Shown: in pieces, positions 1 through 64,000 of the stretch
Layout: the number at the start of each line of letters is the position of its first letter
How positions within the stretch are numbered: position 1 is the first letter of the stretch
Virus record (IMG/VR): IMGVR_UViG_3300045919_000305
Coordinates: 1 to 64,000 of that record
Length of the DNA: 64,000 bases
From: a virus
Strand: one strand, 5' to 3'
The notes under the pieces: generated by a model
Databases searched by the model: none
Told to the model about the DNA's origin: nothing
Seen by the model: only the letters and a program-made list of their open reading frames with translations
Made by a program: the position numbers and the translations under genes

Positions 1-117
1 TGTATGCGGTTCTTAACGATACCGTTAGACGACCCTTTAAGAGCGTATTCCTATGTGAACTCGTTGATACCACCACTTTTAGACACCTGTAAAGATAAAC
101 TACCACTGGAGAAATGA
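1..117 (+). CDS. 3' end of an ORF that starts upstream of the window (partial)
   Basis: Frame 1 is open from the window edge to TGA 115-117; next start codon follows at 119. Confidence 0.3.
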   Translation, partial: CMRFLTIPLDDPLRAYSYVNSLIPPLLDTCKDKLPLEK

Positions 118-118
118 T

Positions 119-238
119 ATGCACGAAATTTGGGATACCTTTAAACACGGCGTGGAAATCTTTGCGCTGGTCTACTTTACCTTGCTTATGATCGGCCGTT
201 ACCGCGCCGTTAAAGCTATGCGCAAGGGAGACGATTGA
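119..238 (+). CDS. small hydrophobic protein (39 aa)
   Basis: ATG 119 preceded by GGAG (106-109); MHEIWDTFKHGVEIFALVYFTLLMIG... has one hydrophobic segment; below the ORF-track size cut-off. Confidence 0.35.
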   Translation: MHEIWDTFKHGVEIFALVYFTLLMIGRYRAVKAMRKGDD

Positions 239-244
239 TCGGCT

Positions 245-553
245 ATGAAAGAAATTACCGTAGAGCAGTATCTGGTCAGTGAATTTAAGCGCTTCTTCCC
301 TGACGGGCAAATCCACAAGTATGAAATTCGGCGGGGAGAACCTGACCGCATTTTGCTATTACCAAAAGGCGTTTGTATGTTCGTTGAAACAAAACGCCCC
401 GGTGAAGATTTGCGAAAGGCTCAAGTACGGGCTTTTAAGCGGTTAAAGCTTTTAGGGTTTGAATGCCACATGTGCGATACGAAAAGCAAAGTCGATTTAT
501 TGATCAACTACATAGGGATGAAATTCTATGCTGCTAACAATGTTCTCTTTTAA
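245..553 (+). CDS. VRR-NUC family (PD-(D/E)XK) nuclease
   Basis: GEPDRILLLPKGVCMFVETKRPGEDLRKAQ...LGFECHMC matches the G-x-PD ... E-x-K ... Q core of VRR-NUC domains. Confidence 0.75.
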   Translation: MKEITVEQYLVSEFKRFFPDGQIHKYEIRRGEPDRILLLPKGVCMFVETKRPGEDLRKAQVRAFKRLKLLGFECHMCDTKSKVDLLINYIGMKFYAANNVLF

Positions 554-618
554 TTACCAATTTGATGCCTTCGTATCGATAGGCGTAACCGCTTACCTTA
601 TTTTGAGATTTGCCTACC

Positions 619-783
619 GTGGTAAGAGAAGAACTCGTTAAGAAAACAACTAAGAAATGCCCTCAATGCGGAAACGAGAATTTAGGGCATTTCACGTCGC
701 TTAATAAAAAATACTGTGCGGCCAAAGATTGCCACATCTGGATTGATTGGTTTTTAGATCCTGGGCAGAAAAAGCTATTGTAA
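619..783 (+). CDS. small zinc-ribbon protein (54 aa), tentative
   Basis: GTG 619 (or TTG 610) to TAA 781-783; contains CPQC ... CAAKDC; fills an otherwise empty 300-nt gap. Confidence 0.3.
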   Translation: MVREELVKKTTKKCPQCGNENLGHFTSLNKKYCAAKDCHIWIDWFLDPGQKKLL

Positions 784-795
784 ATAGCAAATGTC

Positions 796-824
796 ATGCG
801 TTTGTCACACGCATAGTGTATAAT
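796..824 (+). promoter_or_regulatory. inverted repeat ATGCGT-N7-ACGCAT abutting a perfect TATAAT box upstream of the 863 gene
   Basis: ATGCGT 796-801 / ACGCAT 809-814; TATAAT 819-824, 39 nt before ATG 863; no good -35 at 17-nt spacing. Confidence 0.3.
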
Positions 825-862
825 AAAGGCTTTAAAATCAACTATCCTCTGGAGCCCCTAAA

Positions 863-1918
863 ATGCTGTCCGCCCACTTCGATTTGCCCTCTTGTCTTTT
901 CGTTACTAAACTACGGCACCAATACAGTACACCCACTGGAGTTGATGGGTACGCAAAAGAACTAGCCTCGGGATTGTTTAATTCGGCGAACTTCGTTTCA
1001 GAAATGTTGGTTAGATCAGGTATTAAATCTGAGACAGTAGCCGTTATTGACAACAACAGTATCGAGAAAGAAGTAGTTCGGGTTAACCCAACTCACGTTT
1101 TTATCGAAGCCCTGTGGGTCGTGCCAGAAAAAATTGAATTGTTGGCCAAGTTATATCCCGACGTTATGTGGATTATCCGCATACACAGTAATACCCCATT
1201 CATTGCTAACGAAGGGGTAGCTATTGAGTGGATGAAAGGCTATTACGCTATCCAAACAGGTAACGTGTTGGTAGCACCTAACTCCCCACTGATGATCCAA
1301 GACTTATTAGCTATTAAGGCGTCAGTGGGTAAAACGCTGCTATTACCTAACTACTATGAGTTCACAACTGAACACGCGCCGAAGGTGATCAACAACAGTG
1401 AAGTCCATGTCGGCTGTTTCGGCGCCGTGCGACCATTAAAAAACCAACTGGTTCAAGCGATGGCGGCTATACGCTTCGCCGATACTATCGGTAAAACGTT
1501 GGTGTTCCATTTAAACAGCGCCCGCATAGAACAACGCGGCAACAATGTATTGAAGAATATCCGCGCTTTGTTTGTCGATAGTGGGCATACCTTGATGGAA
1601 CACGACTGGCTTGAGCGCAAAGATTTCTTAGCTTTGATCCGCCAAATGGACGTTTGTTTGCAGGTATCTTTGACCGAAACGTTCAATATTACGGCAGCGG
1701 ATTCTGTTAACGAGCTGGTACCCGTTATCGTCAGCAAAGATATAAGCTGGCTGGAACCTTCCCGATATGCGGATACCTCTTCCTCCGATTCCATACTCGA
1801 TAAGTTAATGGAGCTTTATGCCAGTGATAAAGCGGCTATCGTTAAAAAGAATTGGCTAGACTTGCACCGATATAACGTCAACTCAATGGGTAAGTGGTTG
1901 AATTTCCTAGTAGGCTAA
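863..1918 (+). CDS. GT-B fold (group-1-like) glycosyltransferase, tentative
   Basis: GGAG 8 nt upstream of ATG. C-terminal half VHVGCFGAVRPLKN...LQVSLTETFNITAADSVNELVPVIVS resembles the E-x-F-x(6)-E/D ... G-x-PVI-x-S segment of GT1/GT4 enzymes. Confidence 0.4.
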   Translation: MLSAHFDLPSCLFVTKLRHQYSTPTGVDGYAKELASGLFNSANFVSEMLVRSGIKSETVAVIDNNSIEKEVVRVNPTHVFIEALWVVPEKIELLAKLYPDVMWIIRIHSNTPFIANEGVAIEWMKGYYAIQTGNVLVAPNSPLMIQDLLAIKASVGKTLLLPNYYEFTTEHAPKVINNSEVHVGCFGAVRPLKNQLVQAMAAIRFADTIGKTLVFHLNSARIEQRGNNVLKNIRALFVDSGHTLMEHDWLERKDFLALIRQMDVCLQVSLTETFNITAADSVNELVPVIVSKDISWLEPSRYADTSSSDSILDKLMELYASDKAAIVKKNWLDLHRYNVNSMGKWLNFLVG

Positions 1919-1956
1919 ATTTCTACTATACTTAGGGTTTTTAGCTGGGGAATCTT

Positions 1957-3135
1957 ATGACTGACGAAACCACGTACTTAGCGGACTTATCGTCCGCTAT
2001 CGCCGCTATTGAGCGGAACAACGGGAACCAGTCGGCAGCCGCGCGTGAATTAGGGATTGGTCGTACCACGTTGCGGTATAGGGCAACGGCTGCCGCTTTA
2101 CGTGGCTTGGATACGGCGGCGAATAAACTAGAGACGCTACACGGGAAATCCCCTGACGGTGTTGTTAACTTCCCGTTACCAAACCCCCTTGTTCTCAAGG
2201 GGGCTTCTTTTTTACAAAGGACAGGAAATCCAGACGTTCCGATAATTTGGCATAAAACCAAAGTAGATCAGGAACTTGCCTTCGCCGCGATGCAGGACTA
2301 TTTAGCGGAGTTGTGTAAGGAGTTACCCAGCTACCCGCCAACGGAGTTAGCGGGGATATGTAACGAAGATTTGCTGAGCCTATACATCATTACTGATTTG
2401 CATATAGGTTCCCGTAGTTGGGCACCAGAATGCGGTAAGTCGTGGGATATTAAAGTGATGCGTAAGGTACTCTTTGAGGGTATCGACTATCTTATTTCCC
2501 GATCTCCACCGTCCAAATACTGTTATATCGGGCAGTTAGGGGATTTCTTGGATCACAGCGGCATCGATGCTAAAACACCGCGCAGCGGGCACATATTGGA
2601 CACGGATAGCCGGTTACAAAAGATGATCAACGTCGCAGTAGACGTTTTATTGCTAACCGTAAAAAAGTGCTTGGAAAAACATGAGATTGTTTACTTATTG
2701 TGCATCAACGGTAATCACGATGAAGGCGGAAGCGCAGAATGGATCCAGGCTTTACTACCTAAAGTGTATGCTAATGAGCCACGCGTTAAAATTATCCGAA
2801 GCTCTAACCAGTACCCTGTTTATGAATTTGGGAGTAATATGCTTGGCTTTTGCCACGGGGATTTAGCGAAGGCCGGTGAATTGGCTCAAGTTTATGCAGA
2901 CCTGTATAGTGGGATCTGGGGGCGAACGAAGCATCGGGAAATTCACCGGGGGCATCGGCATTTTTACGAATCGATTTACAAACATGGTTGTACCTTAACC
3001 CAACACCCAACTATCTGTGCAAAAAATGCGTATAGCGCTCGAAATTTTCCAGGATCTCCGAATCAGGAATTGATCAGCTATACCTACCACAGAGAACGCG
3101 GGAAGATTTCAGCGACTCATTACAAGCCTGAATAA
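1957..3135 (+). CDS. HTH domain fused to calcineurin-like metallophosphoesterase
   Basis: N-terminal NQSAAARELGIGRTTLRYR helix-turn-helix; then the ordered motifs ITDLHIG, LGDFLDH, INGNHDEG, GFCHGD, HRGHRH. Confidence 0.7.
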   Translation: MTDETTYLADLSSAIAAIERNNGNQSAAARELGIGRTTLRYRATAAALRGLDTAANKLETLHGKSPDGVVNFPLPNPLVLKGASFLQRTGNPDVPIIWHKTKVDQELAFAAMQDYLAELCKELPSYPPTELAGICNEDLLSLYIITDLHIGSRSWAPECGKSWDIKVMRKVLFEGIDYLISRSPPSKYCYIGQLGDFLDHSGIDAKTPRSGHILDTDSRLQKMINVAVDVLLLTVKKCLEKHEIVYLLCINGNHDEGGSAEWIQALLPKVYANEPRVKIIRSSNQYPVYEFGSNMLGFCHGDLAKAGELAQVYADLYSGIWGRTKHREIHRGHRHFYESIYKHGCTLTQHPTICAKNAYSARNFPGSPNQELISYTYHRERGKISATHYKPE

Positions 3136-3155
3136 CGCTTAAACTGGGGAATAAA

Positions 3156-3413
3156 ATGTCTTACCAAATACCTGACAAAGATATTTCGCGCGAAAGTTTA
3201 ATAACACAATTTCACTGTGCGAAATGCGGTGGGATTCTCCAAATTGCGGTGAACGATGGCGGCTACAAACTGGCTTCCGACACTGCGAGGGACGATAACG
3301 TTACCGGTGCTTTGAAAGCGGTGAACCGTATTTTAATACACCCTTGCAAGAAATGTTACAACGAGGCAGTACGACCCTTGGAGCTAATCCGAGAGGCTTT
3401 AAAAAATATTTAA
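3156..3413 (+). CDS. small zinc-ribbon protein
   Basis: CAKCGG ... CKKC pair; GGGGA upstream of ATG. Confidence 0.55.
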   Translation: MSYQIPDKDISRESLITQFHCAKCGGILQIAVNDGGYKLASDTARDDNVTGALKAVNRILIHPCKKCYNEAVRPLELIREALKNI

Positions 3414-3504
3414 CCTATTTTGCGAGCTAGGCTTAGCGGCCAAAAGCAGTCTGAACACCTGTTGCTCGCAATCCTCTTTGTTCAATAACCTAAATGTTCG
3501 GTAG

Positions 3505-4446
3505 GTGAAAATGTATAAAATCCTCCAAGGGGACTGTTTAGCGTCCCTAAAAACCCTTTCTGATGCCAGCGTAAACGCTTGTATTACATCCCCCCCGTAT
3601 TATGGCTTACGAGATTATGGAGTAGAGGGACAAGCTGGGCTAGAAGCTACGCCCGAAGAATACGTAGCCAATATGGTTAAGGTTTTTCGGGAAGTTAAGC
3701 GGTGCCTAAAAGACGACGGAACTTTGTGGCTTAACATCGGGGATAGCTATGCAGGAAGCGGAAAAGGGCAATGGAACGGAGGTTCGGCCGACCCTAAAAA
3801 CCCCAAGACACAAGGTATGCCTCTGGAGATACAACGCCCTGCAACGCTAGGTTTAAAATCGAAAGACCTTATCGGAATACCTTGGATGCTGGCTTTTGCT
3901 TTACGTGCTGACGGTTGGTACTTGCGTCAAGATATTATCTGGCATAAGCCCAACCCTATGCCGGAGAGCGTTAAAGACCGCTGTACGAAAGCGCACGAGT
4001 ATATTTTCTTACTGAGTAAGAGTCAGAAATATTATTATGATGCTGATGCGATAGCAGAGCCAGCGAAATGGGAGAGGTGGGGTGATCAAACCGAGAATAA
4101 AAAATCACAAGGGAACGCTGGCCGATTAGGGGGTAAAACCATAGCTGAACTACCCATAAAAGACACTAAAAACAAGCGTTCCGTTTGGACGGTAATCCCA
4201 AAAAACTATAAGGGGGCGCATTTTGCGGTGTTCCCTCCAGAACTAATAGAACCTTGCGTACTGGCCTCTTGCCCTGAAAATGGGGTCATCATAGACCCAT
4301 TTGGTGGAAGCGGCACCACAGCAGGCGTAGCGATCAAACACGGGCGGAAAAGCGTTCTATGTGAGTTAAACCCTGAATACTGCGCGATAATGCCGTCACG
4401 AATAAAAGCTATTAGCGGTTACGATATGGAGGATGATTTCATTTGA
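3505..4446 (+). CDS. DNA methyltransferase, beta-class (N4-cytosine or N6-adenine)
   Basis: Catalytic ITSPPYYGLRDY near the N-terminus and AdoMet motif IIDPFGGSGTT near the C-terminus. SPPY favours N4C but does not prove it. Alternative start ATG 3511. Confidence 0.9.
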   Translation: MKMYKILQGDCLASLKTLSDASVNACITSPPYYGLRDYGVEGQAGLEATPEEYVANMVKVFREVKRCLKDDGTLWLNIGDSYAGSGKGQWNGGSADPKNPKTQGMPLEIQRPATLGLKSKDLIGIPWMLAFALRADGWYLRQDIIWHKPNPMPESVKDRCTKAHEYIFLLSKSQKYYYDADAIAEPAKWERWGDQTENKKSQGNAGRLGGKTIAELPIKDTKNKRSVWTVIPKNYKGAHFAVFPPELIEPCVLASCPENGVIIDPFGGSGTTAGVAIKHGRKSVLCELNPEYCAIMPSRIKAISGYDMEDDFI

Positions 4447-5870
4447 TCGCTAAGCTTTTCATTCCTCGTTCATATCAAGCTGCTGGCACAAACTTCATTC
4501 TTGATAACCCCCGTTGTAATCTGCAAGTCGATATGGGATTAGGGAAGACAATTATGGTACTGAATGCTTTAGATATCCTCTATACCTGCGGAGAGTACCA
4601 GCCTACGCTTATCTTGGCGCCGTTACGGGTTGCTCGGACAACATGGAGCGCCGAACTAGCTAAATGGAATCATCTATCAGGGTTAGAGATTTCACCCATT
4701 GTCGGCACGCCAGAGCAACGTATAGCAGCTTTAAAACGCGACGTGCCAGTTTACACGATTAATTATGAAAATATCGTTTGGTTAACTAAATATTTGAAAG
4801 GTGCATGGCCGTTCCGGACAATAATCGCCGATGAATCGACGAAGATAAAAAGCCATCGCGTTCACTGGCAGACTAATAAGCAAGGAACTACCTATCTGTG
4901 CCATTCGCCAAGTTGTGGAGAACGTACTAAAGCTTTAACGCACCTCGCTTGGAAAAAGACACGACGCTGGGTAAACCTTACCGGAACACCGGCTCCGAAT
5001 TCATTGGGGGACCTTTGGGGACAAAACTGGTTCATCGACCAAGGGGCGTCATTAGGCTCTTCCTACTCAGCCTTCGAAGACCGCTGGTTCAAAACTGATT
5101 ACAACGGTTACGATAAAGTCATGCTGCCGCACGCTGAAAAAGAAATCCGTGCGGCTATTGCACCCACGACTTTCACGTTACGCGCCGAAGATTACTTAGA
5201 TCTGGGCGAAGAAATCGTGAATACGATTTACGTGGATCTTCCGCCAAAAGCTCGTAAGCATTACGACGAAATGGAGAAAGATCTCTACACGATCATAAAG
5301 GCAGGCGAAGTCGAAGCGTTTACTGCGGCTACCAAGAGCATGAAATGCCACCAACTCGCCAATGGCGCTTTGTATCACGATGACAAAGGAACCTGGGAAG
5401 CGATTCACGATGAAAAGCTGGACGCTTTGAGAGACGTGATCGAAGAAGCTGGCGGGATGCCGGTTATTGTTTGTTATAAATTCAAAAGCGATCTCGCACG
5501 ATTAAAAAAAGCCTTCCCACAGGGGAAAGCACTTGACACACGACAAGAAACGGAGGATAATTTTAAGTCTGGAAAGATTCCTATTTTATTTATCCATCCG
5601 GATAGCGCAGGTCACGGTATCGATTATATGCAACACGTAACCAACATTATGTGTTTCTTTTCCGTCGATTGGAATGCCGAAACCCGCGATCAGGTTATCG
5701 CTCGAATAGGTAAAGTAAGGCAATTTCAAGCCGGTCTTAATCGACCGGTTTTTATCCACCAGATTATCACTCGCAATTCGGTGGACGAGATCATTTTGAG
5801 AAGACTGGGGACAAAAATGACGGTACAAGAAGCTTTGAAGGAAGGGCTTGCGCGTAGGGGGCTTAAATGA
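4443..5870 (+). CDS. SNF2-family helicase/translocase
   Basis: Motif I DMGLGKT, motif II IIADESTKIK, C-terminal helicase lobe (LFIHPDSAGHGIDY, QVIARIGKVRQ); TTG start overlaps the methyltransferase stop. Confidence 0.85.
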   Translation: MIAKLFIPRSYQAAGTNFILDNPRCNLQVDMGLGKTIMVLNALDILYTCGEYQPTLILAPLRVARTTWSAELAKWNHLSGLEISPIVGTPEQRIAALKRDVPVYTINYENIVWLTKYLKGAWPFRTIIADESTKIKSHRVHWQTNKQGTTYLCHSPSCGERTKALTHLAWKKTRRWVNLTGTPAPNSLGDLWGQNWFIDQGASLGSSYSAFEDRWFKTDYNGYDKVMLPHAEKEIRAAIAPTTFTLRAEDYLDLGEEIVNTIYVDLPPKARKHYDEMEKDLYTIIKAGEVEAFTAATKSMKCHQLANGALYHDDKGTWEAIHDEKLDALRDVIEEAGGMPVIVCYKFKSDLARLKKAFPQGKALDTRQETEDNFKSGKIPILFIHPDSAGHGIDYMQHVTNIMCFFSVDWNAETRDQVIARIGKVRQFQAGLNRPVFIHQIITRNSVDEIILRRLGTKMTVQEALKEGLARRGLK

Positions 5871-6091
5871 ACGGTAAAGCCAGTAAACGACTGCGCTTAG
5901 CAGTTTTGAAAACTTTAGATGCTGGTATTAAACAGAAAATTGGTATGTGTTCTTATGCCCTGACATTGAAACGCCTCAAACGCGAATATCGAGAAATGCC
6001 CTACCATCGACGTTTTGTTTTTAAAGGGCTACGGCATTTTACGCATCGTGAAACGCTAGAACAAGAACGGGCTAGAAGAGGGTTGAAATAA
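5867..6091 (+). CDS. small basic protein
   Basis: ATGA overlap with the upstream stop; ends in ARRGLK like the SNF2 protein. Confidence 0.55.
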   Translation: MNGKASKRLRLAVLKTLDAGIKQKIGMCSYALTLKRLKREYREMPYHRRFVFKGLRHFTHRETLEQERARRGLK

Positions 6092-6387
6092 TGGCGATTA
6101 CAGATCCTAAAGAAATGCGTAAGATCCTAAATAGTGTAGCGTTTAACGATCGTATTGGTTTGGATGGTGAGCGACTTTCTCCAGAAGAAACGCTATCCAC
6201 AAGTACGTTAATCTGGAGTACACGAAATGCCGCCCATTTCGCAGGATTATCCGGTGAAGACCACATGACGATGCTTGCGTATCTAGCGCTGAAAGAGTTG
6301 GAAGCGGCGCGTAAGCAAATAGGGAAATTACTTGTAGGGCAGCCTACGGTTTATGTCTTACCTGTAGGCACGGAGTTGATAAAATGA
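6091..6387 (+). CDS. hypothetical protein
   Basis: TAATG overlap with the upstream gene; ATGA overlap with the downstream gene. Confidence 0.55.
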   Translation: MAITDPKEMRKILNSVAFNDRIGLDGERLSPEETLSTSTLIWSTRNAAHFAGLSGEDHMTMLAYLALKELEAARKQIGKLLVGQPTVYVLPVGTELIK

Positions 6388-6782
6388 AACAGGTACAAGA
6401 GTTATCCGGTGCTGAACTTGATTATTGGGTGGCTAAGGCGCAAGGCTGCTGCCCTGAAATTACTGAGGAAGAATGCTGGATAGTAAAACACAACTCGTCA
6501 ACGGCTACCCCTTTTTGGGACTCTTCAACAACAGCAAGTTGGGAAACACGTAGTACAAAGGGCATTAGGTACCAACCAAGTCAAGACTGGTTTGATGGCG
6601 GCCCACTAATCGAGCGTTTTGAGGTGTCTATCCACTTAGAGGAAGTGCCTGAGCCGCCACTGTGGTCGGCTTACATAGACGGAAATCCGTATCGCAGTGG
6701 CGGGACTACCCCATTACAAGCGACAATGCGGGCTATTTTACTTTCCCAATTTGGAGAAGAAGTTTCGGAGCTAGTAAAATGA
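6384..6782 (+). CDS. DUF2591-like phage protein
   Basis: N-terminal LSGAELDYWVAKAQG and later YQPSQDWFDGGPLIERF ... TPLQATMRAILLSQFGEEV follow the pattern I associate with DUF2591 phage proteins. Confidence 0.6.
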   Translation: MKQVQELSGAELDYWVAKAQGCCPEITEEECWIVKHNSSTATPFWDSSTTASWETRSTKGIRYQPSQDWFDGGPLIERFEVSIHLEEVPEPPLWSAYIDGNPYRSGGTTPLQATMRAILLSQFGEEVSELVK

Positions 6783-6994
6783 TGCAGTATGCCCTCTTCA
6801 CTGAACTCGTGCGGCCGGGAATGATAAACCCTATGCACGAAGCGAATTACCCAGGATATAGGCGATTGCCGCACCCTATAGTGGATGAGTATATCGTTTT
6901 TCCAATTAACCAGCCGTTTTCGATCCGGTGTGCAGCCGTATTGGTCGGTAATGTTGTCATCGCCGTTAGAGATTTTAGGAAAATAGAAGAATGA
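6779..6994 (+). CDS. hypothetical protein (71 aa)
   Basis: ATG 6779 overlaps TGA 6780-6782 (ATGA); the longer track ORF from 6662 would overlap the previous gene. Confidence 0.5.
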   Translation: MMQYALFTELVRPGMINPMHEANYPGYRRLPHPIVDEYIVFPINQPFSIRCAAVLVGNVVIAVRDFRKIEE

Positions 6995-7809
6995 ACAAAA
7001 AACAAACTTTGATTTTGTACCACGCAGATTGTTTAGATGGTTTTGGTGCGGCCTACGCTGCGTGGAGGTATTTTGGTGATAAAGCTGAATACGTCCCTGT
7101 TAATTACGGGCAGAGACCTCCGGAAGTTGTAGGGAAGGACGTTTTTATCCTGGATTTTAGTTACCAAAGGGATACCCTAGCCGAAATGAAAAACGAGGCT
7201 AATCGCATTTTGGTGTTAGACCACCATAAGACTGCGGAAGCCGATTTAAAAGGGCTTGATTTCGCGGTATTCGACATGGAAAGGTCGGGTTGCGTTATGG
7301 CTTGGGATTATTTTTTTGACTCCAGAACCCGCCCTTTTGGTTTAGAACTCATTCAGGATCGCGACCTTTGGCGGTTTAATTTCTCACAAACAAAAGCGTT
7401 TAACGAAGCTTTGCGGAATTTAGTGCCCAGAGCGTTTAATGACTGGCACGAGCACCTTGACGTTTTAGGAGCACGCATACTTGCGGATAGGGGGAAGGAC
7501 TTGTTAGCGGTTTTTAATGCGGATATTAATTCTTTAATTAAAAGGGCGCATAGAGCTTCTCTGGGCGACGTAGCTATGATCGTTTGTAACGCCCCGCCAA
7601 AATACGCCTCGGAATTAGGCAATTTAATGGCGACGCGAACCGAATTACCCGCGGCTGTCTACTCTTTTAATGGGGCGACTGGGCAATTCGACTACTCACT
7701 TAGATCAGTTGGGGAATTCGACGTGTCCGAGTTAGCTAAAGAATTCGGAGGTGGGGGGCATAAGAACGCCGCTGGTTTTTCATTGAGCTATTGTGCTTTC
7801 GATTTATGA
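6991..7809 (+). CDS. DHH/DHHA1-family phosphoesterase
   Basis: HADCLDGFGAA, VLDHHKT and C-terminal GGGGHKNAAGF are the DHH and DHHA1 signature motifs in canonical order. Confidence 0.8.
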   Translation: MNKKQTLILYHADCLDGFGAAYAAWRYFGDKAEYVPVNYGQRPPEVVGKDVFILDFSYQRDTLAEMKNEANRILVLDHHKTAEADLKGLDFAVFDMERSGCVMAWDYFFDSRTRPFGLELIQDRDLWRFNFSQTKAFNEALRNLVPRAFNDWHEHLDVLGARILADRGKDLLAVFNADINSLIKRAHRASLGDVAMIVCNAPPKYASELGNLMATRTELPAAVYSFNGATGQFDYSLRSVGEFDVSELAKEFGGGGHKNAAGFSLSYCAFDL

Positions 7810-8255
7810 AAATAGATAAAAAAATAGTCGGCTACAAAGTCGCTTCTCCCACAGACGCCGTAGAACCACCTAAAGAAACTATGCACGAAGCGGTAGAGCG
7901 GCCAGAGCATCTTCGGGGTAGCACATACAAATTAAAAACGCCATTGTCTGATCACGCTTTGTACTTAACGGTTAACGACGTGGTTTTAAACGAGGGGACC
8001 GACCACGAAGCGCTTCACCCTTATGAGGTATTTATAAACTCGAAGGAAATGGATTATTACCAGTGGGTGACAGCGTTAACGCGCGTAATCTCGGCGGTAT
8101 TTCGGAAAGGTGGCGACGTGAAGTTTTTAATAGAAGAGCTGAAGACAGTAGCCGACCCTAAAGGGGGGTTTTGGTATAAAGGTAAACAAGTCGGATCTTT
8201 AGTCGCTTTAATAGGCGCGACTATCGAGACACATTTAGAGAGGAACGCGAAATGA
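7806..8255 (+). CDS. stand-alone TSCPD-domain protein (ribonucleotide-reductase C-terminal-like)
   Basis: ERPEHLRGSTYKLKTP...LYLTVND...PYEVFINSKE...ALTRVISAVFRKGG follows the TSCPD pattern seen at the C-terminus of class II RNRs; ATG 7806 overlaps the DHH stop. Confidence 0.65.
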   Translation: MKIDKKIVGYKVASPTDAVEPPKETMHEAVERPEHLRGSTYKLKTPLSDHALYLTVNDVVLNEGTDHEALHPYEVFINSKEMDYYQWVTALTRVISAVFRKGGDVKFLIEELKTVADPKGGFWYKGKQVGSLVALIGATIETHLERNAK

Positions 8256-8509
8256 TACACAAACTTAAATTGTACCCTCCTTATTTCCAAGCGACCCTAG
8301 AGGGGCGGAAAATCTTTGAGATTCGGGATAATTCAGAACGCGGGTTTCAGGCAGGGGATAGCGTTCTTTTTGAAGAGTATGAAAAAGGGATAGTAAACGG
8401 GAGCTTTACAGGAAGAAAGCTAACTGCGGATATTGGTTACGTCTGTAATTATGCACAACACGCTTCGAATGTAGTCTTCTCGTTGGTTAACATCAAGGAG
8501 GTAAAATGA
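8252..8509 (+). CDS. DUF3850 / ASCH-like protein
   Basis: HKLKLYPPYFQATLEGRKIFEIRDNSERGFQAGDSVLFEEY ... FTGRKL matches the DUF3850 pattern. Confidence 0.7.
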   Translation: MIHKLKLYPPYFQATLEGRKIFEIRDNSERGFQAGDSVLFEEYEKGIVNGSFTGRKLTADIGYVCNYAQHASNVVFSLVNIKEVK

Positions 8510-8769
8510 GTGGAATGAGCGAAGCAGTTACTTTTGGCGACTTATTCAGCCATGAAAACCCAGTAATTAAAGATTTTCTGAATATCTTTAATGCCTATGT
8601 GAAAGATATCGGCGGCACGGAGAAAATGGCCAGCCACGATGTGCCGGTTACTGTGCGTATTTCCTGCATGAACAACGATAAAATGTATGTTTTAACCGGG
8701 ATGTCAATGGATCGCTTTACGTGCGGCTGTGAATCTGGAATTACTCTGGAAATAAAGGAGGAAGAATGA
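8506..8769 (+). CDS. hypothetical protein
   Basis: ATGA-coupled on both sides. Confidence 0.55.
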   Translation: MSGMSEAVTFGDLFSHENPVIKDFLNIFNAYVKDIGGTEKMASHDVPVTVRISCMNNDKMYVLTGMSMDRFTCGCESGITLEIKEEE

Positions 8770-8963
8770 ATTTCGCAACCTACGCGGATATGATATCGGC
8801 TTTACTAGCCGGTAAAACGATAGTGAATACGAACAGCGAGTATCCTGACTACCTAAAGCTCGTTAATGGTGAAGTGTACGGTAAGACGCCAGCATTATTT
8901 TCTGACGATATTTGGCGCAAATACCCTGAACCGAATACTTATTTTTGCTGGAGAATAGCATGA
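8766..8963 (+). CDS. hypothetical protein
   Basis: ATGA-coupled on both sides. Confidence 0.5.
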   Translation: MNFATYADMISALLAGKTIVNTNSEYPDYLKLVNGEVYGKTPALFSDDIWRKYPEPNTYFCWRIA

Positions 8964-9286
8964 AGCCGCTTAAAATTTATATAGGCTATGATTCTGAACT
9001 CGGTTCTGAAGAAGCCGCTGTTTTAATCTTCGCCCACAATTCAAAAGAAGCCAGGAAGCTCGGCTGGGAAGAAATGAAGCAGCTACACGGCACCGCTTGG
9101 ACAGACATGGCGGTACTGGTATTGCGTCGGAACACAGTAGCTTTGTCTCAAAATGCGGATCCAGTAAAATTAGCGGCTGGCGAAGCGCACGTTATCGTTC
9201 ACATGGACGTTTGCCCTAAGTGTTACCTGTTTGGGGAAGACGGCATCGATGAAAACGATTTATGCGGGTATTGCGGAGATCGGTAA
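8960..9286 (+). CDS. hypothetical protein with C-terminal CxxC...CxxC
   Basis: ATG 8960 overlaps TGA 8961-8963, GGAG 7 nt upstream; ends ...VCPKCYLFGEDGIDENDLCGYCGDR. Confidence 0.55.
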   Translation: MKPLKIYIGYDSELGSEEAAVLIFAHNSKEARKLGWEEMKQLHGTAWTDMAVLVLRRNTVALSQNADPVKLAAGEAHVIVHMDVCPKCYLFGEDGIDENDLCGYCGDR

Positions 9287-9539
9287 TGGCGGATTCTACT
9301 TGGGATGACCTACGAAAACACGTATGGCATAAAGAAAACCGACTTAGAGCGGGGGGTGCGTTCGTGAGCCGCCCCTTCTCGTGCTTGTTGATCCGGAAGT
9401 GTGGGGAGAACTACTTATGAGCCCTGAAAGTCGATACCATCTTGCAGCCAACGAACCCCCTAAATTCTATGGCTACCCTATCTATATGGTAACAACACGG
9501 GGCTTCGGTATGCGCGTAGTGGAGGATAATTGTGTCTAA
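9286..9539 (+). pseudogene. 84-aa-class ORF split by a frameshift in a G6 run
   Basis: Frame 1 (ATG 9286) stops at 9418-9420. Frame 0 is open from 9348 through the G6 run (9351-9356) to TAA 9537-9539 and reads naturally (PPLLVLVDPEVWGELL...). Confidence 0.4.
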
Positions 9540-9657
9540 AAAATCGCGCGAAACGTTCATGGAATACTTCGTTTATGGTGGTTTATCGGCTATTGGTGTT
9601 CTTCTTTTAATCTGGACAGCCACGTTGATGTGGAAATATTTCTATGTCGCTAACTAA
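9532..9657 (+). CDS. small membrane protein (41 aa)
   Basis: GTG 9532 six nt after GGAGG; one clear hydrophobic helix (YGGLSAIGVLLLIWTATLMW). Confidence 0.4.
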   Translation: MSKKSRETFMEYFVYGGLSAIGVLLLIWTATLMWKYFYVAN

Positions 9658-9877
9658 CCAGATCCTGAACCTGCCGCCGGCTAAATTAACCGAGTTGCAC
9701 AATACATTGATAGAAACGGGCGTAGCTTTTGAGTTGGGTGGCGATCATCGGGAAGTGTTGCGCAGGGCGCGTAATCGCTACCAAACAGGGCTCATGCACC
9801 GGGTCTACACCCGGTTAATCGTAGCTAAAAAAGAAGAAATCGACGCTATGTTGAAGCACTTAGTAAATAGCACTTGA
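9644..9877 (+). CDS. hypothetical protein
   Basis: ORF in operon register; ends just inside the -35 of the next promoter. Confidence 0.5.
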   Translation: MSLTNQILNLPPAKLTELHNTLIETGVAFELGGDHREVLRRARNRYQTGLMHRVYTRLIVAKKEEIDAMLKHLVNST

Positions 9878-9902
9878 CACACTAAACGGAAGCCTGTAAA
9901 AT
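9874..9902 (+). promoter_or_regulatory. sigma70-type promoter
   Basis: TTGACA (9874-9879), 17-nt spacer, TAAAAT (9897-9902); followed by GGAG and ATG 9933. Confidence 0.6.
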
Positions 9903-9932
9903 AGTTCCTGTAGTTTGGTTCTGGAGAAAAAA

Positions 9933-10283
9933 ATGTTGGAAAAAGTAGCGTTATGCGATTGTATAGGTAAGACCTTAAAATATGCCGATCTCGAAGATGA
10001 GTACGGTATCTTCACTTTTACAGATGGTACTTTCACAATTCTCCGCGCTACGGCACCCTACGAAGATGCTTGTGAAATTAACATATGTAACGATTACGAA
10101 GACTACGTGATGGATTGCTATTTCTCCGCTGCTGGAATCGCTTCGGAAGAAGAATTAGCTTTAGCTAGGCAAGAAAGGATTCGCATGGCGGCTGAAACAC
10201 TAGAACGGATGGTAAAGGAAAGAGAGTTAAGGGAATACGAGCGCCTTAAAGCGATATACGAAACTAAGATTCAATCCGAGTAG
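9933..10283 (+). CDS. hypothetical acidic/coiled-coil protein
   Basis: ATG 9933 six nt after GGAG (track start TTG 9915 lacks an RBS). Confidence 0.55.
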   Translation: MLEKVALCDCIGKTLKYADLEDEYGIFTFTDGTFTILRATAPYEDACEINICNDYEDYVMDCYFSAAGIASEEELALARQERIRMAAETLERMVKERELREYERLKAIYETKIQSE

Positions 10284-10513
10284 GGCGTATCCCTAACCCC
10301 GAAGTCAGGCAGAGGTGTGGGGATTGTGAAAAACACTGCCAGTAATCGCCGGTATCCTCTCTTTGAGGCTTCCTTTGCGGGTGAGATTACCGAGTTGTTC
10401 ACGAGACGAACAGCTAATCCTAACTTAGTGTTTTGGCCCTTACTGGTAATAGGGTTTAAAACAGTAAGCGGTTGTGCACGAAGTATAACTCAAACCCGGA
10501 TTGGTTTGCCTGC

Positions 10514-10582
10514 TTACTTTATTTTAGAAAGCCCTCCCGAGTCAACAAATGGGAAGTGGCGGACGAGGGTTTTCTAAAGTAG
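10514..10582 (+). repeat. long hairpin A (conserved outer stem TTACTTTATTTTAGAAA / TTTCTAAAGTAG)
   Basis: Outer arms plus inner stem GCCCTC/GAGGGT; preceded by small hairpin CAAACC-CGGAT-GGTTTG. Confidence 0.7.
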
Positions 10583-10700
10583 CGATGTGGAAAGTAGACA
10601 CATGGCGTATAGAGGGCAATAGGCACACGCGGTCTTACCTTTATTGGCGGTGGATAATCCGGCTGTAGGGACACCCACTAGACCCCGGGTGACGACGGGG

Positions 10701-10777
10701 CTACTTTATTTTAGAAAAAGTTGCGGGACGGCTGCAAGCTATCCATTACTACAGCCCCGCAGCTTTTTCTAAAGTAG
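10701..10777 (+). repeat. long hairpin B (same outer stem, different self-complementary interior)
   Basis: CTACTTTATTTTAGAAAAAGTTGCGGG..GCTG / CAGCCCCGCAGCTTTTTCTAAAGTAG; preceded by small hairpin CCCCG-N8-CGGGG. Confidence 0.7.
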
Positions 10778-10942
10778 TCAAAGAGCTTTTAGCGACGACT
10801 GCACCAGGGGTTTGACGTGCAGGGCTTAGGGTATTGGAAAAGGCTTAATGTGGGCGTACCGGGCTCCCCGACGGTTGGAAACCACAGCGTGTTACCGTTA
10901 ACCTTATAATGGCAAGAATCCTGGCTACTTTACTAAATACCG

Positions 10943-10966
10943 CCGATCTCAAAAGATCGGTTTTTT
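10943..10966 (+). terminator. rho-independent terminator
   Basis: CCGATCT-CAAA-AGATCGG followed by TTTTTT. Confidence 0.7.
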
Positions 10967-11007
10967 AACGACCGCGATCCGTCGGCTTCGGATAGTTTAG
11001 AGGAAAT

Positions 11008-11565
11008 ATGAAAATGAAAAGAATATTATTATCATGCGTTTTGTTACTTGCAAGTATGTCTATATATGCTACACCGGAAACATTAACCTTAAACCCACCA
11101 CTAAACAATAAAATATTTGCAGCTTCTGGCTCAATTGTTGGAACCGGTTTAATAGATTCTTATATATTGGAGTGCCCTTTAGCAACATCAACAGGAATAC
11201 GAATTGTTCCTGCTGTGACACTGCTAGATTTAAATTCTGCATATGTGCCAACAAATTTGTCTGTTTCAGTTTCTGGCTCGCTTGGAAAATTCAGCACAAT
11301 CAGAACTACCGGGTATTCTACGCTAGCATCGGCAGCAGTAACTACTTCCGGAACTGCTATAGTGACTGTTAGCAAAACAGGTGCGGACGTTTTATACTCA
11401 TTAGTGTTTAAATGTAAAACAAACCCAACCGCCGCACAAATTGCAGCAGGAGCTATCGCCGGAACATTGACTGCATTAGAACTAATGCCAGCTAATAACG
11501 GAACCCCAATAGACAAAACAAAAGGCCATGTATTGACTCAATTTAAGCAAGATTCTGCGGAGTAA
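11008..11565 (+). CDS. exported protein (signal peptide), unknown function
   Basis: MKMKRILLSCVLLLASMSIYA/TPE signal peptide; GAGG upstream; beta-rich Thr/Ser/Ala mature part with two Cys. Confidence 0.7.
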   Translation: MKMKRILLSCVLLLASMSIYATPETLTLNPPLNNKIFAASGSIVGTGLIDSYILECPLATSTGIRIVPAVTLLDLNSAYVPTNLSVSVSGSLGKFSTIRTTGYSTLASAAVTTSGTAIVTVSKTGADVLYSLVFKCKTNPTAAQIAAGAIAGTLTALELMPANNGTPIDKTKGHVLTQFKQDSAE

Positions 11566-11570
11566 TAGTA

Positions 11571-13523
11571 ATGAAAAATTTATTATCGTTATTATTATTT
11601 TTATGGGGGTCTGCTTTATTAGCTGCACCTTGTCAAATAACTTTTACACCAAGGTCGCAGTATGGGTATACCCCGCAATATATGTCAGATCAGTTAACCG
11701 CCGCTGGATGGACTGTTCTAGGTGTTAGTGCCCCAATATTAAATGGCACTGTTGAGTACCGTAATGTAACCGCTACACGTTCAGACTTTACTTACACCTA
11801 TAGTGGCGTTACTTATAACATGTGCCAATTGCTTAATCGTTGGGATATAGCCCCGGCAAGCGAAAGACAGGCATTAGATGACGCAATAGGAACTTACCTA
11901 AACTTTACGATGCCGATAGGAGTTACAGTTGATAGAGTTAGTTATGATTTGGGATCTGATGGTGCTGAATCGCAAAATTATGTAGCTTATGCGGATTTTA
12001 TCAATAATGAAAGTAATGAGTGGGTCACTAATCCAGCAAAATTCGGATATACGCTTAAGGATTATCATAGTAATAATGGTCTTGCTGCATCAGCTACAGA
12101 AACATTGACTTACATTGATACGTCTGACGCGCATACCGTTGACTATCCATTTAGTATTTTCGGTCATTTGTTGATACCAACAGCCCTTGACCCAGCTACT
12201 CTTGATTTTTTCAGAAATTTTCTTCCAAGTGCAACTCATGCGAGTCAAATGATCGCATTAAGTTTACAGGTCGAAGGCTTAAAGATTTATAATAAAGCCG
12301 TAAGATATGACTACGGTAATACGCTTACTTCTATGGGTGAAAGTGTTGATGCCTCACGAGTAAAGCCTGCCGTTATGGTATTGGGGTTTTATCCTAAAGG
12401 TGATGCTGATACCCAAGCAGCAATTAACATTAAGGAAAATAAACTTAATGCTTCCCAGGTTGTCGTGGTTGAACCCGCAAGGAATCAGATACTTAAAACT
12501 TATGCAGGTGGAAGTAAGTGTGTTATAGGTAATGTTTATATACCGCCAAAAGATTTAATAGTGCATAAAACTCATGCTGCTTGTTTCACACAAGCTGAAT
12601 ACTTTGCGTCTAATGCTAATGCAATTCCTTACGTAGATTATTGGCCTATAACTCAAGCTTATATAGACGAGCTTAACAATGGTGATTATTTTGCCCATGC
12701 TGGAGGCGACAATCCAAAGTCTTTAACGGTGGGTTTTATATCTCCTTGGGATGGCACACTAGGAAACTATCCTGATCCAAGAGTTGACTTTGTATGTAAC
12801 TTTGGTTCTTTTTCTGCATCTTCATCAAGTCTTTGCGCTGGAGCAGTAGGTGCACTGGCAACGGTTATAGTTAAAGAGAATCCTAGCTGGACAGCCCAAT
12901 GTGTAATTGATGCGTTTATTGGAGGTACTAAGCAATTCAACAGGACATCTTCAAAAAGTGCTGGCGTTGGGTATGGAGTTTTTAACGCGGATGCTGTTAT
13001 TAACTACTCAGCTCAAAGGAAGAATGATTGCGGTACTAACGGTCTAATTGATGCAGACGGCGTTGAGCTTGGCGCTTTTGCCGAAGCTTACCCACAAAAC
13101 GCTACGAGCTTATACGGGATACCTAATCAGCAATTGTTTGGGGCTTACCCTTATAACTTCGCCAGCACATTAAGCAATAGCTACAACCAAGCTATATCTA
13201 ACGGTTGTACAGGACAGGGAAGCGTTGCTAAAGTTTGGAGACGTAGACTGGACCCCATAACCAATACTTATATTTATGAAGTTGGAACAGTTAGCGATGT
13301 AATTACTTGGCCAGGTAGTTATATTGAATGTGACGACTCGCCACAAGGAAGGCCAACAGCTAGGCATTTTAGTATCTTTTATAATAAATCCCAAATAACG
13401 GATGCTAACGGGTGTAACATTCGATATAAATCGCTATATGGGCAATGCAGTAATTCGGTTAACGTAAGAATGGGCGACCCTTCTTACCGTGCTACAAATT
13501 TTTATCACGGAAAATTGCTTTAA
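11571..13523 (+). CDS. exported 650-aa protein, unknown function
   Basis: MKNLLSLLLFLWGSALLA/AP signal peptide; starts 6 nt after the previous stop; many Cys; AT-rich codon usage. Confidence 0.7.
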   Translation: MKNLLSLLLFLWGSALLAAPCQITFTPRSQYGYTPQYMSDQLTAAGWTVLGVSAPILNGTVEYRNVTATRSDFTYTYSGVTYNMCQLLNRWDIAPASERQALDDAIGTYLNFTMPIGVTVDRVSYDLGSDGAESQNYVAYADFINNESNEWVTNPAKFGYTLKDYHSNNGLAASATETLTYIDTSDAHTVDYPFSIFGHLLIPTALDPATLDFFRNFLPSATHASQMIALSLQVEGLKIYNKAVRYDYGNTLTSMGESVDASRVKPAVMVLGFYPKGDADTQAAINIKENKLNASQVVVVEPARNQILKTYAGGSKCVIGNVYIPPKDLIVHKTHAACFTQAEYFASNANAIPYVDYWPITQAYIDELNNGDYFAHAGGDNPKSLTVGFISPWDGTLGNYPDPRVDFVCNFGSFSASSSSLCAGAVGALATVIVKENPSWTAQCVIDAFIGGTKQFNRTSSKSAGVGYGVFNADAVINYSAQRKNDCGTNGLIDADGVELGAFAEAYPQNATSLYGIPNQQLFGAYPYNFASTLSNSYNQAISNGCTGQGSVAKVWRRRLDPITNTYIYEVGTVSDVITWPGSYIECDDSPQGRPTARHFSIFYNKSQITDANGCNIRYKSLYGQCSNSVNVRMGDPSYRATNFYHGKLL

Positions 13524-13531
13524 TTAAACCC

Positions 13532-13562
13532 AGCGCCAAGGATGGCGCTATTTAACTTTTTT
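13532..13562 (+). terminator. rho-independent terminator
   Basis: AGCGCCA-AGGA-TGGCGCT then ATTTAACTTTTTT. Confidence 0.6.
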
Positions 13563-13593
13563 ATCCTCACTAACCCTAAAACTGGACACCGCT

Positions 13594-14124
13594 ATGAAAA
13601 GAGTAATTTTAACCGCTGTACCTTTATTGTTAAACGCTTGCGCCTATAATTCCACTATGGGAGTTAATGACCGTTTCCAGGTAGCTTCGACGGCCAGCTT
13701 CTTTGCGCCTTCTGTAACTACGGTAATCGATACACAAAACCCTAATGCCTTACCCCCCACCTTCGCCGGCCCGTCCATAGTCGGACAAGTTGCCAACGCA
13801 GCCGGTACAGTAGCCGCCGGCGCGTTTATTGGTAATGGTCTTAGCAAGAACCACGGCACCAGTGTTAATCAAAGCGGTGGCGGAGCCGTTGCGACAGCAA
13901 AGGGGGGCAGCTCTTCAGCCCTCGGAGTAGGCGGTCAGGGCGGCGCTGGCGGGAACGGAGGGAATGCGTTGAGTGAGGCTTACAGTAATAGCCATTCATC
14001 GGTGCGGTCGAATATGGAATCCGTTAACACCAATATTAACGCAAACGAAAACATCAATAGTAGTTCAAGTAGTTCTCCCCCTACCCAGAGCGGTAATGGT
14101 GAAGGCCACAGTTCTGACAATTAA
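13594..14124 (+). CDS. lipoprotein with Gly/Asn/Ser-rich low-complexity region
   Basis: MKRVILTAVPLLLNAC: signal peptide ending in a lipobox-like LNAC; mature part has GGGAVATAKGGSSSALGVGGQGGAGGNGGN and an Asn/Ser-rich tail. Confidence 0.65.
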   Translation: MKRVILTAVPLLLNACAYNSTMGVNDRFQVASTASFFAPSVTTVIDTQNPNALPPTFAGPSIVGQVANAAGTVAAGAFIGNGLSKNHGTSVNQSGGGAVATAKGGSSSALGVGGQGGAGGNGGNALSEAYSNSHSSVRSNMESVNTNINANENINSSSSSSPPTQSGNGEGHSSDN

Positions 14125-14146
14125 AACGTAATACCTATAAACCTAT

Positions 14147-14183
14147 CCTAGAGTGTAGCTTATCTAAAATGTTATACTCTAGG
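14147..14183 (+). promoter_or_regulatory. 8-bp inverted repeat between the lipoprotein gene and the 607-aa gene
   Basis: CCTAGAGT (14147-14154) / ACTCTAGG (14176-14183); overlaps a TATACT box; no U-tract. Confidence 0.3.
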
Positions 14184-14211
14184 GTCTTCAACTTTAAAAC
14201 CTGAGATACCT

Positions 14212-16035
14212 ATGCGAAAAATAAGCCTAACCCTTTTATGCCTGTCTTTAGCTGTATTATTACAGCCCGAAGCCAAGGCGACTGTTTACGGCCCGGTAGA
14301 GAACTTCGATGTTACCAATACCACAGGGCAAGATGCGCACGGCTTCGAAATCGAAGCGAGAGACGTACATAAATCCGATATTTCATCAATCTTTGGCGAT
14401 CCCAGCCGCTTTGGTTTGGATCAAGTAGAGCGTTACGATGCGCCTATCGTTACTGATTTTACTGATGCTACCGGATTCGGGGTGCGTATACGCTATGCTG
14501 CGGCATTTAACGGTGTTTGGTCTGCTACTACCCCAAGTGGGCAGTTACCCTATAGCCCGGCGGATTCCTGCTGGAAATACGGTGATCCTAACTACAACAC
14601 GACAACTTATCCCTGTGATCATTTTGGAGTAAGCTTTAACGTTGCTCCAACGACCGTAAAGTATTCATGGTTGGTTGAGCAGACGCCGGGTGCATTAACT
14701 CCGACTGGTGTTTACGTGCCAAGTCCAGTATTCAATATTGTGACCCCAGCACAGGTAATACCCCCCGCTGTTGTAGGCAATCCCCCCATCGTTATAGCAC
14801 CTCCGGTAATACAAGTTCAATTACCCGCACCGGAATTACCCCCAGCGGCACAGTTCGGAACCCCTTTCTGGGTTAAGGTAAAATCTACTTGCCTGAATAA
14901 TAACATCGGTGTAGAAGCCCTCGTGAAAGACGGTAAAGATATGGCCGTTATGGAGACTGAGACAGAATGGCAGATATTTCAAGAAGATGTGGGCAACCCA
15001 GCCTCAAAATTCCTGGATATGACGGCTACCAAGCTGCACAATTGCCCGGCTGGTGAAGCCTACACAATTGACGTATTCGAATACGCGGGCTTACTGACGG
15101 CTGAAGGTCAAATAGACCTACAAGGTGCTTCTGATACCCCCGTAATAGATCCACCCACGTTAGGTAAATGGCTGGGCGCAAACAATGTCGGTATTAACTA
15201 TGCAGGCGGTGTGCCTGATGTATTGGGCGGAGTAGTTGCACCGTTACCAACACCAGCTCCTACGCCTTCTCCGACACCGGCACCTGTGGCTCAAGCGTGT
15301 TCAGGCACTGACGAAGTAATCACTAGTACCGCCGGCGCAGCGAGAAACAGCAACATCGCTTTATTTGACGGAACCCTTATCGCGGCTCCTTATATTGGCA
15401 CGGCCAGTAACTTAGTCGCTATTCCAGCGGCGGGAGTAGCCTACGCTTTTAACGGGGTAGCCTTTGGTACGTTCAACGCCGGTGATTTGATCACTTACAG
15501 TGGGTCTTATGGCGCGGCATTGAATGCTAACGGAACGCCAATGTGGTGTATCCCTGCCGCCGTAACTGTGACAGCAGCTATCGCCCCAACGCCTGTGCCA
15601 ACGCCTGTGCCAACGCCTGTGCCAACGCCTGTGCCAACGCCTGTGCCAACACCTGTGCCAACACCTGTGCCAACACCTGTGCCAACACCTGTGCCAACAC
15701 CTGTGCCAACACCTGTGCCAACGCCTGTGCCAACACCTGTGCCAACACCTGTGCCAACACCTGTGCCAACGCCTGTGCCAACGCCTGTGCCAACACCAGT
15801 AGGTTGTGCGCTAGGAACAGGTAAAGTATCCTCACCGAATGCTAAAGCAACAGCAGTTGCAGGTAATGTGATTACCGTTGCCGGTAAGCAATACACAGTG
15901 GCTGATTGTGCGGTTATTAACTACAAAGGCCATGCGAAGTCAATCGCTGTAGGGTTTAGTGTTGAAGTGAAAGCCGGTTATGCTCTAAACGGCGTCACTT
16001 ATGCTACTAAGCTAACCGTTGATGACGGCAAGTAA
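14212..16035 (+). CDS. exported modular protein with PT-rich linkers
   Basis: [25 protein letters not shown] signal peptide. About 330-aa N-domain, [15 protein letters not shown] linker, about 100-aa two-Cys domain, (PTPV)18, about 78-aa two-Cys C-domain. Confidence 0.75.
15586..15801 (+). repeat. 18 tandem copies of a 12-bp unit CCAAC[G/A]CCTGTG (PTPV)
   Basis: Counted directly; copies differ only at the Thr wobble base (G5 A6 G1 A3 G2) plus a degenerate last copy CCAACACCAGTA. Confidence 0.95.
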
Positions 16036-16054
16036 AGCCATCGATTACAAAACT

Positions 16055-16081
16055 GAAAGGCGCTATTAGCGCCTTTCTTTT
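16055..16081. terminator. bidirectional rho-independent terminator between convergent units
   Basis: GAAAGGCGCT-ATT-AGCGCCTTTC followed by TTTT on + ; CAGTTTTG follows on the - strand. Confidence 0.75.
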
Positions 16082-16108
16082 CCTCTGGAGAATAGAAAGG
16101 GCAAACGA

Positions 16109-16252
16109 ATGTGGTATAAATTAACCCCTAAAGCGGGGTGTCTTATTTGTTTTGCCGCAATGGGCATCAGCGCATTCAATAGCCGTTGGGAGTCTCTAGT
16201 TATAGCCTCAAGCTTATTAATCGTCTACGCGATTATGGTTAAAATTACTTAA
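16109..16252 (+). CDS. small membrane protein (47 aa), tentative
   Basis: ATG 16109 after AAAGGG; MWYKLTPKAGCLICFAAMGISAF...LLIVYAIMV; lies downstream of the terminator. Confidence 0.25.
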   Translation: MWYKLTPKAGCLICFAAMGISAFNSRWESLVIASSLLIVYAIMVKIT

Positions 16253-16255
16253 AAC

Positions 16256-19200
16256 CTAATCCCCATTCTCGTCCCGCAATCGGTTCTGCTCATAGAGGTA
16301 CGTTAATCTAGGATTCACAGCGTACCCTCTAATCCCTTTTTCCTGCTTGTTTTTAGCCGTTCTAACCACCGATTTGTGGATGCTTTCATAAGTAACCGGC
16401 CAAGTTGGGTGTTTAGCCTGCCAACGCGCCAACTCTTCTTGAGGGACGGGTTCGCCGTTTGCGATCGCTTTTTGAACTTTGTTAACCAGTTTTTGCCGCG
16501 CATCGGAGATCGCAGCTTCCGCGGCTTTGTTATACCCGCGTTCAGCGTACAGCACTTCCATATTAGAGCTGCCCAATCCGATCGCTTGGAATAGCACTTC
16601 CATAGCGGAGGCGTCTTTCAGTTGCTCACCGTTCATGCTTTCGTAACCGTGTTGCGCTAAGCGGATAGCTTTCAGCCCGTCGCCCAAAGCTTTAGGCGTT
16701 GCACTCTCTACGCCGCGTAGTACTTCACCATCGGCCATCATTTTTGCACCGTCAGCGATCTTTTTAATCATACCGCCGAATGGTCCAGCCACTTGAGATA
16801 AGTATTCGGTAGCTGCGTCTTTGCCTTCCAGATCCTTCAAAGGCTCTTGGAAGAAGACATTGCTCAAGTTCATACGGGATGCCAAGTTAACAGGCGTTAA
16901 AGCGTTGCCCAGACCCTTGATCATCGCGGTAGCAAACGTTTCACCGCCCAACTCAGTTAACCCTACCCGTAATTCTTTTTCAATGTCCCACGGCTCATCA
17001 TCGTCGGATGCTGCATTGCCAATTACATTGATTACCATCGAGATTGCGCCCATCAACGGCATACCGAATAAACCAGCCGCCGCACCTTGCATGGCGAAGA
17101 GCGCCATTAACGATCTAGCCGCATTTTGTGCAGTTTCTTTGGCTTCCGCTTTGGCCGCTTTCTCTTCGTCCGTGGTTTCTGGCATTTTTTTCCAGCCTGA
17201 GAACGCATCTGCAGCGGTTTTCCCCCACAGATAAAGCATCGCCTGTGGGTACTTTTTATACTGCATGACCACACCGGCTACCGGTCCTCGGAAGATCCGA
17301 GCCGCGTTTTCAGTCGAGTAGTCCCCGTGTGCATCGTTGTTGACTTTACGAGCGTAATCCATAGCCGCTAAATGGTTGTTGATATCGCCTTGTAACGCTA
17401 AATCATAAGCCGCCATCAGGGTAATTTCACGGTTCATACGCTCGCCGTGGTGGAACATCCAGCCCATTTTTTTGTTAAATTCTTGCAATCGTCCGCCGTA
17501 ATCTTCCCCCTCACGGCCAATACCTAACACATCGAAGAAGTTGGTTCGAGAAACGTCCCCTTCTTCTTTGAAGTTTCGCAGGGCAGATAGCCTACTCCCT
17601 ATTCTATCCATTTCCGCCCGATCGCCGTTATGCGCTTGCAGGTAATCCAACCGCTGCCGCATGATAGTAGAGATCGACGAGTTGCCGTCTTCGTCACGGT
17701 AAAGGTACTCACCATTCGCGTCTTTTTTGTTAATTCCGATAACTGCCTTTAGGAATTCGTTACGTGTTTTGCCAAAAGCCTTAGCCGTTTCCTTAACGCC
17801 GTATTTTCCAGCAGTAATGGGCATGGCTACCACAGGGGTTTGGAATAAGTTCACTAAACCACTGGATAAACCAAAACCCATTGTCATAACGAAATCGAAC
17901 TGACGAATAGCCGAAGCGATTTGGTCCATACCCGTACTCGGCGTGTTTACCATCGCGTTGTAGGTTTTGGTTAATTCCTGCAAAACGTTGGCCGCTTTTT
18001 CCCGATCTTTAGGGGGGATTAATTTAGCCGCTTCGAGTGCTTGCGTGTTTTTGTCCTCAACTCGGTGCAGCGACTCCAGCACGTCCTCTGACGCACCGAA
18101 CTTGCGGCGTAGTTTGATAGCTTCTTCGTAGACTTGTTTCTCTTTCAGGTCGTCGGTTTCCGCCAATAGAGTTTCTAAGGCGTCCTCTTCGTTCAGTTCG
18201 TCCCAATTTGCTTGCAGCATGGCCGCAGCTTTAGTTTCGGCATCAACCTGATCGCGTAAAGAAGTTCTCGAAGCGATATCCAGCGCGCGTCTACCTTCGA
18301 CCAAGACTTGTGCCATTTCACGGCCCTCGGTCATGTTAGCAAGCTGAGAAGCGCCGTGGTGGATGGTATTGGCGAAAGCCCGCATCGCATCTTCATCGAA
18401 CCCTAATGTACCTTTACGGTGCATGGAGTTGTGACGCACGGATATGTCCGGCAAAGTAGCCAGATACATTTGGTGGATCTCGTCTTGCAGCGCTTTGGAA
18501 ATATCCGGAGCGATATCGGCACCCGCTATTTTAGAGTGGATATCCTTCAAGAAGTTATCAGATACCGCGTCACCTATTTGCGAGTTCTGGATATCACTCA
18601 GTGAAGTGCCTTGATCGTTTTCGTTGACCGTGCCGCCGTCTTTGATAAAAGCTTTTAACGCTCTGTCCCTAGCGGGAGTCGAACTGTAGGTTAGAAACCA
18701 CTTCTCGCCTTGCGCATCTTTGCCGTAAAACCAATGATCTCCATACCGTTTTAATGGCGCGTAATACCAGGACAACGATTGCGATTCGAACTTAGACCGA
18801 AGCTGAGCGATCAACGCCGCGCCGGTTTGAGCATCCAAGATAGACTCTTCGATTCGGTTTTCTAAAGCCTCTAGGCGCTGGTTGAATATCTCAGTGTGAA
18901 GCGCATAAGTACCCGCGTAAATGTCTTTAACCGAAGGGTGTTGGGCAAATAGCGTTTCGTAAGCCGGTCTTAAATGTGCGTAAGCCTGACGGCGTAAAAT
19001 GTTTGAATCTTTCCAGCCGTTGCTTGCGCGGATTTGTGTTTGCTTTTGATCAATCTCGCGTAATTTTGCCAAAAACTGCGCCGCCTTATCTTGCGAAGCA
19101 AACGTCGCTGAGTTCTTGTCAGAGAATAACGCGCCGGCGCTTTCTGCAGCCGCTTTGATGTAGCTTCGGCTCTGACCGTTAAATTCGGTCATTGAATAGG

Positions 19201-22200
19201 CTTTAAACCCGCTTGGGGTCGGCTCTACACCTAACCAATCTTTCGACACGTTGATATCTCGCAAGGTAGATTGCTGCATCAAGCGACCAGTTTCTTTGCG
19301 GGCAGGTACCGGCAAGGCTTTCCATTTGATCGAGGTCAACTGGTTTGCTTTGTGTAAATAAGGATCCACCATCGCGCGACGGCGTTGCATCGCTTCTTCG
19401 TAAGCTTTCAGCCCCGGCAGATATTTTTTAGCAATTTCTATAATCTGCCGAACAGACAGCACGGCCAATTTTTCTTTAGCCACAGTGTTTGAGAAGTCTT
19501 CAAAAGCGTTCAGCATTTCGACTGTAGTGGCTCGTGCTGCACCTTCTGGTAACTGCTCCACCGCTTCCCGGATACTGGTAGGGGCGCTAAACATCGGCAT
19601 CCCTTCTGAAAGTATTTTGGCTTTCATTTCGGGCGTGATGATCAGGGCAGGTTGGGACTTAAAACCTTTCTCTTCCAGTTCATATATTGATGAGCGCGCA
19701 TCAGCAGCGGCATCGTAATTCGGAAAATTACCAGATTTTCGGGTTTCCGTTTTCTTATCCGCTAAGTAGTAATCCCCAACCCCGTTAGATGTAGGCCCTT
19801 CCGCCAGAATGGTTATTTCTGGCCCCATACTTCCGGTAGATTTCACCCAACTGGATTTTATCTTCCCACCCATCTTCCGCGCAATCTCATTCGCCGCTTG
19901 GGTAATGAGTGCGGGTTTACCTTGAGCGTTTAAGCCGTTTTCATCGCCATACATAGCTTGCGTCCAATCACCGCCGACTTTTAGATCAAGGCCCGATAAC
20001 TCTTTGGCCACTGGTGAAACTTCACCCTCTGCTTCAAAACCTACCGATTCTTCAGTGCTCTGGCCCTCGTCGTTAAGTATCTTATCCGCTACCCCTTTGC
20101 CCAGGTACTCTTCGAGTTGTTCGGGTGTTTGATTAAATCGGGCGTCTCTATCGTTATCGTTTTTATCAAAGATAACGATATCAAATTTACCATCACGATT
20201 CACATACCGGATTCGATTAATGTGTTGGGATAAATCGTACCGATCCGCTTGTTGATCACCCGTTGTCCACGCTACCGAATCACTGCCGTTATCAATCGCT
20301 TGGCTGATGGCCTTTTTCATTAACAAAGAGATATAGGCGTTCGTTGCCTTGTTATTTGAATCCGTGACGAAGGGTGCGGGAGGAACACCGAACTCGGGCA
20401 ACCGTTCCAACCTTCGTATCTCATCTTGGATAACGACCCTTTCGGTTTGCAGCGTATCGAATTCCTCGTCCACATCATCGGGAAACCTGAGCGCCAATTC
20501 GCGTACACGCTTGTGTAATTCTTGATTTCTATTTTTCAACTCGACGAGCTTCAGCTCTTCGGTATTCGTTAAGGGGCGATTAAACCCCGATTTCCGTCCC
20601 GCTTGACTTCGTTGCGACTGCACTTCTTCAAGGAACAAGACTTTATTACCGTTCGCATCAATTCGGGTATTGTGTCGAATCCAGCCAATTTGCTTTCCTT
20701 GCCCAACATCACCAAAATGCGTTGTATCGTGTTGGTTATGGGGTTCTGTAGTCGGAATTGTAACGACGAGTTCTCGGTAATCTGTGCCGCCGGGTAGGGT
20801 AAGTTGCGCGGAATTGTGCTTGGCTTCTGTAAATTCCGCATTTGTAGATACGTTGTGAAATTCATCGATAGCATCGAGCCATTTTTTCGCTTGCCCTTGA
20901 AACTTTTCTGGGAGGTCATACGACTCTAAATCCCCGTCCTCCAAAGCGTAATACAGGTCATCATCAAAATATTCTTTACCGTGTATCTGTAACGGTAGAT
21001 TTTCTTTTCTAATTCCGTCAAAAAGTTCTTTCGCATACCCATCGGCTTCCGCTTTGAGCGCTTGCTTCCGCTCTTCTGGAGAAATCCCACCCAACATCAC
21101 ATCCTCAACCTTCACGCCATTAGCGTCCAGAAATTCACTAACTTGTGCCCGTGTAACTTTACCAGAAAGCGAATCTAACCAATCGGTAATCCCCGACCAG
21201 TAAATTTCATCTTTCTTTACGTCAAATCTAGGCGCGTTGGCTACCAGCCAGACTTTAACTTGTTGCGCATTGCCGAATACCTTTTCCGGTGCCTTTTCAA
21301 TCGCTTTGCTTAAAGCAGAATAGAAGCGCGGTGCGGGTTCTGAAGTTTGCGCACTAAACATCGGTGCTGCTTCAATATCCGCAGCACTAAAAGGGCTAGA
21401 TTGGATTCCACGACCTGTTCGCCCCTCGGTTTCTTCCGCAGTCCGTTGACCTTCCCAAAGCGGCACCCCACCCCAACGTTTAGTATTGAGTGCAGGCACA
21501 ATTGAAACTACAGAATAAACTTGGCCGCCGTTTAAAGCGTCTTTCTGCTTGCTGACAATTAAAGCTTGTTGTAGCCTTGAAGATCGGAACACATAGTGCC
21601 CTCGGTCTTGGAATATTTGATCAAAGCCTTTAGCAATTGAGGAAACGTGACGTGCGTAATTTTCCGCAACTTCGCCGGTGTAGCCCGGAACCATCCGGCG
21701 GTCGCCTTCCCGTACCGCGTTATCGTGAATGTGCGTAATGCCAAAACCTTTATGCTCGGCAGTCGCTTTACCGACGCGTAATTTAATCGGTAAACGCTCA
21801 ACGCCTTTAGCTACGGCACTAGCCGGAGTCATGGCGATAGCACCGTTCATATTGCCTTCGTAAGCTGGTGTTTCAGGAACGATGAAATCTTCAACCGATT
21901 TACGGATACCGTGCAGACGACGGGACTCCATGACTTCACTATTAAATTCGCGTGGGGCGTTTAAATCCGTTTTTATTGCGGATTGCAGACTCGCTTTTAG
22001 CAAATCGTGTAAATCGTTTTCCGTCATGGTACCCGCGATAAAGCTGCGGCCTAATCCATGAGCGACCAAGAATGATTTGATTTGGGATAATAGGCGTTTA
22101 AACCAACCCGCTTGCGGTGCGTATTCACCTAATTTAGCGATAACTTCCGCGATAAACGGCTCGCTACCTTCGCCCATGTGCGCATAAGGTTTGTTGCCAT

Positions 22201-25200
22201 TGGCGTCAGTGCCATTCAGCACTTTATTCCATGTCAGATTAGCCAGCGATCCGGGGATCTTGGCTTGATTAGTGATTTGGTTTTGCAGCGCTTGGTAGGC
22301 TTTCGTGCCCAGCATCCGACGAAGGTTGAAATGCTCCCCGATCTCGTGCAGAACTACAGCATTCAATCGTTTTTTGGGGATCGCGTTAATATCAAGAAAC
22401 GCCTTCCCCTTTAAATAAACTGCTTCTGCAGCCGAATATTTTTCCGGATTGACTGGCCAGCCTTCTTTGCCTTGGGTGAAATTCAGCACGCCGCTTTCTA
22501 CTAAACGGGCTAACCCTGGGCCGTACGCTTCGCCTAAATGCGCGATCGCTTCTTCAGGTGAGTTAAAACGGTCGTTTAGTTGTTGCTGAACGTCCGGTTC
22601 TTTAAGTAACGCTTCCGCTATTTTGGATTGCGTTGTCTCAACAGGCCCTGCGTTAGTAGTTGTTGCTCCAGCTCCGCCTCTTTTTCGTCGTGGTGCCTTT
22701 TCAGCTCTAGGAGGCGCTTGCGGTGCTGCCCCATTATCCTCGCTGGTTGGTCGGCTAACTCCGACATCCCCAGCCGTTCCAGTCTCGTTTCGTCTGACAT
22801 ACTCTTCGCCTCGTTTACCAGCGTCAAGTTCCCGGCTGGATCGTTCAAAAATAGTGGATAGCTCTGTTCCGGGTATTATAGGGCTTTGGCCTAGGTAAAG
22901 GCCAACTCCATTTGGCTTTTCAGCTCCAGGCTTAGATTTCGGGTGCGCTATTTGGTCTAAACCCGTTTGTTTAGTGTATTCCGCGACGCGTTGCTTAGCA
23001 TTCTGCATCGCTTGGTTTATAGACGCATCTGACCCACCAGTGATCACCGCACTCAGCTCATCGCCGCCATGCCGTATTAATACCGCGTTGCTACCGGCTT
23101 TCTGCATTTCGTCGGCAAAAATGTCACTAATGTCGCGGAATACCGGATTCGCTATCGCGTGGTTGTTGTTAAAATGCGAGTTCAAACCACCTAAATTAGC
23201 AATATCCGCATCGACAAAGTGAGCCGTTTCGCCGGTATCCGCAACGTGTTTCATCACCGCTTCAATGGTGGGTTCCTTATCGTGCGGTAAATGGAAACCC
23301 GTAACAGCGTCCATGTCTTCTTTAGGAACGATTTTTTCTAGTGCCGCTTCATCCGTAAGCCCCGCATCACGGGCAAGCTGCCGGCGTTCCGCTACCCGCT
23401 TTTCGCTAGGTGACATGAAATCCGTCTGCCTGCGATCTTGAGGGGAGCGTTCGGTTATTTCTTGCCCTTCTTGCGATGGTTGTTCTTGCGGGGTTGCGTT
23501 CTGGCTTTGGTCATTTAGTTGCTCTGGTTGTAGTGAGGATGTTTCGGATGGTGCTTGTTCAATATTCCCGTTCCCTTGTCCGCTTGGTTCCACTCCGCTG
23601 CTGTCGATTGTGGGATTTCCACCCGCTTTGCGAATTCCGGGTTGTGCGCTGCCGCCGCCATCAGACGGGCTTGGGCTGGACTCTTGGAGGGCGTTTTGGT
23701 TCTCCGTTAATTGCGCTCGGCGTTCACGCTCGGCGGTAATTAGTTGTTTCTGTTCGCTAGTTGCGGCCCGCTGACGGAATAAATTAGTTAGCGCAGCATC
23801 GTCCAAAGTCTGTATGGTAGTTTGGAAAGCTTCAGATTGCGGTTGGGTAATTCCGGCATCTAGGGCGGCGTTGGCTGCCCTGTTCAAAACACCATCGGGT
23901 GCAGCGGCTAACTGCTCTTTAATGGGGGCAGCGGCAGCCTCTGACGCCGCTTGTATTTGCTCTTCAGGCGTCGGTGGTGTTCTGGAAGCGATGTGCATTT
24001 CCATTGCGTCCAACACGGTTTGGGCCGAATCCCCAGGTTTAGTCGGGATTTCCAATTTCGCGGCAGCATCGGCTAATCGTTTAGTAACGACTTGACCTAA
24101 TCCAACAGAACTATACGCTTTCTTATAGTTATCTATAAAGTTTTGACTTTCATCAAGAACGGCTTGCTCGTGCTCGTCCGGAGGCTGAAAACCCTGTTCT
24201 TCTTGGGCGCCCGGTAATACTTCCGCCGCCGGTGTTTCTGATTCTTGCGGCATATAATCCGCCAACATCGTATCGATATCCGCAGGTTCTGCAGGCAAGT
24301 TACGTTGCTGCTCAATGATCGCTTGTTCTTCAGGGGTTGTTTCAGGCGTTACGGGTTGCGCATGGGTTAAAGCGCCTGTCGGTGCGCCCATACCAAAACC
24401 AGCTACCGCGCCAAGGGCTGCGGCATTGCCTACCCCTTCCATCGCATCTTTACCCAAAGCGACGTTAGAAGCCGCCTGTTCTTGGCCGGATTGCGCAGTT
24501 TCTTGTGCTGCTTCGACTCCGCCCCCTTCCAAAGCTCGGCGTGCGGCGTTCTTAGTAGTCGGTGCAATGGCGTTTTGGCCGCCGATTAGCGCGGTGTTTA
24601 CGTCCCCGACGCCTAATTTATTGGCTATTTTTCCGAAACCGCCCGTAATTGCGCCCGTTGCGGCACCGCTTCCCGCTAAAATTGCGGTCTGCTCCGGGGT
24701 TAATAAACCGTTTTCCGTTTGTTGCCGCACTTGTTCGACGTTTTGCCCTGCCGTTACGCCACCTTCGCCAATTGCGCCAGCGGCTAGGGGACTCAATGCG
24801 GGCGCCGCTTTCATCACGCCTTTAGCAATGCCCGCACCGCCTAACATACTCGGTGCGGATTCTAAAATCGTGTGGCCAGCAACGGAGGGGTTTTCTGCGA
24901 CGGCTTTTAGTGTAGGGACAAAACCCTCAGCATTTTGAACGTTTTCAAAAGCTTGTTTCTGTGCGGGGGAATAATTTTCGGAAAGAATATCTTTAGCGCG
25001 TTTAAAATCGACCCCATTTTCTTGCAACGCTTTACCAACACGTCCGCCGGTAGGGATATCCGCTAAACCGACTGCGGTTTCTGGAACTCCAATAGCGCCT
25101 TTGAGTGCGGTAATCCCAACGTCTTTGGCACGATCCCCGAAGGATGTTTCAGGGGCAGGTTGCTCGGGTTTCGGTAAGTAATCCGCCAAAATCGTATCAA

Positions 25201-25270
25201 CATCAGGGGCTTGATCTTTTGGCATATAATCAGCCAACATAGAATCGATATCTGGTGCGGTATCCGCCAT
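16256..25270 (-). CDS. 3004-aa polyvalent-type virion/ejection protein
   Basis: Single uninterrupted 9-kb ORF ending the late operon. Gly/Ala-rich hydrophobic N-region, GGDEF-like module (aa about 652-800), PLKRYG (PLxRFG-type) motif at nt 18740-18757, hydrophobic segments near the C-terminus. Confidence 0.7.
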   Translation of the reverse strand: MADTAPDIDSMLADYMPKDQAPDVDTILADYLPKPEQPAPETSFGDRAKDVGITALKGAIGVPETAVGLADIPTGGRVGKALQENGVDFKRAKDILSENYSPAQKQAFENVQNAEGFVPTLKAVAENPSVAGHTILESAPSMLGGAGIAKGVMKAAPALSPLAAGAIGEGGVTAGQNVEQVRQQTENGLLTPEQTAILAGSGAATGAITGGFGKIANKLGVGDVNTALIGGQNAIAPTTKNAARRALEGGGVEAAQETAQSGQEQAASNVALGKDAMEGVGNAAALGAVAGFGMGAPTGALTHAQPVTPETTPEEQAIIEQQRNLPAEPADIDTMLADYMPQESETPAAEVLPGAQEEQGFQPPDEHEQAVLDESQNFIDNYKKAYSSVGLGQVVTKRLADAAAKLEIPTKPGDSAQTVLDAMEMHIASRTPPTPEEQIQAASEAAAAPIKEQLAAAPDGVLNRAANAALDAGITQPQSEAFQTTIQTLDDAALTNLFRQRAATSEQKQLITAERERRAQLTENQNALQESSPSPSDGGGSAQPGIRKAGGNPTIDSSGVEPSGQGNGNIEQAPSETSSLQPEQLNDQSQNATPQEQPSQEGQEITERSPQDRRQTDFMSPSEKRVAERRQLARDAGLTDEAALEKIVPKEDMDAVTGFHLPHDKEPTIEAVMKHVADTGETAHFVDADIANLGGLNSHFNNNHAIANPVFRDISDIFADEMQKAGSNAVLIRHGGDELSAVITGGSDASINQAMQNAKQRVAEYTKQTGLDQIAHPKSKPGAEKPNGVGLYLGQSPIIPGTELSTIFERSSRELDAGKRGEEYVRRNETGTAGDVGVSRPTSEDNGAAPQAPPRAEKAPRRKRGGAGATTTNAGPVETTQSKIAEALLKEPDVQQQLNDRFNSPEEAIAHLGEAYGPGLARLVESGVLNFTQGKEGWPVNPEKYSAAEAVYLKGKAFLDINAIPKKRLNAVVLHEIGEHFNLRRMLGTKAYQALQNQITNQAKIPGSLANLTWNKVLNGTDANGNKPYAHMGEGSEPFIAEVIAKLGEYAPQAGWFKRLLSQIKSFLVAHGLGRSFIAGTMTENDLHDLLKASLQSAIKTDLNAPREFNSEVMESRRLHGIRKSVEDFIVPETPAYEGNMNGAIAMTPASAVAKGVERLPIKLRVGKATAEHKGFGITHIHDNAVREGDRRMVPGYTGEVAENYARHVSSIAKGFDQIFQDRGHYVFRSSRLQQALIVSKQKDALNGGQVYSVVSIVPALNTKRWGGVPLWEGQRTAEETEGRTGRGIQSSPFSAADIEAAPMFSAQTSEPAPRFYSALSKAIEKAPEKVFGNAQQVKVWLVANAPRFDVKKDEIYWSGITDWLDSLSGKVTRAQVSEFLDANGVKVEDVMLGGISPEERKQALKAEADGYAKELFDGIRKENLPLQIHGKEYFDDDLYYALEDGDLESYDLPEKFQGQAKKWLDAIDEFHNVSTNAEFTEAKHNSAQLTLPGGTDYRELVVTIPTTEPHNQHDTTHFGDVGQGKQIGWIRHNTRIDANGNKVLFLEEVQSQRSQAGRKSGFNRPLTNTEELKLVELKNRNQELHKRVRELALRFPDDVDEEFDTLQTERVVIQDEIRRLERLPEFGVPPAPFVTDSNNKATNAYISLLMKKAISQAIDNGSDSVAWTTGDQQADRYDLSQHINRIRYVNRDGKFDIVIFDKNDNDRDARFNQTPEQLEEYLGKGVADKILNDEGQSTEESVGFEAEGEVSPVAKELSGLDLKVGGDWTQAMYGDENGLNAQGKPALITQAANEIARKMGGKIKSSWVKSTGSMGPEITILAEGPTSNGVGDYYLADKKTETRKSGNFPNYDAAADARSSIYELEEKGFKSQPALIITPEMKAKILSEGMPMFSAPTSIREAVEQLPEGAARATTVEMLNAFEDFSNTVAKEKLAVLSVRQIIEIAKKYLPGLKAYEEAMQRRRAMVDPYLHKANQLTSIKWKALPVPARKETGRLMQQSTLRDINVSKDWLGVEPTPSGFKAYSMTEFNGQSRSYIKAAAESAGALFSDKNSATFASQDKAAQFLAKLREIDQKQTQIRASNGWKDSNILRRQAYAHLRPAYETLFAQHPSVKDIYAGTYALHTEIFNQRLEALENRIEESILDAQTGAALIAQLRSKFESQSLSWYYAPLKRYGDHWFYGKDAQGEKWFLTYSSTPARDRALKAFIKDGGTVNENDQGTSLSDIQNSQIGDAVSDNFLKDIHSKIAGADIAPDISKALQDEIHQMYLATLPDISVRHNSMHRKGTLGFDEDAMRAFANTIHHGASQLANMTEGREMAQVLVEGRRALDIASRTSLRDQVDAETKAAAMLQANWDELNEEDALETLLAETDDLKEKQVYEEAIKLRRKFGASEDVLESLHRVEDKNTQALEAAKLIPPKDREKAANVLQELTKTYNAMVNTPSTGMDQIASAIRQFDFVMTMGFGLSSGLVNLFQTPVVAMPITAGKYGVKETAKAFGKTRNEFLKAVIGINKKDANGEYLYRDEDGNSSISTIMRQRLDYLQAHNGDRAEMDRIGSRLSALRNFKEEGDVSRTNFFDVLGIGREGEDYGGRLQEFNKKMGWMFHHGERMNREITLMAAYDLALQGDINNHLAAMDYARKVNNDAHGDYSTENAARIFRGPVAGVVMQYKKYPQAMLYLWGKTAADAFSGWKKMPETTDEEKAAKAEAKETAQNAARSLMALFAMQGAAAGLFGMPLMGAISMVINVIGNAASDDDEPWDIEKELRVGLTELGGETFATAMIKGLGNALTPVNLASRMNLSNVFFQEPLKDLEGKDAATEYLSQVAGPFGGMIKKIADGAKMMADGEVLRGVESATPKALGDGLKAIRLAQHGYESMNGEQLKDASAMEVLFQAIGLGSSNMEVLYAERGYNKAAEAAISDARQKLVNKVQKAIANGEPVPQEELARWQAKHPTWPVTYESIHKSVVRTAKNKQEKGIRGYAVNPRLTYLYEQNRLRDENGD

Positions 25271-25300
25271 GTACTTTCCTTTGGGTGGGGTTATTCTGAC

Positions 25301-25308
25301 ATTATAGC
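25301..25308 (-). promoter_or_regulatory. GCTATAAT box upstream of the 3004-aa gene
   Basis: Minus strand GGCTATAAT-N14-ACCCAAAGGAAAGTACATG in the 46-nt intergenic gap. Confidence 0.35.
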
Positions 25309-25316
25309 CTATGCCG

Positions 25317-27662
25317 CTATTGCTGGATAGATCCTAAATCAAATGGCGCTTCAGGATGCTTAGCATTAAAGGCCGCGACTGCGCTCTGCTTCCATTCCGG
25401 TGAACGGTTAGGGTCCTGCATGGCTGCGGTTAACGCTTGCGTCCGAACTTGTCGAGCCTGCGCGTCGGCTGCGGGGTTTAATTCCTGCCCTGTGCGTTGA
25501 TCAAAGGTGTGAGCTTCGCTTCGGGTGCCTAACAACGGGTTAGCCGGATCAATAGGGACTTGCAGGATCTTGGTCACGTTATTTGTTTTTTGCGCCAATT
25601 CTTGTTTTTTCAAGTCGCGATCCGCTTCGTCTTTTTGACGGTCATAGGCGGCTTTAGATTCACCTGATTTCATGGTGTGCTCAAGCTGCTTGTTTTGGAA
25701 ATCAGCTTGCTGTTTGCTTTGTATCAGGTGAGCGCGGATACCTAACAGCTCTTTAGCGGCGTTCTGACGGCGTTTCGCGTTGCCAAATTGGGAAGGTGTC
25801 ATGTCGCCAGTAGCCCCGCCATTCAAAGCGATATCCTGAAGTCTATCAATCTCCGAGGGTTGTGTCGGCTTTCCGTCCCCGTACTTAGCCGTTTGCGCGG
25901 CAGTATTGGCCGCGTCTCTTGCGAAACGAGCTTCTTTTTCTGGGTTACTTAAACCACCAGAGGCCACCATTGCGTTAACGCGTTTAATTCCCGCGGTATT
26001 GCCCGATTTAATGTAACTTCCACCGCCCAAATTCGCGTAATTAGAATCGTTTGGCATCAAGGTTTGGCCACCGGGCTGTTCCGCAGGTATAGCGGGAGTT
26101 TGTGGCGCTGGTTTTTGTTCTGCGGCGGGTGCTTCAGCCGGTGCGGGTGCTTCAGCGGGAGGCGCTACGGTAGCCGCTCGGGTAATAGGTGGGGCCTCTG
26201 GGTGTAGGGCATCGTAAGCCGCTCCACCTAGTGCGGTTCCTGTGATATTAGCGTTCTCTAAAAACCGATTTCCGGCTGCGGCAAAAGGCTTGGCGATTGC
26301 GTCGGTCACTTTATGGATACCGCCCCGAATAGGTGCTGCGATTGCTTCCCGTATCGGGTTAACGCCGCCGGAAGCCAGTACCTTCGCCGCTTGCTGGTCG
26401 CCATGCGCCGCTCGAACTTTTAAATATTCATCTTCCTGTTTAGGCTCTGTAGCGATATTGGCAAGCTCTGTTGCGCCGCCTAAAGCGCCTAAAGGCTTGG
26501 CCACAGCGCCGACTAAACTCTTACCTGCAGTCGCCGCCAATCGTCCAGTCGTTGCCGCGCCAGATTTAAGGTTATTTAGCGCCTCGGTTCCTGACATGCT
26601 GCCTTCTGCAAAAGACCCTGCAGGCTGTGCGGCTGGCGCTACGGGTTCGTGAGCGGCCATCGAGAACTCTGCGGGCGCATTTTGGGGCGCTAAAGATAAA
26701 CCCGACATGGGCTCATACCCAGGTTTCATATTCGGCGCTTCGATGGGCGCTCTAGGCGGGTTTTTGATCGCGTGTTCTGCTTGGGATAAATTTTGTATGC
26801 CAGGAACCGTGCCCTTTCCGGAAGTGCCCACCGTGTCGTAGTTTTGAGCTGCTAACTCTTCCGCGCTCGGCGTAAAGCTGCCCACATTGGCCCTAGTACC
26901 GCCAGTAATTTTAGGTGCTGGCGCGGCTGGGGTTTTGTCAAAACCTCCAGTTAACTTCTCCGGGTTCATCTTTTGGCCTGCGATTTCGTCTTCCGTTGGG
27001 ACAAAGCCCCCGTTAGCGAAACCCTGCAGATCCGTGTTTTCCAACATGGAGATATTACCGACTTGACTGGGCATAGAGTTTTGAAACATCTTAGCTTGCT
27101 GGTCAGCATCGGTTTGGCCAGTAGCGGACCGCATCGCGAAAATCCCGCCTTTCACTTTACCGCCGTCTTGAAAACCCTGCAATTGTCCCCCTCCGAATTG
27201 GTTGTTTTTTAGGGGTGCCGTGGATCCGACAAAGCCTGTATCTAAGCTGCCTATGGAAGACGTGTCGTAAACGGGTTTAACCGCCGCGCCGATAGCGGAT
27301 TGCGAGCCGTTATCACCCATGATTTGTTTAGCCGTATTATAGGAATTGTCAAACTCAACGGGAGCGACCGGCTTAGGCGCGCCGATACTGCCGGAATCCG
27401 TGCTTAACGTTGGTGCTGAATTCAGACTGAAAGGCGCACTTCCTGGCGTCTGTCTGTCAGAGAAGGAGTTCCCGTTTCGATAAATGCCCGATACCGAACC
27501 GCCGTTTTGATAGCCTTGGACTGAATTTCTCATCTTTAAACCTGCTTGGTTCGCTTTCATTAATTTATCGCCGCCAACCAGATTAACGGCCTCACGATTC
27601 ATGACAATCTCGCCTGGGGTTAGCATTGCGGGTACAGTATCAGTTGGGCCGGGTTTTGGCAT
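25317..27662 (-). CDS. virion internal/ejection protein candidate (781 aa)
   Basis: N-terminal TDTVPAMLTPGEIVMNREAV; three QG[YF]xxGG motifs; long Ala/Pro/Gly-rich low-complexity stretches; position next to the giant gene. Confidence 0.5.
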   Translation of the reverse strand: MPKPGPTDTVPAMLTPGEIVMNREAVNLVGGDKLMKANQAGLKMRNSVQGYQNGGSVSGIYRNGNSFSDRQTPGSAPFSLNSAPTLSTDSGSIGAPKPVAPVEFDNSYNTAKQIMGDNGSQSAIGAAVKPVYDTSSIGSLDTGFVGSTAPLKNNQFGGGQLQGFQDGGKVKGGIFAMRSATGQTDADQQAKMFQNSMPSQVGNISMLENTDLQGFANGGFVPTEDEIAGQKMNPEKLTGGFDKTPAAPAPKITGGTRANVGSFTPSAEELAAQNYDTVGTSGKGTVPGIQNLSQAEHAIKNPPRAPIEAPNMKPGYEPMSGLSLAPQNAPAEFSMAAHEPVAPAAQPAGSFAEGSMSGTEALNNLKSGAATTGRLAATAGKSLVGAVAKPLGALGGATELANIATEPKQEDEYLKVRAAHGDQQAAKVLASGGVNPIREAIAAPIRGGIHKVTDAIAKPFAAAGNRFLENANITGTALGGAAYDALHPEAPPITRAATVAPPAEAPAPAEAPAAEQKPAPQTPAIPAEQPGGQTLMPNDSNYANLGGGSYIKSGNTAGIKRVNAMVASGGLSNPEKEARFARDAANTAAQTAKYGDGKPTQPSEIDRLQDIALNGGATGDMTPSQFGNAKRRQNAAKELLGIRAHLIQSKQQADFQNKQLEHTMKSGESKAAYDRQKDEADRDLKKQELAQKTNNVTKILQVPIDPANPLLGTRSEAHTFDQRTGQELNPAADAQARQVRTQALTAAMQDPNRSPEWKQSAVAAFNAKHPEAPFDLGSIQQ

Positions 27663-27691
27663 GGTCGTATCTCTGGGTGTGGTTATCGGTT

Positions 27692-27699
27692 ATTATAGC
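27692..27699 (-). promoter_or_regulatory. GCTATAAT box upstream of the 781-aa gene
   Basis: Minus strand CGCTATAAT-N13-ACCCAGAGATACGACCATG. Confidence 0.35.
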
Positions 27700-27707
27700 G
27701 GATATCC

Positions 27708-29156
27708 TTAGAATTTAGTATGTGTTAGGGATACAGGCGCCCGAACTAGTCCAAAAGTAACGTCGGAGAATATATCTAACGATGGGTCTAACACCTTATA
27801 GGTATTGCTTACCGTGTTAACAACAAGGGTAAACCCAACACTAAAAACGCTCAACGACTTGAATGCGCAAATAACCAAAGTGTCTTTCAGCTCCGCATAA
27901 TTGGCGTACCCAAAGCCAAGGGCAGTCCAATCATACCCATCTGCGGGTGGTATGATTGTTCCATAAAGGTTTAGCACCGACCCATTTATGTGAAGCCGGT
28001 TAGTTTCGTTCCCTGATGAATCGGAGACGTTAACTAAGGCGATAGCAAAACGTGCAGAGAAGTAAACGGGCGACCCCCCGGATACCCCGACTGACACTTT
28101 AAGTTTTAATACCCGATTCAACAGTCCGCTTGACAACGAACACACCCAGAGCTCCCTCCCACCGATACCTAACTCCGCGTGGGTTACGGCTACGAGGGAA
28201 AAACCTAACCCCTCTTCCCGTATTTTCTGCGCAAAAGTTGTTCCACTACCCAAGCCGGAGGTATTTACAATAGACGTAGTGACCGTATTGTAATCGCTTG
28301 AAAAGGTTAATACCTTTATCTGGTCCGCTATCGGTATATGGGCTATCGCGGTAGCATCTGTAGTAAAATTTGTTACCGTGTTAACCGTGGAGACTGTAAC
28401 CCCTGTGCTAAAAAGGGTAATGTGAAATGAAGCGCGTCCTCCTAGTGAAGTGAAGCTTATCCGATCGTCTACCAACACTGTGCCCGCCGTTACTGGTGAA
28501 CCTTTTATAGCACCGTAAAACTGTAAGGTGTTTGTCTTAGTACCCACGTCCTCTACCAACAACCCTATGACGTAATCGAAGGTTGAACCCAGGGGAAATA
28601 TAGTCTTATCTGGCGCTATAAAACCCGTAGAGAGTATGGTTCCCGACGGTAACGTGGGTTGCCCCCATCGGCCCCCTATATACAGGGTAACAGTAGCCGA
28701 ACCCGAACCCGTCCATGAAATAGCTACTTTTTTTTCATCAGACCAATAAGGTCTACTTGCTATAGTGCTTGATACCGTATGGTACCCGTCCCCGGCATAA
28801 ACGGCGTCAACTTTTCGCTTGCTCAATCCTTTGTATAAAAATCGGCTTTTAAACTCATTGTATACGGGAGTGCCAATTACCGGGTAAACCCCTGCGCCAC
28901 TGCTAATATCTTCGATGGTTACGAACAGCCCCCCACTCGCCGCAGTAATATGTATCCGATTAGGCCGAGTATCCACACGAACCGTTACCTCCGTAGTCGG
29001 CGCGTAAGACGCGGTTAACGGCCCCGCTGTGCTCTGTAACATGTGCGCGAGCTGCGCTTTAGCATACCCCAACCATTGTGCCGCTAAAATAGGATCCCCC
29101 TCGAAGGTAGTAGAAGCGGCTAGGGAATCTTGCCAAAGGCGGGTATTGCGGGACAT
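27708..29156 (-). CDS. virion structural protein, unknown role (482 aa)
   Basis: One-nt TAATG overlap with the upstream gene; beta-rich Thr/Ser/Gly composition. Confidence 0.55.
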   Translation of the reverse strand: MSRNTRLWQDSLAASTTFEGDPILAAQWLGYAKAQLAHMLQSTAGPLTASYAPTTEVTVRVDTRPNRIHITAASGGLFVTIEDISSGAGVYPVIGTPVYNEFKSRFLYKGLSKRKVDAVYAGDGYHTVSSTIASRPYWSDEKKVAISWTGSGSATVTLYIGGRWGQPTLPSGTILSTGFIAPDKTIFPLGSTFDYVIGLLVEDVGTKTNTLQFYGAIKGSPVTAGTVLVDDRISFTSLGGRASFHITLFSTGVTVSTVNTVTNFTTDATAIAHIPIADQIKVLTFSSDYNTVTTSIVNTSGLGSGTTFAQKIREEGLGFSLVAVTHAELGIGGRELWVCSLSSGLLNRVLKLKVSVGVSGGSPVYFSARFAIALVNVSDSSGNETNRLHINGSVLNLYGTIIPPADGYDWTALGFGYANYAELKDTLVICAFKSLSVFSVGFTLVVNTVSNTYKVLDPSLDIFSDVTFGLVRAPVSLTHTKF

Positions 29157-31060
29157 TATGCCGTGGTAGCCAAAGATACCATACTATTAAGCGATTGAAG
29201 GGCTGCAGAGGCCATGTTACTATAACCGGACGCTATGGCCTCAGTCTTTTTCAAATCTAATTCCGTATACCCTTGTTGCAACCGGTAGAAGTTTGAAAGA
29301 GATTCGACACTCCCTTTAAACGCTTCGATTCGGGCGGTAATAAAGGCGATGTCTTTCTGCAAAGCGCCTTTATAGACTTCCAAATTTGCTTCGACGTTGG
29401 TTTTATAAACGTCCAGACCGAGTTTCTTGATCTCCGCTTCCGCTGTAAATTTTTGCAAAGCGATTTCAGCGGTTGTTTTATAAGCGTCAATCTGTGCGCT
29501 GTATTGCGTTATTTTTGCGACGTTGGTTTTAACATCCGCATCAAGGATCGTTTTTTGAACGTCCACTTGCAACGTTACGGCTTTCAATTGTGCTTCATAA
29601 ATGCTGAGTTTGGAAAGTTCCCCTTCCAGCTTTGCTTTATCCCCTTCGATGGCCGCTTTGTAGGCTTCAAAAGCTGCGACTCGCGCCCTGACACTGGTTT
29701 CAAAAACTTGTGCCCGAACAGCGTACTCTTTGATTCGCAGCTCTTCTACCGAAGCGCGTTTAGTTATGGCGTCGATGATTGCGCTGTATCGCTGAACCTG
29801 TAATTGCTGCACATCGACTTGAATCTTAGCGCCTTCGATCTGTTTAAATTCGACATCCGCGCGGAGCTTCAATGCCTCCAAGCTGACCTTATACCCCTCC
29901 AAGCCTGACAAAGCAGCTTTCAATTTGACTTCGTATTGATCGTTCAAGGCTTTCATCACGGCCAGCGCGAATTCATGGCGTGATTTTTCATGCTCAAATA
30001 CGGTGATCAGCTTATCCGTTATTTCTTTTGATAGCGTTGTAGCATTTTGAATCATCCCTAAGCCGGTCTGTGCGTACTGAACAGCTAAGCTGCGCACCTG
30101 TTGCATTTGCGTTGAGGCCAGATTCATTACGAATTGAAGGTGCTGGATCTCTGCTTTACGGCGTTCAATGTAAACGTCCGTTGATACGCCGGCCAAGGTT
30201 TTTGCACCCTCGATTCGGGCTTTGTTCAAAGCCGAAACCGTAGCGCCTGGAGGAATGATGAATCCACGTTTATCGCCCTGGGCAAAAGTTGTCGCTTCGG
30301 AGGCTTTATATTCCACCTCGGCTCGCGCTCGCGCTCTGGAATATAGGGCCGCTTCGAACTGATCGGGTAAAATGCTGTTATTCATCCCCGCTAAAATCTT
30401 TGCGTTAATCGCGTCCCGTTGGGAATAATATTCTGGTGCGTATTTCGATACCCAGCCATCCACCACATCATCGATAAACGATTTCATGATGGGCAATGCC
30501 GCATCGTATTTCGCTTTCATATAATCCGCGTAATTTGTCGGCGCCGGGATTGCTTCGGGTGTCGCTATCGGTTCGTAACTCGGTAATTGTAGTGCCGGTG
30601 GTGTTCCGATATTGATAGGAGTTATCTGCGGGATGTTAACATCCATCAGGACCGGCTTGGCCGTATTCACCAAATCGTTATAGATATCCTCGACGTGAAG
30701 ATCGGGGGCGGCTTCGTTCCAATCAGGCATAACGCTAGAGGGGAGTGTTTCAGTGAATAGCCCTGTCGTATTTATCGTCGGTGCGGTAGGTAAACCTGGG
30801 GAGGCGATTGTTGGTAAGTCAACTAGGATCGGAACCCCTGGTAACGTCCCATTAGGCGGTGTGTACGTCGGCAACGGTGTAGTATCTGCAGGCGTTGCCG
30901 TATACGCAGAAACAAAATCTGTTGGTGCTACCCCGAAGGACGTATACCCTATAGTGCCCCGTTTACCGTCTATCTCAGCTATAGCGCCCGCTGCGGCGGC
31001 TGCAAAAGTATCTGCGCGATCGACCGCAATACCCACTAATTGATCTACTGAAGCCGCCAT
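29156..31060 (-). CDS. coiled-coil virion protein (internal/ejection or tape-measure-like), 634 aa
   Basis: Pro/Thr-rich N-third, then about 350 aa of heptad-like Ala/Glu/Lys/Gln-rich sequence; coupled to both neighbours. Confidence 0.5.
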   Translation of the reverse strand: MAASVDQLVGIAVDRADTFAAAAAGAIAEIDGKRGTIGYTSFGVAPTDFVSAYTATPADTTPLPTYTPPNGTLPGVPILVDLPTIASPGLPTAPTINTTGLFTETLPSSVMPDWNEAAPDLHVEDIYNDLVNTAKPVLMDVNIPQITPINIGTPPALQLPSYEPIATPEAIPAPTNYADYMKAKYDAALPIMKSFIDDVVDGWVSKYAPEYYSQRDAINAKILAGMNNSILPDQFEAALYSRARARAEVEYKASEATTFAQGDKRGFIIPPGATVSALNKARIEGAKTLAGVSTDVYIERRKAEIQHLQFVMNLASTQMQQVRSLAVQYAQTGLGMIQNATTLSKEITDKLITVFEHEKSRHEFALAVMKALNDQYEVKLKAALSGLEGYKVSLEALKLRADVEFKQIEGAKIQVDVQQLQVQRYSAIIDAITKRASVEELRIKEYAVRAQVFETSVRARVAAFEAYKAAIEGDKAKLEGELSKLSIYEAQLKAVTLQVDVQKTILDADVKTNVAKITQYSAQIDAYKTTAEIALQKFTAEAEIKKLGLDVYKTNVEANLEVYKGALQKDIAFITARIEAFKGSVESLSNFYRLQQGYTELDLKKTEAIASGYSNMASAALQSLNSMVSLATTA

Positions 31061-32985
31061 TATTTAACCCGCCTTTGTAATTGGTCTGGTAGATATTCTA
31101 CCCCTTGCAAATGTTCTATACCTTCTATTTTAAAAGCCCAATAACGTCCCTTATTACCCCGGCCTGGATGCGCTTTTCGCCCTTTGAAAGTCGATTTTAC
31201 GCTCGGCTTATTAACTCCATCCACGATGGGTGTCACTTTATAAGTGTCGTCCCCATTGAGGTAAACGTAAGGGACATTTTTAGATTGGAAGATACCGAAA
31301 TCATCTTCCATTGTTATTATCGTTCCGTTAATAGCCGCCGTCAAATCCGTATTACCGTCCAATAAATATAGCCCATCCGATTTGACCCCATAGGATTTCC
31401 CGCCTATGGTTGCAATGTGCATAAATGGGTAATTGACGTACCGCGTAACCGCGTTATTTACCACATTCATCACCAAAGCTTCTGTATTTACCGAAGCGCT
31501 CGCAAACTGGATAACTGGAAACGTCGCGATGCCTTGTCCGGTTATCGTTAATTTCGAAAGCCCTGAAGAAAAGCCTCCGCCTATAACGGTAATCGTCGCC
31601 GGTGCTAAAGCGTAAGAGCTTAAAACCGTTCCAAACCCTCGGCCTGTTACCGTAATCGTCTCACTCGTTAACGCGGAATACCCTAAAGACGATCCGAAAC
31701 CTCGTCCGGTAACTACCGAGCCCCCGTATATTTGTGGAGAAGTCGAAATGCCTCCGCCAGATACGTTGATAACCGCTGGCGCAGAATAGCTAAAACCGAG
31801 TTGCGTCGCTAACCCGCGCCCCGTGACGGTAAATTCGTTATTAGCGAGTACCGTAATTACTGGAGTTTGTGTGAACCCCTGCCCGGTGGCTATTCCACCA
31901 CCAAATACCTGGGGTGTAGTAGAAAAGCCCCGTCCTGTTACGGTATTTGGAAAATCCGGGGTGATTGCTATTATAGGGAACGGAGTAGAAAATCCGCGTC
32001 CAGAAATGTTAACGTTAGGTACATTCAGTGCCGAATGAAACCCACGTCCTGTTGTATTAATGCTGGCGGCATTGAATAACGCTACCCCTCCTAAAAGCGA
32101 CATGGGTAAGGAAGCCGGAGTTCCTGTAAACGGGGTATTCGTCGTCGTTATGACAGTAGGAATATATCCAGAAGCTACAATACCTAACGAAGTCGGGGTA
32201 TCCGTATACGGCAATGTCGCGATACCCGCTGCTGTATTACGAGTAGGGGCGATAACCCCAGCTAACGGATTGAGGTACAGATCCCGTACTTCCGACTGGG
32301 ATAATTTCCTATTATATAGCCTTAGGTAGTCAAACGTGGTATCTGCGTTGCCTGTACCTCCTATTCTGCTAGTTGTTGGAGTGCCAACGGTAGTACCTGA
32401 TGTCGCTGCGGTCGCATATAAAACCCCATCGATGTACAAAACCCAGTCAGAAGCCGTTGTACTGTTAGGACTGTTACCTGTCAGCACGTAATTTCGGTAT
32501 TTCCCTACACCCGATGCCTGTGTAGGCATTGTCGAAGACTTTATCGGTTGTCCTGCAGTAGCAGGCGCGCGCCCCCAATAAAGAGGCCCTACCGCTTGAT
32601 CATTAGTAGCCGTTATGTGGAAATAGTCGGAAGTCCCTGCCAGCTTTAAAGTGAGCCGACCCATCGTAGTTGTGGATGTACCAGTATCTTTAGTACGCCA
32701 ACACACACTAAAGGGTTGCCCTGTAGTTAGAAAGGTTCCTGTACTTAGGTCTATAACTGCCGTTGTAGCATTTAATAGGACTTGACTACCTGTGTCCCCC
32801 GATACGTGGACGGGTGTGTTGGTATGTGCGCCTGTAATACGCCCCACTAAATCAACAGACGAAGTACCGCTAGGTTCGTTTAAAACCCAATAATTTAACA
32901 GTCCTACCGATAAGGGGTGCGCTTTATTTAAGTACGGCTTTCCAAGCGGTTTAATCCTTGTTTTTGGATTGGAGTTCAGTGCCAT
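31060..32985 (-). CDS. LamG-like (concanavalin-type) domain tail/fibre protein with [TS]G[RQG]G[FIL] repeats
   Basis: LNYWVLNEPSG ... FDYLRLYNRKLSQSEVRDLYLNP is the typical LamG_3 frame; about 11 TGRGF-type repeats at aa 311-490. Confidence 0.55.
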   Translation of the reverse strand: MALNSNPKTRIKPLGKPYLNKAHPLSVGLLNYWVLNEPSGTSSVDLVGRITGAHTNTPVHVSGDTGSQVLLNATTAVIDLSTGTFLTTGQPFSVCWRTKDTGTSTTTMGRLTLKLAGTSDYFHITATNDQAVGPLYWGRAPATAGQPIKSSTMPTQASGVGKYRNYVLTGNSPNSTTASDWVLYIDGVLYATAATSGTTVGTPTTSRIGGTGNADTTFDYLRLYNRKLSQSEVRDLYLNPLAGVIAPTRNTAAGIATLPYTDTPTSLGIVASGYIPTVITTTNTPFTGTPASLPMSLLGGVALFNAASINTTGRGFHSALNVPNVNISGRGFSTPFPIIAITPDFPNTVTGRGFSTTPQVFGGGIATGQGFTQTPVITVLANNEFTVTGRGLATQLGFSYSAPAVINVSGGGISTSPQIYGGSVVTGRGFGSSLGYSALTSETITVTGRGFGTVLSSYALAPATITVIGGGFSSGLSKLTITGQGIATFPVIQFASASVNTEALVMNVVNNAVTRYVNYPFMHIATIGGKSYGVKSDGLYLLDGNTDLTAAINGTIITMEDDFGIFQSKNVPYVYLNGDDTYKVTPIVDGVNKPSVKSTFKGRKAHPGRGNKGRYWAFKIEGIEHLQGVEYLPDQLQRRVK

Positions 32986-33491
32986 TAAATTACGCTTTGC
33001 TTAATGCCTTGGAATTGCTGACCTGCGGTATTAGAGGCGTGTAAAGCTACCCCCGTGTTTTGGCTTATGTAAATTCCCCAAAAAGGGGGGAGAACCGTTA
33101 AGCCTAACGCCGTAGCAACACTTACCGGGCCGTAATAATACGTCCTGTTTGAGGTTGTAGAATCTACAAACATCGTTGCCGCCAACCTCATAAACCCGTC
33201 CCGCATACCTGCGGATGTTAAGGTTACGGTAGCATCCGTGCCGCCAATGGTATCCAGTGAGGTAAAAGCACTGTAGCTACCCCATACATAGACGTTTATG
33301 CTCGTGTTGATCGTAGGTGTCGTGCCTACACTGACCGTCCCCATCACGAGGGCATCGACATACAAATTCGTAGTATTGTCTACCCGAGTCGATTGTCTGC
33401 CGACACTAAAATCGCTACTGCTGGCTAATGAGTTAGCCGCCAGTGCAATAGCCGTAACGCCCGCACCATAATCTACTGATATTAAAGCCAT
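32985..33491 (-). CDS. small Thr/Ala/Gly-rich structural protein
   Basis: Coupled ORF in the tail region. Confidence 0.5.
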   Translation of the reverse strand: MALISVDYGAGVTAIALAANSLASSSDFSVGRQSTRVDNTTNLYVDALVMGTVSVGTTPTINTSINVYVWGSYSAFTSLDTIGGTDATVTLTSAGMRDGFMRLAATMFVDSTTSNRTYYYGPVSVATALGLTVLPPFWGIYISQNTGVALHASNTAGQQFQGIKQSVI

Positions 33492-33558
33492 ATTACACCT
33501 ATACCTTAAAAATTACTCACGCAACCTTCGTTAGTTGTAGCAACGCTACTACCCACTG

Positions 33559-34017
33559 CTAAGTTATGCTTATCCAACCCGATGTGGGCGTATTCACTGT
33601 AAAAACGTCGGCTACCGAGTTAACTGTTGATCCTGTCGTAGCGGTGTTGAGATCTACTAACCAAAGTAACTTAGCTGTGGTAGCGTAGGTTGCTGGCGTA
33701 ACTGGCTGTATGCACACTAAATACTTTGCGGTGATCGTTACGGGGTTGCCAAAAGCGGCATTGCTTGAATTCAGCCATGTCGTTCCTGATACAAACGTAA
33801 CCGTCGGGGAGCCGACGTTAATTGGCGCGCCATTACCTGATGTGATTACGTTAGCGCCTAAATCCGCTGCCGTGGTATGTGTAGCGCCAGGAGTGTAGCC
33901 ACTAGATACCAGTATGAACATGCAGCTACCAGCGGTCGCATTGTCCCACACCCTATTTCCAGTGCCCATTAATACCGAGAGCATTTGATTATACTTGGTG
34001 ACTGTTCCGACGGCCAT
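33559..34017 (-). CDS. small Thr/Ala/Gly-rich structural protein
   Basis: ORF in the late operon; composition like the 41658 and 34030 genes. Confidence 0.5.
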   Translation of the reverse strand: MAVGTVTKYNQMLSVLMGTGNRVWDNATAGSCMFILVSSGYTPGATHTTAADLGANVITSGNGAPINVGSPTVTFVSGTTWLNSSNAAFGNPVTITAKYLVCIQPVTPATYATTAKLLWLVDLNTATTGSTVNSVADVFTVNTPTSGWISIT

Positions 34018-34029
34018 ACCCGTTTCCTA

Positions 34030-34506
34030 TTAAGAAATGTTTGTAACCGGGATACTGAAGCTTTGAATAACTCCCGTTTCCCCGATGGCGTAGGTGACTT
34101 TTGACATCTGTGCATCGCCTGATGTAACCCCTACAGAAAAATCAATACGTGGAAGTGTTGTTGAAACACCACCGGCATCTGTGGGATTACCTACAAAGCG
34201 ACCATAACCAATTGTGCCGCCCGTAGAACAAACAAAAGTCCACGCTTCGGCAGAAGCTTTATCTATGGAAGCCGCCCCACCACCGGTATCGACGACTGTG
34301 CCGAAGTTGAGGCCGTTCGTTGAAGTACCTGCTGTCCAAGCGCCACCAGCTAAGGTGGCTCGGCCTAAAAACGTGCCGGTAACTGCGGCATCCGGGCTTG
34401 CGGGTTGCGCGCCAGAATAGAAATTGATAACCCCCGCAGCTAAATCAGCCTTGACAACTGAGTTGAGGAAATCGTGAAAGACTTTGGTGGAGTATCGGAA
34501 GGCCAT
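34030..34506 (-). CDS. small Thr/Ala/Gly-rich structural protein
   Basis: ORF in the late operon. Confidence 0.5.
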   Translation of the reverse strand: MAFRYSTKVFHDFLNSVVKADLAAGVINFYSGAQPASPDAAVTGTFLGRATLAGGAWTAGTSTNGLNFGTVVDTGGGAASIDKASAEAWTFVCSTGGTIGYGRFVGNPTDAGGVSTTLPRIDFSVGVTSGDAQMSKVTYAIGETGVIQSFSIPVTNIS

Positions 34507-34538
34507 GATTTATATACCTTTTTTGGTTAAAATTAAAT

Positions 34539-35660
34539 TTAAAATTTGTTAAACGCCGTTCCCCCGGCATCGTGCAACGCCACGTAGCGCTGTATTCCGT
34601 TATTATATACCATTGCTGTCGAACAGCTAGTCCCCATTGGTAAGGAAACTTTGGTTTCTGTCAAGGGGGTAAATGGAAAAGCGCTGCAAATTCCTCGGAC
34701 AGTGTGGATCAAGAGATAGTCATTGGGGAATTCGGTATCGGGCTTACCCTGTATTTTTACAATGGGTCTGCCGGGAACAACGCCGTAATTCGCCAATTTA
34801 ATAAGCCCTTCTTCGGTCGTATACGCATAGATTTCTTTTTGCGTCGCAATAATGATACCTTGTGGGACGGCTTTTAGGACTTCAACTCGTCCGGGAATAA
34901 TAAAATAATCGGTATCGTAGTTGAACAAATGGTAGTGAAACGGTTTACTAAACCAGACTACCGAATGTTCCCCTAAATCAGCGCTCGCCCAAAGTTTTGA
35001 TTCGAAAATCTCTATTTTATCGGCGTTATCCGGTAATGGCGCGGAATTAACCTGTGGAGGGGCTATCTGATTTCCGTATTTAACGTCATAAAAAACCTCA
35101 CCGCCCGCTTCGGTCGCATAAACGTTAGTGGTGTAGCCCGCCAATGCCGTAGGAGTAATCAAAAGTTCTCCCGGTGCCGTGAGCTCTACAGTTTCGACTA
35201 GAGAAGCTCCGCCTTCTAAGCCATCGGCATTCGAATATGTATAAATAACGTTGTAAAGCCCGGCAGGTTTTGTGCCTCCGGTTATCACGATATCCGGACT
35301 GCTGACCGGAGTTGGAATCCTGAGATGCGAAACCGTTTCCCCGAAAACAGATAAGCCGTCGTTCGTAAATAACGTTCTGGAAAAATCACAAAACTCCGTA
35401 GCCGTCGTGGATGCTATCGTAATTAGGGTCAGATCGATACCTACTCTATACAAAACGCCAGAAGAAACAATGTATGTTTCACCATCGAGGGTTGTATGCG
35501 AAGTCGTAATAGGTACGGATAGCGCCGATTGAAACCCTAAGCGCTGAACGAGACCGCCCCTATTATTAACATCGACGTTGATAGCGTCCTGCAGCGCAGA
35601 CTTTTCAATATCCCTTGGGGATACGGTATTTTGAATGCCCTTAAACGCTTTGACTATCAT
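34539..35660 (-). CDS. tail structural protein (373 aa)
   Basis: Position and beta-rich sequence; function not recognisable by eye. Confidence 0.5.
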   Translation of the reverse strand: MIVKAFKGIQNTVSPRDIEKSALQDAINVDVNNRGGLVQRLGFQSALSVPITTSHTTLDGETYIVSSGVLYRVGIDLTLITIASTTATEFCDFSRTLFTNDGLSVFGETVSHLRIPTPVSSPDIVITGGTKPAGLYNVIYTYSNADGLEGGASLVETVELTAPGELLITPTALAGYTTNVYATEAGGEVFYDVKYGNQIAPPQVNSAPLPDNADKIEIFESKLWASADLGEHSVVWFSKPFHYHLFNYDTDYFIIPGRVEVLKAVPQGIIIATQKEIYAYTTEEGLIKLANYGVVPGRPIVKIQGKPDTEFPNDYLLIHTVRGICSAFPFTPLTETKVSLPMGTSCSTAMVYNNGIQRYVALHDAGGTAFNKF

Positions 35661-35757
35661 CCAAATCCTCTTCTGACACTTCTTCCTCAGACATGCGTTC
35701 TTCAGACCACTGTAAAAAATCGTCGGGGTCTAAGGGGTCAAAACCATCAATGATCAT
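35641..35757 (-). CDS. small acidic protein (38 aa), tentative
   Basis: ATG overlaps the stop of the 35754 gene (ATGA) and its end overlaps the start of the 34539 gene; MIIDGFDPLDPDDFLQWSEERMSEEEVSEEDLDDSQSV. Confidence 0.35.
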   Translation of the reverse strand: MIIDGFDPLDPDDFLQWSEERMSEEEVSEEDLDDSQSV

Positions 35758-36257
35758 CGTTCGGCTACCTTAAACGCTAAAGTAACATCGTCGGCTTCGC
35801 CGTTACTTTTCACTATGTGGTTTGTTATCGAGAATGTTAATACCCCGACCGGAACCGCTGAGATAGTGACTTGCGTTGAAGTCGCTGTGAAAGACGTGCC
35901 TGTTAAAGTAACAGTATCTGTTGCGACCCATGTTGAAGACGTAACAGATTCTGTAGGCGGTATAAGATTATAAGCCACGGCTTCCCAAACGATACCGTTA
36001 TCCGTGACGGTAGCACCTACGGCTGTGGGCCAAACGGGTTCCGTAGCGCCGGACTTTCCGGGATTAGTTGCTTTGAAATAGAGTCCGGTAAATACCGTAG
36101 GCACTACGATATCGTAATCGTCAGTAGCGCGAGAGTAGTAAACTGTCGCCGCGATCCAAGTATTAGGGCGATAGATAATACCCATCGTTCGGATACTATC
36201 CTTATCGTGGTAGCCCGGAATTTTGAAAGGCCCTTTGGCGGTAGCAGAGTATATCAA
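35754..36257 (-). CDS. structural protein with GxSGxxEPxWP motif domain
   Basis: LYFKATNPGKSGATEPVWPTAVGATVTDNGIVWEAV; same motif as the 42355 and 42744 genes. Confidence 0.55.
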   Translation of the reverse strand: MIYSATAKGPFKIPGYHDKDSIRTMGIIYRPNTWIAATVYYSRATDDYDIVVPTVFTGLYFKATNPGKSGATEPVWPTAVGATVTDNGIVWEAVAYNLIPPTESVTSSTWVATDTVTLTGTSFTATSTQVTISAVPVGVLTFSITNHIVKSNGEADDVTLAFKVAER

Positions 36258-36266
36258 AGGTATCTC

Positions 36267-38699
36267 CTACGAAATTATCAGGTTGTTCTTCTTTTCAATT
36301 ATAACAGAAGAACTCAGTTTCTGATAGATTACTGTTTTTGCTTTACTTTCACAAATAATTTTATTCGTTTTCGCTTCAATAATAACCCATTCCACAGATT
36401 CCGTCCCGCTGGGGATAATCAACGTACCCGCGAATAGTGTAACGGTTCGTCCTTGAAGCGGTACAGAGAGTGCAGTTACTGTTGTTCCGGCAGAACCCGT
36501 GCTTTGTAAACCCGCCAATAACGGAGCTATTGCCGCCTTAATCGCGCCGATATTTAGCGCCGATGTTGATCCACTTAGGCTATTGCTAATTGCAGACTGA
36601 ATTACGCCTTGTACTGTTGCAAGGGCTGTTCCAGTTAAGGCCCGTGTTACGTCAGGGGAAGCATAGGAAACAGAACCTTGCCCAGACGTAATAACTGAAC
36701 CTGATAGGATACCAGTTAGGCTTGATTTCAGCGCACCGCTGAAGCTCGTTACTAATGAGCCAGTTAAAGCCTGCGAGATAGCCGATTGTAGCGTTCCTGC
36801 AGCACTGGTCGAAGCGATTCCTGTTAACGTTTGCGTCGATGAGGACGACATCGTTAATGTACCCGCAGAACCCGTCATTGAGGAACCGGTTAACTGAATG
36901 ACCGTTCCTGAAGTCGCGGTTACTGTTCCTGCTTGTGCGGCGGATGAGGCACCTAATAAGAAAGCTGTAGAATTCGCGAGTACTGTTCCGGAAGCCGTTG
37001 TTATCGCGATTCCAGCTAAGGTGCTGGATAGCGATGGCGCTACCGAACCTATTTGACCCGTCGATGCGCTTCCGGTTAAGGATACCGTCGAATTCGGGGT
37101 TAGTGTTCCCGCTTGAGTAGCAGAACCGGATCCGATTAAGCCGTAAGTAATGGCCGGTTTTAACGTTCCCGCTGAACTGGTGGTCGAAACTCCGGTTAAT
37201 GCAAAGGTTTGGTCAGATCCTGCGGATACTGAACCAGCGGCTGAGTTTACTGCAGAACCAGTTAAAGCGTCACTTATGTTGGCTACTACCGTTCCGGCAG
37301 CACTCGTAACCGCTGAACCCGTTAATGCAACCGTCTGATCACTACTCGTCGTTACCGTTCCAGCAGAACCGGTAATCGCTGTGCCGGAAAGCGTATCGTT
37401 TATATTGGGTACGACAGTTCCTGCTGATCCTGTAGAACTTGAACCCGTTAACGAAACTGATGAGGCCCTGGAAACAGTTCCCGCAGCCGAAGTTATCGCG
37501 GATCCGGATAAAGCGTCGCTTATGTTCGCGATGAGAGTTCCAGCAGATCCTGTAGAGCTTACGCCTGTTAACGCGAATGTCTGGTTCGCACCCGCTGATA
37601 CCGTGCCCGCGGCAGAAGTTATCGCTGAACCGGTTGTTGGCGGCGTTACATTGGCGATTACCCCTACATTCGCAGAGAAATTAAATATCGTGTTCGTGGA
37701 GAACGCGTTTAGTACACTAAAGTCGGTACTAACGGAAAACGGCGGCGTAACCGAAGTGCTAACCGCTGCGGCTGACCCTGTTAATCCTGTGGAAGTATTA
37801 GCTGTTACTGAACCTGCGGAGCCGGTAGTAGCAGAGCCTGTTAAAGCGTCTGAAATAGCTGGAGTTAGCGTTCCTGCTGAAAGAGCCGAGCTTGAGCCTG
37901 TTAGCGCCAGAGATATATCGCTACTCGTCGTTACTGAGCCTTGTCCTGATGTTACCGCTGTACCCGAAAGCGTATCGTTTATATTGGATACGACGGTACC
38001 CGCAGATCCAGTAGAAGCAGATCCAGTTAAAGCGCTAGAAATAGCCGAAGATATTATTCCGGCGGATCCAGTGGAAGCGGATCCTGTTAACGCGTCACTT
38101 ATGTTCGAGACTATCGTTCCAGCGGAAAGCGTTGAAGCTGAGCCTGTCAGAGCTACCGTTGTATCGTTACTTGTCGTTACCGTACCCGCTGCGGCACTTA
38201 TAGCGGATCCCGTTAACGCGTCACTTATGTTCGCGACTACTGTTCCAGCCGCTCCAGTAGAAGCAGAACCCGTTAGGGCATCACTTATGTTCGAGACTAT
38301 CGTTCCAGCCGCTCCAGTAGAAGCGGATCCAGTTAAAGCGTCACTTATATTCGCGGTAAGCGTTCCCGCTGAAAGCGTGGAACTCGCGCCAGTTAAAGAT
38401 AAGGTAACGTCACCTCCGCCACCGGGCGCCGTAACAGTACCCGCAGCAAAAGCTGTGGCTAAGCCGACTAATGGCGGTGTTACATTAGCGATAATCCCGA
38501 TGTTAGGGGCGAAATTAAATATCGTATCCGTCGAGTACGAATTCGGGACGGTGAAATCGGTACTGACAGAGAATGGGGTAAGCGTAGACGTGCTTACAGT
38601 AGCAGAAACGCCGGTTAGAGATTTTGTTACATCACCGGCTACTGGAGCCGACGATATCGCGCTTATCGGCGCTTCTGATATCGAATTTAGCCCCAGCAT
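36267..38699 (-). CDS. highly repetitive fibre-like protein (810 aa)
   Basis: About 30 copies of an about 20-aa unit (xALTGSASTGSAGTVVSNISD) arranged in two super-repeats, each led by FSVSTDF...NFxxNxGxIANVTPP. Confidence 0.65.
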   Translation of the reverse strand: MLGLNSISEAPISAISSAPVAGDVTKSLTGVSATVSTSTLTPFSVSTDFTVPNSYSTDTIFNFAPNIGIIANVTPPLVGLATAFAAGTVTAPGGGGDVTLSLTGASSTLSAGTLTANISDALTGSASTGAAGTIVSNISDALTGSASTGAAGTVVANISDALTGSAISAAAGTVTTSNDTTVALTGSASTLSAGTIVSNISDALTGSASTGSAGIISSAISSALTGSASTGSAGTVVSNINDTLSGTAVTSGQGSVTTSSDISLALTGSSSALSAGTLTPAISDALTGSATTGSAGSVTANTSTGLTGSAAAVSTSVTPPFSVSTDFSVLNAFSTNTIFNFSANVGVIANVTPPTTGSAITSAAGTVSAGANQTFALTGVSSTGSAGTLIANISDALSGSAITSAAGTVSRASSVSLTGSSSTGSAGTVVPNINDTLSGTAITGSAGTVTTSSDQTVALTGSAVTSAAGTVVANISDALTGSAVNSAAGSVSAGSDQTFALTGVSTTSSAGTLKPAITYGLIGSGSATQAGTLTPNSTVSLTGSASTGQIGSVAPSLSSTLAGIAITTASGTVLANSTAFLLGASSAAQAGTVTATSGTVIQLTGSSMTGSAGTLTMSSSSTQTLTGIASTSAAGTLQSAISQALTGSLVTSFSGALKSSLTGILSGSVITSGQGSVSYASPDVTRALTGTALATVQGVIQSAISNSLSGSTSALNIGAIKAAIAPLLAGLQSTGSAGTTVTALSVPLQGRTVTLFAGTLIIPSGTESVEWVIIEAKTNKIICESKAKTVIYQKLSSSVIIEKKNNLIIS

Positions 38700-38737
38700 G
38701 GCTTTACCTTACGCTTTAATAAACGTGATAGTGTAGT

Positions 38738-39556
38738 TTAACGAACCCGACGCGCGAATATAGTACCGAAAGCGCTCAGAGTGCTTACAGTGAAAGTCGC
38801 ATTACATACTAAAAACACCGCCGCTGTCGAAGCTTGGTTAACTCTAATCATTGGTACGGGAAACGATATCGGACTTGCCGAGCCCGGAACCGTGGCGGGT
38901 TCTACGACTTGGCCTAGCGTACCCGCAGTACCCAATGTACCCGTTGTAGATGATAATCCAAAGTTTAGAAGCGTAATGCTGGTGGTTGCTGCGGGCAAAT
39001 AGCTTATATTCGCCCAGACGTCCCAATCACCCGCTGTTAAAGATAATCCTGCGGTTATCACGTTTACAGAAGTTGCTGTGGTTAAAGTTGTACCGGGGGT
39101 TGCAATGGTAGCAGTTAAATATTCACCAATGGCCCCAGCGTTAGCATTATTCACCGCTGTGGTTCCAACAATTCCGGCGGTCTGGTTTATTGTCATTGCC
39201 CCTGTATTTACGTTCTGGGTAAAGCTCAACGTAAATACAGGAAGAATCCCCCTGTTAGCCGTAGGAGCTCCGAAATACCGCAGCGTGTCATCTTCACACC
39301 AACAAATTAACGAGCAAGCTCCTGGGTCATCCCTACCCATAAAAGCGCCTTGCTCAGTGATTGCCACATTATGTGACCAATATTTCATAACAAGCTGGTT
39401 CCCAGCGAGTATGAATATTGGGCTGTTTTTATTGACTGCTGAACAAGAACCCTCCCTAAAATAAGATGTATCCTGGCTTAAGACTTCCTGATCACCATCC
39501 AATAACCGGGTTAGTATCCGGCGATCACCGACGACTGGGGAGTTGAATAAGTCCAT
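38738..39556 (-). CDS. tail/fibre-associated protein (272 aa)
   Basis: ORF in the late operon; Thr/Ala-rich C-terminal half. Confidence 0.5.
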   Translation of the reverse strand: MDLFNSPVVGDRRILTRLLDGDQEVLSQDTSYFREGSCSAVNKNSPIFILAGNQLVMKYWSHNVAITEQGAFMGRDDPGACSLICWCEDDTLRYFGAPTANRGILPVFTLSFTQNVNTGAMTINQTAGIVGTTAVNNANAGAIGEYLTATIATPGTTLTTATSVNVITAGLSLTAGDWDVWANISYLPAATTSITLLNFGLSSTTGTLGTAGTLGQVVEPATVPGSASPISFPVPMIRVNQASTAAVFLVCNATFTVSTLSAFGTIFARRVR

Positions 39557-40002
39557 TATAGAAGCGCCCCAACAGCTACGACATCAAGGGCCGTGGTCGC
39601 GGCAGTAGTCGTAATAGAAGTCGAAATATACATTGACCATGCTGCCGGTAGGACTAAACCCGTATAGGTTTGGAAAATCTGAAAACTAGCTACCGTAGTG
39701 CTGGGTGTCACCGCAGTAATTAACAGCTCATCGAAGGGCCACCCTGTCGTTCCATCGCTTAGCCATACCGTAACTGTCTGGGCTACCGTTGCGGCTACAA
39801 AAGACGATGACGAGCCTTTCACGTAAATACGATCAATCCTCACCCCGTTTGTTGTGGTTGGTACGAGCTGGAAAATACTCGCACCCGCTAAGGAAGCAAC
39901 TGCCGTGGGCGCGCGTGTTGTGCAGGCGGTAACAGCAGCTAACGATGCAGCGACCGCATAGGGCGCCTGTGGGGTGATTACTGAATTGGGTGTTACGGCC
40001 AT
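39556..40002 (-). CDS. small Thr/Ala-rich structural protein
   Basis: Coupled ORF. Confidence 0.5.
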   Translation of the reverse strand: MAVTPNSVITPQAPYAVAASLAAVTACTTRAPTAVASLAGASIFQLVPTTTNGVRIDRIYVKGSSSSFVAATVAQTVTVWLSDGTTGWPFDELLITAVTPSTTVASFQIFQTYTGLVLPAAWSMYISTSITTTAATTALDVVAVGALL

Positions 40003-40200
40003 TTAGATGCCTCCGAAGGCTGCTTGAATGTTGGTTATAGCTTGAGCGGCTAGATAAGCCGATGATCCAGAATCGTAAATTATTTTTTCTGTGCCTGTTG
40101 AATCGACGCGGGCAATAGCTCCCGCTTTAGGGTAAAGCTTTTGCTGCCCCGAAGATTGCACACCAGGATTTGTTTGTTCAACTAATGTGAGAGTGCTCAT
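40003..40200 (-). CDS. hypothetical protein (65 aa)
   Basis: Coupled ORF. Confidence 0.45.
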   Translation of the reverse strand: MSTLTLVEQTNPGVQSSGQQKLYPKAGAIARVDSTGTEKIIYDSGSSAYLAAQAITNIQAAFGGI

Positions 40201-40628
40201 AATACGGCGATATCCCCTAATGCGGTTATGGTGCCTAATATAGTTAAATTCGTCGATGAAATCAATTTTCTATTTGCTAATACTACCACCGCATCCAATG
40301 TCCCAACTACGGAGGAAACAGTAGTGAAGTCAACTTCGTCTGCTGGGATCGTACAAAATACGGTTGCTGATGCGCCAGTTAACGAGATTAAGGCATTTGA
40401 GTTAGTCGATGTCAGTACATAATCTCTGGAGAGCGTAGAGGGCGCACCGATTGTTAATGTTCCGTATCCGACTTCCCAAGCAACTCCATTGAGTACGCAA
40501 TATCCGACCTGAGTTCCCGTAGGGAAACTCGTATCGTATGATGCGAATCCAGAAACTGCACCGGCTAAGGATATCGTTCCTGTGCCAGCAGTAGTAGTGG
40601 TTTCCTGGACTCGATCATTGAAGTTCAT
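40197..40628 (-). CDS. small Thr/Gly-rich structural protein
   Basis: Coupled ORF. Confidence 0.5.
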   Translation of the reverse strand: MNFNDRVQETTTTAGTGTISLAGAVSGFASYDTSFPTGTQVGYCVLNGVAWEVGYGTLTIGAPSTLSRDYVLTSTNSNALISLTGASATVFCTIPADEVDFTTVSSVVGTLDAVVVLANRKLISSTNLTILGTITALGDIAVL

Positions 40629-41585
40629 TTATGCCTTTTGGTTACTCAGGTAGCCTTTAGTCGTAAAAGCTATCTCTACGGGGACACCTTTATTTAATCG
40701 GTTCCCTAATGTTTTCCTGCCGATCCCTAATTCTTTTTCCCATGCTGATAAAGGAAGTGTCTTTCCTTGGAAAGTATACCTTACTTCTGGCACTAAGCTA
40801 TCAGCAGTTGAAAAAGCTTTTTCAATTGGCATCCCGCCGTATAACCTTTTTATTAAAGTAGGTCTTTTAATCCCTAACTCATCAGCCCAAGCCTGTACCG
40901 ATTGCGTCTTCCCCTTATACTCGTATAGCCCTTTGACGATAGCGGCTCGCTTCTCGGAATCCACCGGTTTATTCCTCGGTTTTGGATTCTCAATAACTCG
41001 TGGTGCGTAACTCAAATACTTATCCGTATTAAAGGCGATTTCTATCGGCACGCCCCGCTGTAATCTTTTCAGTAATGTGACACGGCCTATCCCTAGTTCT
41101 TCGCTCCAATCGGTGAGTGTTTGTGCCTTCCCTTTGTACTCATGCCTAACGTTATTCCGTTTGTTAAGGTTTTGCTCTTTCATAGTCGCCCATCGGCAGT
41201 TCTCTTTGTAATAGCCTAGATCGTTGTTTATGCGATCTATCGTTCCTCGGTCTGGACAAACACCCATATCTTCCAGGAAGTTTACGAAGAATTCCCAGCG
41301 TTCACAGTAATTAATTCCCCGCCCTATATAGTTTTTTGAATTTGATCTACTAGGGTTATTACACCGGGTCTTCATGTTAACCCAAGCTGAATACGTCCTT
41401 GTGGGAACACCTTCCGGTTTATGCCCGTGCTTTAAGTTTCTATCACCTATCGCCCTGCGCCGTAAGCACCCACAGGATTTGGTGTGCCCTACAGTTACGT
41501 TACTACGGTACAGTTCTACTTCGGCGCCACAATCGCATTTGTAAACAGCTTTTATCGTGTCAATATCTCGTATCTTAATTAACAT
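40629..41585 (-). CDS. HNH-family homing-endonuclease-like protein with three HTH repeats
   Basis: CDCG...CGC zinc knuckle, TYSAWVNMKTRCNNP...YIGRGINYCERW, IDRINNDLGYYKENCRWATMKEQNLNKR. Then three copies of KGKxQTLxxWxxELGIxRxTLxKRLxxGxPxExAF. Confidence 0.65.
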   Translation of the reverse strand: MLIKIRDIDTIKAVYKCDCGAEVELYRSNVTVGHTKSCGCLRRRAIGDRNLKHGHKPEGVPTRTYSAWVNMKTRCNNPSRSNSKNYIGRGINYCERWEFFVNFLEDMGVCPDRGTIDRINNDLGYYKENCRWATMKEQNLNKRNNVRHEYKGKAQTLTDWSEELGIGRVTLLKRLQRGVPIEIAFNTDKYLSYAPRVIENPKPRNKPVDSEKRAAIVKGLYEYKGKTQSVQAWADELGIKRPTLIKRLYGGMPIEKAFSTADSLVPEVRYTFQGKTLPLSAWEKELGIGRKTLGNRLNKGVPVEIAFTTKGYLSNQKA

Positions 41586-41588
41586 ATT

Positions 41589-41619
41589 AAGTCTCCAGTT
41601 CTTTCAGTTAAGGAGACTT
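41589..41619 (-). promoter_or_regulatory. 8-bp hairpin sequestering the endonuclease Shine-Dalgarno
   Basis: Minus strand AAGTCTCC-N15-GGAGACTT-AAT-ATG; the GGAG of the 3' arm is the only SD. Confidence 0.55.
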
Positions 41620-41648
41620 ATTATGCCACATACATTACTGCTAGTCAA
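41620..41648 (-). promoter_or_regulatory. sigma70-type promoter for the endonuclease gene
   Basis: Minus strand TTGACT (41648-41643), 17-nt spacer, CATAAT (41625-41620), directly abutting the hairpin 5' arm. Confidence 0.55.
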
Positions 41649-41657
41649 TAAGAAAAT

Positions 41658-42116
41658 TCACGCTAAACGAATCAGCGCGTTTGTCGAATCATTCGTTGGT
41701 TGAGATAATGTAAAGTTGCCCGCCGTTATTGTAGTCGCACCGAATGTAAAAACAGCGACTGCGTTCTTACCCGCAGACGTATCGTTGTAGATCGTCAAGC
41801 AGTCGAAAGAAGTCGATAACGTTACGGTCGTCCAGACCAGTGACGCACTCGGCGTCCAGAAAGCGGTAGTACCTGTAGATGTCGGCGCAGTCGCATTCGT
41901 AACGGCTGTACCGGTCGCTGTATAACCGGTACCAGAAACCTCATTCGTCGCTGAGTACGCTGTGGTAGCCGCGCCCTGGGATCCGGACGCTAAATACAAT
42001 GCGCCTTTAAAAGAATCTTTGGTAGTCGCACCGCGTACGACAGAAGTGCCAAAGGCGTGAAGACCGTTTAAAAGGTCTACTTTGAATGAAGTACAAATAC
42101 TCTGGACGTTTGCCAT
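41658..42116 (-). CDS. small Thr/Ala/Gly-rich structural protein
   Basis: ORF in the late operon. Confidence 0.5.
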   Translation of the reverse strand: MANVQSICTSFKVDLLNGLHAFGTSVVRGATTKDSFKGALYLASGSQGAATTAYSATNEVSGTGYTATGTAVTNATAPTSTGTTAFWTPSASLVWTTVTLSTSFDCLTIYNDTSAGKNAVAVFTFGATTITAGNFTLSQPTNDSTNALIRLA

Positions 42117-42140
42117 CTCATTGATTCCTATACATATTTT

Positions 42141-42353
42141 TTAAAATGAAGCCTGCTCACTGAACAGATCTAACGGTTTTTTGTTGTAAACGTGCGTGCT
42201 GGATTTAACCAACTCATCATCCAAATGGTAATTCTCAGTAAAAGACATAAAATCCTCGTGGTCTATCCAGCCGGATTCATACCGCAAATCGCTTATCGGT
42301 AGGTTTCCTTTGCTTGTCCAGATTAAAGGTACTTCTTGTTCTGCTTGAGCCAT
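42141..42353 (-). CDS. hypothetical protein (70 aa)
   Basis: ORF in the late operon. Confidence 0.45.
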   Translation of the reverse strand: MAQAEQEVPLIWTSKGNLPISDLRYESGWIDHEDFMSFTENYHLDDELVKSSTHVYNKKPLDLFSEQASF

Positions 42354-42354
42354 G

Positions 42355-42744
42355 CTAAATCACCATTATCTTCGTTATCGGGTTTACCAGTCGGTCAACA
42401 AACGTCCACACGACGGAATTATCTGCTATTGTACCAGAAGATATCCAAAAAGGTTCAACAGTATTTGTGGTGCCCGCTGTAGTACAAACATAAAGGTATC
42501 CAGCAGACGCGATATCTGTCGGAACGACAAAATCCCCTACTACCGCTACTTTCCCTGCAGACCAGACATAATCTATCTTTGGGGTAATCGAGACTAAAGC
42601 GGCGCCTGTTTGTGTTGTCGTCAAGGAATACGTTGTTCCTGTCGAAGTCGTTGTTCCCGCGCTGGAATTATCGGAACACATCGCCGCAGATACCCGCCAA
42701 GTTGTGATGCCTGAAGTTTCAGAAATGTTACCGGATATCGCCAT
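42355..42744 (-). CDS. stand-alone copy of the GxxGxxEPxW receptor-type domain
   Basis: Colinear with the last about 115 aa of the 42744 gene (TWxxxAxxCxDNxxAG...GDFVxPT...YxCTTAGTT...P.W.SSGTxxDxSVVWTxV). Confidence 0.55.
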   Translation of the reverse strand: MAISGNISETSGITTWRVSAAMCSDNSSAGTTTSTGTTYSLTTTQTGAALVSITPKIDYVWSAGKVAVVGDFVVPTDIASAGYLYVCTTAGTTNTVEPFWISSGTIADNSVVWTFVDRLVNPITKIMVI

Positions 42745-43856
42745 CAGAACACCACTAATTTAGAAATCGGATCGACAAGGGGTGCTACATAGGTCCAAAC
42801 CACGGATCCATCTGTTACCGTACCGGAAGACGGCCACGTTGGTTGCGCGCCGCCCGTTGTACCGGCAGTCGTGCAGGTGTACAAATTCGGAGTAGCCGTT
42901 AAATTAGTCGGGATTACAAAATCGCCTATAGTGGCGGCACGCGTTGCTGTCCATGAATAGTTTATTTTCGGCGCACAAGTAACAATGGCAGGACCCTTTA
43001 CAGATTCGGGTAAGGTGAAAGTAGCCCCTGTCGTTGAGGTAACTCCAGCATTAACGTTATCATTACAGCGCGATGCGGTTATCGCCCACGTAGTAACAGG
43101 TAGTGACTCCACTAAAGAACCAAAATAGTAGGCTAGGTTTACTGCAGCCGTAATTGAGATTGTTCGCCTCGGTGTGGCTAGTTGAAACGGATTGGCTAAT
43201 AATAGCTTAACCTCAGTATCGGATAACGCCCTGTTCCACGCCGCCGCCCAAAATATCGAACCGTTTAGCCCTTGAGCGCCCCCTTTGAACTCACCCATTC
43301 TAAGGAATAAGTTACTGCTGTTATTGGCCCCCGACTGTGCCGCTGTGGTTGATTTACCGGGTGTATCGATAGCCAGCACGCCAGCTTTTGATATGCGCCC
43401 GACTATTGGCTTTATGGTATCGTTGGAGGTAGAAGTAAGTGTGCAAGTAGTTGCTGTGCCACCGACAAAACCGATAAGGTCTATCCCGTTGGTGGTATTA
43501 AACCTAAACTGAAAACAACGATTGCCGCCCCCTAAAGCTGCGCCGCTAAAGTTATCGTCATCCCACACGTTTTGAAAAGCGGATACTGAACCCCTTGCAA
43601 CCACTAATAGGGTTAATTCCGATGTTGGTGTTATGCCGTAATCGGTATTAATCCCTGACGTTCCATTATTGGAAATACCCTTATAGTATTCAGTGGCATT
43701 TGTAAAATTGCCGATTTTTACTCCCGGTATCCCATTGACTAGATTAGTCTGAGTAATGCCGTCAAATAAGATCTGCAGCCCGCGGGTTAATGGGCTTGCC
43801 CAATCAACCCGCGTTAAAAATTGGGGTTGCGACCTTAACGGTGAGGTAGATGACAC
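42744..43856 (-). CDS. LamG-like domain tail fibre/spike protein
   Basis: GSIFWAAAWNRALSDTEVKLLLANPFQL LamG frame plus the C-terminal domain shared with the 42355 gene. Confidence 0.55.
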   Translation of the reverse strand: MSSTSPLRSQPQFLTRVDWASPLTRGLQILFDGITQTNLVNGIPGVKIGNFTNATEYYKGISNNGTSGINTDYGITPTSELTLLVVARGSVSAFQNVWDDDNFSGAALGGGNRCFQFRFNTTNGIDLIGFVGGTATTCTLTSTSNDTIKPIVGRISKAGVLAIDTPGKSTTAAQSGANNSSNLFLRMGEFKGGAQGLNGSIFWAAAWNRALSDTEVKLLLANPFQLATPRRTISITAAVNLAYYFGSLVESLPVTTWAITASRCNDNVNAGVTSTTGATFTLPESVKGPAIVTCAPKINYSWTATRAATIGDFVIPTNLTATPNLYTCTTAGTTGGAQPTWPSSGTVTDGSVVWTYVAPLVDPISKLVVF

Positions 43857-44243
43857 TTAAGCTATGCCTGTAACAGTTGTACAGTACGCCTCGACTGTAA
43901 CGGATTGCCCCGTATTACCTGTGAATTCTATTTCGAGGCTCATGATTTCAGGGCCGAACGGAAAACTAAATTCGGATATGGCGTTGTTAGTTATCCCGCT
44001 ACCAACTGAGTAGATAGTTTTCCAATCAACACCCGCGGATGCTGCCGCTGGCATTGTTGCATTGTGGGCAACCAATACGTTTGCAGTACATTGGATCGTC
44101 GGACCCGTAGCGCCATTGGTCAATTTAAATGTTAAGTTTCCACCCAATGCGGTTTGTAAATCGATCCGACCGCGTGTCGTTGACCCCGCGGTATTGGCCG
44201 CCGATGCAACGACTGTTGTTGCCGTCTTGGTTGCCGCTGCCAT
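43857..44243 (-). CDS. small Thr/Ala-rich structural protein
   Basis: Coupled ORF. Confidence 0.5.
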   Translation of the reverse strand: MAAATKTATTVVASAANTAGSTTRGRIDLQTALGGNLTFKLTNGATGPTIQCTANVLVAHNATMPAAASAGVDWKTIYSVGSGITNNAISEFSFPFGPEIMSLEIEFTGNTGQSVTVEAYCTTVTGIA

Positions 44244-44818
44244 TACAGACCCCTTGTCCCGTTATCGTTCCAAACGATGCCCGACACTTGTTGAACAGTG
44301 ATTGTGCCTTCGAATACCAAATCGCCGGGTGCAACCGTGGTGCCGGTGCCTGTTGCAAACAAAGCCTCTACTCTGTTTGCTGCTCGTTGGATTACTAATT
44401 GTACCGCGGGCCATCCACCTGCCCGTGACGCTCCCGACGCCCCTGAAGGTATGCCTACCAACGCGTCTTGTAGGCCCGCTTGGATGTTGTGCTTTCCCGT
44501 CGATACGAGCCCAGACCCATTTAGCGTCAGTAATACCCAAAGGTTGTCGCGCTTCAGGGCACATTGAGCGACCCAGTTAATGAAATCCTGCCCAGCCCCT
44601 GCCGCCGGGTTGCCGGGCGTGTAATTGGCCCATGTAATTGCATCTGATATGTCACTAGCCGCTGTGGTAGTCTTCCAGACGTTGAATGCAGACGCTGCGT
44701 TCATACGATCGGTAATAACCTGTATGTCGGGTTGTGCTTTAGCCAACTCCGCAGTCAATCCTGCATCTACTGACATGGCTGTTTTGACGATCGCGAGTTG
44801 TGCTGTGGTAAGATTCAT
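44243..44818 (-). CDS. structural protein (191 aa)
   Basis: Coupled ORF. Confidence 0.5.
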   Translation of the reverse strand: MNLTTAQLAIVKTAMSVDAGLTAELAKAQPDIQVITDRMNAASAFNVWKTTTAASDISDAITWANYTPGNPAAGAGQDFINWVAQCALKRDNLWVLLTLNGSGLVSTGKHNIQAGLQDALVGIPSGASGASRAGGWPAVQLVIQRAANRVEALFATGTGTTVAPGDLVFEGTITVQQVSGIVWNDNGTRGL

Positions 44819-44835
44819 GTGGGTGCCTTGTTAGT

Positions 44836-45351
44836 TTACGTTTTCGGGCGGGGGTTTTGTGAAGTCCCCGGTTCGTTAATCATTGCTTTCTCTAACTCGA
44901 AGAGCCTATCCCCGTGGTCGTCCGTCGTTTTCTCTAAAGCGCTTATCCGATCAAAGGATTTCTCTACAGCGATGAATTTCCAAAAGGCTCCTATGCTAAA
45001 AGCCAGCGCCGCACCTGAGAATAAAGTCACTAATCGAGATAGTAGGCCGTTCCTTCCGGCTTGTGTGGCCCTTAGTATATCATCTTGACTGACACGTGCC
45101 AAAAAAGCGTTTTCATGCTCCCCCATCCGTTTTTCGTGTTGCTTTAAAATATCCGTAATAGACTGGCTGTCTCGCCTAGCCTGCTCATTCTGCTGGTGTA
45201 GTGTTTTAGAAATCTCTCTGAGCTCTTCATACATTCGTAAAAACACACCTATGGTTTCTTTCCCTTCCTCTGTCGTGACGTTTCGTAACATTTGATCAAT
45301 GTCTTCTCGAATGGCGTCCGTACTTCTTTTATTGTGTGTTTGCTCCGTCAT
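44836..45351 (-). CDS. coiled-coil protein with one C-proximal transmembrane segment
   Basis: LVTLFSGAALAFSIGAFWKFIAV hydrophobic helix; start overlaps the spanin gene end. Confidence 0.5.
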   Translation of the reverse strand: MTEQTHNKRSTDAIREDIDQMLRNVTTEEGKETIGVFLRMYEELREISKTLHQQNEQARRDSQSITDILKQHEKRMGEHENAFLARVSQDDILRATQAGRNGLLSRLVTLFSGAALAFSIGAFWKFIAVEKSFDRISALEKTTDDHGDRLFELEKAMINEPGTSQNPRPKT

Positions 45352-45914
45352 TTCTTTAGCCCCTCTACGCGATCAGCATACGCATTAACTTGGTCGATCA
45401 TTGAGGTAAAATCGTCACGGCATTGCTCCCTGCCTACAACTACTTGGGAGGCGTCACTGAACTTCCGTAAAAGAAACTCTGAAAGTCGTCCAGAAAGTTC
45501 GGGATGCTCTTCTTCGCTTCCTCCGTCTGCCGGTTGCGAAGGTACGCCGGGTACTGCAGGCGTAGGGGTTTGGCAGCTACGACGTTGCAATCGGCCTGGG
45601 TCGCGCAGCCCATTAGTAGCAGCACGTTGACGGAGATCATGCTCCAGATTGTTAATTTTTTGAACGGCTTCATTTTTATCGGCCTCATGTTGTTGAGTCG
45701 TATTAAAAAGCGCGTCCTTAAGATTCGACGCTTCGGTTTCCAATTTAGTTTTTAAAATAGCGGCATCACGAACTTGTTCAGCCTGTTTTGCTTCCCATTT
45801 ATTGTTGATAAACGTGGAGGTAATATGTACCGTAGCGCCAGTATAGATAACCAGCACAGCTATCTCTATGGCTAAACGGTATTGTGGGGGAATCAAAAGC
45901 CCTAAAAAACCCAT
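45348..45914 (-). CDS. i-spanin (Rz-like)
   Basis: N-terminal TM (LAIEIAVLVIYTGATVHI), periplasmic coiled-coil region, contains an embedded lipoprotein ORF in another frame, sits near the endolysin. Confidence 0.7.
   Translation of the reverse strand: MGFLGLLIPPQYRLAIEIAVLVIYTGATVHITSTFINNKWEAKQAEQVRDAAILKTKLETEASNLKDALFNTTQQHEADKNEAVQKINNLEHDLRQRAATNGLRDPGRLQRRSCQTPTPAVPGVPSQPADGGSEEEHPELSGRLSEFLLRKFSDASQVVVGREQCRDDFTSMIDQVNAYADRVEGLKK
45440..45688 (-). CDS. o-spanin (Rz1-like lipoprotein) embedded in the i-spanin gene
   Basis: MRPIKMKPFKKLTIWSMISVNVLLLMGC: lipobox LMGC; short Pro-containing mature part; entirely inside 45348-45914 in a different frame (start 45688 or 45673). Confidence 0.65.
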   Translation of the reverse strand: MRPIKMKPFKKLTIWSMISVNVLLLMGCATQADCNVVAAKPLRLQYPAYLRNRQTEEAKKSIPNFLDDFQSFFYGSSVTPPK

Positions 45915-45916
45915 TG

Positions 45917-46111
45917 CTATTCTCTGATTTGATCTTTAAAAGAACTGCCCAATTTCTTAAGCTCCGCCGGTGGCTGTTCAAACCAATAATCAACATCCGT
46001 TCCTAAGCCTTCCAAGAGGGCGATTAATCCCTGCTGATAATACCCCGTGTTAAAGGTATTAAAAGGGTTTGGGTTGCCATTTAACTCATTCGGTATTGTG
46101 ATCATGTGCAT
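45917..46111 (-). CDS. hypothetical protein (64 aa)
   Basis: ORF between the endolysin and the spanins. Confidence 0.45.
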   Translation of the reverse strand: MHMITIPNELNGNPNPFNTFNTGYYQQGLIALLEGLGTDVDYWFEQPPAELKKLGSSFKDQIRE

Positions 46112-46391
46112 CTCCGAGGGTATAGTATTTTAACGTGGGGCTACCGGTAGCATCTACACGCATAAATCTTATTCTAGTATAGCCTTCATTTTTGGCGACC
46201 TCTAAAATATTTTTAAAATCGCGTGGCGTGATCGGTCTTACTAACCCTTTCAGCTCCCCTAATCCGTCCCCTATGGGGTCTAACACCACAGCATTACTGT
46301 AGGGGGGATACTGTTTGTGAGTGTCTTCGGTTGCAATAAAACGCAATAAAACGGCTCCTTCCTGCAATTTTTCTACGGTACACCTTTTCAT
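46086..46391 (-). CDS. hypothetical protein (101 aa)
   Basis: ORF between the endolysin and the spanins. Confidence 0.5.
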   Translation of the reverse strand: MKRCTVEKLQEGAVLLRFIATEDTHKQYPPYSNAVVLDPIGDGLGELKGLVRPITPRDFKNILEVAKNEGYTRIRFMRVDATGSPTLKYYTLGDAHDHNTE

Positions 46392-46522
46392 GCCTTAGTG
46401 TTCCGGCTGCAAAGTGTTCAGAAAAGCGATCAAGGAGATCACATCCTCTACCGAAGCCCGAACGTCTAGGGGGCCAGCCAGATACTCTCGTACCTTGGAT
46501 ACTGTTTCTGCATCTGTAGGTA

Positions 46523-47071
46523 TCACGCTAAAGCCCTCAACAAAGCTTCGTATCGCGCTTGGCGTTCTTCTAAGCCGTTTGTACCGCCATTTATGCGCCG
46601 TGTTATCAACTGGAAACGTTTTTCATCGGCTAAGGTGTTCAAATCGTGATCCTGCCAAAAAACACCGGCTACGCGAAAAGCGACTTCGGGTGTTAAGGCC
46701 AGATCCGGATTAACTTCTAAAGGGAGTTTTAAAATGTTCCCATATTTCTTGTAATTACCACGTCCAGTTAACTGTATACCGCCACGGCCACGGAACCGTT
46801 TGCCGTCACCTGGGTGGGTGTTTCCCAATTCTGCGGCTTTCTCAGAAGGGGGCTCATAAGCCGCTTGCGCGCCTTTCCCATCCCATAGCTCTCTTAAAAA
46901 TTGGAAATCCAAAGTTTCATGTGCCACTTGCGCTAAAAAAGCCGCTACTCGTAGCTTAGTGTTGATCTCAAATTCGTCCATAGCCGCTTGAATAAACGGC
47001 AAATAGGTATTAATAGGTGCTTTTCTAGCCGCAGGTATAGCGGTCAGTAACTGTTCTTTAGTAATCCTCAT
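46523..47071 (-). CDS. endolysin, glycoside hydrolase family 19 (chitinase-like)
   Basis: AAFLAQVAHETLDF ... LGNTHPGDGKRFRGRGGIQLTGRGNYKKYG ... RRINGGTNGLEERQ are the GH19 lysin signature blocks. Confidence 0.85.
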   Translation of the reverse strand: MRITKEQLLTAIPAARKAPINTYLPFIQAAMDEFEINTKLRVAAFLAQVAHETLDFQFLRELWDGKGAQAAYEPPSEKAAELGNTHPGDGKRFRGRGGIQLTGRGNYKKYGNILKLPLEVNPDLALTPEVAFRVAGVFWQDHDLNTLADEKRFQLITRRINGGTNGLEERQARYEALLRALA

Positions 47072-47258
47072 GTATCACCTCGGTTCCTTCTTCTATAAAC
47101 TTAATATCGTCCCAATTATCAGGTATTTCAGGGCTTTCCGCCTCGATTAATCGTGAGACTACTTTACGCGCCATAGACTCAGTGTCCGCGTCTACAGTAA
47201 ATAGCCCTTTATATGAGTGCATTCCTTGGTACATAAACCGAACATGAAACCTTTTCAC
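47058..47258 (-). CDS. hypothetical protein (66 aa)
   Basis: Overlaps both the holin and endolysin genes by a few nt. Confidence 0.5.
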   Translation of the reverse strand: MKRFHVRFMYQGMHSYKGLFTVDADTESMARKVVSRLIEAESPEIPDNWDDIKFIEEGTEVIHEDY

Positions 47259-47575
47259 GATTTGTGGGGGTCAGGCTGGTCTACCGACACTTGGTCAGAC
47301 GCTTTGTTGTATTTATTGTCGAAGCCGTACCCAACGCCAAGGGCCATCCCCACTTCCGCGAAGGTGGGGTACCACTCGTTTTTATGTAGCATTGCTATCC
47401 CGAAGCACGTTACCACAATACCACTCAACGCTTTCATGGTTGCGATGTGCTCTTCAAACAGGTACTGCCGAAGGGTACACGAGGTAGTCATGTGGTCATA
47501 CCGCTTTTCATGATAGTGGTACAACATGCCTAGAAAAGCGAGGGTGAAAACCTCAGAAAAAATAGCAAACTGCAT
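47255..47575 (-). CDS. holin candidate (three hydrophobic segments)
   Basis: FAIFSEVFTLAFLGMLYHY, ALSGIVVTCFGIAMLH, PTFAEVGMALGVGYGF plus a charged C-tail; two genes upstream of the endolysin. Confidence 0.5.
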   Translation of the reverse strand: MQFAIFSEVFTLAFLGMLYHYHEKRYDHMTTSCTLRQYLFEEHIATMKALSGIVVTCFGIAMLHKNEWYPTFAEVGMALGVGYGFDNKYNKASDQVSVDQPDPHKS

Positions 47576-47599
47576 AAAAATCCCCTTGGGTAAGTGTTA

Positions 47600-47607
47600 A
47601 TTATAGC
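47600..47607 (-). promoter_or_regulatory. GCTATAAT box upstream of the lysis cassette
   Basis: Minus strand CTAAAGTAGGCTATAAT-N8-ACCCAAGGGGATTTTTATG. Confidence 0.35.
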
Positions 47608-47612
47608 CTACT

Positions 47613-47834
47613 TTAGTAATTGTCAAACCGTCCGGATAATAAATCATGCTTAAATTGCTCTACCATGAGTAACAGTTCTGCTTTATTTGAAGTACTTGAG
47701 GCAACCCAATCGTCCCCGTCCGGGCAAGAACCTAAGACTAAAACGCAATTCAATTCTCCCTTAGCCCCTTCTAAGACGCTATCTGGGTCTATGTCGTTTC
47801 GTGTGTAACCTGGGAATTGAACGATTTCAGCCAT
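47613..47834 (-). CDS. hypothetical protein (73 aa)
   Basis: ORF in the late operon. Confidence 0.5.
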   Translation of the reverse strand: MAEIVQFPGYTRNDIDPDSVLEGAKGELNCVLVLGSCPDGDDWVASSTSNKAELLLMVEQFKHDLLSGRFDNY

Positions 47835-47835
47835 G

Positions 47836-48531
47836 TTACCCTACCGTCATGTCTAAAGGCACATCTGTTTGCCGCTCACGGATCACTACCGCAGGCAGCC
47901 GGGGGCCAAAACGCTCTTCGAAAAGGGCGAATTCTTTTTCTGATTTCTTTTCATTAAACGTATCGGTATCGCGTTTTAAGTAAGCTAAGGCTGCGATTCC
48001 GTAAATGAGGTCGGGATGCCAAATTTCATCAATTTCAGGAACGTCGCCGTCAGATTCCAATAAAACCGGAAGTCTTCGCACGTCCATGTATGCGGTATCC
48101 GCTTTAGTCGGTGTTCCGATAAAGGTAATTGACCGAACAAAAATGCCCGTATCGTCGCCGCTGCCCGCTTGAGTTTGATCCAAAGCGTAAGCATACGGCG
48201 TTCCTGTATAAACGGGTCGGCCAGAATAATACTGTTCGTTCCGGCGGAAGCTGGTACGTTGTAAAGTAATTTGGGGCTGTGATCCGAGGTATACCGATTT
48301 AACGTCGAGGTATCCACTAGGGAGGGCGTATTTGGCCTTCCACGTCAGATCAACATTTTGTACAAAGGGGACTGGGATATCGTCTTGAACGACCAAATTG
48401 GCGCGGATGCACGCATCGCGAACCGTGTCGTTAATGTAATCCAATAATTCGATATCCGACCATAGATAATCAGGTACTAAGTCATCGAGTCTGGATCGTG
48501 CTCTGCGGCGGATATCAGCGAGTGTTAACAC
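47836..48531 (-). CDS. head-tail adaptor/connector candidate
   Basis: N-terminus LTLADIRRRARSRLDDLVPDYLWSDIELLDYINDT resembles gp6-type head-tail connector proteins; GTG start. Confidence 0.45.
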   Translation of the reverse strand: MLTLADIRRRARSRLDDLVPDYLWSDIELLDYINDTVRDACIRANLVVQDDIPVPFVQNVDLTWKAKYALPSGYLDVKSVYLGSQPQITLQRTSFRRNEQYYSGRPVYTGTPYAYALDQTQAGSGDDTGIFVRSITFIGTPTKADTAYMDVRRLPVLLESDGDVPEIDEIWHPDLIYGIAALAYLKRDTDTFNEKKSEKEFALFEERFGPRLPAVVIRERQTDVPLDMTVG

Positions 48532-48551
48532 AGGATTCCCTAGGTCAGTTT

Positions 48552-48586
48552 AAAAAGAACCCTGAAGCGGCCTAAACCGATCAGGG
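48552..48586 (-). terminator. rho-independent terminator
   Basis: Minus strand CCCTGATCGG-TTTAGG-CCGCTTCAGGG followed by TTCTTTTT. Confidence 0.5.
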
Positions 48587-48601
48587 GCGTGTTTCAAACT
48601 A

Positions 48602-48997
48602 TTATATGCTATCCTCAGCATCTTTAACGACTTTTACTTTTTTCGCTGCGGCGGCTTCCGCTGTGGCCTGGGCTACCGCGTCTTTTATCGCTTGAGCTTG
48701 AGCTGCGGCTGCGTCTTCAGCTACCTTTGCTTCAGCGGCTGCTTGCTCCGCGGCAAGTGCTTCTGCGGCGGCTGCTTGCTCCGCGGCGAGTGCTTCTGCG
48801 GCTGCGGCTGCGGCTGCTTTCTCTGCTTCCCACTCTTCCGCCTGTTCTTTAGTAAACGAAAAGTTACCCTGCTTGTCTTTAAAAACTTCTACCCCTTCAC
48901 GAGTGAAGGCGAAACCGTTTTGAAAAAAGAAAGGCTCGTGGTCTTCTACTAAGCCGTGCGCGTGATCATACGGCGCTTCTCTGTTTAACTCTGCCAT
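48602..48997 (-). CDS. Ala-rich head-associated protein (131 aa)
   Basis: Contains a 2 x 33-bp tandem duplication (AAEALAAEQAA); ORF in the head module. Confidence 0.5.
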   Translation of the reverse strand: MAELNREAPYDHAHGLVEDHEPFFFQNGFAFTREGVEVFKDKQGNFSFTKEQAEEWEAEKAAAAAAAEALAAEQAAAAEALAAEQAAAEAKVAEDAAAAQAQAIKDAVAQATAEAAAAKKVKVVKDAEDSI

Positions 48998-48998
48998 G

Positions 48999-49238
48999 TT
49001 AATTCCCCAGTCTGTTTTGTGATCGTACTTTGGTCATGTATCGGGTTTCTTCGGTTTCGTATCGTTCGCCGTGCCCATAATCCGTACCTACGGAGGTATC
49101 ATACCACAGGGACGAGCCTGTAGGCCCTGAAGCATTGCCCTCACAAATATATCCGGTTTGCAACGGATCATCAGCCGGCACCGTGGTATCTTCGCCTTCA
49201 GGATACCCGATGATCGCGTTTACCATGATGCCGCTCAT
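48999..49238 (-). CDS. hypothetical protein (79 aa)
   Basis: Coupled ORF. Confidence 0.5.
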   Translation of the reverse strand: MSGIMVNAIIGYPEGEDTTVPADDPLQTGYICEGNASGPTGSSLWYDTSVGTDYGHGERYETEETRYMTKVRSQNRLGN

Positions 49239-49240
49239 AA

Positions 49241-49495
49241 TTAGTACCGAATTTTGAAAGTCTTGCCCGGAATATCCGATTTCAAAGGCTCGTCAATAGA
49301 TTCTTGACGAAACACATTGTTGTTCGTTTGTTGTTGGCTCTGTACAGCGCCTCGAACTAAACTCTCGACTTCGCTCAAACCGTTTTCGACACCTGCTTTC
49401 AGTCCGGATTTAGGGAATGAACGCGTATCGCGCATGTCGTTTTCTTTCTCAACGTCAAAATCATGTACGTTGTCTCTTCCTGCATAACTGCCCAT
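49241..49495 (-). CDS. hypothetical protein (84 aa)
   Basis: GGAGA upstream of ATG. Confidence 0.5.
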   Translation of the reverse strand: MGSYAGRDNVHDFDVEKENDMRDTRSFPKSGLKAGVENGLSEVESLVRGAVQSQQQTNNNVFRQESIDEPLKSDIPGKTFKIRY

Positions 49496-49525
49496 AGCAA
49501 TCTCCGGAGTAAATTATAAAAGTTT

Positions 49526-49547
49526 GTGAAGCTCGTTAAAGCTTCAC
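49526..49547 (-). terminator. hairpin/terminator after the 151-aa gene
   Basis: Minus strand GTGAAGC-N8-GCTTCAC then AAACTTTTATAATTT. Confidence 0.45.
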
Positions 49548-49560
49548 GATGTCTGGTATT

Positions 49561-50016
49561 TTAGAACCAAGCCAGTGTTACGTCAACAATGGCTGCACCA
49601 GCCGGAGTACCGACGCCTGCAGTCATTGTGATGGATACCGGACCTAGTGCTTCGATAGCCGCAGGGTACGGTGCCGTAACTGCCGCAGGGTTAGCTGTTC
49701 CAGTCAAATCCAAAGTACCAACTATCGGGTTTGTACCTTTGATGAACTGTGAACCCCAGCCCAATACAGTACCCGCCTGTGAAGGCGATGCTGCGGTGCC
49801 GAAAGTCAATACGCCGGCTGCTGACGGATTGGACGGTACGCCAACTGCGATGTTCGCAGGGGTAGTTGTACCGACGAAGTTGGTGGTGACTGAAGCGTTA
49901 ATGTCGATTAAACGGCATTGGGTCGCGCCAGGAGGTACTGCCACAGTCCATGCAGCGGTTGTGGCGCCAGCTACGGTACGGGTGTACGTTTGAAATCTTG
50001 GGTTTTGGTATGACAT
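49561..50016 (-). CDS. capsid-associated (decoration-like) protein candidate
   Basis: Directly downstream of the major capsid gene, bracketed by hairpins; Thr/Ala/Gly/Pro-rich beta-protein. Confidence 0.45.
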   Translation of the reverse strand: MSYQNPRFQTYTRTVAGATTAAWTVAVPPGATQCRLIDINASVTTNFVGTTTPANIAVGVPSNPSAAGVLTFGTAASPSQAGTVLGWGSQFIKGTNPIVGTLDLTGTANPAAVTAPYPAAIEALGPVSITMTAGVGTPAGAAIVDVTLAWF

Positions 50017-50049
50017 ATAAGTGTCCTCTATTTGAAATCTATTTTGGTG

Positions 50050-50075
50050 AAGCCCGCATTATTAAGTGCGGGCTT
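50050..50075 (-). other. 9-bp GC-rich hairpin after the major capsid gene (no U-tract)
   Basis: AAGCCCGCA-N8-TGCGGGCTT. Confidence 0.6.
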
Positions 50076-50093
50076 GTATCCATTTTGTCCGTT

Positions 50094-51104
50094 TTAAGCG
50101 GCGCTGTCCCATTTGATCACGCGGCTGTCAGCAGCATTCGGATGGCTTAATCCGAAACCTTCCAGCGCGTACCAAGCGATACCACGGCCACGGCCGTAAT
50201 CGTCTGGGATCTTACCGCGAATTTCTTCAGGGATTGCAATACCTTCAGCAACAGTGTCGGCGCCCATGAAGAAGATCCAGTCAGATTTCGCGTTGTTCCA
50301 CACATCGGCAGTACCGGTTTGTGGGTTGAACGTGGTGGAATCTGCTGCACCGCCTGCAGGAATGTGGGTTTGTTCGATAAAGCGGATACCGCGATAGCGA
50401 CCAATTTCACCATTCTTGATTTGGGCAAGACCGGTTTCGGTATAGGTTTGGATGCCTTCCAAATCAGACTTCAACTGGACGAAAGTAGACGGACGGGCTA
50501 CCGCTAAGTAGTCGCCGGCTTCATACGCAGGGATACCGCGTTCTTTCATCAGAGTTGAGATCGGTTCGACGTGGCCTTTGCCGAAAGCAACGTTGTTCGT
50601 TACCGTGGCCGTGCCGTTCGTAACCAACGTGTCCAATGCGGTAGCGCTGGTGCCTGACAAAGCTGAAACGCGAAGTGGGGTTTGGTTGAACTGCGCCCAA
50701 GCCGCAACGTCGAAGGTTTCCGCAACGTCGATTTTCAACAGCTTACGGATAATTTCTTTGATAGGTTGCTCAGACAAGTCGTCCAATTTACCAGTGTAAG
50801 GAACTGCTTGACCGTACTCGGTCATGGTGCCTGAGTATTGTGCAACTTTGAAACCTGATTCTGGCATTCTTTCAGTTTCGTCCAACGCACGGCCTTTAAC
50901 AGACAGTTTGTTATAAACGTTCCAGTACCATTTTTCACCGCGTGATTTGCCAACTAAGGGTTTACCGTCCGCGTCGTTTTCTCTCACGTCACAAAGCTGG
51001 CGCCATTTTACAACGGGCAAATTTTGCAAACGTAAATAATCGGACAGGTTGGGTGCCCACATGTATCCGCCTTCATCGGCTACTGACCAGATTTGACCGC
51101 TCAT
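50094..51104 (-). CDS. major capsid protein (HK97 fold, N4-gp56-like family)
   Basis: Position after the scaffold gene. KWRQLCDV ... GKSRGEKWYWNVYNKLSVKGRALDETERMPESGF ... TEYGQAVPYTGKLDDLSEQP resembles the N4-type capsid family as I remember it. Confidence 0.8.
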   Translation of the reverse strand: MSGQIWSVADEGGYMWAPNLSDYLRLQNLPVVKWRQLCDVRENDADGKPLVGKSRGEKWYWNVYNKLSVKGRALDETERMPESGFKVAQYSGTMTEYGQAVPYTGKLDDLSEQPIKEIIRKLLKIDVAETFDVAAWAQFNQTPLRVSALSGTSATALDTLVTNGTATVTNNVAFGKGHVEPISTLMKERGIPAYEAGDYLAVARPSTFVQLKSDLEGIQTYTETGLAQIKNGEIGRYRGIRFIEQTHIPAGGAADSTTFNPQTGTADVWNNAKSDWIFFMGADTVAEGIAIPEEIRGKIPDDYGRGRGIAWYALEGFGLSHPNAADSRVIKWDSAA

Positions 51105-51127
51105 ATTTTTCTACCTACTTGTTTCGT

Positions 51128-51141
51128 GGGGCTTTCGCCCC
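51128..51141 (-). other. GGGGC-GAAA-GCCCC tetraloop hairpin in the capsid gene leader
   Basis: Minus strand GGGGCGAAAGCCCC 24 nt upstream of the capsid ATG; second hairpin CCGCC-N4-GGCGG at 51155-51168. Confidence 0.6.
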
Positions 51142-51183
51142 GTTTGGTTTATAGCCGCCGACTGGCGGAGTTTAATAAAGCTC

Positions 51184-52338
51184 TTATGCTTGACCGCGTT
51201 TTTCTTTCATGAGCTGAATCGCGTCAGATCGTGTCGGAGTTTTTGGCGGAGGCGTTTCTTCTTTTCGTGCATTAGCGCTAGGCAACGTCACGATCTTCCG
51301 TTTGTTGGCCATGCGGTCTTCCATTGGGGGTACAATATCCGCCGGCGGAGTTTCTTCCGCTTTAGTTTCCATCGGTGCAGTTTCTTCCGCAGGCGGTGGG
51401 ACTTCTTCAGGTGGAGCTTCGGCTGCCGGAGCTTCAGCTTCTGGCGCAGCCGCTTCAGGTGGGGCTGCCGCTGCCGGCGCTTCTGGGTACAAATCCGCTA
51501 CCGCTTTTTGTAAAGCCTCAGTAGCTGACATGCCTTCTTGCCGGTACACGTCTGATAACGCCATCACTTTGTTAGCCGGTAAGCCGTCTTCACCCAATTC
51601 AGGATGTTTGGCCACCAATGCGTCTGCCGCGTCTGCGTAAGCTTGCGCTTCTTGCTCCGCTTGAGCCGTGCTTTTGGCGCGGTGTGAGTTCTCGGCAAAA
51701 CGGTGTTCCTGAAGTTTTTTGTACAAATCTTTCGCTTGCACCATATCACCGAAGGCCATTGCCTCGTGGTACTTGTCTATCAGCTCGTCGTGTGATTCGC
51801 CTTCTGGTGGCACATAATCCCCGACTGCGCTCATCTTTTGTTGGTGCTGCGGCTCTTTCGCTTCTTCTTTAGCGAACTGCTCTACCGCTCCGGAATCTTT
51901 GTGCTCCGGCTCTTTCATTTCTTCTTCAGCGAATTTTTCAACAGCGGTTTCAGGCTCTTCGGTTTTTTCACCCGGTTCGTCTGGTGCCGGAGCGGTTTCC
52001 GCTTCGCCTTCACTCTCGCCTTCCGGTTTGTCACCAGTTACGGCTTCTAATTCTTTGTGGGCTTCGGCAGCAATTCCACCTTCTGCGGGAACTTCGCCAC
52101 CGTCAGCAAAACCTTTTGGCTCTTCAACGGATGTGTTTTCGTCTATCGCAGGAACGGTGTCCCCTTTATCGCCGTCATCGTTCATGCCTTCGTTCATAGG
52201 CTTTCCAGCATTAACGTTTGAGCTGCGTTTGCCAGCACGTAAACGAGCTTTATTGTTCTCGTCTTTTAAGTAATCTTTTTCCGGCTTTGGTGCGGTAGCG
52301 CTATCGCCTTCGTCTTTAATTTTTTCGTCTTCGTTCAT
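51184..52338 (-). CDS. scaffolding protein
   Basis: Very acidic Glu/Ala/Pro/Lys-rich 384-aa protein between the portal and capsid genes. Confidence 0.6.
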   Translation of the reverse strand: MNEDEKIKDEGDSATAPKPEKDYLKDENNKARLRAGKRSSNVNAGKPMNEGMNDDGDKGDTVPAIDENTSVEEPKGFADGGEVPAEGGIAAEAHKELEAVTGDKPEGESEGEAETAPAPDEPGEKTEEPETAVEKFAEEEMKEPEHKDSGAVEQFAKEEAKEPQHQQKMSAVGDYVPPEGESHDELIDKYHEAMAFGDMVQAKDLYKKLQEHRFAENSHRAKSTAQAEQEAQAYADAADALVAKHPELGEDGLPANKVMALSDVYRQEGMSATEALQKAVADLYPEAPAAAAPPEAAAPEAEAPAAEAPPEEVPPPAEETAPMETKAEETPPADIVPPMEDRMANKRKIVTLPSANARKEETPPPKTPTRSDAIQLMKEKRGQA

Positions 52339-52427
52339 AATTAGGGTCCCGATTTCGAGAAGGGTTAATACACAACACCACGGTTACTATAATTCAATAT
52401 CATGAGTATAGTCCGTGTGTCAACATT

Positions 52428-52919
52428 TCAAATAAAATTTTCATCTTCCGCGTCGATCTGGTCTTGCTTCTCTTTCGCACGACGTTTGATCAAAGCTTGC
52501 TTCAGTTCTTCGGGCAGGTTCTTTATTTCCTGTTTTAAATATTTTGACTGTCTAAACGTCATTCGAGCGCTTAAAGGACTCGTCATCATTTCGCCGGTAA
52601 ACCGATGCGGGTATACCTTCTGTTTTTTCAGCGTGGTCCTTATAGTCCCCGCGTGGGTTAGGTAAAAATCCCGCCCGTTGGCCAGCTCAAAAAATATCAA
52701 GGCGCAGAAAGCATCGAAAAAGTAAGCCGTTTCTGCGTTTGTAAAACCCGTCATCGCGCTAATGATGGCAACCGATTCTTTACGCTCCAGCTTTCCGTAA
52801 GCACTAGGCTCTTTCAGCCATGTAGTTCGCTTGGTAGACCAATGCGCCTTCGGTTTTTTAATTCGCTTCGGGCGTTCCTCGGGCGCGGGCTCTAATTCCG
52901 GTACAAAAAACTCGTCCAT
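52428..52919 (-). CDS. HU/IHF-fold DNA-binding protein with basic N-terminal extension
   Basis: GFTNAETAYFFDAFCALIFFELANGRDFYLTHAGTIRT...YPHRFTGEMMTSPLSARMTFRQSKYLKQEI aligns by eye with HU (..GD.V.L.GFGTF....R.GRNP.TGE.I.I.A..V..F..GK.LK..V). Confidence 0.55.
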   Translation of the reverse strand: MDEFFVPELEPAPEERPKRIKKPKAHWSTKRTTWLKEPSAYGKLERKESVAIISAMTGFTNAETAYFFDAFCALIFFELANGRDFYLTHAGTIRTTLKKQKVYPHRFTGEMMTSPLSARMTFRQSKYLKQEIKNLPEELKQALIKRRAKEKQDQIDAEDENFI

Positions 52920-52922
52920 AAG

Positions 52923-53225
52923 TTAACGCGCTGCTTCTTCTTGTAAAATAATCTCTTCTGCGGCTTTCCCTTCGGCAATTGCCTCATCCAGCCACTGTAA
53001 AAACATATCCGGGATTCGCGCTTTCCATTGAAGCTGCGTAATCGCCCCGTGAGCGGTCGGGTTTACCGTTACCAGCTCTTCTAACGCTGTTACCCGGCAT
53101 TGATGAGCGCGTTCAATCAGATATTGGCCGATTTTATCGTGAGTTACGAAGTGTTCAGCGTCCAAACCCAGTGATACGGCGCGCATACTCGGATCGTTAA
53201 CGTATTTTCCTGCTAAATCGACCAT
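52923..53225 (-). CDS. hypothetical protein (100 aa)
   Basis: Coupled to the portal gene. Confidence 0.5.
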   Translation of the reverse strand: MVDLAGKYVNDPSMRAVSLGLDAEHFVTHDKIGQYLIERAHQCRVTALEELVTVNPTAHGAITQLQWKARIPDMFLQWLDEAIAEGKAAEEIILQEEAAR

Positions 53226-53226
53226 T

Positions 53227-55668
53227 TTAATCTCCAGTAGTCGGTGTTTCTATACCTTTTCGGATGCCCAGTGAGCCGGTACCCGGTTTTGGCGCTAAAT
53301 TAGGGTGTGTATTGGCCACCGGAGTACTTTGAGCCACTTCAGGGGCTACTTCTTGGGGTATTTCAGGTTGCGGGGCCGCCTGTGGCGTAACCGCTTGCAC
53401 TACAGGGGCAGCATTATGGTCTACAAACCCCGCAGATTTCAATATCTCGTCACTAACCGGCGCAATTCCTGGGTTTTGGGCAACCACCGCCGCTGTTTGA
53501 GTGGCTTCGAAGGTCGCTGTAACGTTTGCTGTCACCTTATCGGCCGTCGTTTTCTCAGTTTGCGCTACAATTAAGCCTATTTTTGCCTGCATTTCTTGCA
53601 TACTGGCCTGCATTTTCTGATTTTCGAGCGCCAAACGATGATTCTCGATTTGCAATTTGCCTTGCTCGATTTCCAGTTTTCCTTGGTCGTTTTGCGCTTT
53701 TGCCTGCATTTGTGCCTGCGCGAGCTGCTGAGCAGGGTCCATCGGAGGGTTTTTCTTCATTTCTTCCACTTTCGCGAAGTCGAAGAAGCGCGTGCCGTTA
53801 TCGAAGCCTGCCGCGCCAAATATTTCCTTGGCGATTTCGTCCCCTCGGATCGCGGCACCGGCGTCCGGTACCAAACTGACCGTGGTAGCCACTGCACTTT
53901 GGATCCGTTGCATCCGTTGTGTCGGACTGACCGCTCCCATACCGACGTTAACCGATACGGAAAACGTGTAATTAAAGTACTGTGGCAAAATGCGGAGTAG
54001 CTTCGCTTTCTTAGCGGCGACTGTTAAAGCCACAGCATCGGTTTCGTACATCGCTTCCAATTGTACCAATTGCCGCAATACCGGTTCTATCCAAGTTTCT
54101 GTAAAGGTACGCAACTCCATTTCCCGAACCTGATTCGCCGCCTCATTCATCAAGTTCATGCCAGTCGCAGTTTCGTGCAACTTCCGGTTTGAATTGACGG
54201 TAGAGCCGGTAGTAGATCCGGATAGGTCGTCCATTGCCAAAGACAGACGGTCCATTTCCTGATAGCTGGATGCTGTTACATCTTGCGTAGGTAAAGGCTC
54301 TACGTGGTTGTTCAGAGGCCCCGGTGCACTGATACCGATCAAGCCGCCCGGAACGTTTCTGCTTAAAGCCCGCACGTCCACTTGGTTGCCTTGGCGATAT
54401 AAGTATCGACGGTTTAGAACCTGCCGAACATTGTCATAGCGTTGGTTGTTCAGCTCATTGACCGCTTTTTGTAAGCCGGTGGTCAGCTCAACTGGGCTGC
54501 TTGGGTACGGACGATCCGTTTCGATCTCCATTTTACCAAGGATGTAATCCCGCTTACCGCCCGCCCACGGAATGACTTGGGATAAGGGGACCGGATCCGA
54601 CAACAGCATGTTAACGCCAACCGTGTAATACAACCAGTCGATACCGTCATACCGGACAATGTTACGATGGATCCAAACGATACGAAATTCGTCTACCGTC
54701 TCCATCATGTTCGACTTCGGGTCCAAACGCCGTGAACCCGAGCGGGCCCTGCGCGTGGTATCAAGGTTGTCGCGGTTTCCGCCGGATATCAATTGGCCAA
54801 CGCCTAGGTTTTTCCAAGCCGGTTCGCCGTTTTTCGCCTCGCGGTTACTACGCAGTTTCATTTCTGTTAAAACGTCCCCTACAAACATCGGCATGAGCTC
54901 GATCAGGTAAGGGGACGAATTTGCAGGATCTAACCAATCGGCGGCAGGGGAGATCCTTATATTCTCAACTGGCACTACACGCACGTTCGGTTTGTCCTGT
55001 AAAACTCGGGTTTCGTAAATTTCAGTAATCTCGCCGGTTTCTTGGTTCTCTTCCCGCCCGACTAAGACTTCCATTTCTTTAAAGTCCCACGATTGGTGAG
55101 AAGCGATCGTTCCTAAAACGGAAGTTTCGGCGATGGCGCCTAGAACGAGTTGATACCAAGGGATTGTTTGCGAAAGCCGGTAATTAACCAAAGCCTTCAT
55201 GAGTTCTGCCGCGTCGCGTTGCTCCGAGTTGTCGGAGTCTTCGGCTTCTATGGCCACTACGTCTGAGCTGGTAAAGTAGGCGGCTGCGGCTGCGGCTTGT
55301 ATCGCACGGACTAAGGTGCGTGACTTTGGCCAAAAATAATTGGCCCGGTGTTTGTTAGTTTCCGAAAGTATCGGGGAATCGGGTGCGTGCTCAGATCGGT
55401 AATGTGCAAAGTTCCGCGCCCAGATTGCCCGTTGATTGACCTGTAGCCAAGACTCGCTGGATTCATACGCGTTACGCGCCATGCGAACCCAATCAGTCAT
55501 CTGCCCCTGGGACGTTGAATCCCCTTGCTCGGTTTTGGGTTGGTCGGCTTGCTTATTGCCTTGGCCCATCCTGTCAACAGAGTTTACGATCGGTGCAGAA
55601 ACAGCGGATGAAGGGCGGTAATCGCCACCTGCTAAAGACGGCTGAGGGTCAAGTGGAGCTAACAACAT
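53227..55668 (-). CDS. portal protein
   Basis: 813 aa, between the terminase and scaffold/capsid genes; C-terminal coiled coil. Confidence 0.75.
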   Translation of the reverse strand: MLLAPLDPQPSLAGGDYRPSSAVSAPIVNSVDRMGQGNKQADQPKTEQGDSTSQGQMTDWVRMARNAYESSESWLQVNQRAIWARNFAHYRSEHAPDSPILSETNKHRANYFWPKSRTLVRAIQAAAAAAYFTSSDVVAIEAEDSDNSEQRDAAELMKALVNYRLSQTIPWYQLVLGAIAETSVLGTIASHQSWDFKEMEVLVGREENQETGEITEIYETRVLQDKPNVRVVPVENIRISPAADWLDPANSSPYLIELMPMFVGDVLTEMKLRSNREAKNGEPAWKNLGVGQLISGGNRDNLDTTRRARSGSRRLDPKSNMMETVDEFRIVWIHRNIVRYDGIDWLYYTVGVNMLLSDPVPLSQVIPWAGGKRDYILGKMEIETDRPYPSSPVELTTGLQKAVNELNNQRYDNVRQVLNRRYLYRQGNQVDVRALSRNVPGGLIGISAPGPLNNHVEPLPTQDVTASSYQEMDRLSLAMDDLSGSTTGSTVNSNRKLHETATGMNLMNEAANQVREMELRTFTETWIEPVLRQLVQLEAMYETDAVALTVAAKKAKLLRILPQYFNYTFSVSVNVGMGAVSPTQRMQRIQSAVATTVSLVPDAGAAIRGDEIAKEIFGAAGFDNGTRFFDFAKVEEMKKNPPMDPAQQLAQAQMQAKAQNDQGKLEIEQGKLQIENHRLALENQKMQASMQEMQAKIGLIVAQTEKTTADKVTANVTATFEATQTAAVVAQNPGIAPVSDEILKSAGFVDHNAAPVVQAVTPQAAPQPEIPQEVAPEVAQSTPVANTHPNLAPKPGTGSLGIRKGIETPTTGD

Positions 55669-55678
55669 GGGCTATTCT

Positions 55679-56125
55679 CTATAAATTGTTAAACTGTTCC
55701 TTCACCTTGCTATAACCCGGATTTATTTCTGGCATTGCAGCACTGTCTGGAACAATTAGGCCGGCTGGCGTCCGTTTCAAGCCGTGTACTTCATCATGCC
55801 GGTTTCGGGTTCTGGATAAACCTAACGCTTCCAGAAATTCTCCCCCTGCCCGCATAATGCAAAACATTCTATCCCGATCCATATCGGTGTATTTCACTAA
55901 ATATACCACATCTGTTGGTACATCTTGCAAACGAATGATCAAAGCGCCGAGGACTCCGTTAACTGTTTCTGTCCATTCAAGGCCCCATTGCCAGCCCGGA
56001 TAGTGCCGTTTTAGGATCGCCATCGCCTCATTAGCGATTATTTTTTGCTCCGGTAGCCAGTCTTTCGGCATCGATTCAACGACGGGATCTTTCTCGTGTT
56101 GGACTTTTGATAGGTCTAGGGTCAT
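55679..56125 (-). CDS. hypothetical protein (148 aa)
   Basis: ORF in the packaging module. Confidence 0.5.
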   Translation of the reverse strand: MTLDLSKVQHEKDPVVESMPKDWLPEQKIIANEAMAILKRHYPGWQWGLEWTETVNGVLGALIIRLQDVPTDVVYLVKYTDMDRDRMFCIMRAGGEFLEALGLSRTRNRHDEVHGLKRTPAGLIVPDSAAMPEINPGYSKVKEQFNNL

Positions 56126-56147
56126 GGTTTCTCCAGTTAAGTTTAGT

Positions 56148-56420
56148 CTACAAACAAATTTCGTGCGCTTCGGTAGGCCCGTCGTGTATAGGGTCTACCA
56201 CTTGTCGCCAATGTGCGGGGCTTAACACTTGAACTGGTAGTCCTTCGGCTGCTAGAACTTCCCCTACCACGGCGCCGATTCCGTTAGCTGCCAAGTAAAT
56301 CCTTCGTGGGCGGCAATCGTGGCAGGCCAAATAATCCCGAATTATATTAAACGCACACCGGTCAACGGATAACGTATCCGTAGGTTGGTGCTCTAAATTG
56401 ATTTGCCAGAAAACGGACAT
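56148..56420 (-). CDS. hypothetical protein (90 aa)
   Basis: ORF in the packaging module. Confidence 0.5.
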   Translation of the reverse strand: MSVFWQINLEHQPTDTLSVDRCAFNIIRDYLACHDCRPRRIYLAANGIGAVVGEVLAAEGLPVQVLSPAHWRQVVDPIHDGPTEAHEICL

Positions 56421-56429
56421 GCGCGTGAC

Positions 56430-56672
56430 CTATGGGTTTTGAGAAATTAAATCAGGGTCAGGCAAGTGAGTGGTGTGCCCGCCTGACACTAATACCGGCT
56501 TGTCGTAAACTCCATTCGGCTGCATGTTGCTCCAAAAAGTTTTACGGTTGTTGCCAAACATGTACGTCGGATACGGTTCCTCGGGTCCTCTACGCGCCAA
56601 CTCGAGCAGTGTTTCATACTCGATGACCGTTTCAGTAACGGGGAACCACGGGGGTTGAGGAATCGTAGCCAT
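56430..56672 (-). CDS. hypothetical protein (80 aa)
   Basis: ORF in the packaging module. Confidence 0.5.
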   Translation of the reverse strand: MATIPQPPWFPVTETVIEYETLLELARRGPEEPYPTYMFGNNRKTFWSNMQPNGVYDKPVLVSGGHTTHLPDPDLISQNP

Positions 56673-56729
56673 ATCAGGTTATCCAGTAAATTTTTTCTTT
56701 TATACCACAGATAAGGGTTTAGTCCAAAA

Positions 56730-56939
56730 TCATCGATTACTTTCAAAAATGTGTTGCTCGGCTAATTTAACTAGCCAAAGCGCGTCTTTCAACCCCATCT
56801 TACTTGACCGCGTGAAAAACATACCTTCTTTATCGTAGCCGATAATTAAAACGTCTTGTAATTCCCGGTGCAAAGTATCTTGTAACGCCTGCTCCACGGT
56901 AAAATTCGCGGAGGCTTCTAATCGTATTACTTTACTCAT
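56730..56939 (-). CDS. hypothetical protein (69 aa)
   Basis: ORF in the packaging module. Confidence 0.5.
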   Translation of the reverse strand: MSKVIRLEASANFTVEQALQDTLHRELQDVLIIGYDKEGMFFTRSSKMGLKDALWLVKLAEQHIFESNR

Positions 56940-56941
56940 TT

Positions 56942-58633
56942 TTAAAACCCTAAATTCGGCACTTCAAAAAAACTATCGCCGAACTCATTGCCAAACGGTC
57001 CGCCTTGCCCACCCACTGCAGAGAAGAACCCCGCCGCTTTTGCTTGAGCGGCTTGCAAGAATGCGTCGGCGCCATTACTTTCTGGCCCGTGGCGTGGGGT
57101 TTCGCGCCAGCGTCCGAGCCGTGGATCCCACGTTTTACGGTACGCTTCCAGCCGCTTAATGCCCAACTCACAGTGCTTTTGATCAAACACACACTGTGTG
57201 AGCATAATACGGCCTTGCTGGATCGCCATAATCTTGTCCGGCGTCTTGGGCACTAGCCAAAACCGCCAGTGCGGTGCCGCGCTTTGGAACATTTCCTCCG
57301 GCGTCAGGTTTCGGTCTTGCCCTTGCCGCCTGTGGTTTGCGTCGTGCGGCAAGTAAACATATTCCAAGGTGTAGTTTAATTTGTCCGCCTCTCTCACGAA
57401 GTAAGAAAACGGTTCGCCGCTCGCCTCGATGTAATTGATCACGGCGTAATAGGTTCGGCGGGGCTGGATAAACCACATCGCCATTTCGTCCCCTTGGCCG
57501 ATATCACAGAACACGGATACAGGGAACATCGGGTCGTATGGGCAAAGTCCAATCCGTTTATCCTTACGGATTTGACTGAACTGGTCTTTAAAATACGCGC
57601 CTTCCATTGACACGGCGAAGGCTTCGTCAGGGGTAGAAGGCATTTCAGCCCACATCAATTCCTGATCACCCGAATAAGTCACGTCTCGGTACTTCACATA
57701 CCAAGCCCGTTGACTTGCCGTCAGCTCTCTGCCGATTTTTATTTCCAGATCAATAAAGTAATGTTCGTCTCGGGCAGAGATAATAACCGTACCCGGCGGC
57801 ATGACGTACGCCGGATCTTCCCACCAACCGAAGAAATGAAACTTGAAGTCCAATTTCCACAGCTCTTCTCCAGAATCCTGCATATTTCGTGCAGTCTGGA
57901 CAAGGTTGAAAAACTCCCCTTCCTGCCCTTCTGCGGTAGACTCGACGAAAATCAATCCGTCTTCCGGCACCGCCGTTATCGATCCGGTAATAATTTCCCG
58001 TGCTTTGCCGGGATCTTTCGCCGCTATCTTTCCGAATTCAGAAATGTGCAAAAACGTCGGCGTGGTTCCCCGTGCCGAAGTGCGCACTTCCACGCGGCTG
58101 CTGTTCTTAAACGCGATGCTGCTTTTCGAAGCCGTGCCTTCGAGTGAAGTCGGCTCCGCCAGTTTAAATATTTCCGGCAAGTTGTCGTAAGCGAATTTAA
58201 ACACGTCCCTGAAAATTGCTTCCGCAATCTCTCTGTCCTGCGCAATCACCACACAACTTTCGTTAGGGGAGAAAAGCGCCGTGTCCAGCATGAAGATCTG
58301 AATGAACGTTGAAAAGCCCATTTTCCGAGCTTTCAGGATTACGTTACGTGTGTGAAAGTTTCGTAAGAGCTTTATTTGTGCCACGTTCGGCTTGAACGTG
58401 ATCACCCGTTTCTTCTTGTCAACGATCTTGTACAGGTGCGACATTCGCCATACAGGGTCGCCCATGTTTTCGGCTAAGTCGTCAACAGTAAAATCAAAAT
58501 GGCTGAGGTCAATCTTTGGCTTAGGCAGCGGCTGGGTCTGCGGTTCCTGCAGAGTAGTCGTGCCTGTGGGTCGGCCTTTCTTTTTGGGCGCGGATACCGT
58601 GGAGTGAATCGAATTCGCTTTATAACTACTCAT
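56942..58633 (-). CDS. terL: terminase large subunit
   Basis: VILKARKMGFSTFIQIFMLD ATPase start typical of T7/N4-type TerL, 563 aa, follows the small subunit gene. Confidence 0.85.
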   Translation of the reverse strand: MSSYKANSIHSTVSAPKKKGRPTGTTTLQEPQTQPLPKPKIDLSHFDFTVDDLAENMGDPVWRMSHLYKIVDKKKRVITFKPNVAQIKLLRNFHTRNVILKARKMGFSTFIQIFMLDTALFSPNESCVVIAQDREIAEAIFRDVFKFAYDNLPEIFKLAEPTSLEGTASKSSIAFKNSSRVEVRTSARGTTPTFLHISEFGKIAAKDPGKAREIITGSITAVPEDGLIFVESTAEGQEGEFFNLVQTARNMQDSGEELWKLDFKFHFFGWWEDPAYVMPPGTVIISARDEHYFIDLEIKIGRELTASQRAWYVKYRDVTYSGDQELMWAEMPSTPDEAFAVSMEGAYFKDQFSQIRKDKRIGLCPYDPMFPVSVFCDIGQGDEMAMWFIQPRRTYYAVINYIEASGEPFSYFVREADKLNYTLEYVYLPHDANHRRQGQDRNLTPEEMFQSAAPHWRFWLVPKTPDKIMAIQQGRIMLTQCVFDQKHCELGIKRLEAYRKTWDPRLGRWRETPRHGPESNGADAFLQAAQAKAAGFFSAVGGQGGPFGNEFGDSFFEVPNLGF

Positions 58634-58857
58634 TCAATGGGTATTCCCGGTAGTCCGAGATTAATGAGCGCTTGATCGAGCCCGCAGTGGCACGCTTGGT
58701 GAAAGCGGCAGCGCCAAGACTCGTGCCGGGTAAACTCTTCGATGAATTCTTCCAGTTGCGTATTTCGCGCTCGGGCTTCTTCCAATTGCGTCATGATTTC
58801 CCGCACGTTAAATACATGCACAAGTTGCGGCGCTTCGGGTGGGTATGGGTCGCTCAT
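58630..58857 (-). CDS. hypothetical protein (75 aa)
   Basis: ATGA-type coupling to both terminase genes. Confidence 0.5.
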   Translation of the reverse strand: MSDPYPPEAPQLVHVFNVREIMTQLEEARARNTQLEEFIEEFTRHESWRCRFHQACHCGLDQALINLGLPGIPIE

Positions 58858-59537
58858 ATGAAATCTTCATCCTCTTCATCAAGTTGCGCTTGGGTAAGTT
58901 CTTGAGTCAATTCCTCTGTGAACTCCGCATACTCGGCATCTTCGATTGATTGAGCCGTTTCCGGCATCGACTTCCCTTCCAGGGCAGGCCGTAAAACTTT
59001 CCCCTGTAGTGCAAGTAACAATTGTGACAAAGTGTCCCCTGTCTCCATTGTCTGCGTCGATTGGGTCTTCTCCGCCCAGCCGTGGTTGTTCTTCAAATCA
59101 AAAATAACCCCTGACGTTTGCGTTCCGCCCTTCAACAACAACTCGTTTTTCCATTCTTCTACGCGGGTGCGTGCCACTTCCACGACGTGTGCGTAATCGT
59201 CCCCTTTGTCCTCATACGCTTTCAACGACTTGGTGCTTTTAAAACCCAGCGCTAAAGCAAGGCCGGCGAGTGTGGGCGGGCGTTTCTCTTCTTCGATGCG
59301 AATAAAGTAAGCGTCGATAGCGAACTCCATTGCTTCCGCCGATTGATACATGGGGTAAAAACCTAGTTGCGCTTTATATGCCGGAGAGTCTTTCATCCCT
59401 GGGCCTCCAATCGTTCGTACCTTGGGGCGTAACCCTGTGTCCTTCGCGCTCACTTTCTTCCGTGGCGGTGGGAACATGTGGAGGTCTTCGCCGGTCTTTT
59501 TGTTCTTGCTGTAAAATTCAGATCTGAAATCACTCAT
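58854..59537 (-). CDS. terS: terminase small subunit
   Basis: PPTLAGLALALGFKSTKSLKAYE ... GVIFDLKNNHGWAEK is the small-terminase pattern; ATG 59537 preferred over the TTG 59597 track start, which coincides with a -35 box. Confidence 0.7.
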   Translation of the reverse strand: MSDFRSEFYSKNKKTGEDLHMFPPPRKKVSAKDTGLRPKVRTIGGPGMKDSPAYKAQLGFYPMYQSAEAMEFAIDAYFIRIEEEKRPPTLAGLALALGFKSTKSLKAYEDKGDDYAHVVEVARTRVEEWKNELLLKGGTQTSGVIFDLKNNHGWAEKTQSTQTMETGDTLSQLLLALQGKVLRPALEGKSMPETAQSIEDAEYAEFTEELTQELTQAQLDEEDEDFI

Positions 59538-59568
59538 ATGCTTGGACGTGGACGGACAAGTTAATTTC

Positions 59569-59597
59569 AGGATAGAGCAACCGCTCGGCTTTGTCAA
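59569..59597 (-). promoter_or_regulatory. sigma70-type promoter in front of the late/packaging operon
   Basis: Minus strand TTGACA (59597-59592), 17-nt spacer, TATCCT (59574-59569). Confidence 0.45.
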
Positions 59598-59608
59598 GAT
59601 TGGGGAAA

Positions 59609-59683
59609 TGGTCGGAATAGCAGGATTCGAACTGGCGATCCTTGCTCTACCGAGCCGCTATCACCAAACTGAGCTACATTCCG
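59609..59683 (-). tRNA. tRNA-like element, non-canonical (possibly a scrambled or pseudo tRNA)
   Basis: 7-bp acceptor stem CGGAATG/TATTCCG with encoded ACCA, D-arm-like GCTCAGTTTGG, T-loop GTTCGAATCC. I could not fold a 7-nt anticodon loop arm, and the T-stem has two mismatches. Confidence 0.45.
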
Positions 59684-59893
59684 AAACGTTTTGAAAAATA
59701 ACCCTCCCACGACGAACCTGGAGAAATCCGACGAAGGAGGGGTGGCAAGTACGTCCGGCTCAAGGACACCACGGTTTAAGAATAGCTGACTGAGGGCCTT
59801 TTGGCAAAAATATTTTTTATATTTTTTCAGAAAGCTTTATACGGAAAGAGGGGTGGGGTTGATATCCGTAAGTTTTACGGGGCGTACGGGTTG

Positions 59894-59957
59894 CGGGTTT
59901 CTTTTCTCACTAAGCTAATAGCAGGTTTCGGGTTTCTTTTCTCACTAAGCTAATAGC
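59894..59957. repeat. tandem direct repeat, 2 x 29 identical nt at 35-bp period
   Basis: CGGGTTTCTTTTCTCACTAAGCTAATAGC at 59894-59922 and 59929-59957. Confidence 0.9.
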
Positions 59958-60131
59958 TGATAGCATGTGACCTACTGCTCTCAAAAAACTTTTTGCAATA
60001 TTTCTGGGGGATGCCAGGGGTAGTCAGTGCTCAAACGGCTGGTAGAAAGCCGATGGTAGTACCCACCTATCCCCACCCTCATAAAATCAAACTCGTCCGT
60101 GAAACGGACTCCTTATTCAAAATCTAATAAA

Positions 60132-60728
60132 CTACTTCCTTATTCGAGCGAAGCGAGTCGATTTATTTTTGCGTTTAGCTGCCAGTTCTTTGCCGGTCAT
60201 TGTTCCCTTATTCAATGTCCCCTTCTCTATTGCACAGTTAAGCCTTTCAATCTCGCCGTTTTCGGTCCATGTATCCAAAATTTCCCCCTTATAAGCGGAT
60301 AGTTTTTCGCTGTATGCGCTTTTTCTTAGCTTTTCGACCATACTGGCCGCGGTCCGCTCTTCTTTTTCCGGTACGTTCGGAGCCGTTTCGCCGTTTCGCT
60401 TGGTTTTCTTGCTATTTGCTATTAGCCAATTGATAAAAGCGTGTAGTTGTTCCCTACCTTTTGGTGTTTTCTTCTCGGTTTGGCTGTTTAACGCCTTTTT
60501 AAATAAGTTCATCGCTACCGGCGCGGCGGGGATTTTCCAAATAGAGACGGAAGCGCCATTTTTAGCCCGTTTTATTTCTGTTTTGATCCAGCAATCAGCA
60601 AAACCACGGAGTTTATAAGCCTGGATAAGCGCGCGTCGTGTCTTCCAATCATGCGTAAAGATGAAAGCTAACCGATAGGCGCGCTTTTTAGGCTCTTTTT
60701 TAACGGTTGAATACTTTATAGTTGCCAT
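60132..60728 (-). CDS. basic 198-aa protein, unknown function
   Basis: Lys/Arg-rich; isolated minus-strand gene facing the repeat-rich control region; weak hairpin GTCCG-N5-CGGAC downstream. Confidence 0.55.
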   Translation of the reverse strand: MATIKYSTVKKEPKKRAYRLAFIFTHDWKTRRALIQAYKLRGFADCWIKTEIKRAKNGASVSIWKIPAAPVAMNLFKKALNSQTEKKTPKGREQLHAFINWLIANSKKTKRNGETAPNVPEKEERTAASMVEKLRKSAYSEKLSAYKGEILDTWTENGEIERLNCAIEKGTLNKGTMTGKELAAKRKNKSTRFARIRK

Positions 60729-60866
60729 TTTTAAGAAGAAAAAAGGGAAGCCGGAGCCCTAAAACAATGAAACTTCAACGCTAAACTATACCATTAAAAC
60801 GGTAATCGTTTTAAGAAAGCGTAAAAAACACACGCGCGGAACGCTAAAAGAAAATAGAAAAGAGCT

Positions 60867-60982
60867 ACTCGCAAAAAATACGACTACTCAAAACACCTTA
60901 AAACTAACTCGCAAAATTTGCGACTAGCTACACGATAATAAAAAAGACTGCCAAGTGTACTAACTCGCAAAAAATACGGCTA
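60867..60982. repeat. three 20-bp direct repeats ACTCGCAAAA[AA/TT]T[A/G]CG[A/G]CTA
   Basis: Copies at 60867-60886, 60907-60926 (contains palindrome TCGCAAA-A-TTTGCGA), 60963-60982. Confidence 0.85.
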
Positions 60983-61023
60983 CAAATAGCCTTAATTTTG
61001 CCAAGTCAACGAGTTTGAGCGCG

Positions 61024-61445
61024 CTGTCCTTGGGTCTGTCCTTGGGTTGTCCTGCACTGGTGGACACAAAAAACCGTCATAAGTCTTTGTTTTTCTTTCT
61101 TTATTTTTACTGTCCATGACTGTCCATAGAATATAAAGACATTATACATATATAGAAAAATAAGAAGAATATAAACAATAGGCCATATATAGCAATTGAC
61201 ATATGTATAGGCCACATTAATACACACATAGTATAAATATATTAGTTGTAAGTATATCAATTTTGGGGGGGGGGGGTGGACAGGGTTAAAAAAAGCCTGT
61301 TTTCCCCTTATAAATCAAGTAGTTGCAAGCTGTCCATACCTGTAGGACGGGGGGACATGGACAAAAAAAATCGCGCGTAAGTCATTGAAATATAAGAGGG
61401 TTTCGACTCGCTACTATTGTCCATGCAATTGCTACTCATGGACAA
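61024..61445. repeat. iteron-like array of TGTCC(AT) / (AT)GGACA sites around an AT-rich block
   Basis: TGTCC at 61025, 61037, 61048, 61111, 61121, 61331, 61418. GGACA at 61062, 61278, 61357-63, 61437-44. Includes the inverted pair TTGTCCATG-N11-CATGGACAA. Confidence 0.8.
61265..61276. repeat. G12 homopolymer
   Basis: Twelve consecutive G counted, directly followed by TGGACAG. Confidence 0.95.
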
Positions 61446-61534
61446 AACCCCGTTTTTTTTGCGACTTGAACCAAAAAAAGAGCAAAAAACAAGGTAAAAC
61501 CTATTGATTAAGCTAAAACAATAGAAAAAAGCAC

Positions 61535-61563
61535 TTGACATACCCCTAAAAAGGCGGATAATA
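61535..61563 (+). promoter_or_regulatory. sigma70-type promoter for the rightward early genes
   Basis: TTGACA (61535-61540), 16-nt spacer, GATAAT (61557-61562); ATG 61603 follows. Confidence 0.55.
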
Positions 61564-61602
61564 GGCCCATACTTTCAAAAACGTTAAAAAAGGGGTTAAA
61601 AA

Positions 61603-61848
61603 ATGGGCATTATTAAATTCGAACATACTGACACTTTCGGCGGCGAGTCTAACTATTCTTGGGTCCGCCGCGAAGAGCATGAAATTGACGAAAGTAAAAA
61701 GCCGCTATCAGACCGCGCTATTGTTCGCCGCGCCAAAGCGTTCGCAGGTTTTACCGGCCGCGCTTCTCGCGTTGAAAATTGCGGCGATTTTATAGCAATC
61801 TGGCCGCGTGGCTTGTGTCAGGTTTGCTTTGTTACTTTCGAATACTGA
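61603..61848 (+). CDS. hypothetical protein (81 aa)
   Basis: AGGGG RBS; first gene after the promoter. Confidence 0.55.
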   Translation: MGIIKFEHTDTFGGESNYSWVRREEHEIDESKKPLSDRAIVRRAKAFAGFTGRASRVENCGDFIAIWPRGLCQVCFVTFEY

Positions 61849-61859
61849 GGGCGGCGACT

Positions 61860-61991
61860 ATGAAAAAAGGCTATAAAAACTGCGCCAACGCGCAAAAAAC
61901 GAACCGCTGGACGCGTGCAGGCTTGCCGGTCGCGTGGCTAGTGGTAGCTTTCACAATAGCGCTCGTGTTACTTGGCGCGCTTAGTTCTTAA
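61860..61991 (+). CDS. small membrane protein (43 aa)
   Basis: ATG 61860 after GAGGG; LPVAWLVVAFTIALVLLGAL helix. Confidence 0.4.
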   Translation: MKKGYKNCANAQKTNRWTRAGLPVAWLVVAFTIALVLLGALSS

Positions 61992-62009
61992 CTTTACGGA
62001 GTTTAAACA

Positions 62010-62159
62010 ATGAATAATTTTGATAAATATCTAAAGATTGCAGGCTGGCTGGCAAATCGTTACACGTTCGGCGGACGTTTAGCGCTTTCGTTCGGGGACG
62101 TTCCAAGCGAATATACAAAACTTGAACGCTTAGCCGCTGAAAAATACCTAAATATTTGA
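62010..62159 (+). CDS. hypothetical protein (49 aa)
   Basis: ATG 62010 eight nt after GGAG. Confidence 0.4.
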   Translation: MNNFDKYLKIAGWLANRYTFGGRLALSFGDVPSEYTKLERLAAEKYLNI

Positions 62160-62270
62160 CCACCACGCAACAAAAAGCAATTAACCGCGGCTACCATAGC
62201 GCCTAAACATTAAAAACACCACCACGGCCACGAAAACGGCCTATTTTTAACTTTAAAGAGGATTAAAACA

Positions 62271-63083
62271 ATGGCATTATCATACAACAATAACACCGGC
62301 CGCGCTTTGAACCTGGACGAATTACACCGCCGCGCGCCGTCAATTTTCGCCGAAGAAGCAGCCGCGGACCGCTCAAAAAACTATAAATTTATCCCGACCG
62401 TCGAAGTAGTTAACGCCATGCAAGAAAACGGATTTTTCCCCGTGGCCGTATTCGAGAGCCGTGCACGCAAGGAGGAAAAATACGGCAAAACTAAGCACAT
62501 GATCCGCTTCCGCCAACATAACGGTTTTGACGAAATCGGCGAGATAAAGCCCGAGATTGTTTTATTAAACTCGCATGACGGTACAAGCTCGTACCAGTTA
62601 ACCGCGGGCCTGTATCGCCTTGTTTGTAAAAACGGCTTAATAGTGGCCGATAGTGTCCTAGATACAATCAAATGTCGTCATAGTGGCGCTAACGTGCTCG
62701 ATGATGTAATCGAGGGCTCTTTTAAAATCATTGAAGAAATGCCGAAAGTTATGGAGGATGTCGAAGAAATGCGACAAATCCAACTAACCCGGCCACAACA
62801 AGAAGTTTTCGCACGTGTGGCGGGCTCGTTACGTTGGGAAGAAAACGAAATGCCGATCGAACCGAGTCAATTATTAAGATCTTGGCGGACCGCGGACCGT
62901 TCGCCGGATCTATTCACCACTATGAACGTGGTCCAAGAGCACGTCATAAGGGGCGGCGACCGTGGGCGGAATGCGAACGGCGGCCGAACTACGACCCGAG
63001 AAGTCAAAAGTGTGGGCGAATTGAATAAATTAAACAAAGCGATCTGGACGCTGGCCGAAGAAATGAAAAAATTGGCCGCATAA
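62271..63083 (+). CDS. DUF932-family protein
   Basis: LDELHRRAPSIFAEEAA..RS.NYKFIPT..VV..M...GF.PV ... IVLLNSHDGTSSYQL.AGLYRLVCKNGLIV is the DUF932 pattern known from phage, plasmid and island leading regions. Confidence 0.75.
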   Translation: MALSYNNNTGRALNLDELHRRAPSIFAEEAAADRSKNYKFIPTVEVVNAMQENGFFPVAVFESRARKEEKYGKTKHMIRFRQHNGFDEIGEIKPEIVLLNSHDGTSSYQLTAGLYRLVCKNGLIVADSVLDTIKCRHSGANVLDDVIEGSFKIIEEMPKVMEDVEEMRQIQLTRPQQEVFARVAGSLRWEENEMPIEPSQLLRSWRTADRSPDLFTTMNVVQEHVIRGGDRGRNANGGRTTTREVKSVGELNKLNKAIWTLAEEMKKLAA

Positions 63084-63161
63084 AAACCCGAACAAATCAG
63101 GCCACGGACGGCCGAAACTGCTAACGAATTTTGTCCCCTTATCACTAACGGAGTTTTTAAA

Positions 63162-63542
63162 ATGGCCAATTTACAGCCCCCCTTTATCGACCTGAACGGC
63201 TCAAAATGGTCGCAGTCTTCGATTGATACTTACAACCGTTTTAACGAGCAAGTAGAAAAGCGCGAAAAGCTAAACAACCCAAGCGAACAAAGCAAACAGG
63301 AACTAGAATTCTACCGGGACCAACGGCACAAAACTTTTATTCAATTAGCCGAGATAGAAAAGCAAAAACGAGAAACAAAGCACATTGTTTTTAGTGTTAA
63401 AAAATACGGCGTTAGATTCCGTACATCGGACGGGCGGAACGGTGAAAACCCGTGTTATGGAAGCGACCCGGAAACGATAAAGCAAGCGATTATAAATAAC
63501 ATGTTTAGACCCGGCGAAAACTTCACGCAAGAAACAATTTGA
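63162..63542 (+). CDS. hypothetical protein (126 aa)
   Basis: ACGGAG RBS. Confidence 0.55.
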   Translation: MANLQPPFIDLNGSKWSQSSIDTYNRFNEQVEKREKLNNPSEQSKQELEFYRDQRHKTFIQLAEIEKQKRETKHIVFSVKKYGVRFRTSDGRNGENPCYGSDPETIKQAIINNMFRPGENFTQETI

Positions 63543-63597
63543 AAAACCCGAACAACTAACCCGAACTTATTTTTTAACTTTCAAAGGATTACATCAA

Positions 63598-64000
63598 ATG
63601 ATTATCACACTAGCCCAGCACGAAGCCATAATAAAACAGCTCGAACAAGGGGCGCTAAGACCGGACGAATACCGGCAAGCGTTCGCGGATACTTTAGAAA
63701 GCGCGGACGCGTTCACGGCGGAATTGAACGCACTGAAAAAAGCCGATTTAGTAGCACAGATAAACCCTTATTCACGCTTTCGAACCGAGACAAAACAAAA
63801 CATAATAGCCGAGATCGTAAGCGAAACGGAAAGCGCTTTCACATTAGGGCGGTCTATCGAATACGCTCAGATTCCGGGAACAAATAGGCACACTTTTTCC
63901 CAAGGTATTAAAAACCTAGTCGCGGCGACTACTCCAGAATTTTTAAATAGTTACGCGTTGAAAGTATCCGAAAAGCGACTAGCGGCAAAAGCTGAACGCG
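63598..64000 (+). CDS. hypothetical protein, 5' part (runs off the window)
   Basis: ATG 63598 after AAGGA; frame open to the window end. Confidence 0.5.
   Translation, partial: MIITLAQHEAIIKQLEQGALRPDEYRQAFADTLESADAFTAELNALKKADLVAQINPYSRFRTETKQNIIAEIVSETESAFTLGRSIEYAQIPGTNRHTFSQGIKNLVAATTPEFLNSYALKVSEKRLAAKAER

Follow-up and report, generated by a model that had tools for sequence, protein, structure and literature searches.

A Modular, Highly Structured Non-Coding RNA of Extended Proteo-phage-1 Type in a Metagenomic Phage Genome

Results

The region at approximately 10281–10967 of the window (the whole 64,000-nt stretch of viral DNA analyzed) was shown to specify a plus-strand, highly structured, modular non-coding RNA, a divergent and extended member of Proteo-phage-1. 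Among the possibilities raised in the initial annotation, a large ornate phage ncRNA proved to be the correct class. Six related metagenomic phage loci were found (L103, L171, L176, L179, L254, and L256). The features of the region are listed in Table 1.

Table 1. Features of the RNA locus and its surroundings in the window.
Feature	Position	Strand	Basis or remarks
Sigma-70-type promoter, TTGACA-N17-TAAAAT	9874–9902	+	11/12 consensus; best site within 9500–11700
orf116, small ORF between promoter and RNA	9933–10283	+	RBS and ATG
5′ domain (extended Proteo-phage-1 domain)	10281–10413	+	RF03044 score, covariation, model R1
P1	10281–10295	+	5′ domain
P2	10297–10322	+	5′ domain
Pseudoknot	10308–10312 with 10336–10340	+	5′ domain
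A-rich tail GAAAAACAC		+	5′ domain
P3, long stem	10342–10390	+	5′ domain
P4 hairpin	10395–10413	+	5′ domain; conserved loop ACGAGAC
Module X, optional	10414–10508	+	Ends in small hairpin 10491–10508; homologous to L254 5951–6004
Hairpin A	10514–10582	+	Covarying lower stem; conserved apical motif (CCCGAGU..ACAAAUGGGA.GUG.C..AC)
Module Y	10583–10700	+	Small hairpins: GAUGUG-GAAAGUAGA-CACAU at start, 10683–10700 at end
Hairpin B	10701–10777	+	Covarying lower stem; nearly invariant apical 38 nt (GGGACGGCUGCAAGCUAUCCAUUACUACAGCCCC)
3′ domain, multi-branch, ~160 nt	10770–10932	+	Closing helix of (ii) UAAAGUAGUC (10770–10779) with (iii) GGCUACUUUA (10923–10932)
Intrinsic terminator, RNA 3′ end	10942–10967	+	8-bp stem, 4-nt loop, TTTTTT run
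Spacer, conserved, 40 nt	10968–11007	+	AACGACCGCGATCCGTCGG kept in L254; followed by RBS of first exported-protein gene (ATG 11008)

Genomic Context of the RNA Locus

The window contains phage portal, terminase, and capsid genes, and its closest capsid relatives are those of Vibrio phages (43% identity). The earlier description of 10284–10966 as a non-coding gap was upheld, no credible ORF being present there. The 86-aa ORF inside the RNA region has no protein-family match, and its frame is broken in the relatives by indels of 1–3 nt (alignment A2); on these grounds, a coding interpretation was dropped. The consensus promoter at 9874–9902, which the initial annotation had overlooked, is found in the same place in all six related loci. 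The small orf116 is restricted to the window and L256 and has no match in Pfam or PHROG; in L103, L179, and L254, the RNA comes immediately after the promoter. No tRNA or tmRNA genes were detected in the window using ARAGORN and Rfam. In the related loci, tRNA or tRNA-like genes occur within or adjoining the RNA regions, and true tRNAs are located inside the leaders of L176 and L185.

Most searches for further homologues gave little. Two exact block scans (3′ domain and 5′ domain) and a degenerate 5′-domain scan of viral contigs returned the L103 contig only, and the hairpin-A pattern had 0 matches in viral contigs. The 3′-domain pattern had 3 chance matches in metagenome contigs, the genome-contig scans yielded 0 matches and 2 chance matches in coding DNA, and blastn searches of phage records and of E. 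coli genomes returned no match.

Selection on RNA Structure

The proposal that selection has acted on RNA structure held for the plus strand. Across the related loci, helix cells contained 59 G-U against 3 A-C combinations, and the helices stayed paired through many two-sided changes. Alignments of the individual RNA parts showed 95–98% pairing with 7–26 compensatory pairs each, compared with at most 7 in slid controls. The fold of the whole region had a z-score of −3.5 against shuffles. Relative to shuffles, hairpin A reached −26.1 kcal/mol on the plus strand (z −3.0) and was weaker on the minus strand (z −1.5), and hairpin B reached −36.8 kcal/mol (z −6.8), again weaker on the minus strand (z −4.7). 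Since close homologues number only 6–7, the 3′-domain and hairpin models are built on 3–7 sequences.

The 5′ Domain

Covariation showed that the 5′ domain, of approximately 150 nt, comprises an H-type pseudoknot with an A-rich strand, the P3 stem, and the ACGAGAC-loop hairpin. In six sequences, 96.5% of cells were paired and 16 of 33 pairs were compensatory; in 34 distinct sequences, pairing was 96.4%. The pseudoknot, absent from the model, was 100% paired in 33–34 distinct sequences of both groups (compensatory changes in three of its five pairs); because of its fit to the model, alignment A5 overstates the pairing of the modelled helices, though not that of the pseudoknot.

Proteo-phage-1 (RF03044) was reportedly put forward as a candidate sRNA by Weinberg et al. 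in 2017. To our knowledge, it has been an orphan 82-nt Rfam motif without a known function, and the papers searched had no mention of Proteo-phage-1 or RF03044. At the Rfam gathering threshold, the whole window had no match. RF03044 matched window positions 10275–10344 over its full length with 21.5 bits (E 0.29) and L171, likewise full-length, with 35.8 bits (E 0.0024), both below the gathering score of 42 bits; the locus thus falls short of RF03044 by score, whereas its architecture and homology agree with membership. Only the window and five relatives (six sequences) went into model R1; along its entire length of 152 positions, it matched 45 bona fide loci of Proteo-phage-1 with 34–58 bits (E 1e-6 to 1e-12), and all 13 loci sampled from 69 pattern-derived ones scored 65–81 bits on RF03044. 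R1 had no match among 67 loci from phages that encode a related helicase. From these comparisons, the 5′ 150 nt is a pseudoknotted domain homologous to RF03044, and because a six-sequence model finds bona fide loci at full length, the Rfam motif is the first half of a larger domain.

The relationship to Proteo-phage-1, which had escaped the initial annotation, extends to the same two 5′ hairpins, the loop-to-tail pseudoknot, the GAAAAACA strand, and a position in phages after a promoter and before ORFs. In contrast to the 82-nt Rfam model, the conserved domain here of about 150 nt adds P3 and an ACGNRAC hairpin, and beyond it lie a variable long hairpin and a 3′ module undescribed in Rfam; the G+C content of the host group also differs (45–50% here versus 63%).

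Hairpins A and B and Exchangeable Modules

Both long hairpins described earlier (A, 10514–10582, and B, 10701–10777) are present in the sequence, with inverted-repeat arms of 17 and 21 nt. Their arms are shared as an exact 16-nt direct repeat TACTTTATTTTAGAAA (at 10515 and 10702) and an exact 13-nt repeat TTTTCTAAAGTAG (at 10570 and 10765), and each is preceded by a small hairpin (10491–10508 and 10683–10700), as had been noted. The two pairing registers of the outer stem are likewise real and result from a 5-nt insertion in the 5′ arm; in L254 and L256, the stem is perfect and continuous, (C)UACUUUAGAAA / UUUCUAAAGUA(G). As claimed earlier, the hairpin interiors are unrelated; the further claim that A and B are paralogues diverged by compensatory change did not stand, since each interior has its own orthologues elsewhere. 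Hairpins A and B are two distinct exchangeable RNA modules carried on look-alike stems and placed in tandem in the window, and true compensatory evidence comes from comparing orthologues rather than A with B.

The orthologues of hairpin A are located at 1602–1676 in L171, 1480–1543 in L256, and 3590–3650 in L176, with a variant in L254, and those of hairpin B at 15043–15115 in L103 and 2010–2078 in L179. The A-type modules thus occur in the window, L171, L256, and L176, and the B-type modules in the window, L103, and L179. The lower stem of hairpin A was 98.3% paired, 7 of its 17 pairs being compensatory; in the innermost lower stem of hairpin B, six of nine pairs had changed on both sides and 0 were broken. 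Module X has a counterpart, identified by eye, at about 1200–1250 in L179 and is missing from L171 and L256. The beginning of module Y (10583–10603) is 100% identical to L179 2076–2096, where it lies 3′ of a B-type hairpin, and the remainder of this module is found in the window only.

Three elements frame these modules: (i) the copy of the 5′ arm, (ii) the 3′ arm with its flank, and (iii) a downstream copy. The (i)-(ii)-(iii) layout was seen, with covariation, in the window, L103, L171, L254, L176, and PS-1-type loci. The PS-1-type frame consists of (i) UGCAUCGG, an interior of 50–196 nt, (ii) CCGAUGCA, a 3′ module of 0–160 nt, and (iii) CUGCAUC, and its interiors are very different between otherwise near-identical phages.

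Complements of at least 11 nt to the apical loops were not found elsewhere in the window, and an antisense target of the loops within it was accordingly rejected. Kissing between the A and B loops was also discarded: 6 bp are possible, yet A and B seldom co-occur in relatives.

3′ Domain and Terminator

A third arm copy, GGCTACTTTA (10923–10932), and a terminator (10942–10961 plus the T run) had been reported previously, and both are present. Covariation showed that the 3′ flank of hairpin B is the pairing partner of the third copy and that their helix closes the 3′ domain. In the four-sequence alignment of this domain, 16 of 50 predicted pairs were compensatory, and the closing helix itself covaries (U-A to C-G, and C-G/U-G/G-C); L176 and L179 have an equivalent closing helix of different sequence. 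This long-range covarying helix had been missed by the initial annotation. An RNA of about 50 nt starting from a lone TATAAT (10905–10910), suggested earlier, was dropped: the hexamer is unconserved (CTTTAAC in L103, CAATAAC in L254) and falls within a 3′-domain helix that covaries. The minus-strand CTAAAGTAG site near the holin gene is positioned at 47608–47616 rather than 47606–47614, and the presumed link to the holin promoter lacks support, the 8-mer TAAAGTAG occurring at five other unrelated places in the window; this site was set aside as a target since the 8-mer recurs at random places.

The terminator combines a G+C-rich stem-loop (10942–10961) with a U run. In L254, a terminator of different sequence occupies the same position and gives a clean promoter-RNA-terminator unit. 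No promoter-like site was detected between the terminator and ATG 11008, and we therefore infer that the downstream cassette must be read through the terminator. The sole anti-terminator candidate for 10942–10967, at 10643–10650, lies in the non-conserved module Y and was rejected. A boxA-like GCUACUUUAC resembles the rrn boxA UGCUCUUUAACAA; it was also rejected, as it covaries with its partner and is replaced by UGCAUC in the PS-1 type.

Comparison with Known RNAs

The c4 RNA of P1/P7 and the CI RNA of satellite P4 are leader-encoded immunity RNAs that pair with flanking repeats in the same transcript. As in P1 c4 and P4 CI, the element is located in the untranslated leader of a constitutive promoter, and the downstream repeat adjoins an RBS. 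The present RNA further resembles them in that (ii) is complementary to two direct repeats in the same transcript, (i) on its upstream side and (iii) on its downstream side, and in that all copies covary between phages. This is an analogous layout and not C4 membership. The Rfam C4 model had no match in 10100–11100 at E ≤ 10. Unlike in c4/CI, (ii) is the base of a long hairpin instead of a loop, no counterpart of the large conserved 5′ and 3′ domains is known from c4/CI, and the window shows no sign of a temperate phage lifestyle.

The put RNA of HK022, which acts in cis in processive antitermination, measures about 70 nt and has two stem-loops; in contrast to the RNA described here, it is not known to contain a pseudoknot. 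In both systems, a folded RNA close to the promoter precedes terminators, and the downstream genes lack a promoter of their own; there is no similarity otherwise.

GOLLD and ROOL are large phage-associated RNAs, often located beside tRNA genes, with an unknown function (PMC5737381). The present RNA is likewise large, ornate, and phage-encoded, with tRNA genes nearby in the related loci, but it has another secondary structure and is modular with exchangeable inserts. A relationship to GOLLD, ROOL, or HEARO, which the initial annotation had proposed to check, was not borne out: neither these nor other large Rfam RNAs matched 10100–11100 even at E ≤ 10 or the whole window at the gathering threshold.

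Possible Modes of Action

With a probability of roughly 0.5, this modular RNA of the extended Proteo-phage-1 type is a stand-alone, trans-acting scaffold with swappable cargo. The promoter and terminator are sequence features; transcription and the mode of action we infer. The host sigma-70 RNA polymerase would start at 9874–9902, pass orf116, and mostly stop at 10942–10967, giving a predicted RNA of about 1.06 kb, the final ~690 nt of which would be the folded RNA. The 5′ domain might be a constant "handle" that perhaps stabilizes the RNA or binds a partner, and the modules may represent swappable cargo whose conserved loops would be recognized in trans by a protein or another RNA, so that the whole would work as a decoy, sponge, or RNP scaffold. 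Exchange of modules between phages could take place at the short linker repeats (CUACUUUA), which would form the joints. With the terminator, the RNA would be discrete and abundant, and only read-through transcripts would express the exported-protein cassette.

The three complementary elements may instead belong to a cis-acting leader riboregulator that sets the flow into the downstream accessory genes, a possible if doubtful reading. Equally tentative are its two variants, alternative pairings of (i)–(iii) or, by analogy with c4/CI, a processed hairpin RNA pairing with (i) and (iii), either of which might determine the amount of transcription or translation reaching those genes. L103, L171, L176, L179, and the PS-1-type loci have no terminator, the RNA running straight into an RBS and ORF, an arrangement that suits a cis-acting leader no less than a trans-acting RNA. 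The RNA always stands directly after the promoter and before ORFs with no promoter between. In L103 and L171, (iii) ends 7 nt upstream of the Shine-Dalgarno sequence; in the window and L254, it ends 9 nt upstream of the terminator stem. The copies change together (three times CUGCUUUA and once UAAAGCAG in L171; UGCAUC with GAUGCA in the PS-1 type), and (ii)/(iii) complementarity reaches 15/16 nt in L103. However, the good terminators of L254 and the window do not overlap (iii), no conserved anti-terminator was found, the first RNA region of L179 contains neither the hairpin nor (i)–(iii), the Rfam C4 model has no match, and a simple antisense scheme leaves the large conserved 5′ and 3′ domains without a role. 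Processive antitermination by the 5′ domain, as a promoter-proximal RNA, is rather unlikely; by analogy with HK022 put, the domain would bind the transcribing polymerase and permit read-through of downstream terminators and structured cargo. Such a role would suit a constant domain after the promoter followed by variable sequence often containing terminators (10942–10967 in the window, L254, L176 after the tRNA, and L186), as well as downstream genes lacking their own promoter; yet in L171 a terminator-like hairpin precedes the domain, in the window an ORF intervenes and places the domain about 370 nt away from the start site, and neither sequence nor structure resembles put.

The long stems and linker repeats might, with low probability, be cut by RNase III, RNase E, or RNase P in a processing scaffold that frees the apical parts of A and B, and tRNA-like cargo in the relatives, as small RNAs. 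Hairpin B is a nearly perfect duplex of about 25 bp, some PS-1-type cargo carries T-arm-like GGUUCGA(A/G)UCC and CCA, true tRNAs lie in the same leaders (L176 and L185), and the linker (A/G)C|UUU agrees with the loose preference of RNase E. This evidence is purely circumstantial and leaves the conserved 5′ pseudoknot domain unexplained; processing would also be compatible with, and not exclusive of, the scaffold explanation. A DNA-level feature (operator half-sites, a cruciform, a replication origin, or MITE-like terminal inverted repeats with target duplication) is very improbable. The inverted arms with flanking direct repeats do resemble terminal inverted repeats with a target-site duplication, and modules have clearly been exchanged at these repeats. 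Nevertheless, a protein site in duplex or cruciform DNA, as considered in the initial annotation, is disfavored because of the G-U/A-C asymmetry (59 versus 3). The minus-strand folds are weaker, the arm sequences covary between phages, which is unsuited to a fixed protein recognition site, and the pseudoknot and multi-branch domains covary as well. Nor is the motif dispersed: an exact scan of viral contigs with the 16-mer arm gave 101 single-copy matches (80 among the matches listed), uninspected and taken as chance, and the 5′-domain and hairpin-A patterns had no further copies in viral or genome collections. A CsrA sponge was rejected, as GGA is not enriched by eye, and a retron or DGR was rejected for want of a reverse transcriptase.

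For the scaffold RNA with swappable cargo, a more speculative extension is an RNA "cassette array", in which the ~150-nt handle would be combined with rapidly exchanged cargo (A, B, tRNA-like units, and others) as an accessory or counter-defense hotspot, A and B serving as decoys for host factors. It is similarly conjectural that such cargo would be bounded by short linker repeats pairing with one complementary element. If true, the cargo idea would describe an RNA counterpart of the protein accessory-gene hotspots.

The window locus and its relatives show that the Proteo-phage-1 motif covers no more than the front half of a pseudoknotted domain of ~150 nt, and that this domain heads a modular RNA of 0.4–0.9 kb, whose downstream hairpins and domains are swapped between similar phages. 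The resulting architecture (handle, variable hairpin, three-part complementary switch or joint, and terminator) is concrete and testable, and the conserved apical motifs of A and B are candidate binding sites. The RNA class spans from Pseudomonas/Stenotrophomonas-type phages to an unrelated lineage with a G+C content of 45–50%.

Identification of a Structured RNA Region

The region between orf116 and the first exported-protein gene specifies a genuine phage RNA, large, structured, and conserved, which is a new, extended, modular variant of the known orphan family Proteo-phage-1 (Rfam RF03044). The core observation of the initial annotation, two long hairpins with shared outer arms in a non-coding stretch, was essentially correct. 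The features concerned are listed in the table.

Coordinates of the features in the window and in related loci
Feature	Position	Remarks
Sigma-70 promoter, TTGACA-N17-TAAAAT	9874-9902	11/12 consensus matches; directly 3' of the 77-aa gene
orf116	9933-10283	ATG 9933, stop 10283
RF03044 match	10275-10344	full-length
5' domain	10281-10413	helices P1-P4
Non-coding region	10284-10966	
86-aa ORF	10317-10577	sole sizeable ORF of the region
Module X	10414-10508	
Small hairpins	10491-10508, 10683-10700	one ahead of each large hairpin
Hairpin A	10514-10582	inverted-repeat arms of 17 nt
Hairpin B	10701-10777	inverted-repeat arms of 21 nt
Exact 16-nt direct repeat	10515, 10702	TACTTTATTTTAGAAA
Exact 13-nt repeat	10570, 10765	TTTTCTAAAGTAG
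3' domain	10770-10932	
Closing helix of the 3' domain	10770-10779, 10923-10932	UAAAGUAGUC with GGCUACUUUA (third copy)
TATAAT	10905-10910	
Terminator	10942-10961	followed by a T run
Exported-protein genes	11008-13523	first ATG 11008
3004-aa ORF	16256-25270 (-)	
Promoter, TTGACA-N15-TATAAT	47595-47625 (-)	near-consensus; ahead of a small minus-strand gene
CTAAAGTAG near the holin gene	47608-47616 (-)	
TAAAGTAG, additional sites	179, 40854, 47166, 55272	
AAAGTAGCC	18453, 43018	
L171, tRNA-like gene	2606-2735	
L179, tRNA-like gene	1836-1965	
L103, tRNA-like gene	~15687-15812	
L103, partial 5'-domain copy	15820-15929	61.5 bits
L171, extra element	1297-1439	includes a 75-nt near-perfect hairpin
L179, extra element	1966-2008	
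L176, tRNA-Gly(UCC) locus past the equivalent promoter	3267-3340	L177: 1786-1859
Phage PS-1 (NC_029066.1), Proteo-phage-1 RNA	8883-9293	annotated 'hypothetical protein'

The window is phage DNA, carrying genes for an exonuclease, a DNA methylase, an SNF2 helicase, a DHH phosphoesterase, and a TSCPD protein on the plus strand, and for the portal, large terminase, major head protein, and a 3004-aa protein on the minus strand. No DNA-level similarity to it was found among phage records, and the nearest capsid proteins were those of Vibrio phages (43% identity). The 86-aa ORF had no match in Pfam, and its frame is not kept in relatives. The stretch from the terminator to the ATG at 11008 held no promoter-like site.

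The shared arms, the small hairpins, and the terminator were all recovered by repeat and hairpin scans. The two pairing registers proposed for the outer stem are real and are caused by five nucleotides inserted into the 5' arm, the stem being perfect in the related loci L254 and L256. Folded as RNA, hairpin A reached -26.1 kcal/mol (z -3.0) on the plus strand and -19.1 (z -1.5) on the minus strand, and hairpin B -36.8 (z -6.8) and -33.2 kcal/mol (z -4.7), respectively; the z value for the entire region was -3.5.

Related Loci and Covariation

Exact DNA scans of public collections for the RNA region found almost nothing, and six related metagenomic loci were instead reached via neighbouring proteins: L103 through the helicase, L171 through the 77-aa protein, L254 and L256 through a 108-aa protein, and L176 (with L177) and L179 through a 130-aa protein encoded 3' of the RNA in L103. 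In all six, the same promoter precedes a long stretch devoid of ORFs. L254 repeats the window's order of promoter, RNA, terminator, conserved 40-nt spacer, and exported-protein gene, but with a single hairpin and without orf116. L103, L171, L176, and L179 lack the terminator, and their RNA continues into the 130-aa gene's RBS.

In the 5' domain (six sequences), 96.5% of helix cells were paired and 16 of 33 pairs changed on both sides, against at most three compensatory pairs in slid controls. A loop-tail pseudoknot was kept as GGCAG/CUGCC (window), GGUGG/CCACC (L171), and GGUAG/CUACC (L179 and L256). The hairpin lower stem (seven sequences) was paired in 98.3% of cells, with 7/17 pairs compensatory. 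The nine innermost lower-stem pairs of hairpin B are all formed in the window, L103, and L179, six of them changed on both sides, and its apical 38 nt are nearly invariant. The apical motif of hairpin A, CCCGAGU..ACAAAUGGGA.GUG.C..AC, is kept in the window, L171, L256, and L176 on differing stems. For the 3' domain, RNAalifold predicted 50 pairs in four sequences, 16 of them compensatory; the partners of its 10-bp closing helix co-vary (UAAAGCAGGC/GCCUGCUUUA in L171), and the L176 equivalent is AAAGUUUACUCA/UGAGUAAGCUUU.

Pooled over all alignments, the helix cells comprised 445 Watson-Crick, 59 G-U, 3 A-C, and 10 other combinations; therefore, the folded molecule is the plus-strand RNA. The structured-RNA interpretation is thus borne out, and the excess of G-U over A-C (59 vs. 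3) rules out duplex DNA, a minus-strand transcript, and the protein-bound cruciform that had been considered. A separate 50-nt RNA driven by the TATAAT finds no support, since this hexamer is not conserved and lies inside a covarying helix.

Relation to Proteo-phage-1

Comparison with Rfam gave no match at the gathering threshold; at a permissive threshold, RF03044 was the only relevant one, full-length in the window (21.5 bits) and in L171 (35.8 bits; cut-off 42 bits). A pattern derived from the Rfam consensus retrieved 69 viral loci, and RF03044 scored 65-81 bits in all 13 of those run through Rfam. The covariance model R1 (152 positions), built solely from the window and five relatives, matched 45 of the 69 at full length (34-58 bits), covering 70 nt past the Rfam model, namely the long stem P3 and a hairpin with the loop ACGUAAC (ACGAGAC in the window's P4). 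In a joint alignment of 34 distinct sequences, 96.4% of cells were paired and 26/33 pairs were compensatory, figures that are flattering for the modelled helices because the model itself guided the alignment. Unaffected by this is the pseudoknot, left out of R1, which was paired in every sequence with the exchanges CG/GC, CG/UA, and GC/AU. From these sequence comparisons, it is concluded that the 5' domain in the window is a divergent member of the Proteo-phage-1 family and that the Rfam motif is the first half of a domain of ~150 nt.

A second Proteo-phage-1 subgroup (L185 and L186), which R1 fails to detect, has CGCGCACCCUG...GGGUGGCGCGAGAC as its continuation past the Rfam motif. An intrinsic terminator closes the RNA of L186 just ahead of an RBS, and tRNA-Gly and tRNA-Met come after the RNA in L185. 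Pseudomonas phage PS-1, which carries a bona fide Proteo-phage-1 RNA, has been cultured and could serve as an experimental model of the family.

Modular Organization

In the bona fide loci, of the PS-1 type, the domain is followed by a frame with three mutually complementary elements: (i) UGCAUCGG, an interior, (ii) CCGAUGCA, an optional 3' module of 0-160 nt, and (iii) CUGCAUC, then a conserved leader and the RBS. The interior (50-196 nt) is very different among otherwise near-identical phages and in some loci includes true tRNAs or T-arm sequences resembling those of tRNAs. The window lineage has the same frame in other sequences: (i) CUACUUUA(G), hairpin interior, (ii) CUAAAGUAG, 3' domain, and (iii) GGCUACUUUAC.

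In L171 and L256, the hairpin lies directly 3' of the ACGAGAC hairpin and is thereby the positional equivalent of the PS-1-type variable hairpin. Hairpins A and B are therefore two different modules of the variable position, in tandem in this phage, rather than paralogs diverged by compensatory substitution as initially described; the arms are common to both as parts of the constant frame. Other pieces of the RNA are mosaic too: module X is common to the window, L179, and L254, and the 21 nt 3' of hairpin A are identical to those 3' of the B-type hairpin in L179.

Possible Function

For this folded plus-strand RNA, with its promoter, terminator, exchanged modules, and complementary elements, the favoured model is a stand-alone RNA in which a constant handle would carry exchangeable cargo, the cargo presenting conserved loops to a partner. 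It is favoured because two lineages place terminators of different sequence at the same RNA end, the sequence of apical loops and of junction strands stays invariant on drifting stems, turnover of the cargo is rapid, and the locus also holds tRNA and tRNA-like genes. The last feature is a likeness to GOLLD and ROOL, for which tRNA genes at the locus have also been reported (PMC5737381).

The main rival to a stand-alone RNA is a cis-acting leader. In its favour, the RNA invariably sits near a promoter with promoterless ORFs downstream, and element (iii) lies 7 nt ahead of a Shine-Dalgarno sequence or 9 nt ahead of the terminator stem. The layout of (i), (ii), and (iii) also recalls the immunity RNAs P1 c4 and P4 CI, which have a comparable three-element arrangement. 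Processive antitermination and processing-scaffold models are compatible with the data; DNA-level models are not.

A link to the holin gene was not upheld: TAAAGTAG and AAAGTAGCC recur in the window as chance predicts. The minus-strand CTAAAGTAG near this gene does exist, two nucleotides from the position first reported (47606-47614), within the spacer of a consensus promoter. The same spacer holds CTAAAGTAGGC, which also forms the 3' flank of hairpin A in L256; this identity was judged a coincidence. No complement of at least 11 nt to the apical loops was found elsewhere in the window.

Neighbouring Genes and Elements

In L176/L177, the Proteo-phage-1 5' domain is absent altogether; past the equivalent promoter, tRNA-Gly(UCC) and a terminator precede an A-type hairpin and another kind of 3' domain. 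The window has one 5'-domain copy only; L103 has a second, partial one (tail, P3, and a P4-like hairpin with the loop ACAAGAC), 540 nt 3' of the first RNA and directly past the tRNA-like element. L171 and L179 have extra small elements ahead of the RNA, 3' of the promoter or of the tRNA-like gene; one of them is a short hairpin with an intrinsic terminator (GCCCUCUGCAUGGAGGGCUCUUUUU).

The 130-aa protein family, encoded 3' of the RNA in L103, L171, L176, and L179 and absent from the window, had no match in Pfam. Its relatives in L178, L180, and L182 adjoin RNA ligase, PNKP-type phosphatase/kinase, and tRNA genes, and these neighbours suggest a role in tRNA or RNA repair. Directly 3' of the 130-aa gene in L103, L171, and L179 is a tRNA-like gene with normal acceptor, D, and T arms and ~65 nt in place of the anticodon loop (Rfam tRNA, 31-39 bits; no call by ARAGORN); a tRNA carrying an intron and a tRNA mimic are both conceivable.

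The two genes past the window's terminator, preceded by the 40-nt spacer conserved in L254, encode proteins with signal-peptide-like N-termini and without family matches. They lie in a G+C trough (33-44% vs. 50% in the RNA), as would fit acquired accessory genes. The 3004-aa protein resembles giant DarB-like/antirestriction PHROGs in its C-terminal region, with a weak N-terminal match to the non-catalytic part of N4-type virion RNA polymerase (E 2e-8), and is probably an injected giant protein.

Follow-up and report, generated by a model that had tools for sequence, protein, structure and literature searches.

Four exported proteins encoded where early and late genes meet

The window, the whole 64,000-nt stretch of DNA analysed here, derives from an uncultured podophage, distant kin of Bcep22-type phages, whose host is probably a Methylococcaceae methanotroph (methane-oxidising bacterium). 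Its early genes on the + strand (HTH_8 regulator, methylase, SNF2 helicase, NinX, DHHA1, and TSCPD) end at 10283, and a - strand block at 16256-60728 encodes TerS, TerL, structural proteins, endolysin, and a 3004-aa polyvalent protein; neither an integrase nor a repressor was found among the proteins tested. Four adjacent + strand ORFs, P1 to P4, span 11008-16035 at the point where the early and late operons converge, on the strand opposite to the structural operon and transcribed against the late module, as a first-pass annotation of this DNA had described:

10942..10972, + strand: terminator-like hairpin closing the early block (stem 10942-10949 / 10954-10961, extendable to 10965, then U6)
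10977..10995, + strand: small hairpin ATCCG-TCGGCTT-CGGAT, ~25 nt 5' of the P1 start, containing CCGTCGG at 10979-10985
11008..11565, + strand: P1, 185 aa, exported; signal peptide MKMKRILLSCVLLLASMSIYA, followed by TP
11571..13523, + strand: P2, 650 aa, exported
13532..13553, + strand: hairpin AGCGCCA-AGGA-TGGCGCT, 9 nt past the P2 stop codon
13594..14124, + strand: P3, 176 aa; Gly/Ser/Asn/Ala-rich, low-complexity, lipoprotein-like
14212..16035, + strand: P4, 607 aa, secreted, multidomain
16055..16077, both strands: bidirectional terminator (10-bp stem, 6 G-C pairs, U-runs on both strands) between P4 and the convergent late operon
16109..16252, + strand: 47-aa hydrophobic ORF of uncertain status, with the bidirectional terminator on one side and the 3004-aa gene's stop codon on the other

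That all four proteins carry export signals, as first proposed, is borne out. Under a crude rule (positive n-region; 10-residue hydrophobic core whose mean Kyte-Doolittle value is 2.0 or higher; acidic residues absent; positions -1 and -3 taken by small residues), Sec-type signal peptides are found in only 4 of the 78 non-overlapping ORFs that reach 60 aa or more, and these are exactly P1 to P4. The signal peptides are kept in homologues of P1, P2, and P4, and P3 has a lipobox-like LLNA followed by C, non-canonical in its Asn at -2. Invariant cysteines in P1 (C56 and C136), P2 (C317, C338, C444, and C487), and the N-terminal domain of P4 (C120 and C135) support an extracytoplasmic location. 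None of the four matches PHROGs structural families or any of 50,697 GenBank phages, in line with the earlier view of a moron-like accessory region whose proteins leave the cytoplasm. The adjoining structural operon, together with a GDSL/SGNH-like and possibly tail-associated protein encoded after P2 in another phage (L006), could be taken to mean that P1 to P4 are virion or tail components, their hydrophobic N termini being membrane anchors or artefacts of start-codon choice. We regard this as extremely unlikely, given the canonical n-h-c signal peptides in all homologues, including chromosomal bacterial ones, the conserved cysteine pairs that point to an oxidising compartment, the lack of PHROG structural matches, and the opposite strand of the structural operon.

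The first two genes are AT-richer, as had been remarked: GC is 0.39 in P1 and 0.40 in P2, and their GC3 values of 0.26 and 0.29 lie more than 4 SD under the genome mean (0.48±0.05 in 14 other genes), which P3 (0.48) and P4 (0.42) resemble. The terminators reported before, within, and after the locus correspond to three stable hairpins, folding at -10.9 kcal/mol for 10942-10965 (z -4.1; 0 of 200 shuffles fold as well), -11.7 kcal/mol for 13532-13549 (z -3.1), and -17.0 (+) and -16.5 (-) kcal/mol for the bidirectional one (z -4.3 and -5.1). The middle one is a weaker intrinsic terminator because its U-run does not begin until 8 nt downstream. The small hairpin 5' of P1 is thermodynamically weak and is followed by a strong ribosome-binding site, GAGGAAAT. 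The stretch from the upstream terminator to P1 yielded no sigma-70-like promoter, and thus no sign of the independent transcription that is a criterion for morons. The 47-aa ORF is annotated as a gene in the JGI record; a sister phage, L011, lacks it and has a 71-aa - strand gene in its place.

P1 and P2: a recurrent phage gene pair

The P1 and P2 genes are 5 nt apart, and the P2 Shine-Dalgarno sequence (GGAG) overlaps the last P1 codons. Only four P2 homologues were found among all 1.84 billion representative proteins (E 6.5e-81 to 5.7e-34). In three unrelated low-GC phages (L006, L008, and L010), a P1 homologue lies 9-28 nt 5' of the P2 homologue, always in the order P1 then P2 and in two copies in L006; a 2.5-kb JGI fragment, with a truncated small ORF 8 nt 5' of a P2 homologue, is probably a fourth further occurrence. 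Wherever neighbours are visible the context is that of a phage (DNA polymerase A, ERF, SSB, holin, GH108 or GH19 endolysin), and the carriers, to which the homologues are native, have 36-41% GC, matching the low GC3 of P1 and P2 and pointing to an origin in lower-GC phages. Neither GenBank phages nor IMG/VR nor GTDB genomes yielded the pair, and P2 has no relatives in GTDB species-representative genomes. P1, which bears the C-terminal motif DxTKGHVxxQxK, has no match in Pfam, PHROG, NCBIfam, PDB, or GenBank phages, and its only match among 5.8 billion clusters is itself; no relative of known function was detected. P1-P2 is a previously undescribed, phage-only pair, compositionally foreign here.

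The pair recurs with its flanks, 5' C[AC]GTCGG and 3' GCCAAGGAYGGC, though the proteins are just 22-39% identical. In each of the four loci having DNA, the 5' motif precedes the P1 start codon by 25-45 nt. Hairpin 13532..13553 contains the conserved 12-mer GCCAAGGATGGC (13535-13546); CCAAGGAYGG, which has a single occurrence in the window, occupies the corresponding place behind P2 in both L006 and L008, and also follows a 616-aa exported ORFan of L011. This hairpin is the 3' boundary of P1-P2 and divides two units of different origin.

None of the four proteins had been recognised at first. P4 can now be placed in a secreted family, and P2 is probably a divergent subtilase with the following features:

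11571-11627, + strand: signal peptide
11628-11900, + strand: N-terminal alpha/beta domain, aa 20-110
12078-13010, + strand: subtilase-like region, aa ~170-480
12117-12119, + strand: candidate catalytic D183
12237-12239, + strand: candidate catalytic H223
12483-12485, + strand: candidate catalytic N305
12828-12830, + strand: candidate catalytic S420
13038-13520, + strand: variable Cys-containing C-terminal region, aa ~490-650

Run against 177,635 PDB sequences, a profile of the five P2-family sequences gave 35 matches, 34 of them to subtilisin-type proteases (best E 0.0028), with S420 on Ser221 and N305 on Asn155. The NCBIfam mycosin model TIGR03921 matches three of the five members independently (E 1.1e-5, 4.7e-4, and 0.069), P2 itself having no NCBIfam match. 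Alignment by hhalign to subtilisin BPN', subtilisin Carlsberg, and proteinase K gave E 3.5e-4 to 1.5e-5 at a probability of 37-57%, with D183 on Asp32 in the extended alignment and H223 on His67, not the catalytic His64 (a 3-residue ambiguity). All these similarity statistics are weak, their signal being concentrated around the Ser-helix. Foldseek, run on a poor AlphaFold model (pLDDT 35), ranked subtilisins, Apa1, and MycP1 at the top, not significantly. Residues D183, H223, A224, A229, N305, and S418-420 are invariant among the five sequences, which are otherwise 25-34% identical. C21 and C85 are both missing from the homologue P0125, a joint loss that a disulfide pair predicts. Compared by eye, H-A-[ST]-x-[MI]-x-A mirrors the subtilase motif H-G-T-x-V-A-G.

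From this homology, P2 is probably a very divergent subtilase, and most likely active as a serine protease. It is possible, if somewhat unlikely, that the subtilisin-like stretch is convergent or a relic and that P2 is a non-catalytic binding or structural exported protein: Pfam Peptidase_S8 matches no P2-family member even at E ≤ 10, and the modest profile-profile probability, the ambiguous His alignment, and the low-confidence model fit this reading. However, all four candidate catalytic positions are invariant across the divergent family, in the right order and at plausible spacing, and each independent weak match falls in the same clan (subtilisins, mycosin, Apa1, MycP1).

Of the roles first suggested (exclusion, receptor masking, adhesion, matrix remodelling, or a secreted enzyme with a partner protein), the last would suit P1-P2 best, and we infer that P1 is the obligate exported partner of P2. 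Holin, endolysin, or spanin genes adjoin the pair in L006, L008, and L010, suggesting a lysis accessory: a protease sent out of the cytoplasm would break down an outer layer (S-layer or outer-membrane tethers) and so complete host lysis, likened to LysB or spanins, which act on other envelope layers. This is unlikely: in the window the pair is not beside lysis genes and is oriented like early, not late, genes; L006 already has an embedded i-spanin/o-spanin pair; and the sister phage lacks P1-P2.

The same adjacency recalls stx, which adjoins lysis genes in lambdoid phages, and TerL of the window phage resembles that of Stx-converting phages. Modelled on the subtilase cytotoxin SubAB and Stx phages, P1-P2 might form a binary (AB-type) secreted toxin, with P2 enzymatic and P1 an oligomeric binding subunit, assembled in the periplasm and released at phage lysis to target eukaryotic grazers or competing bacteria. 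Both tightly coupled genes have Sec signals and conserved disulfide cysteines, and the would-be enzymatic partner is subtilase-like. A toxin is nevertheless decidedly unlikely, as P1 resembles neither SubB nor any PDB chain in sequence, the small-then-large order reverses that of subAB, P2 is ~2x the size of SubA, which is not among its matches, and the pair lies ~30 kb from the endolysin gene (46523-47071).

P3, P4, and the sister phage

P3 is an orphan with no family or phage match. It weakly resembles the lipoprotein following P2 in L010 (z 3.6, p ~0.003 against shuffles; BLASTP E 0.33), and this likeness and the shared position suggest that it may be a third member of the P1-P2 unit, which would blur the boundary between units. 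P4 consists of the following parts:

14212-14280, + strand: signal peptide
14281-15216, + strand: all-beta N-terminal domain, aa 24-335
aa 344-358: short Pro/Thr/Ala/Ser-rich linker
15286-15576, + strand: middle 'ACSGTDE' domain, aa 359-455
15586-15801, + strand: (PTPV)n linker
15586..15797, + strand: 12-bp tandem repeat CCAACACCTGTG, 17.7 copies, 97% matching, encoding the (PTPV)n linker
15802-16032, + strand: DUF5666-like C-terminal domain

P4 falls into an unnamed family of secreted proteins that is widespread in bacteria. Full-length bacterial homologues exist (e.g., P0003, with all three domains in common, E 9e-84), and the N-terminal domain, for which no structural match was found, matches 292 places among the species-representative genomes of GTDB, best in Methylococcaceae, Methylobacter, and Crenothrix at 44-48% identity. 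The bacterial neighbourhoods analysed contain no conserved partner gene. A PEP-CTERM signal (terminal VPEP, transmembrane segment, and RRR) is present in 32 of 73 relatives, or ~43 including variant motifs; P4 itself is without this tail. Proteins of the PEP-CTERM type are sent outside the cell, and in flocs they bind exopolysaccharide (PMC12188702, PMC9850573). Judged from its relatives, P4 would be a surface or matrix protein, and adhesion or matrix is the role among those first suggested that suits it best. Most of the 1371 P4 search matches are spurious and stem from the (PTPV)n repeat, as do PADLOC REase_II and internalin K.

The sister phage and the window have common DNA flanking the locus, with P4 at the same junction (67% amino-acid identity) and a giant protein whose C terminus is 83% identical. 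L011 has nothing matching window 10759-14286, and so no P1 to P3; a different exported 304-aa gene takes its place, and the extra exported 616-aa gene lies between P4 and the giant gene.

A mosaic accessory locus

The first-pass annotation had raised the prospect of one functional system, an envelope or extracellular machine with four components. In its favour, the four proteins are all exported, adjacent, on the same strand, and the sole signal-peptide proteins in the window, and the weak middle terminator makes read-through plausible. The co-occurrence data largely refute this already: the P1-P2 pair recurs without P4 in three other phages, whereas P4 is present without P1 to P3 in the sister phage, and the P4 N-terminal domain is found at many bacterial loci without conserved neighbours. 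With GC3 also differing between P1/P2 and P3/P4, a single machine is very unlikely. The locus consists of at least two, and probably three, independently acquired units, and we favour, with some reserve, a hypervariable mosaic accessory locus that gathers genes for Sec-exported envelope or extracellular proteins, with units A (the P1-P2 putative protease pair), B (P3), and C (P4).

Unit A (5' motif, P1, P2, and 3' hairpin; 10977-13553) would be a horizontally mobile two-gene operon acquired from a lower-GC phage lineage. P2 would be exported to the periplasm, fold there with disulfides, and use the triad D183/H223/S420 with N305 as oxyanion-hole residue; its N-terminal alpha/beta domain may be a prodomain, and its fast-evolving C-terminal domain may serve in target recognition. 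P1, whose gene is translationally coupled to that of P2 and invariably sits directly 5' of it, would bind P2, acting either as its targeting subunit or as an inhibitor/chaperone. Together they may cleave host envelope or surface proteins, for example, destroying or masking a protein receptor during infection, or might alternatively be released at lysis. Unit B, the orphan lipoprotein-like and putatively disordered P3, may join unit A. Unit C, P4, would be a gene taken up from the host clade and conserved in its lineage. Its product would be a secreted, beta-rich protein of the surface or matrix, with many bacterial relatives that are PEP-CTERM (exosortase-sorted), and would alter the surface of cells that are infected or lysogenic.

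The junction cassette and its counterpart in a sister phage

We find that the junction between the early and late modules is a hot spot of accessory genes for exported proteins, not a four-gene machine. All four + strand ORFs described in the first-pass annotation (P1 to P4) were recovered at the meeting point of the + strand early block and a 44-kb - strand late block, to which the cassette is indeed opposed. TerL from the late block is ~46% identical to TerL of Ralstonia and Burkholderia Bcep22-type podophages, and a JGI metagenome and an independent SRA run both contain the same phage.

Features of the junction and its flanks
Early block, + strand: HTH_8 regulator, methylase, SNF2 helicase, NinX, DHHA1, TSCPD
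11008-11565, + strand: P1, 185 aa
11571-13523, + strand: P2, 650 aa
13594-14124, + strand: P3, 176 aa
14212-16035, + strand: P4, 607 aa
Late block, - strand: TerS, TerL, structural proteins, endolysin, 3004-aa polyvalent protein
46523-47071, late block: endolysin

A heuristic signal-peptide rule (basic n-region, hydrophobic core, no acidic residues, small residues at -1/-3) was applied to the 78 non-overlapping ORFs of at least 60 aa in the window; four pass, and these are exactly P1, P2, P3, and P4, as expected from the export signals noticed earlier on all four. P1, P2, and P4 have Sec signal peptides with n-, h-, and c-regions and small residues at -1/-3, which are kept in their homologues. 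The signal peptide of P3 ends in LLNA|C, a lipobox-like but non-canonical site: the lipobox consensus at the end of a signal peptide is [LVI][ASTVI][GAS]C, and the Asn at -2 of L-N-A-C falls outside it. The description of a cassette bounded and split by terminators also stands, with stable hairpins at 10942, 13532, and 16055 (-10.9, -11.7, and -17.0/-16.5 kcal/mol; z -3.1 to -5.1 vs shuffles), the middle one being the weakest terminator of the three, with a displaced U-run. The first two genes are AT-richer, as noted by eye, with GC3 values of 0.26 (P1) and 0.29 (P2) vs 0.48±0.05 in 14 other genes; neither P3 (0.48) nor P4 (0.42) is deviant.

Several other elements lie around the cassette or in the late block. 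The 3004-aa protein (16256-25270, - strand) closes the late operon, has a weak LPD39 (polyvalent-protein) match and, by eye, a GGDEF-like stretch (RHGGDELSAV); its counterpart in the sister phage L011 (IMGVR_UViG_3300048672_001143) has 3099 aa. As in Bcep22-type phages, this polyvalent protein is probably carried in the virion or injected. An ORF for a hydrophobic 47-aa product (16109-16252, + strand), called as a gene in the JGI record and without a counterpart in L011, is flanked by the bidirectional terminator and the end of the giant gene, and an HNH endonuclease gene (40629-41585, - strand; phrog_3377, E 7e-62) sits inside the structural module. Upstream of the cassette is a 725-bp ORF-poor gap (10284-11007) with two similar long hairpins (10510-10590, -27.1 kcal/mol, z -3.1; 10688-10782, -36.8 kcal/mol, z -5.4), both built on CTACTTTATTTTAGAAA ... 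TTTCTAAAGTAG. Segments 10277-10411, 10576-10603, and 10725-10758 have 80-96% identity to L011, and 10275-10344 gives a full-length, sub-threshold Rfam match to Proteo-phage-1 RNA (RF03044; 21.5 bits vs a gathering score of 42, E 0.24). The hairpins and segments of this gap may be phage non-coding RNAs or regulatory elements.

L011, whose giant protein is 83% identical to that of the window at the C terminus, shares with the window DNA the early genes, part of the non-coding stretch 10277-10411, hairpin fragments, P4, and the giant gene. DNA comparison found no L011 counterpart of window positions 10759-14286, which hold P1 to P3. Instead, L011 carries before P4 a gene for an unrelated exported 304-aa low-complexity protein, and after P4 a gene for an exported 616-aa protein and a 71-aa gene. 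Since the occupants differ on each side of P4, we read the junction as two variable slots around a conserved P4, all occupants of at least 100 aa carrying predicted export signals. The suggestion that the four genes form one functional system is not supported by the co-occurrence on which it was to be judged: P4 is kept in L011 without P1 to P3, and homologues of P1 and P2 recur as a pair in three other phages.

The cassette had also been taken for a moron or accessory unit, a proposal that holds for some of its genes and features. Morons, reportedly defined by Juhala, Hendrix and colleagues, include lambda bor and lom and the HK97-type morons of lysogenic-conversion cassettes. Like them, P1 to P4 are extra genes between conserved modules, bounded by terminators of their own (the hairpins at 10942, 13532, and 16055), with products predicted to be exported or in the envelope. 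Base composition is deviant in P1 and P2 only, and absence from the close relative L011 applies to P1 to P3, with P4 present there. Unlike morons, the cassette has no detected sigma-70 promoter of its own (none in 10966-11007 or upstream of P3 on the + strand, in a scan limited to the sigma-70 type), P4 is conserved in the lineage and normal in composition, and the P1-P2 unit also turns up in unrelated phages, its boundary motifs being conserved. The proteins tested yielded no integrase. Accessory, moron-like loci as such are of a known kind.

P1-P2: a phage-borne pair with a subtilase-like candidate protease

P2 alone has no match in Pfam, PHROG, PADLOC, or PDB, and a word-indexed search of 5.8 billion protein clusters returns only itself, as it does for P1. 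By running phmmer through all 1.84 billion representative proteins, we identified four P2 homologues (P0122-P0125; E 6.5e-81 to 5.7e-34, identity 30-39%), all on contigs that are phage fragments. Tblastn found no P1-P2 relatives in 50,697 GenBank phages, and pattern scans of IMG/VR, JGI metagenome contigs, and 185,579 GTDB species genomes found no P2 relatives; these scans depend on conserved peptides, so distant members may escape them. A literature search on phage-borne exported subtilases returned nothing relevant.

Neighbours of the P2 homologues on three other phage contigs
L006: DNA polymerase A, PD-(D/E)XK nuclease, DUF3987 primase-like protein, spanins, GH108 endolysin
L008: ERF, SSB, GH19 endolysin
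L010: holin, GH108 endolysin

In each of these three contigs, the gene for a small exported P1 homologue (two copies in L006) ends 9-28 nt ahead of that for the P2 homologue, and in a fourth context, a 2.5-kb JGI contig, a truncated small ORF ends 8 nt upstream. In the window, the intergenic distance is 5 nt and the P2 ribosome-binding site (GGAG) overlaps the final P1 codons. P1 itself has no match in Pfam, PDB, NCBIfam, or PHROGs; its homologues are 22-30% identical to it, with C56 and C136 invariant and a C-terminal motif, DxTKGHVxxQxK, in most of them. The constant position, translational coupling, export signal, and conserved disulfide cysteines suggest that P1 is the partner of P2, whether it targets P2, inhibits or chaperones it in trans, or serves as its substrate. 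P1 as a duplicate of the P2 C-terminal domain was rejected, there being no similarity between them.

A relationship of P2 to subtilases emerges from profile comparisons. A five-sequence P2 profile searched against all PDB sequences gives 35 matches, 34 of them subtilisin-type proteases (best E 0.0028), in which the family stretch SSS[ML]C..LA.VIVKEHP.FT aligns with GTSMA.PHVAGAAALILSKHPNWT, placing S420 on Ser221, and a second stretch places N305 on the oxyanion Asn155. The NCBIfam model TIGR03921 for mycosin, the subtilase of type VII secretion, independently matches three of the five members (E 1.1e-5, 4.7e-4, and 0.069), with scores of 12-25 bits vs a cut-off of 279. As a lead and not a curated comparison, hhalign against an alignment of uncurated sequences of subtilisin BPN', subtilisin Carlsberg, and proteinase K gives E 3.5e-4 to 1.5e-5 and probabilities of 37-57%; the extended alignment puts TYID183TS on VAVID32SG. 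The family has only 57 invariant columns, including D183, H223, A224, A229, N305, and S418-420. Candidate residues D183, H223, N305, and S420, invariant in all five members, follow the Asp-His-Ser triad order with an oxyanion Asn and align with D32, H64 or H67, N155, and S221.

The His register is ambiguous by three residues, as hhalign with these uncurated sequences places H223 on His67 and not on the catalytic His64. The family pattern H-A-[ST]-x-[MI]-x-A mirrors the subtilase H64-G-T-x-V-A-G, with small residues at +1 and +6, and in the low-confidence P2 model a helix begins at residue 223, as in subtilisin. Given this pattern match and helix start, we read H223 as the candidate catalytic His, with the three-residue ambiguity.

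Pfam PF00082 matches none of the five members, even at E ≤ 10, and P2 accordingly lacks a significant subtilase family-model match at the PF00082 gathering score. Structure prediction followed by Foldseek, as proposed in the first-pass annotation, was at most suggestive for P2. The AlphaFold2 model of P2 from the five-sequence alignment has a pLDDT of 35, and its Foldseek matches are led by subtilisins, Apa1, and MycP1 at E 0.2-1 over ~65 columns; the N-terminal domain of P4 was modelled better (pLDDT 76) and has no significant match. The sole moderately confident part of the P2 model, residues 20-110, is alpha/beta with weak matches to ferredoxin-like domains, an architecture that is also that of subtilase prodomains and, as modelled, gives only a hint. 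Taken together, we consider it probable that P2 belongs to the subtilase clan, and we lean, with less assurance, toward predicting that it is catalytically active.

Compared with subtilases (MEROPS S8, clan SB: subtilisin BPN', proteinase K, mycosin MycP), P2 has the same Asp-His-Asn-Ser order, the motifs ID[TS], H-A-[ST]-x-[MI]-x-A, and SSS[ML], a post-Ser helix (LAxVIVKEHPxFT) resembling the subtilase AALILSKHPNWT, predicted secretion, and an extra N-terminal domain. Unlike them, it has diverged beyond the reach of PF00082, contains ~50 additional residues between Asn and Ser with two invariant cysteines among them, ends in a C-terminal region of ~160 residues that varies between homologues, has an obligatory small partner gene upstream, and belongs to a family so far confined to phages. 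Secreted subtilases are of a known kind; what is new here is the P1-P2 family, along with its boundary motifs, obligatory partner, and restriction to phages so far.

A second comparison is with SubAB, the AB5 subtilase cytotoxin of Shiga-toxigenic E. coli, which likewise pairs a subtilase-like enzyme gene with an adjacent gene for a small signal-peptide protein, both products of P1-P2 being predicted to be exported to the periplasm. Unlike SubAB, where A precedes B, the small gene comes first in all P1-P2 loci. P1 is unrelated in sequence to SubB, and a profile of the P1 family has no PDB match except a chance one to MRT4 (E 1.1). Mature P2 (~68 kDa) is twice the size of SubA (~35 kDa), so that neither the A-B gene order nor the ~35-kDa A subunit of SubAB is found, and it is no nearer to SubA than to subtilisins. 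SubB forms an OB-fold pentamer, whereas a pentamer of P1 would be conjecture, and the host of this phage is environmental.

The pair matches local composition in the other phages (36-41% GC overall) and stands out in the 48% GC window, which points to import from a lower-GC phage lineage. P1-P2 adjoins lysis genes in the three other phages and not in the window, and adjacency to lysis genes was rejected as a general feature. In L006, the P2 homologue is followed by a gene (12046-13464, + strand) for a 472-aa protein without a signal peptide and with weak GDSL/SGNH esterase matches (E 4e-4), which may be a tail-associated deacetylase, and then by a lysis cassette with an embedded o-spanin.

Both ends of the unit carry conserved motifs. 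The 10-mer CCAAGGAYGG occurs once in the 64-kb window, at 13536, 13 nt past the P2 stop codon. L006 and L008 likewise have a single copy each, placed correspondingly after P2. The motif makes up the loop and inner stem of a hairpin with an outer pair that differs between phages (window, C-G; L006, A-T; L011, G-C; L008, T·T). Upstream, C[AC]GTCGG lies 25-45 nt before the P1 ATG in all four loci; this motif is conserved, and 5' hairpins around it fold no better than shuffled sequence. In L011, the gene for the 616-aa exported ORFan (11759-13609, - strand) is followed, 10 nt past its stop, by the hairpin GCCAAGGACGGC (11739-11750, - strand), which is also found after P2 and its homologues. This ORFan was rejected as a second subtilase or P2 homologue (hhalign probability 0.3-0.6%, no PDB match). 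The boundary motifs suggest that P1-P2 moves as a delimited module.

P4 and its bacterial family, and P3

Sequence comparison places P4 in a large bacterial family without a name, of which it is a new phage-encoded member. Most of its 1371 database matches are caused by a (PTPV)n linker, encoded by a 12-bp tandem repeat at 15586-15797 (17.7 copies, 97% matching); L011 has a similar 12-bp array, and the length of the P4 array is likely variable. The sole PADLOC match is to this PT repeat and is spurious, and a role in anti-phage defence was rejected on that account. True homologues (P0002-P0013) have E 2.5e-119 to 2.5e-57. One of them, P0003 (907 aa), has in common with P4 the N-terminal domain, a middle ACSGTDE domain, and a C-terminal DUF5666-like domain, with He_PIG Ig repeats between the domains where P4, a compact version, has Pro/Thr-rich linkers.

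The N-terminal domain is found at 292 places in GTDB species-representative genomes, the best matches (44-48% identity) being in Methylococcaceae, Methylobacter, and Crenothrix, followed by Burkholderiales, Zoogloea, Thiobacillus, Acidobacteriota, and others; in IMG/VR it occurs only in L011. Its model is all-beta (pTM 0.75), and Foldseek found nothing significant in PDB or BFVD, with TM-scores of ~0.2 to tandem beta-sandwich proteins. This ~310-aa domain, with the motifs NFDVxNx... and EWQxxQxD in the GTDB loci, defines a large bacterial family without a Pfam model, which appears as short PEP-CTERM proteins in Betaproteobacteria and as He_PIG fusions in Methylococcaceae and Acidobacteriota.

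Many relatives have 350-420 aa and end in a PEP-CTERM sorting signal, present in 32 of 73 relatives of the N-terminal domain by a strict pattern and in ~43 with variant motifs. Exosortases send PEP-CTERM proteins to the cell exterior, where they can tie exopolysaccharide to cells (PMC12188702, PMC9850573). P4 thus resembles the PEP-CTERM/exosortase-sorted and He_PIG (PF05345) surface proteins of Methylococcaceae and Burkholderiales in its homologous N-terminal domain (35-48% identity), and in the middle and C-terminal domains it agrees with the Methylococcaceae type (for example P0003 and the Methylomonas protein P0005). Unlike them, it is phage-encoded, lacks the He_PIG repeats, and joins its domains by Pro/Thr-rich linkers, chiefly the 17.7-copy PTPV repeat; it also lacks the PEP-CTERM tail, ending ...KLTVDDGK in the DUF5666-like domain without VPEP, a transmembrane helix, and an Arg cluster.

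Around bacterial P4 homologues, the only conserved neighbour is a two-component system, seen in 9-13 of 73 loci. In Methylomonas sp. AM2-LC (CP157005.1; locus positions 5609-13030), the gene for P0005 comes right after those for a HupE/UreJ-domain protein and a TonB-dependent receptor, a metal-uptake-like neighbourhood; as a general context this was rejected, since conservation does not extend to the other loci examined.

P3, in which Gly, Ser, Asn, and Ala are abundant, has no homologue in any library searched. The gene after P2 in L010 encodes a lipoprotein with a low-complexity tail and an FFAPxV motif ~20 residues past the lipobox Cys; its local alignment with P3 scores 3.6 SD above composition-preserving shuffles (p ~0.003; BLASTP E 0.33). 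On this basis, P3 may belong to the P1-P2 module as a third member, against which counts a GC3 unlike that of P1 and P2. No similarity links P3 to the 304-aa exported low-complexity protein of L011, and that candidate relative was rejected. Small phage exclusion lipoproteins include T5 Llp and phi80/N15 Cor, and P3 likewise is small, lipoprotein-like, and encoded by a phage among accessory genes, with a predicted place in the envelope; unlike them, it is larger, of low complexity, probably disordered, and non-canonical in its lipobox, and the likeness is one of description, not sequence.

Proposed role and meaning

In the mechanism we propose, P2 would be a Sec-exported, disulfide-stabilised subtilase-like protease acting on envelope or extracellular proteins, P1 would be its small exported partner, and P4 would add a host-type surface or matrix protein to the surface of the infected cell. 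The resulting effect might be receptor destruction or masking, exclusion, altered aggregation, an aid to release, or toxicity after lysis. Among these, we favour envelope or surface remodelling during infection, because P1 and the C-terminal region of P2 evolve fast, because P1-P2 is oriented with the early genes, and because pattern scans of 185,579 bacterial species genomes gave no P2 homologue, although widespread lysogenic-conversion genes would be expected there as prophage genes.

A more far-reaching reading, which we regard as doubtful, is that P1-P2 forms, perhaps together with a P3-like lipoprotein, an independent module passing between unrelated phages, bounded by the conserved C[AC]GTCGG and the conserved 3' hairpin GCCAAGGAYGGC. 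It would encode a two-component exported protease weapon not recognised before, either an enzyme that destroys receptors or remodels the surface, with a second subunit that targets or inhibits it, or a toxin of the AB type set free by lysis, and would form a new phage-restricted branch of the subtilase clan.

These results leave current concepts in place; what they contribute is a new family that is defined and testable, and a correction of the "single system" reading. P1-P2 represents a predicted exported enzyme family that annotation libraries have missed, with five members in 1.84 billion representative proteins, and is a practical candidate for a new protease-based function where phage meets host or environment; its conserved boundary motifs exemplify how modules may pass between phages. 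Almost all that is known of the phages that infect methane oxidisers and other uncultured environmental bacteria comes from sequence. Here, one lineage keeps a host-derived surface or matrix protein, P4, and swaps other exported genes, a pattern that could alter how cells aggregate, adsorb phages, and are grazed in methane-cycling communities.

Follow-up and report, generated by a model that had tools for sequence, protein, structure and literature searches.

The window analyzed here (64,000 nucleotides, positions 1 to 64,000 of IMG/VR virus record IMGVR_UViG_3300045919_000305) contains a single ATG-to-stop open reading frame (ORF) of 3004 codons on the minus strand at 16256..25270, stop included. 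Based on the ORF and its match to NF032893, the 3004-aa product is a polyvalent protein and probably an internal virion (ejection) protein of the IVP-D type. An earlier note on this DNA had placed the uninterrupted frame correctly and left its strand unstated. Independent gene calling on a JGI metagenome gave the identical protein (P0001, 100% identity), and the probability of such a frame in DNA of ~49% GC, (61/64)^3004 or ~e^-144, would rule out a chance origin. A Shine-Dalgarno-like AGGAAAG (25274..25280, minus strand) can be read directly in front of the ATG at 25270, with AGGA 6 nt upstream of the start codon.

The giant gene ends the virion operon, as had been proposed. Upstream on the same strand are genes for the terminase (56942-58633), portal (53227-55668), and major capsid protein (50094-51104) and a tubular-tail-B/'Hc3'-type gene (34539-35660); downstream are terminator-like hairpins and then convergent, plus-strand genes. 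The hairpins between the convergent operons (16055..16139, no strand assigned) are at 16124-16139 and 16055-16077, the latter bidirectional with a 10-bp stem; the search for such hairpins found 4 sites versus 1.0 expected. No similarity to N4 gp51-53 was found in the large neighboring ORFs.

Family and overall architecture

The protein matches the NCBIfam 'tail-700' model NF032893, 'PLxRFG domain-containing protein,' with a score of 423.7 bits, the cut-off being 100. PLxRFG is an NCBI family name; the term has 0 occurrences in the accessible part of Iyer et al. (2017), the work that named the polyvalent class. The homologues, 598 in number, are giant proteins of phages or prophages, in which ART-PolyVal, InPase, PBECR5, LPD1/5/23/38/39, RadC, and GGDEF domains are found. 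The NF032893 score, the LPD39 match described below, and these polyvalent-type domains in homologues support the polyvalent/PLxRFG reading offered previously.

Among 119 homologues, the N-module is present in 111 and the C-module in 60 to 95, while the middle is common to only 3 to 25. As judged from this distribution, the protein is built of conserved end modules (a chassis) around swappable cargo, which consists of a GGDEF-like cyclase, a zincin-like HExxH...E peptidase, module C, module D, and LPD39. The gene belongs to an already known class, the giant podovirus multi-enzyme proteins between two conserved end modules. In related phages, such giants reside in the virion and are believed to enter the host with the DNA. 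On the Kyte-Doolittle (KD) scale, the hydrophobic segments are mostly weak and only one exceeds 1.6: there is one strong transmembrane (TM)-like hairpin at aa 2717-2754, with weaker segments at aa 2458-2476 and 283-301.

The N-terminal end

The protein begins with a tandem duplicated acidic/aromatic leader peptide (25172..25252, minus strand), whose copies are DIDSMLADYMP (aa 7-17) and DVDTILADYLP (aa 23-33). For 42 of the 82 leaders from homologues, no more than 1 of 200 shuffles reached the top 8-mer pair score, and we suggest that the duplicated leader is a candidate docking or packaging signal. A third copy, DIDTMLADYMP (aa 331-341; 24248..24280, minus strand), lies directly after the N-module and is common only to the closest relative, P0002. 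The low-complexity Gln/Pro/Ser/Glu/Ala linker at aa 312-640 (23351..24337, minus strand), delimited by composition and homologue coverage, occurs otherwise only in the closest relatives; within aa 301-400 and 501-600 the sequence is rich in Gln, Ser, Glu, and Pro, in agreement with the linkers described earlier.

The N-module (aa 46-311; 24338..25135, minus strand), defined by homology, is Gly/Ala-rich (18-24% Ala and 13-21% Gly over aa 101-300) and weakly hydrophobic. Its composition had been recognized before, but not that no other part is as well conserved across the family. It is 45.7% identical to the corresponding region of the H66/F116 giants, and it matches the virion RNA polymerase (vRNAP) of the Schitoviridae phage XC38 with 32% identity (E 5e-25 pairwise, 2e-9 database-wide) and phrog_2206 with E 4.6e-13. 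By these alignments, the N-module is homologous to the membrane-binding N-terminal domain (NTD) of N4-like vRNAPs, and it would be a membrane-inserting ejection module. The N4 gp50 NTD inserts into nanodiscs (PMC13434306), has predicted membrane helices, and has been proposed as a component of the inner-membrane complex (PMC13434306, PMC13492108). The N-module hidden Markov model (HMM) gives no match to N4 gp50 itself, and in the N4 example in the accessible part of Iyer et al. (2017), searches with the vRNAP N-terminal region recovered only related phages.

Given its very large size and a weak match to phrog_2206, 'virion RNA polymerase,' the protein might be read as a vRNAP or a tape-measure protein. 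However, that match is confined to profile positions 204-426, the N-terminal domain; an RNA polymerase domain is absent in all profile libraries searched; there is no match to a tape-measure family; and the related phages are short-tailed (PMC4819975, PMC5217972). This identity is refuted at the sequence level, and we give it practically no chance. The earlier note had named a tape measure or vRNAP lacking PLxRFG or polyvalent domains as the result that would count against it, and profile searches returned these domains instead. N4 gp50 and the Schitoviridae vRNAPs do resemble our protein in being giant ejected proteins encoded by the last virion-operon gene and in the homologous N-terminal membrane-associated domain, and a beads-on-a-string design has been proposed for passage of the N4 protein through a ~35 Å channel (PMC13434306). 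They differ in that the cargo of N4 gp50 is an RNA polymerase and its C-terminal domain has no detectable relation to our C-module (profile comparison, E 0.16, not significant).

The C-terminal module

The all-alpha C-module (aa ~2150-2990; 16301..18823, minus strand), which is the PLxRFG or 'tail-700' region, was delimited with NF032893, hhalign, Foldseek, and AlphaFold. Direct reading places its PLxR[FY]G signature, PLKRYG, at aa 2172-2177 (18740..18757, minus strand), the position reported before; no variation is seen in A4 at Y2170, P2172, L2173, R2175, or G2177. By hhalign, the module matches H66 gp60 (prob 100%, E 6.3e-46) over its whole length from the PLxRFG motif onward, and it matches ICP2 gp6 (prob 94.7%, E 5.7e-8), a member of phrog_12003, 'internal virion protein,' of which aa 893-1360 align with our aa 2453-2956. 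Foldseek against BFVD gives polyvalent C-termini with E 1e-31 and 'internal virion protein D' with E 2.6e-6, and the AlphaFold model is helical (pLDDT 72). Douglas 12A4 and PBC5 are direct tblastn matches of the C-module. These profile comparisons indicate that the C-module is homologous to the C-termini of H66 gp60 and ICP2 gp6. The strongest TM-like segment is a hydrophobic helical hairpin at aa 2717-2754 (17009..17122, minus strand; KD score 1.71), equivalents of which are present in PEp14 gp27. The C-terminal hydrophobic segments quoted previously, FDFVMTMGFGLSSGLVNLF and LMALFAM...VINVIG, were located at aa 2458-2476 and 2721-2751.

Direct profile comparison with T7 gp16 was not significant (E 0.15 and 0.31), and therefore the link to the T7 ejectosome rests on Hardies et al. 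(2016), who joined the RIO-1+F116 set to the T7+phiKMV+epsilon15 set (HMM-HMM E 8e-19; PMC4819975), and on ICP2-type intermediates. T7 gp16 (internal virion protein D) and the IVP-D proteins of the ICP2 gp6/phiRIO-1 gp37 type are likewise large all-alpha internal virion proteins, but they are ~1300-1400 aa long with little or no cytoplasmic cargo, and T7 gp16 has an N-terminal transglycosylase.

Most database annotations of the relatives, cultured ones included, carry the label 'DarB-like antirestriction,' meaning a virion methyltransferase-helicase that protects incoming DNA, and the C-terminus of our protein matches phrog_10089, which bears this label, with E 2e-63. This match, however, spans only profile positions 4107-4612 of 4647, the shared PLxRFG tail, and the cargo here is of the other kinds listed above. 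Because Pfam and NCBIfam searches of the giant protein found no methylase, SNF2, helicase, or RNA polymerase domain, we conclude that it is neither DarB-like nor a vRNAP, and we regard the former identity as highly improbable. Erwinia PEp14 gp27 shares the C-module (HMM E 3.7e-214) and has an internal N-module (aa 398-716, E 1e-7). It and Pavtok gp27, like the 'DarB-like' Burkholderia proteins Bcep22 gp75 and JC1 gp69, have the same operon position as ours, but all are 4500-5000 aa long, and their cargo comprises transglycosylase, methylase, and helicase modules. For Bcep22 gp75, the N-module model gave just a borderline match and the C-module model none.

Cargo modules

Module A (aa 654-830; 22781..23311, minus strand), delimited by profile matches and alignments, retains D689, N698, and GGDEL (735-739); D689 and GGDE[LI] are invariant in its alignments. 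The roles of these residues are those generally known for GGDEF enzymes. N708 occupies what we take to be the position of the guanine-reading Asp of diguanylate cyclases, and the alignment has no RxxD I-site. Its scores are below curated cut-offs (Pfam GGDEF E 0.013; TIGR00254 E 0.023), and its best match in a profile search of the PDB is DosC (E 0.012). The sequence thus suggests a divergent GGDEF-like nucleotidyl cyclase with an intact catalytic motif. This agrees with the earlier note, which left most other modules unassigned and overlooked the neighboring module B (aa 891-1131; 21878..22600, minus strand). Motif conservation there reveals a zincin-like metallopeptidase signature, H975-E976-x-x-H980...E1042, whose residues are 98-100% conserved over 120 homologous segments and invariant in A3. 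Module B occurs in most of 272 giant proteins (at least 152 domain matches). It has no match in Pfam or PDB sequences, and we assign it a putative zincin-like HExxH...E peptidase fold.

Module C (aa 1132-1293; 21392..21877, minus strand), defined by homologue sharing, contains the AEHKGFGITHIH block and is rare, being common to P0002, P0003, P0025, and a few cluster representatives; its AlphaFold model has pLDDT < 50 and is therefore unusable. Module D (aa 1305-1899; 19574..21358, minus strand), delimited by profile search and conservation, is in contrast a widespread, unannotated module of ~600 aa. It was found in 8287 protein cluster representatives with E ≤ 1e-3, of which 5779 have E ≤ 1e-10; almost all are giants of 2-6.8 kaa. 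It contains the PRFYSAL...WSGITDWL and THFGDVG...EEVQSQ blocks. The blocks singled out earlier were all located: AEHKGFG... (aa 1171-1197), PRFYSAL... (1314-1334), IYWSGITDWL (1356-1365), and THFGDVG... (1517-1556). Unlike the LPDs of Iyer et al. (2017), module D matches no LPD model in Pfam-A, and searches of Pfam, NCBIfam, PDB sequences, and Foldseek-PDB gave no match. Its structure model has pLDDT 75-95, and ~20 polar and Gly residues (among them P1493, G1494, G1495, Y1498, E1500, H1518, R1532, E1549, Q1551, K1652, and Y1678) are near-invariant across 25-30% identity. Module D is probably enzymatic.

LPD39 (Pfam PF18858; aa 1919-2144; 18839..19516, minus strand) just passes its cut-off (27.7 bits versus 27, E 2.5e-6) and is present at an unchanged relative position in P0004 and P0005. 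Iyer et al. (2017) list LPD39, a zincin-like MPTase hub, and GGDEF as polyvalent-protein domains, to which our protein has counterparts, and they describe polyvalent proteins, like ours, as many disparate domains in one giant late-gene polypeptide.

The middle could instead consist of degenerate spacers that set length or capsid-core volume in a purely structural ejection or core protein with no enzymatic role in the host. Conserved ends, a freely swapped middle, GGDEF and LPD39 scores at or below family cut-offs, and modules C, D, and peptidase without a match to any characterized enzyme would all fit this. We consider it unlikely, since the conservation of HExxH...E, of D689 and GGDE[LI], and of the polar and Gly residues of module D argues against it, as does the clearly enzymatic cargo of relatives (ART, InPase, PBECR, methylase-helicase).

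Virion location and proposed function

Taken together, we think it likely that the gene product belongs to the IVP-D type of the F116 group and is a large internal virion (ejection) protein, a delivery chassis with polyvalent cargo. Because its ends are ejection-protein modules and the group is already in the T7 gp16/IVP-D family (PMC4819975), it probably also has an essential structural role in ejection; the injected multi-effector array proposed earlier would be only one aspect of the protein. Hardies et al. (2016) placed H66 gp60, F116 p60, douglas 12A4, PBC5 p23, and BcepMigl gp69 in the extended T7 IVP-D family, which hosts cytoplasm-destined domains (PMC4819975).

As a delivery chassis, the protein would be packed late in infection in a few copies per capsid, possibly docked by the duplicated N-terminal peptide. 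At adsorption it would pass, partly unfolded, through the portal-tail channel in a beads-on-a-string form; the N- and C-modules, both hydrophobic, would help to build or anchor the inner-membrane end of a transient DNA conduit, and the cargo modules would refold on the cytoplasmic side, where the peptidase may free them. The cargo could then act ahead of any phage gene expression, for instance by producing a cyclic nucleotide and so disturbing signaling or defense in the host.

The virion evidence comes from relatives, and the protein might instead act unpackaged, as a late cytoplasmic multi-enzyme in the producing cell (e.g., in DNA or protein modification or superinfection exclusion); Iyer et al. 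(2017) mention action against rival elements as a possibility for some polyvalent proteins. We judge this very unlikely, given that the gene closes the virion operon, that the N-module is common to injected vRNAPs, and that both end modules are common to H66 gp60, which its database record gives as 'verified by mass spectrometry as part of the virion.'

Packaging as an ejection protein is also favored by the operon-end position, the phage having a tubular-tail-B gene of the H66 gp54 type. H66 gp60/F116 p60 (F116-homology-group IVP-D; NCBI 'PLxRFG domain-containing protein') and our protein are both encoded last in the virion operon, followed by a terminator, and the tubular-tail-B/'Hc3' genes of the two genomes belong to the same PHROG. 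Of this pair, virion presence is shown for H66 only, and H66 gp60 differs in its length of 3787 aa and in a SAM-methylase-like site in its cargo (PMC4819975), ours having no methylase. Among more distant relatives, mass spectrometry detected JC1 gp69 in virions (PMC9144972), and infection by PTXU04 requires a polyvalent protein of 2198 aa (PMC11879866).

Gene model and genomic position

The giant protein is encoded on the minus strand by a single ATG-to-stop ORF of 3,004 codons (16256..25270), with a Shine-Dalgarno-like AGGA 6 nt 5' of the ATG, and a JGI metagenome holds an identical protein. The earlier note had described one uninterrupted ORF and quoted peptides from several parts of it; the ORF and all of these peptides were confirmed, including PLKRYG at aa 2172 to 2177 (nt 18740 to 18757). 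The Gly/Ala-rich N-region and Gln/Pro/Ser/Glu linkers that it had also described agree with composition, since aa 101 to 300 are rich in Ala and Gly and aa 301 to 400 and 501 to 600 are rich in Gln, Ser, Glu, and Pro. Hydropathy analysis finds one strong transmembrane-like hairpin at aa 2717 to 2754 and weaker segments at aa 2458 to 2476 and aa 283 to 301.

Upstream on the same strand lie the genes for the large terminase, an SU10-type portal, and the major capsid protein, together with one of the 'head closure Hc3'/tubular-tail-B type. Downstream there are terminator-like hairpins followed by convergent plus-strand genes. Because of this arrangement, we conclude that the giant gene closes the late operon, as had been proposed from the sequence. 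A location among late or virion genes is also one of the features by which phage polyvalent proteins are recognized. Exonuclease and helicase genes lie farther upstream, at 2 to 6 kb, on the plus strand. A BLAST comparison of the neighboring ORFs with N4 gp51 to gp53 and with the virion proteins of Bcep22 and PEp14 detected no similarity. The plus- and minus-strand gene blocks converge on a hairpin at 16055 to 16077, whose 10-bp stem is perfect and which has T-runs on either side; it is likely a bidirectional terminator.

The giant protein is a PLxRFG/polyvalent protein

The end of the protein matches the NCBIfam model NF032893, 'PLxRFG domain-containing protein' (tail-700), with 423.7 bits (E = 1.4e-126). 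This is a C-terminal model of ~680 positions with a curated cut-off of 100 bits, and the alignment places aa 2400 to 2988 on profile positions 151 to 678, plus a second stretch. The PLxRFG signature itself is Y2170-A-P2172-L-K-R2175-Y-G2177, in which the Y, P, L, R, and G do not vary among 18 aligned homologues and a Tyr replaces the consensus Phe. The Pfam domain LPD39 is narrowly above its cut-off (27.7 bits versus 27), and the same polypeptide carries two further disparate domains, a GGDEF-like module and an HExxH...E module. Among 5.8 billion proteins searched, 598 matched; these are giants of 1.7 to 5.2 kaa, many of them named PLxRFG proteins, and homologues bear ART-PolyVal, InPase, PBECR5, LPD1/5/23/38/39, RadC, GGDEF, or methylase-helicase domains. 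Taken together, these results uphold the assignment to the PLxRFG/polyvalent proteins that had been made from the motif. The name PLxRFG comes from NCBI and is not found as a term in the available part of Iyer et al. 2017.

With megablast, the gene matched none of 50,697 phage records, and therefore it has no close cultured relative. At the protein level, the C-terminal 860 aa match, at 25 to 28% identity, the giants of Erwinia phages PEp14 and Pavtok, Klebsiella phages LASTA and SopranoGao, Serratia phage Parlo, Pseudomonas phages Skulduggery and Itty13, Vibrio phage douglas 12A4, Agrobacterium phage Atu_ph08, and Sinorhizobium phage PBC5. Searches of PDB sequences with the whole protein and with module profiles gave only marginal matches to GGDEF proteins.

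Other identities for a late-operon protein of this size were considered. An antirestriction protein like P1 DarB is suggested by a PHROG 'DarB-like' match, but this match involves the shared C-terminal tail only, and no dyad of DNA methyltransferase and SNF2/DEAD helicase was found with Pfam or NCBIfam. Similarly, an N4-like virion RNA polymerase (vRNAP) is suggested by phrog_2206, the N4 vRNAP family, which matches the N-terminal part of the protein (E = 4.6e-13); the match is limited to profile positions 204 to 426, and no T7-like single-subunit RNA polymerase domain was found with Pfam, NCBIfam, or the PDB. We conclude that the protein is not DarB-like in its cargo, and we rejected the identities of a vRNAP and of a tape measure protein.

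Conserved ends and a variable middle

When 119 homologues are mapped onto the giant protein, two near-universal anchors enclose a variable middle. The first anchor, the N-module (aa ~50 to 300), is common to 111 of the 119 homologues at ~45 to 55% identity, and the second, the C-module (aa ~2100 to 3000), is common to 60 to 95 of them. The first part of the middle (aa 350 to 1300) is common to only 3 to 6 homologues and its second part (aa 1300 to 1900) to ~23. Based on HSP boundaries, the cargo between the anchors was divided into module A (aa ~654 to 830), module B (aa 891 to 1131), module C (aa ~1132 to 1293), module D (aa ~1305 to 1899), and LPD39 (aa 1919 to 2144).

The C-module is related to internal virion proteins

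An AlphaFold model of aa 1915 to 3004, built from an 18-sequence alignment, is nearly all helical (pLDDT 72), which agrees with 'extensively alpha-helical' as a trait of IVP-D, the T7 gp16-type internal virion protein D. The C-module has no match in the PDB by sequence or by fold. In a Foldseek search of BFVD, it matches best the C-terminal parts of other polyvalent proteins of phages (E = 1e-31 to 1e-20, TM ~0.6). Lower in the ranking come the roseophage CRP-4/5 entries named 'internal virion protein D' and the ~1,400-aa proteins of ICP2 (ICP2_2011_A) and CW02, with E values of 3e-6 to 3e-4 and low TM scores of 0.18 to 0.29.

Profile comparisons give a similar picture. The C-module profile aligns with H66 gp60, a giant of the F116 group, over 626 columns (probability 100%, E = 6.3e-46), starting at the YAPLSRFG motif of H66, and with ICP2 gp6 (phrog_12003, 'internal virion protein') over 423 columns (probability 94.7%, E = 5.7e-8). 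Homology thus extends to two IVP-D groups. One is the F116 group, which tblastn also reaches through matches to douglas 12A4 and PBC5 (entered as IVP-D in Table 2 of Hardies et al. 2016, PMC4819975), and the other is the RIO-1 group (ICP2/CW02 type). In contrast, hhalign comparisons with T7 gp16 were not significant with either the single sequence (E = 0.15) or the C-terminal family profile of 13 sequences (E = 0.31), and neither was the comparison with the N4 gp50 C-terminal domain (E = 0.16). The link to T7 gp16 and N4 therefore rests on Hardies et al. 2016, who detected the T7 link only with joined HMM sets and who place H66 gp60, F116 p60, douglas 12A4, PBC5 p23, BcepMigl gp69, and the N4 gp50 C-terminal domain in an extended T7 IVP-D (gp16) family that 'variably hosts domains destined for the cytoplasm' (PMC4819975). 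We conclude that the class of protein is a known one, which has been reported from two sides, as polyvalent protein and as F116-group IVP-D, and that this locus is a further member.

The N-module and the leader peptide

The F116/H66/LKA5 giants share the N-module at 45.7% identity. Another carrier is the vRNAP of the Acinetobacter phage XC38 (Schitoviridae), with an E value of 2e-9 when the whole database is searched and, pairwise, E = 5e-25 at 32% identity. A 112-sequence N-module HMM detects the module inside PEp14 gp27 (aa 398 to 716), with Bcep22 gp75 borderline. The same HMM has no match in N4 gp50, and no match to the N-module was found in ICP2 gp6. Among Schitoviridae vRNAPs, the polyvalent-type N-module is clear in some (XC38 gp14 aa 68 to 373, and nACB1), whereas N4 gp50 is connected to it via the PHROG family profile only. 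This contrast points to one of two histories: swapping of the N-module between vRNAPs and PLxRFG proteins, or rapid divergence. The N-terminal domain of N4 gp50 has predicted membrane-spanning helices at residues 224 to 278, inserts into nanodiscs, and has been proposed to be part of an inner-membrane complex, with translocation of the remainder in a beads-on-a-string fashion (PMC13434306; PMC13492108).

At the extreme N-terminus, a short acidic/aromatic peptide, D[IV]D[ST][MI]LADY[ML]P, occurs in tandem (25172 to 25252, minus strand; aa 7 to 33), and a third copy directly follows the N-module (24248 to 24280, minus strand; aa 331 to 341). The leaders of homologues are unrelated in sequence but have the same duplicated layout (e.g., VLDTIRNDY x2, DTLKQYES x2, and FDYDxxGxP x2). 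The duplication recurs across lineages: in 42 of 82 homologue leaders, the score of the best 8-mer pair was reached in ≤1 of 200 shuffles. It is not evident in the leaders of the N4 or XC38 vRNAPs. Speculatively, the duplicated peptide could be a docking signal.

Cargo modules

By its sequence relationships, module A is a GGDEF-like palm domain of divergent type; all matches agree on this, though they fall under the curated cut-offs. It scores 15.8 bits with PF00990 (cut-off 23.8) and 14.4 bits with TIGR00254 (cut-off 37.4), and DosC is the best PDB match of a 5-sequence family profile (E = 0.012). GGDEL is at aa 735 to 739, and GGDE[LI] is found in 5/5 homologues and is invariant, as are N698 and D689, which aligns with the Asp of the DosC DxD. 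Judging from GGDEF enzymes, we take D689 to be the metal-binding Asp of the first strand and GGDEL to be the catalytic hairpin. N708 occupies, in 5/5 homologues, what is presumably the position of the guanine-specifying Asp (PleD D344). An RxxD inhibitory site was not found upstream of GGDEL.

Module B is present in most family members and is a predicted zincin-like peptidase, with HExxH and a downstream Glu as third ligand. H975, E976, H980, and E1042 are invariant in the homologue alignment of this module and are kept in 98 to 100% of 120 homologous segments. Module B has no match among Pfam models or PDB sequences; in one homologue (P0004) there is a weak match to Zincin_1 (E = 0.13). The zincin-like peptidase of polyvalent proteins is described as the processing hub by Iyer et al. 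2017.

Three blocks had been singled out for individual analysis in the earlier note. The AEHKGFGITHIH block lies in module C, which is rare; its alignment is too shallow and its AlphaFold pLDDT is <50. Two of the blocks fall in module D, a module of ~600 aa (window 19574 to 21358; aa 1305 to 1899) that is represented by 8,287 cluster representatives at E ≤ 1e-3, nearly all of them in giants and sometimes in several copies per protein. P0020, P0040, and P0043, for example, have two or three copies. Module D has ~20 near-invariant residues, with conserved motifs LPGGxxYRE, HF..R.N.R.D..G..LF.EE.QS, PxAPF, K, and RYDL, and its AlphaFold model has a pLDDT of 75 to 95. No match to it was found in Pfam, NCBIfam, PDB sequences, or PDB folds. 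Foldseek searches of both AlphaFold models against the PDB returned nothing at E ≤ 1e-3, and weak GNAT and transporter matches (TM ~0.05 to 0.25) were taken as noise.

PMFS occurs directly before module D (aa 1303 to 1306; nt ~21353 to 21364) and again at its end (aa 1892 to 1895; nt ~19586 to 19597), with a family consensus of EG[ML]P[LM]FS[RK]. Across homologues, P[LMIV]F[SA] was observed 51 times versus 24.5 expected, mainly at the C-terminal end of module D. We do not claim it as a cleavage or processing site, since the enrichment is only ~2-fold overall and mainly marks the end of module D; it could be a signature of the domain's end, which need not be cleaved.

Proposed delivery of the giant protein

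Two homologues bear indirectly on transfer into the host with the DNA, as both are present in virions. The first is H66 gp60, which the H66 record names as a PLxRFG protein and annotates as 'verified by mass spectrometry as part of the virion', and the second is JC1 gp69, detected by the same method (PMC9144972). In addition, infection by PTXU04 requires a 2,198-aa polyvalent protein (PMC11879866), and the Casjens laboratory has argued that such giants must cross the conduit unfolded (PMC8402733). The results establish the domain homologies, the place in the operon, the conservation of the catalytic motifs, and, for homologues, presence in virions. Going beyond these, we infer that the protein described here would be packaged in the capsid and ejected partly unfolded, its N- and C-modules would anchor in the membrane, and the cargo would refold in the cytoplasm, possibly released by the peptidase, and would act early on host signalling or defence.

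A broader reading, which we consider possible but rather doubtful, is that giant ejected proteins universally use the N- and C-modules as a 'delivery chassis', the former common to some Schitoviridae vRNAPs and the latter to ICP2-type internal virion proteins. As parts of the same reading, the lineage-specific duplicated leader would be a capsid/portal docking (packaging) signal that co-evolves with its partner. Module D, whose ~8,300 clusters match no known fold, would be a novel family of enzymes brought into cells. At entry, the GGDEF-like module would produce a non-canonical cyclic nucleotide that jams or decoys nucleotide-based host immunity. If confirmed, such a chassis could explain how megadalton-scale cargo is packaged and passes through a ~35 Å tail channel, and it could serve for delivery of engineered proteins.

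In many podoviruses, both temperate and lytic, giant PLxRFG/polyvalent proteins account for 15 to 25% of the genome, and almost none of their modules has been tested. The present example lacks methylase-helicase cargo and gives a clean domain map in which delivery (N- and C-modules) is set apart from payload. Two payloads are directly testable, the GGDEF-like cyclase with its altered base-reading residue and the very widespread ~600-aa module without known relatives. What remains of interest (the chassis with its leader, the GGDEF-like module, and module D) characterizes the family as a whole; none of it sets this window apart.

Other genes in the window

A 318-aa ORF in the virion operon (40629 to 41585, minus strand) has weak helix-turn-helix matches (HTH_8/Fis-type, E = 6e-8; HTH_10; HTH_30) and, on this basis, may encode a late regulator or a small-terminase-like DNA-binding protein. 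A 641-aa ORF (31060 to 32985, minus strand) has a below-cut-off match to a concanavalin-A-like lectin/glucanase domain (Laminin_G_3, aa 76 to 233, E = 4.5e-5) and matches, at its C-terminus, a PHROG labelled 'virion structural protein'; its product is probably a fibre or receptor-binding protein. Finally, a 451-codon GTG ORF (37381 to 38736, plus strand) lies antisense within an 810-aa gene (36267 to 38699) and is unusually long for a shadow ORF.
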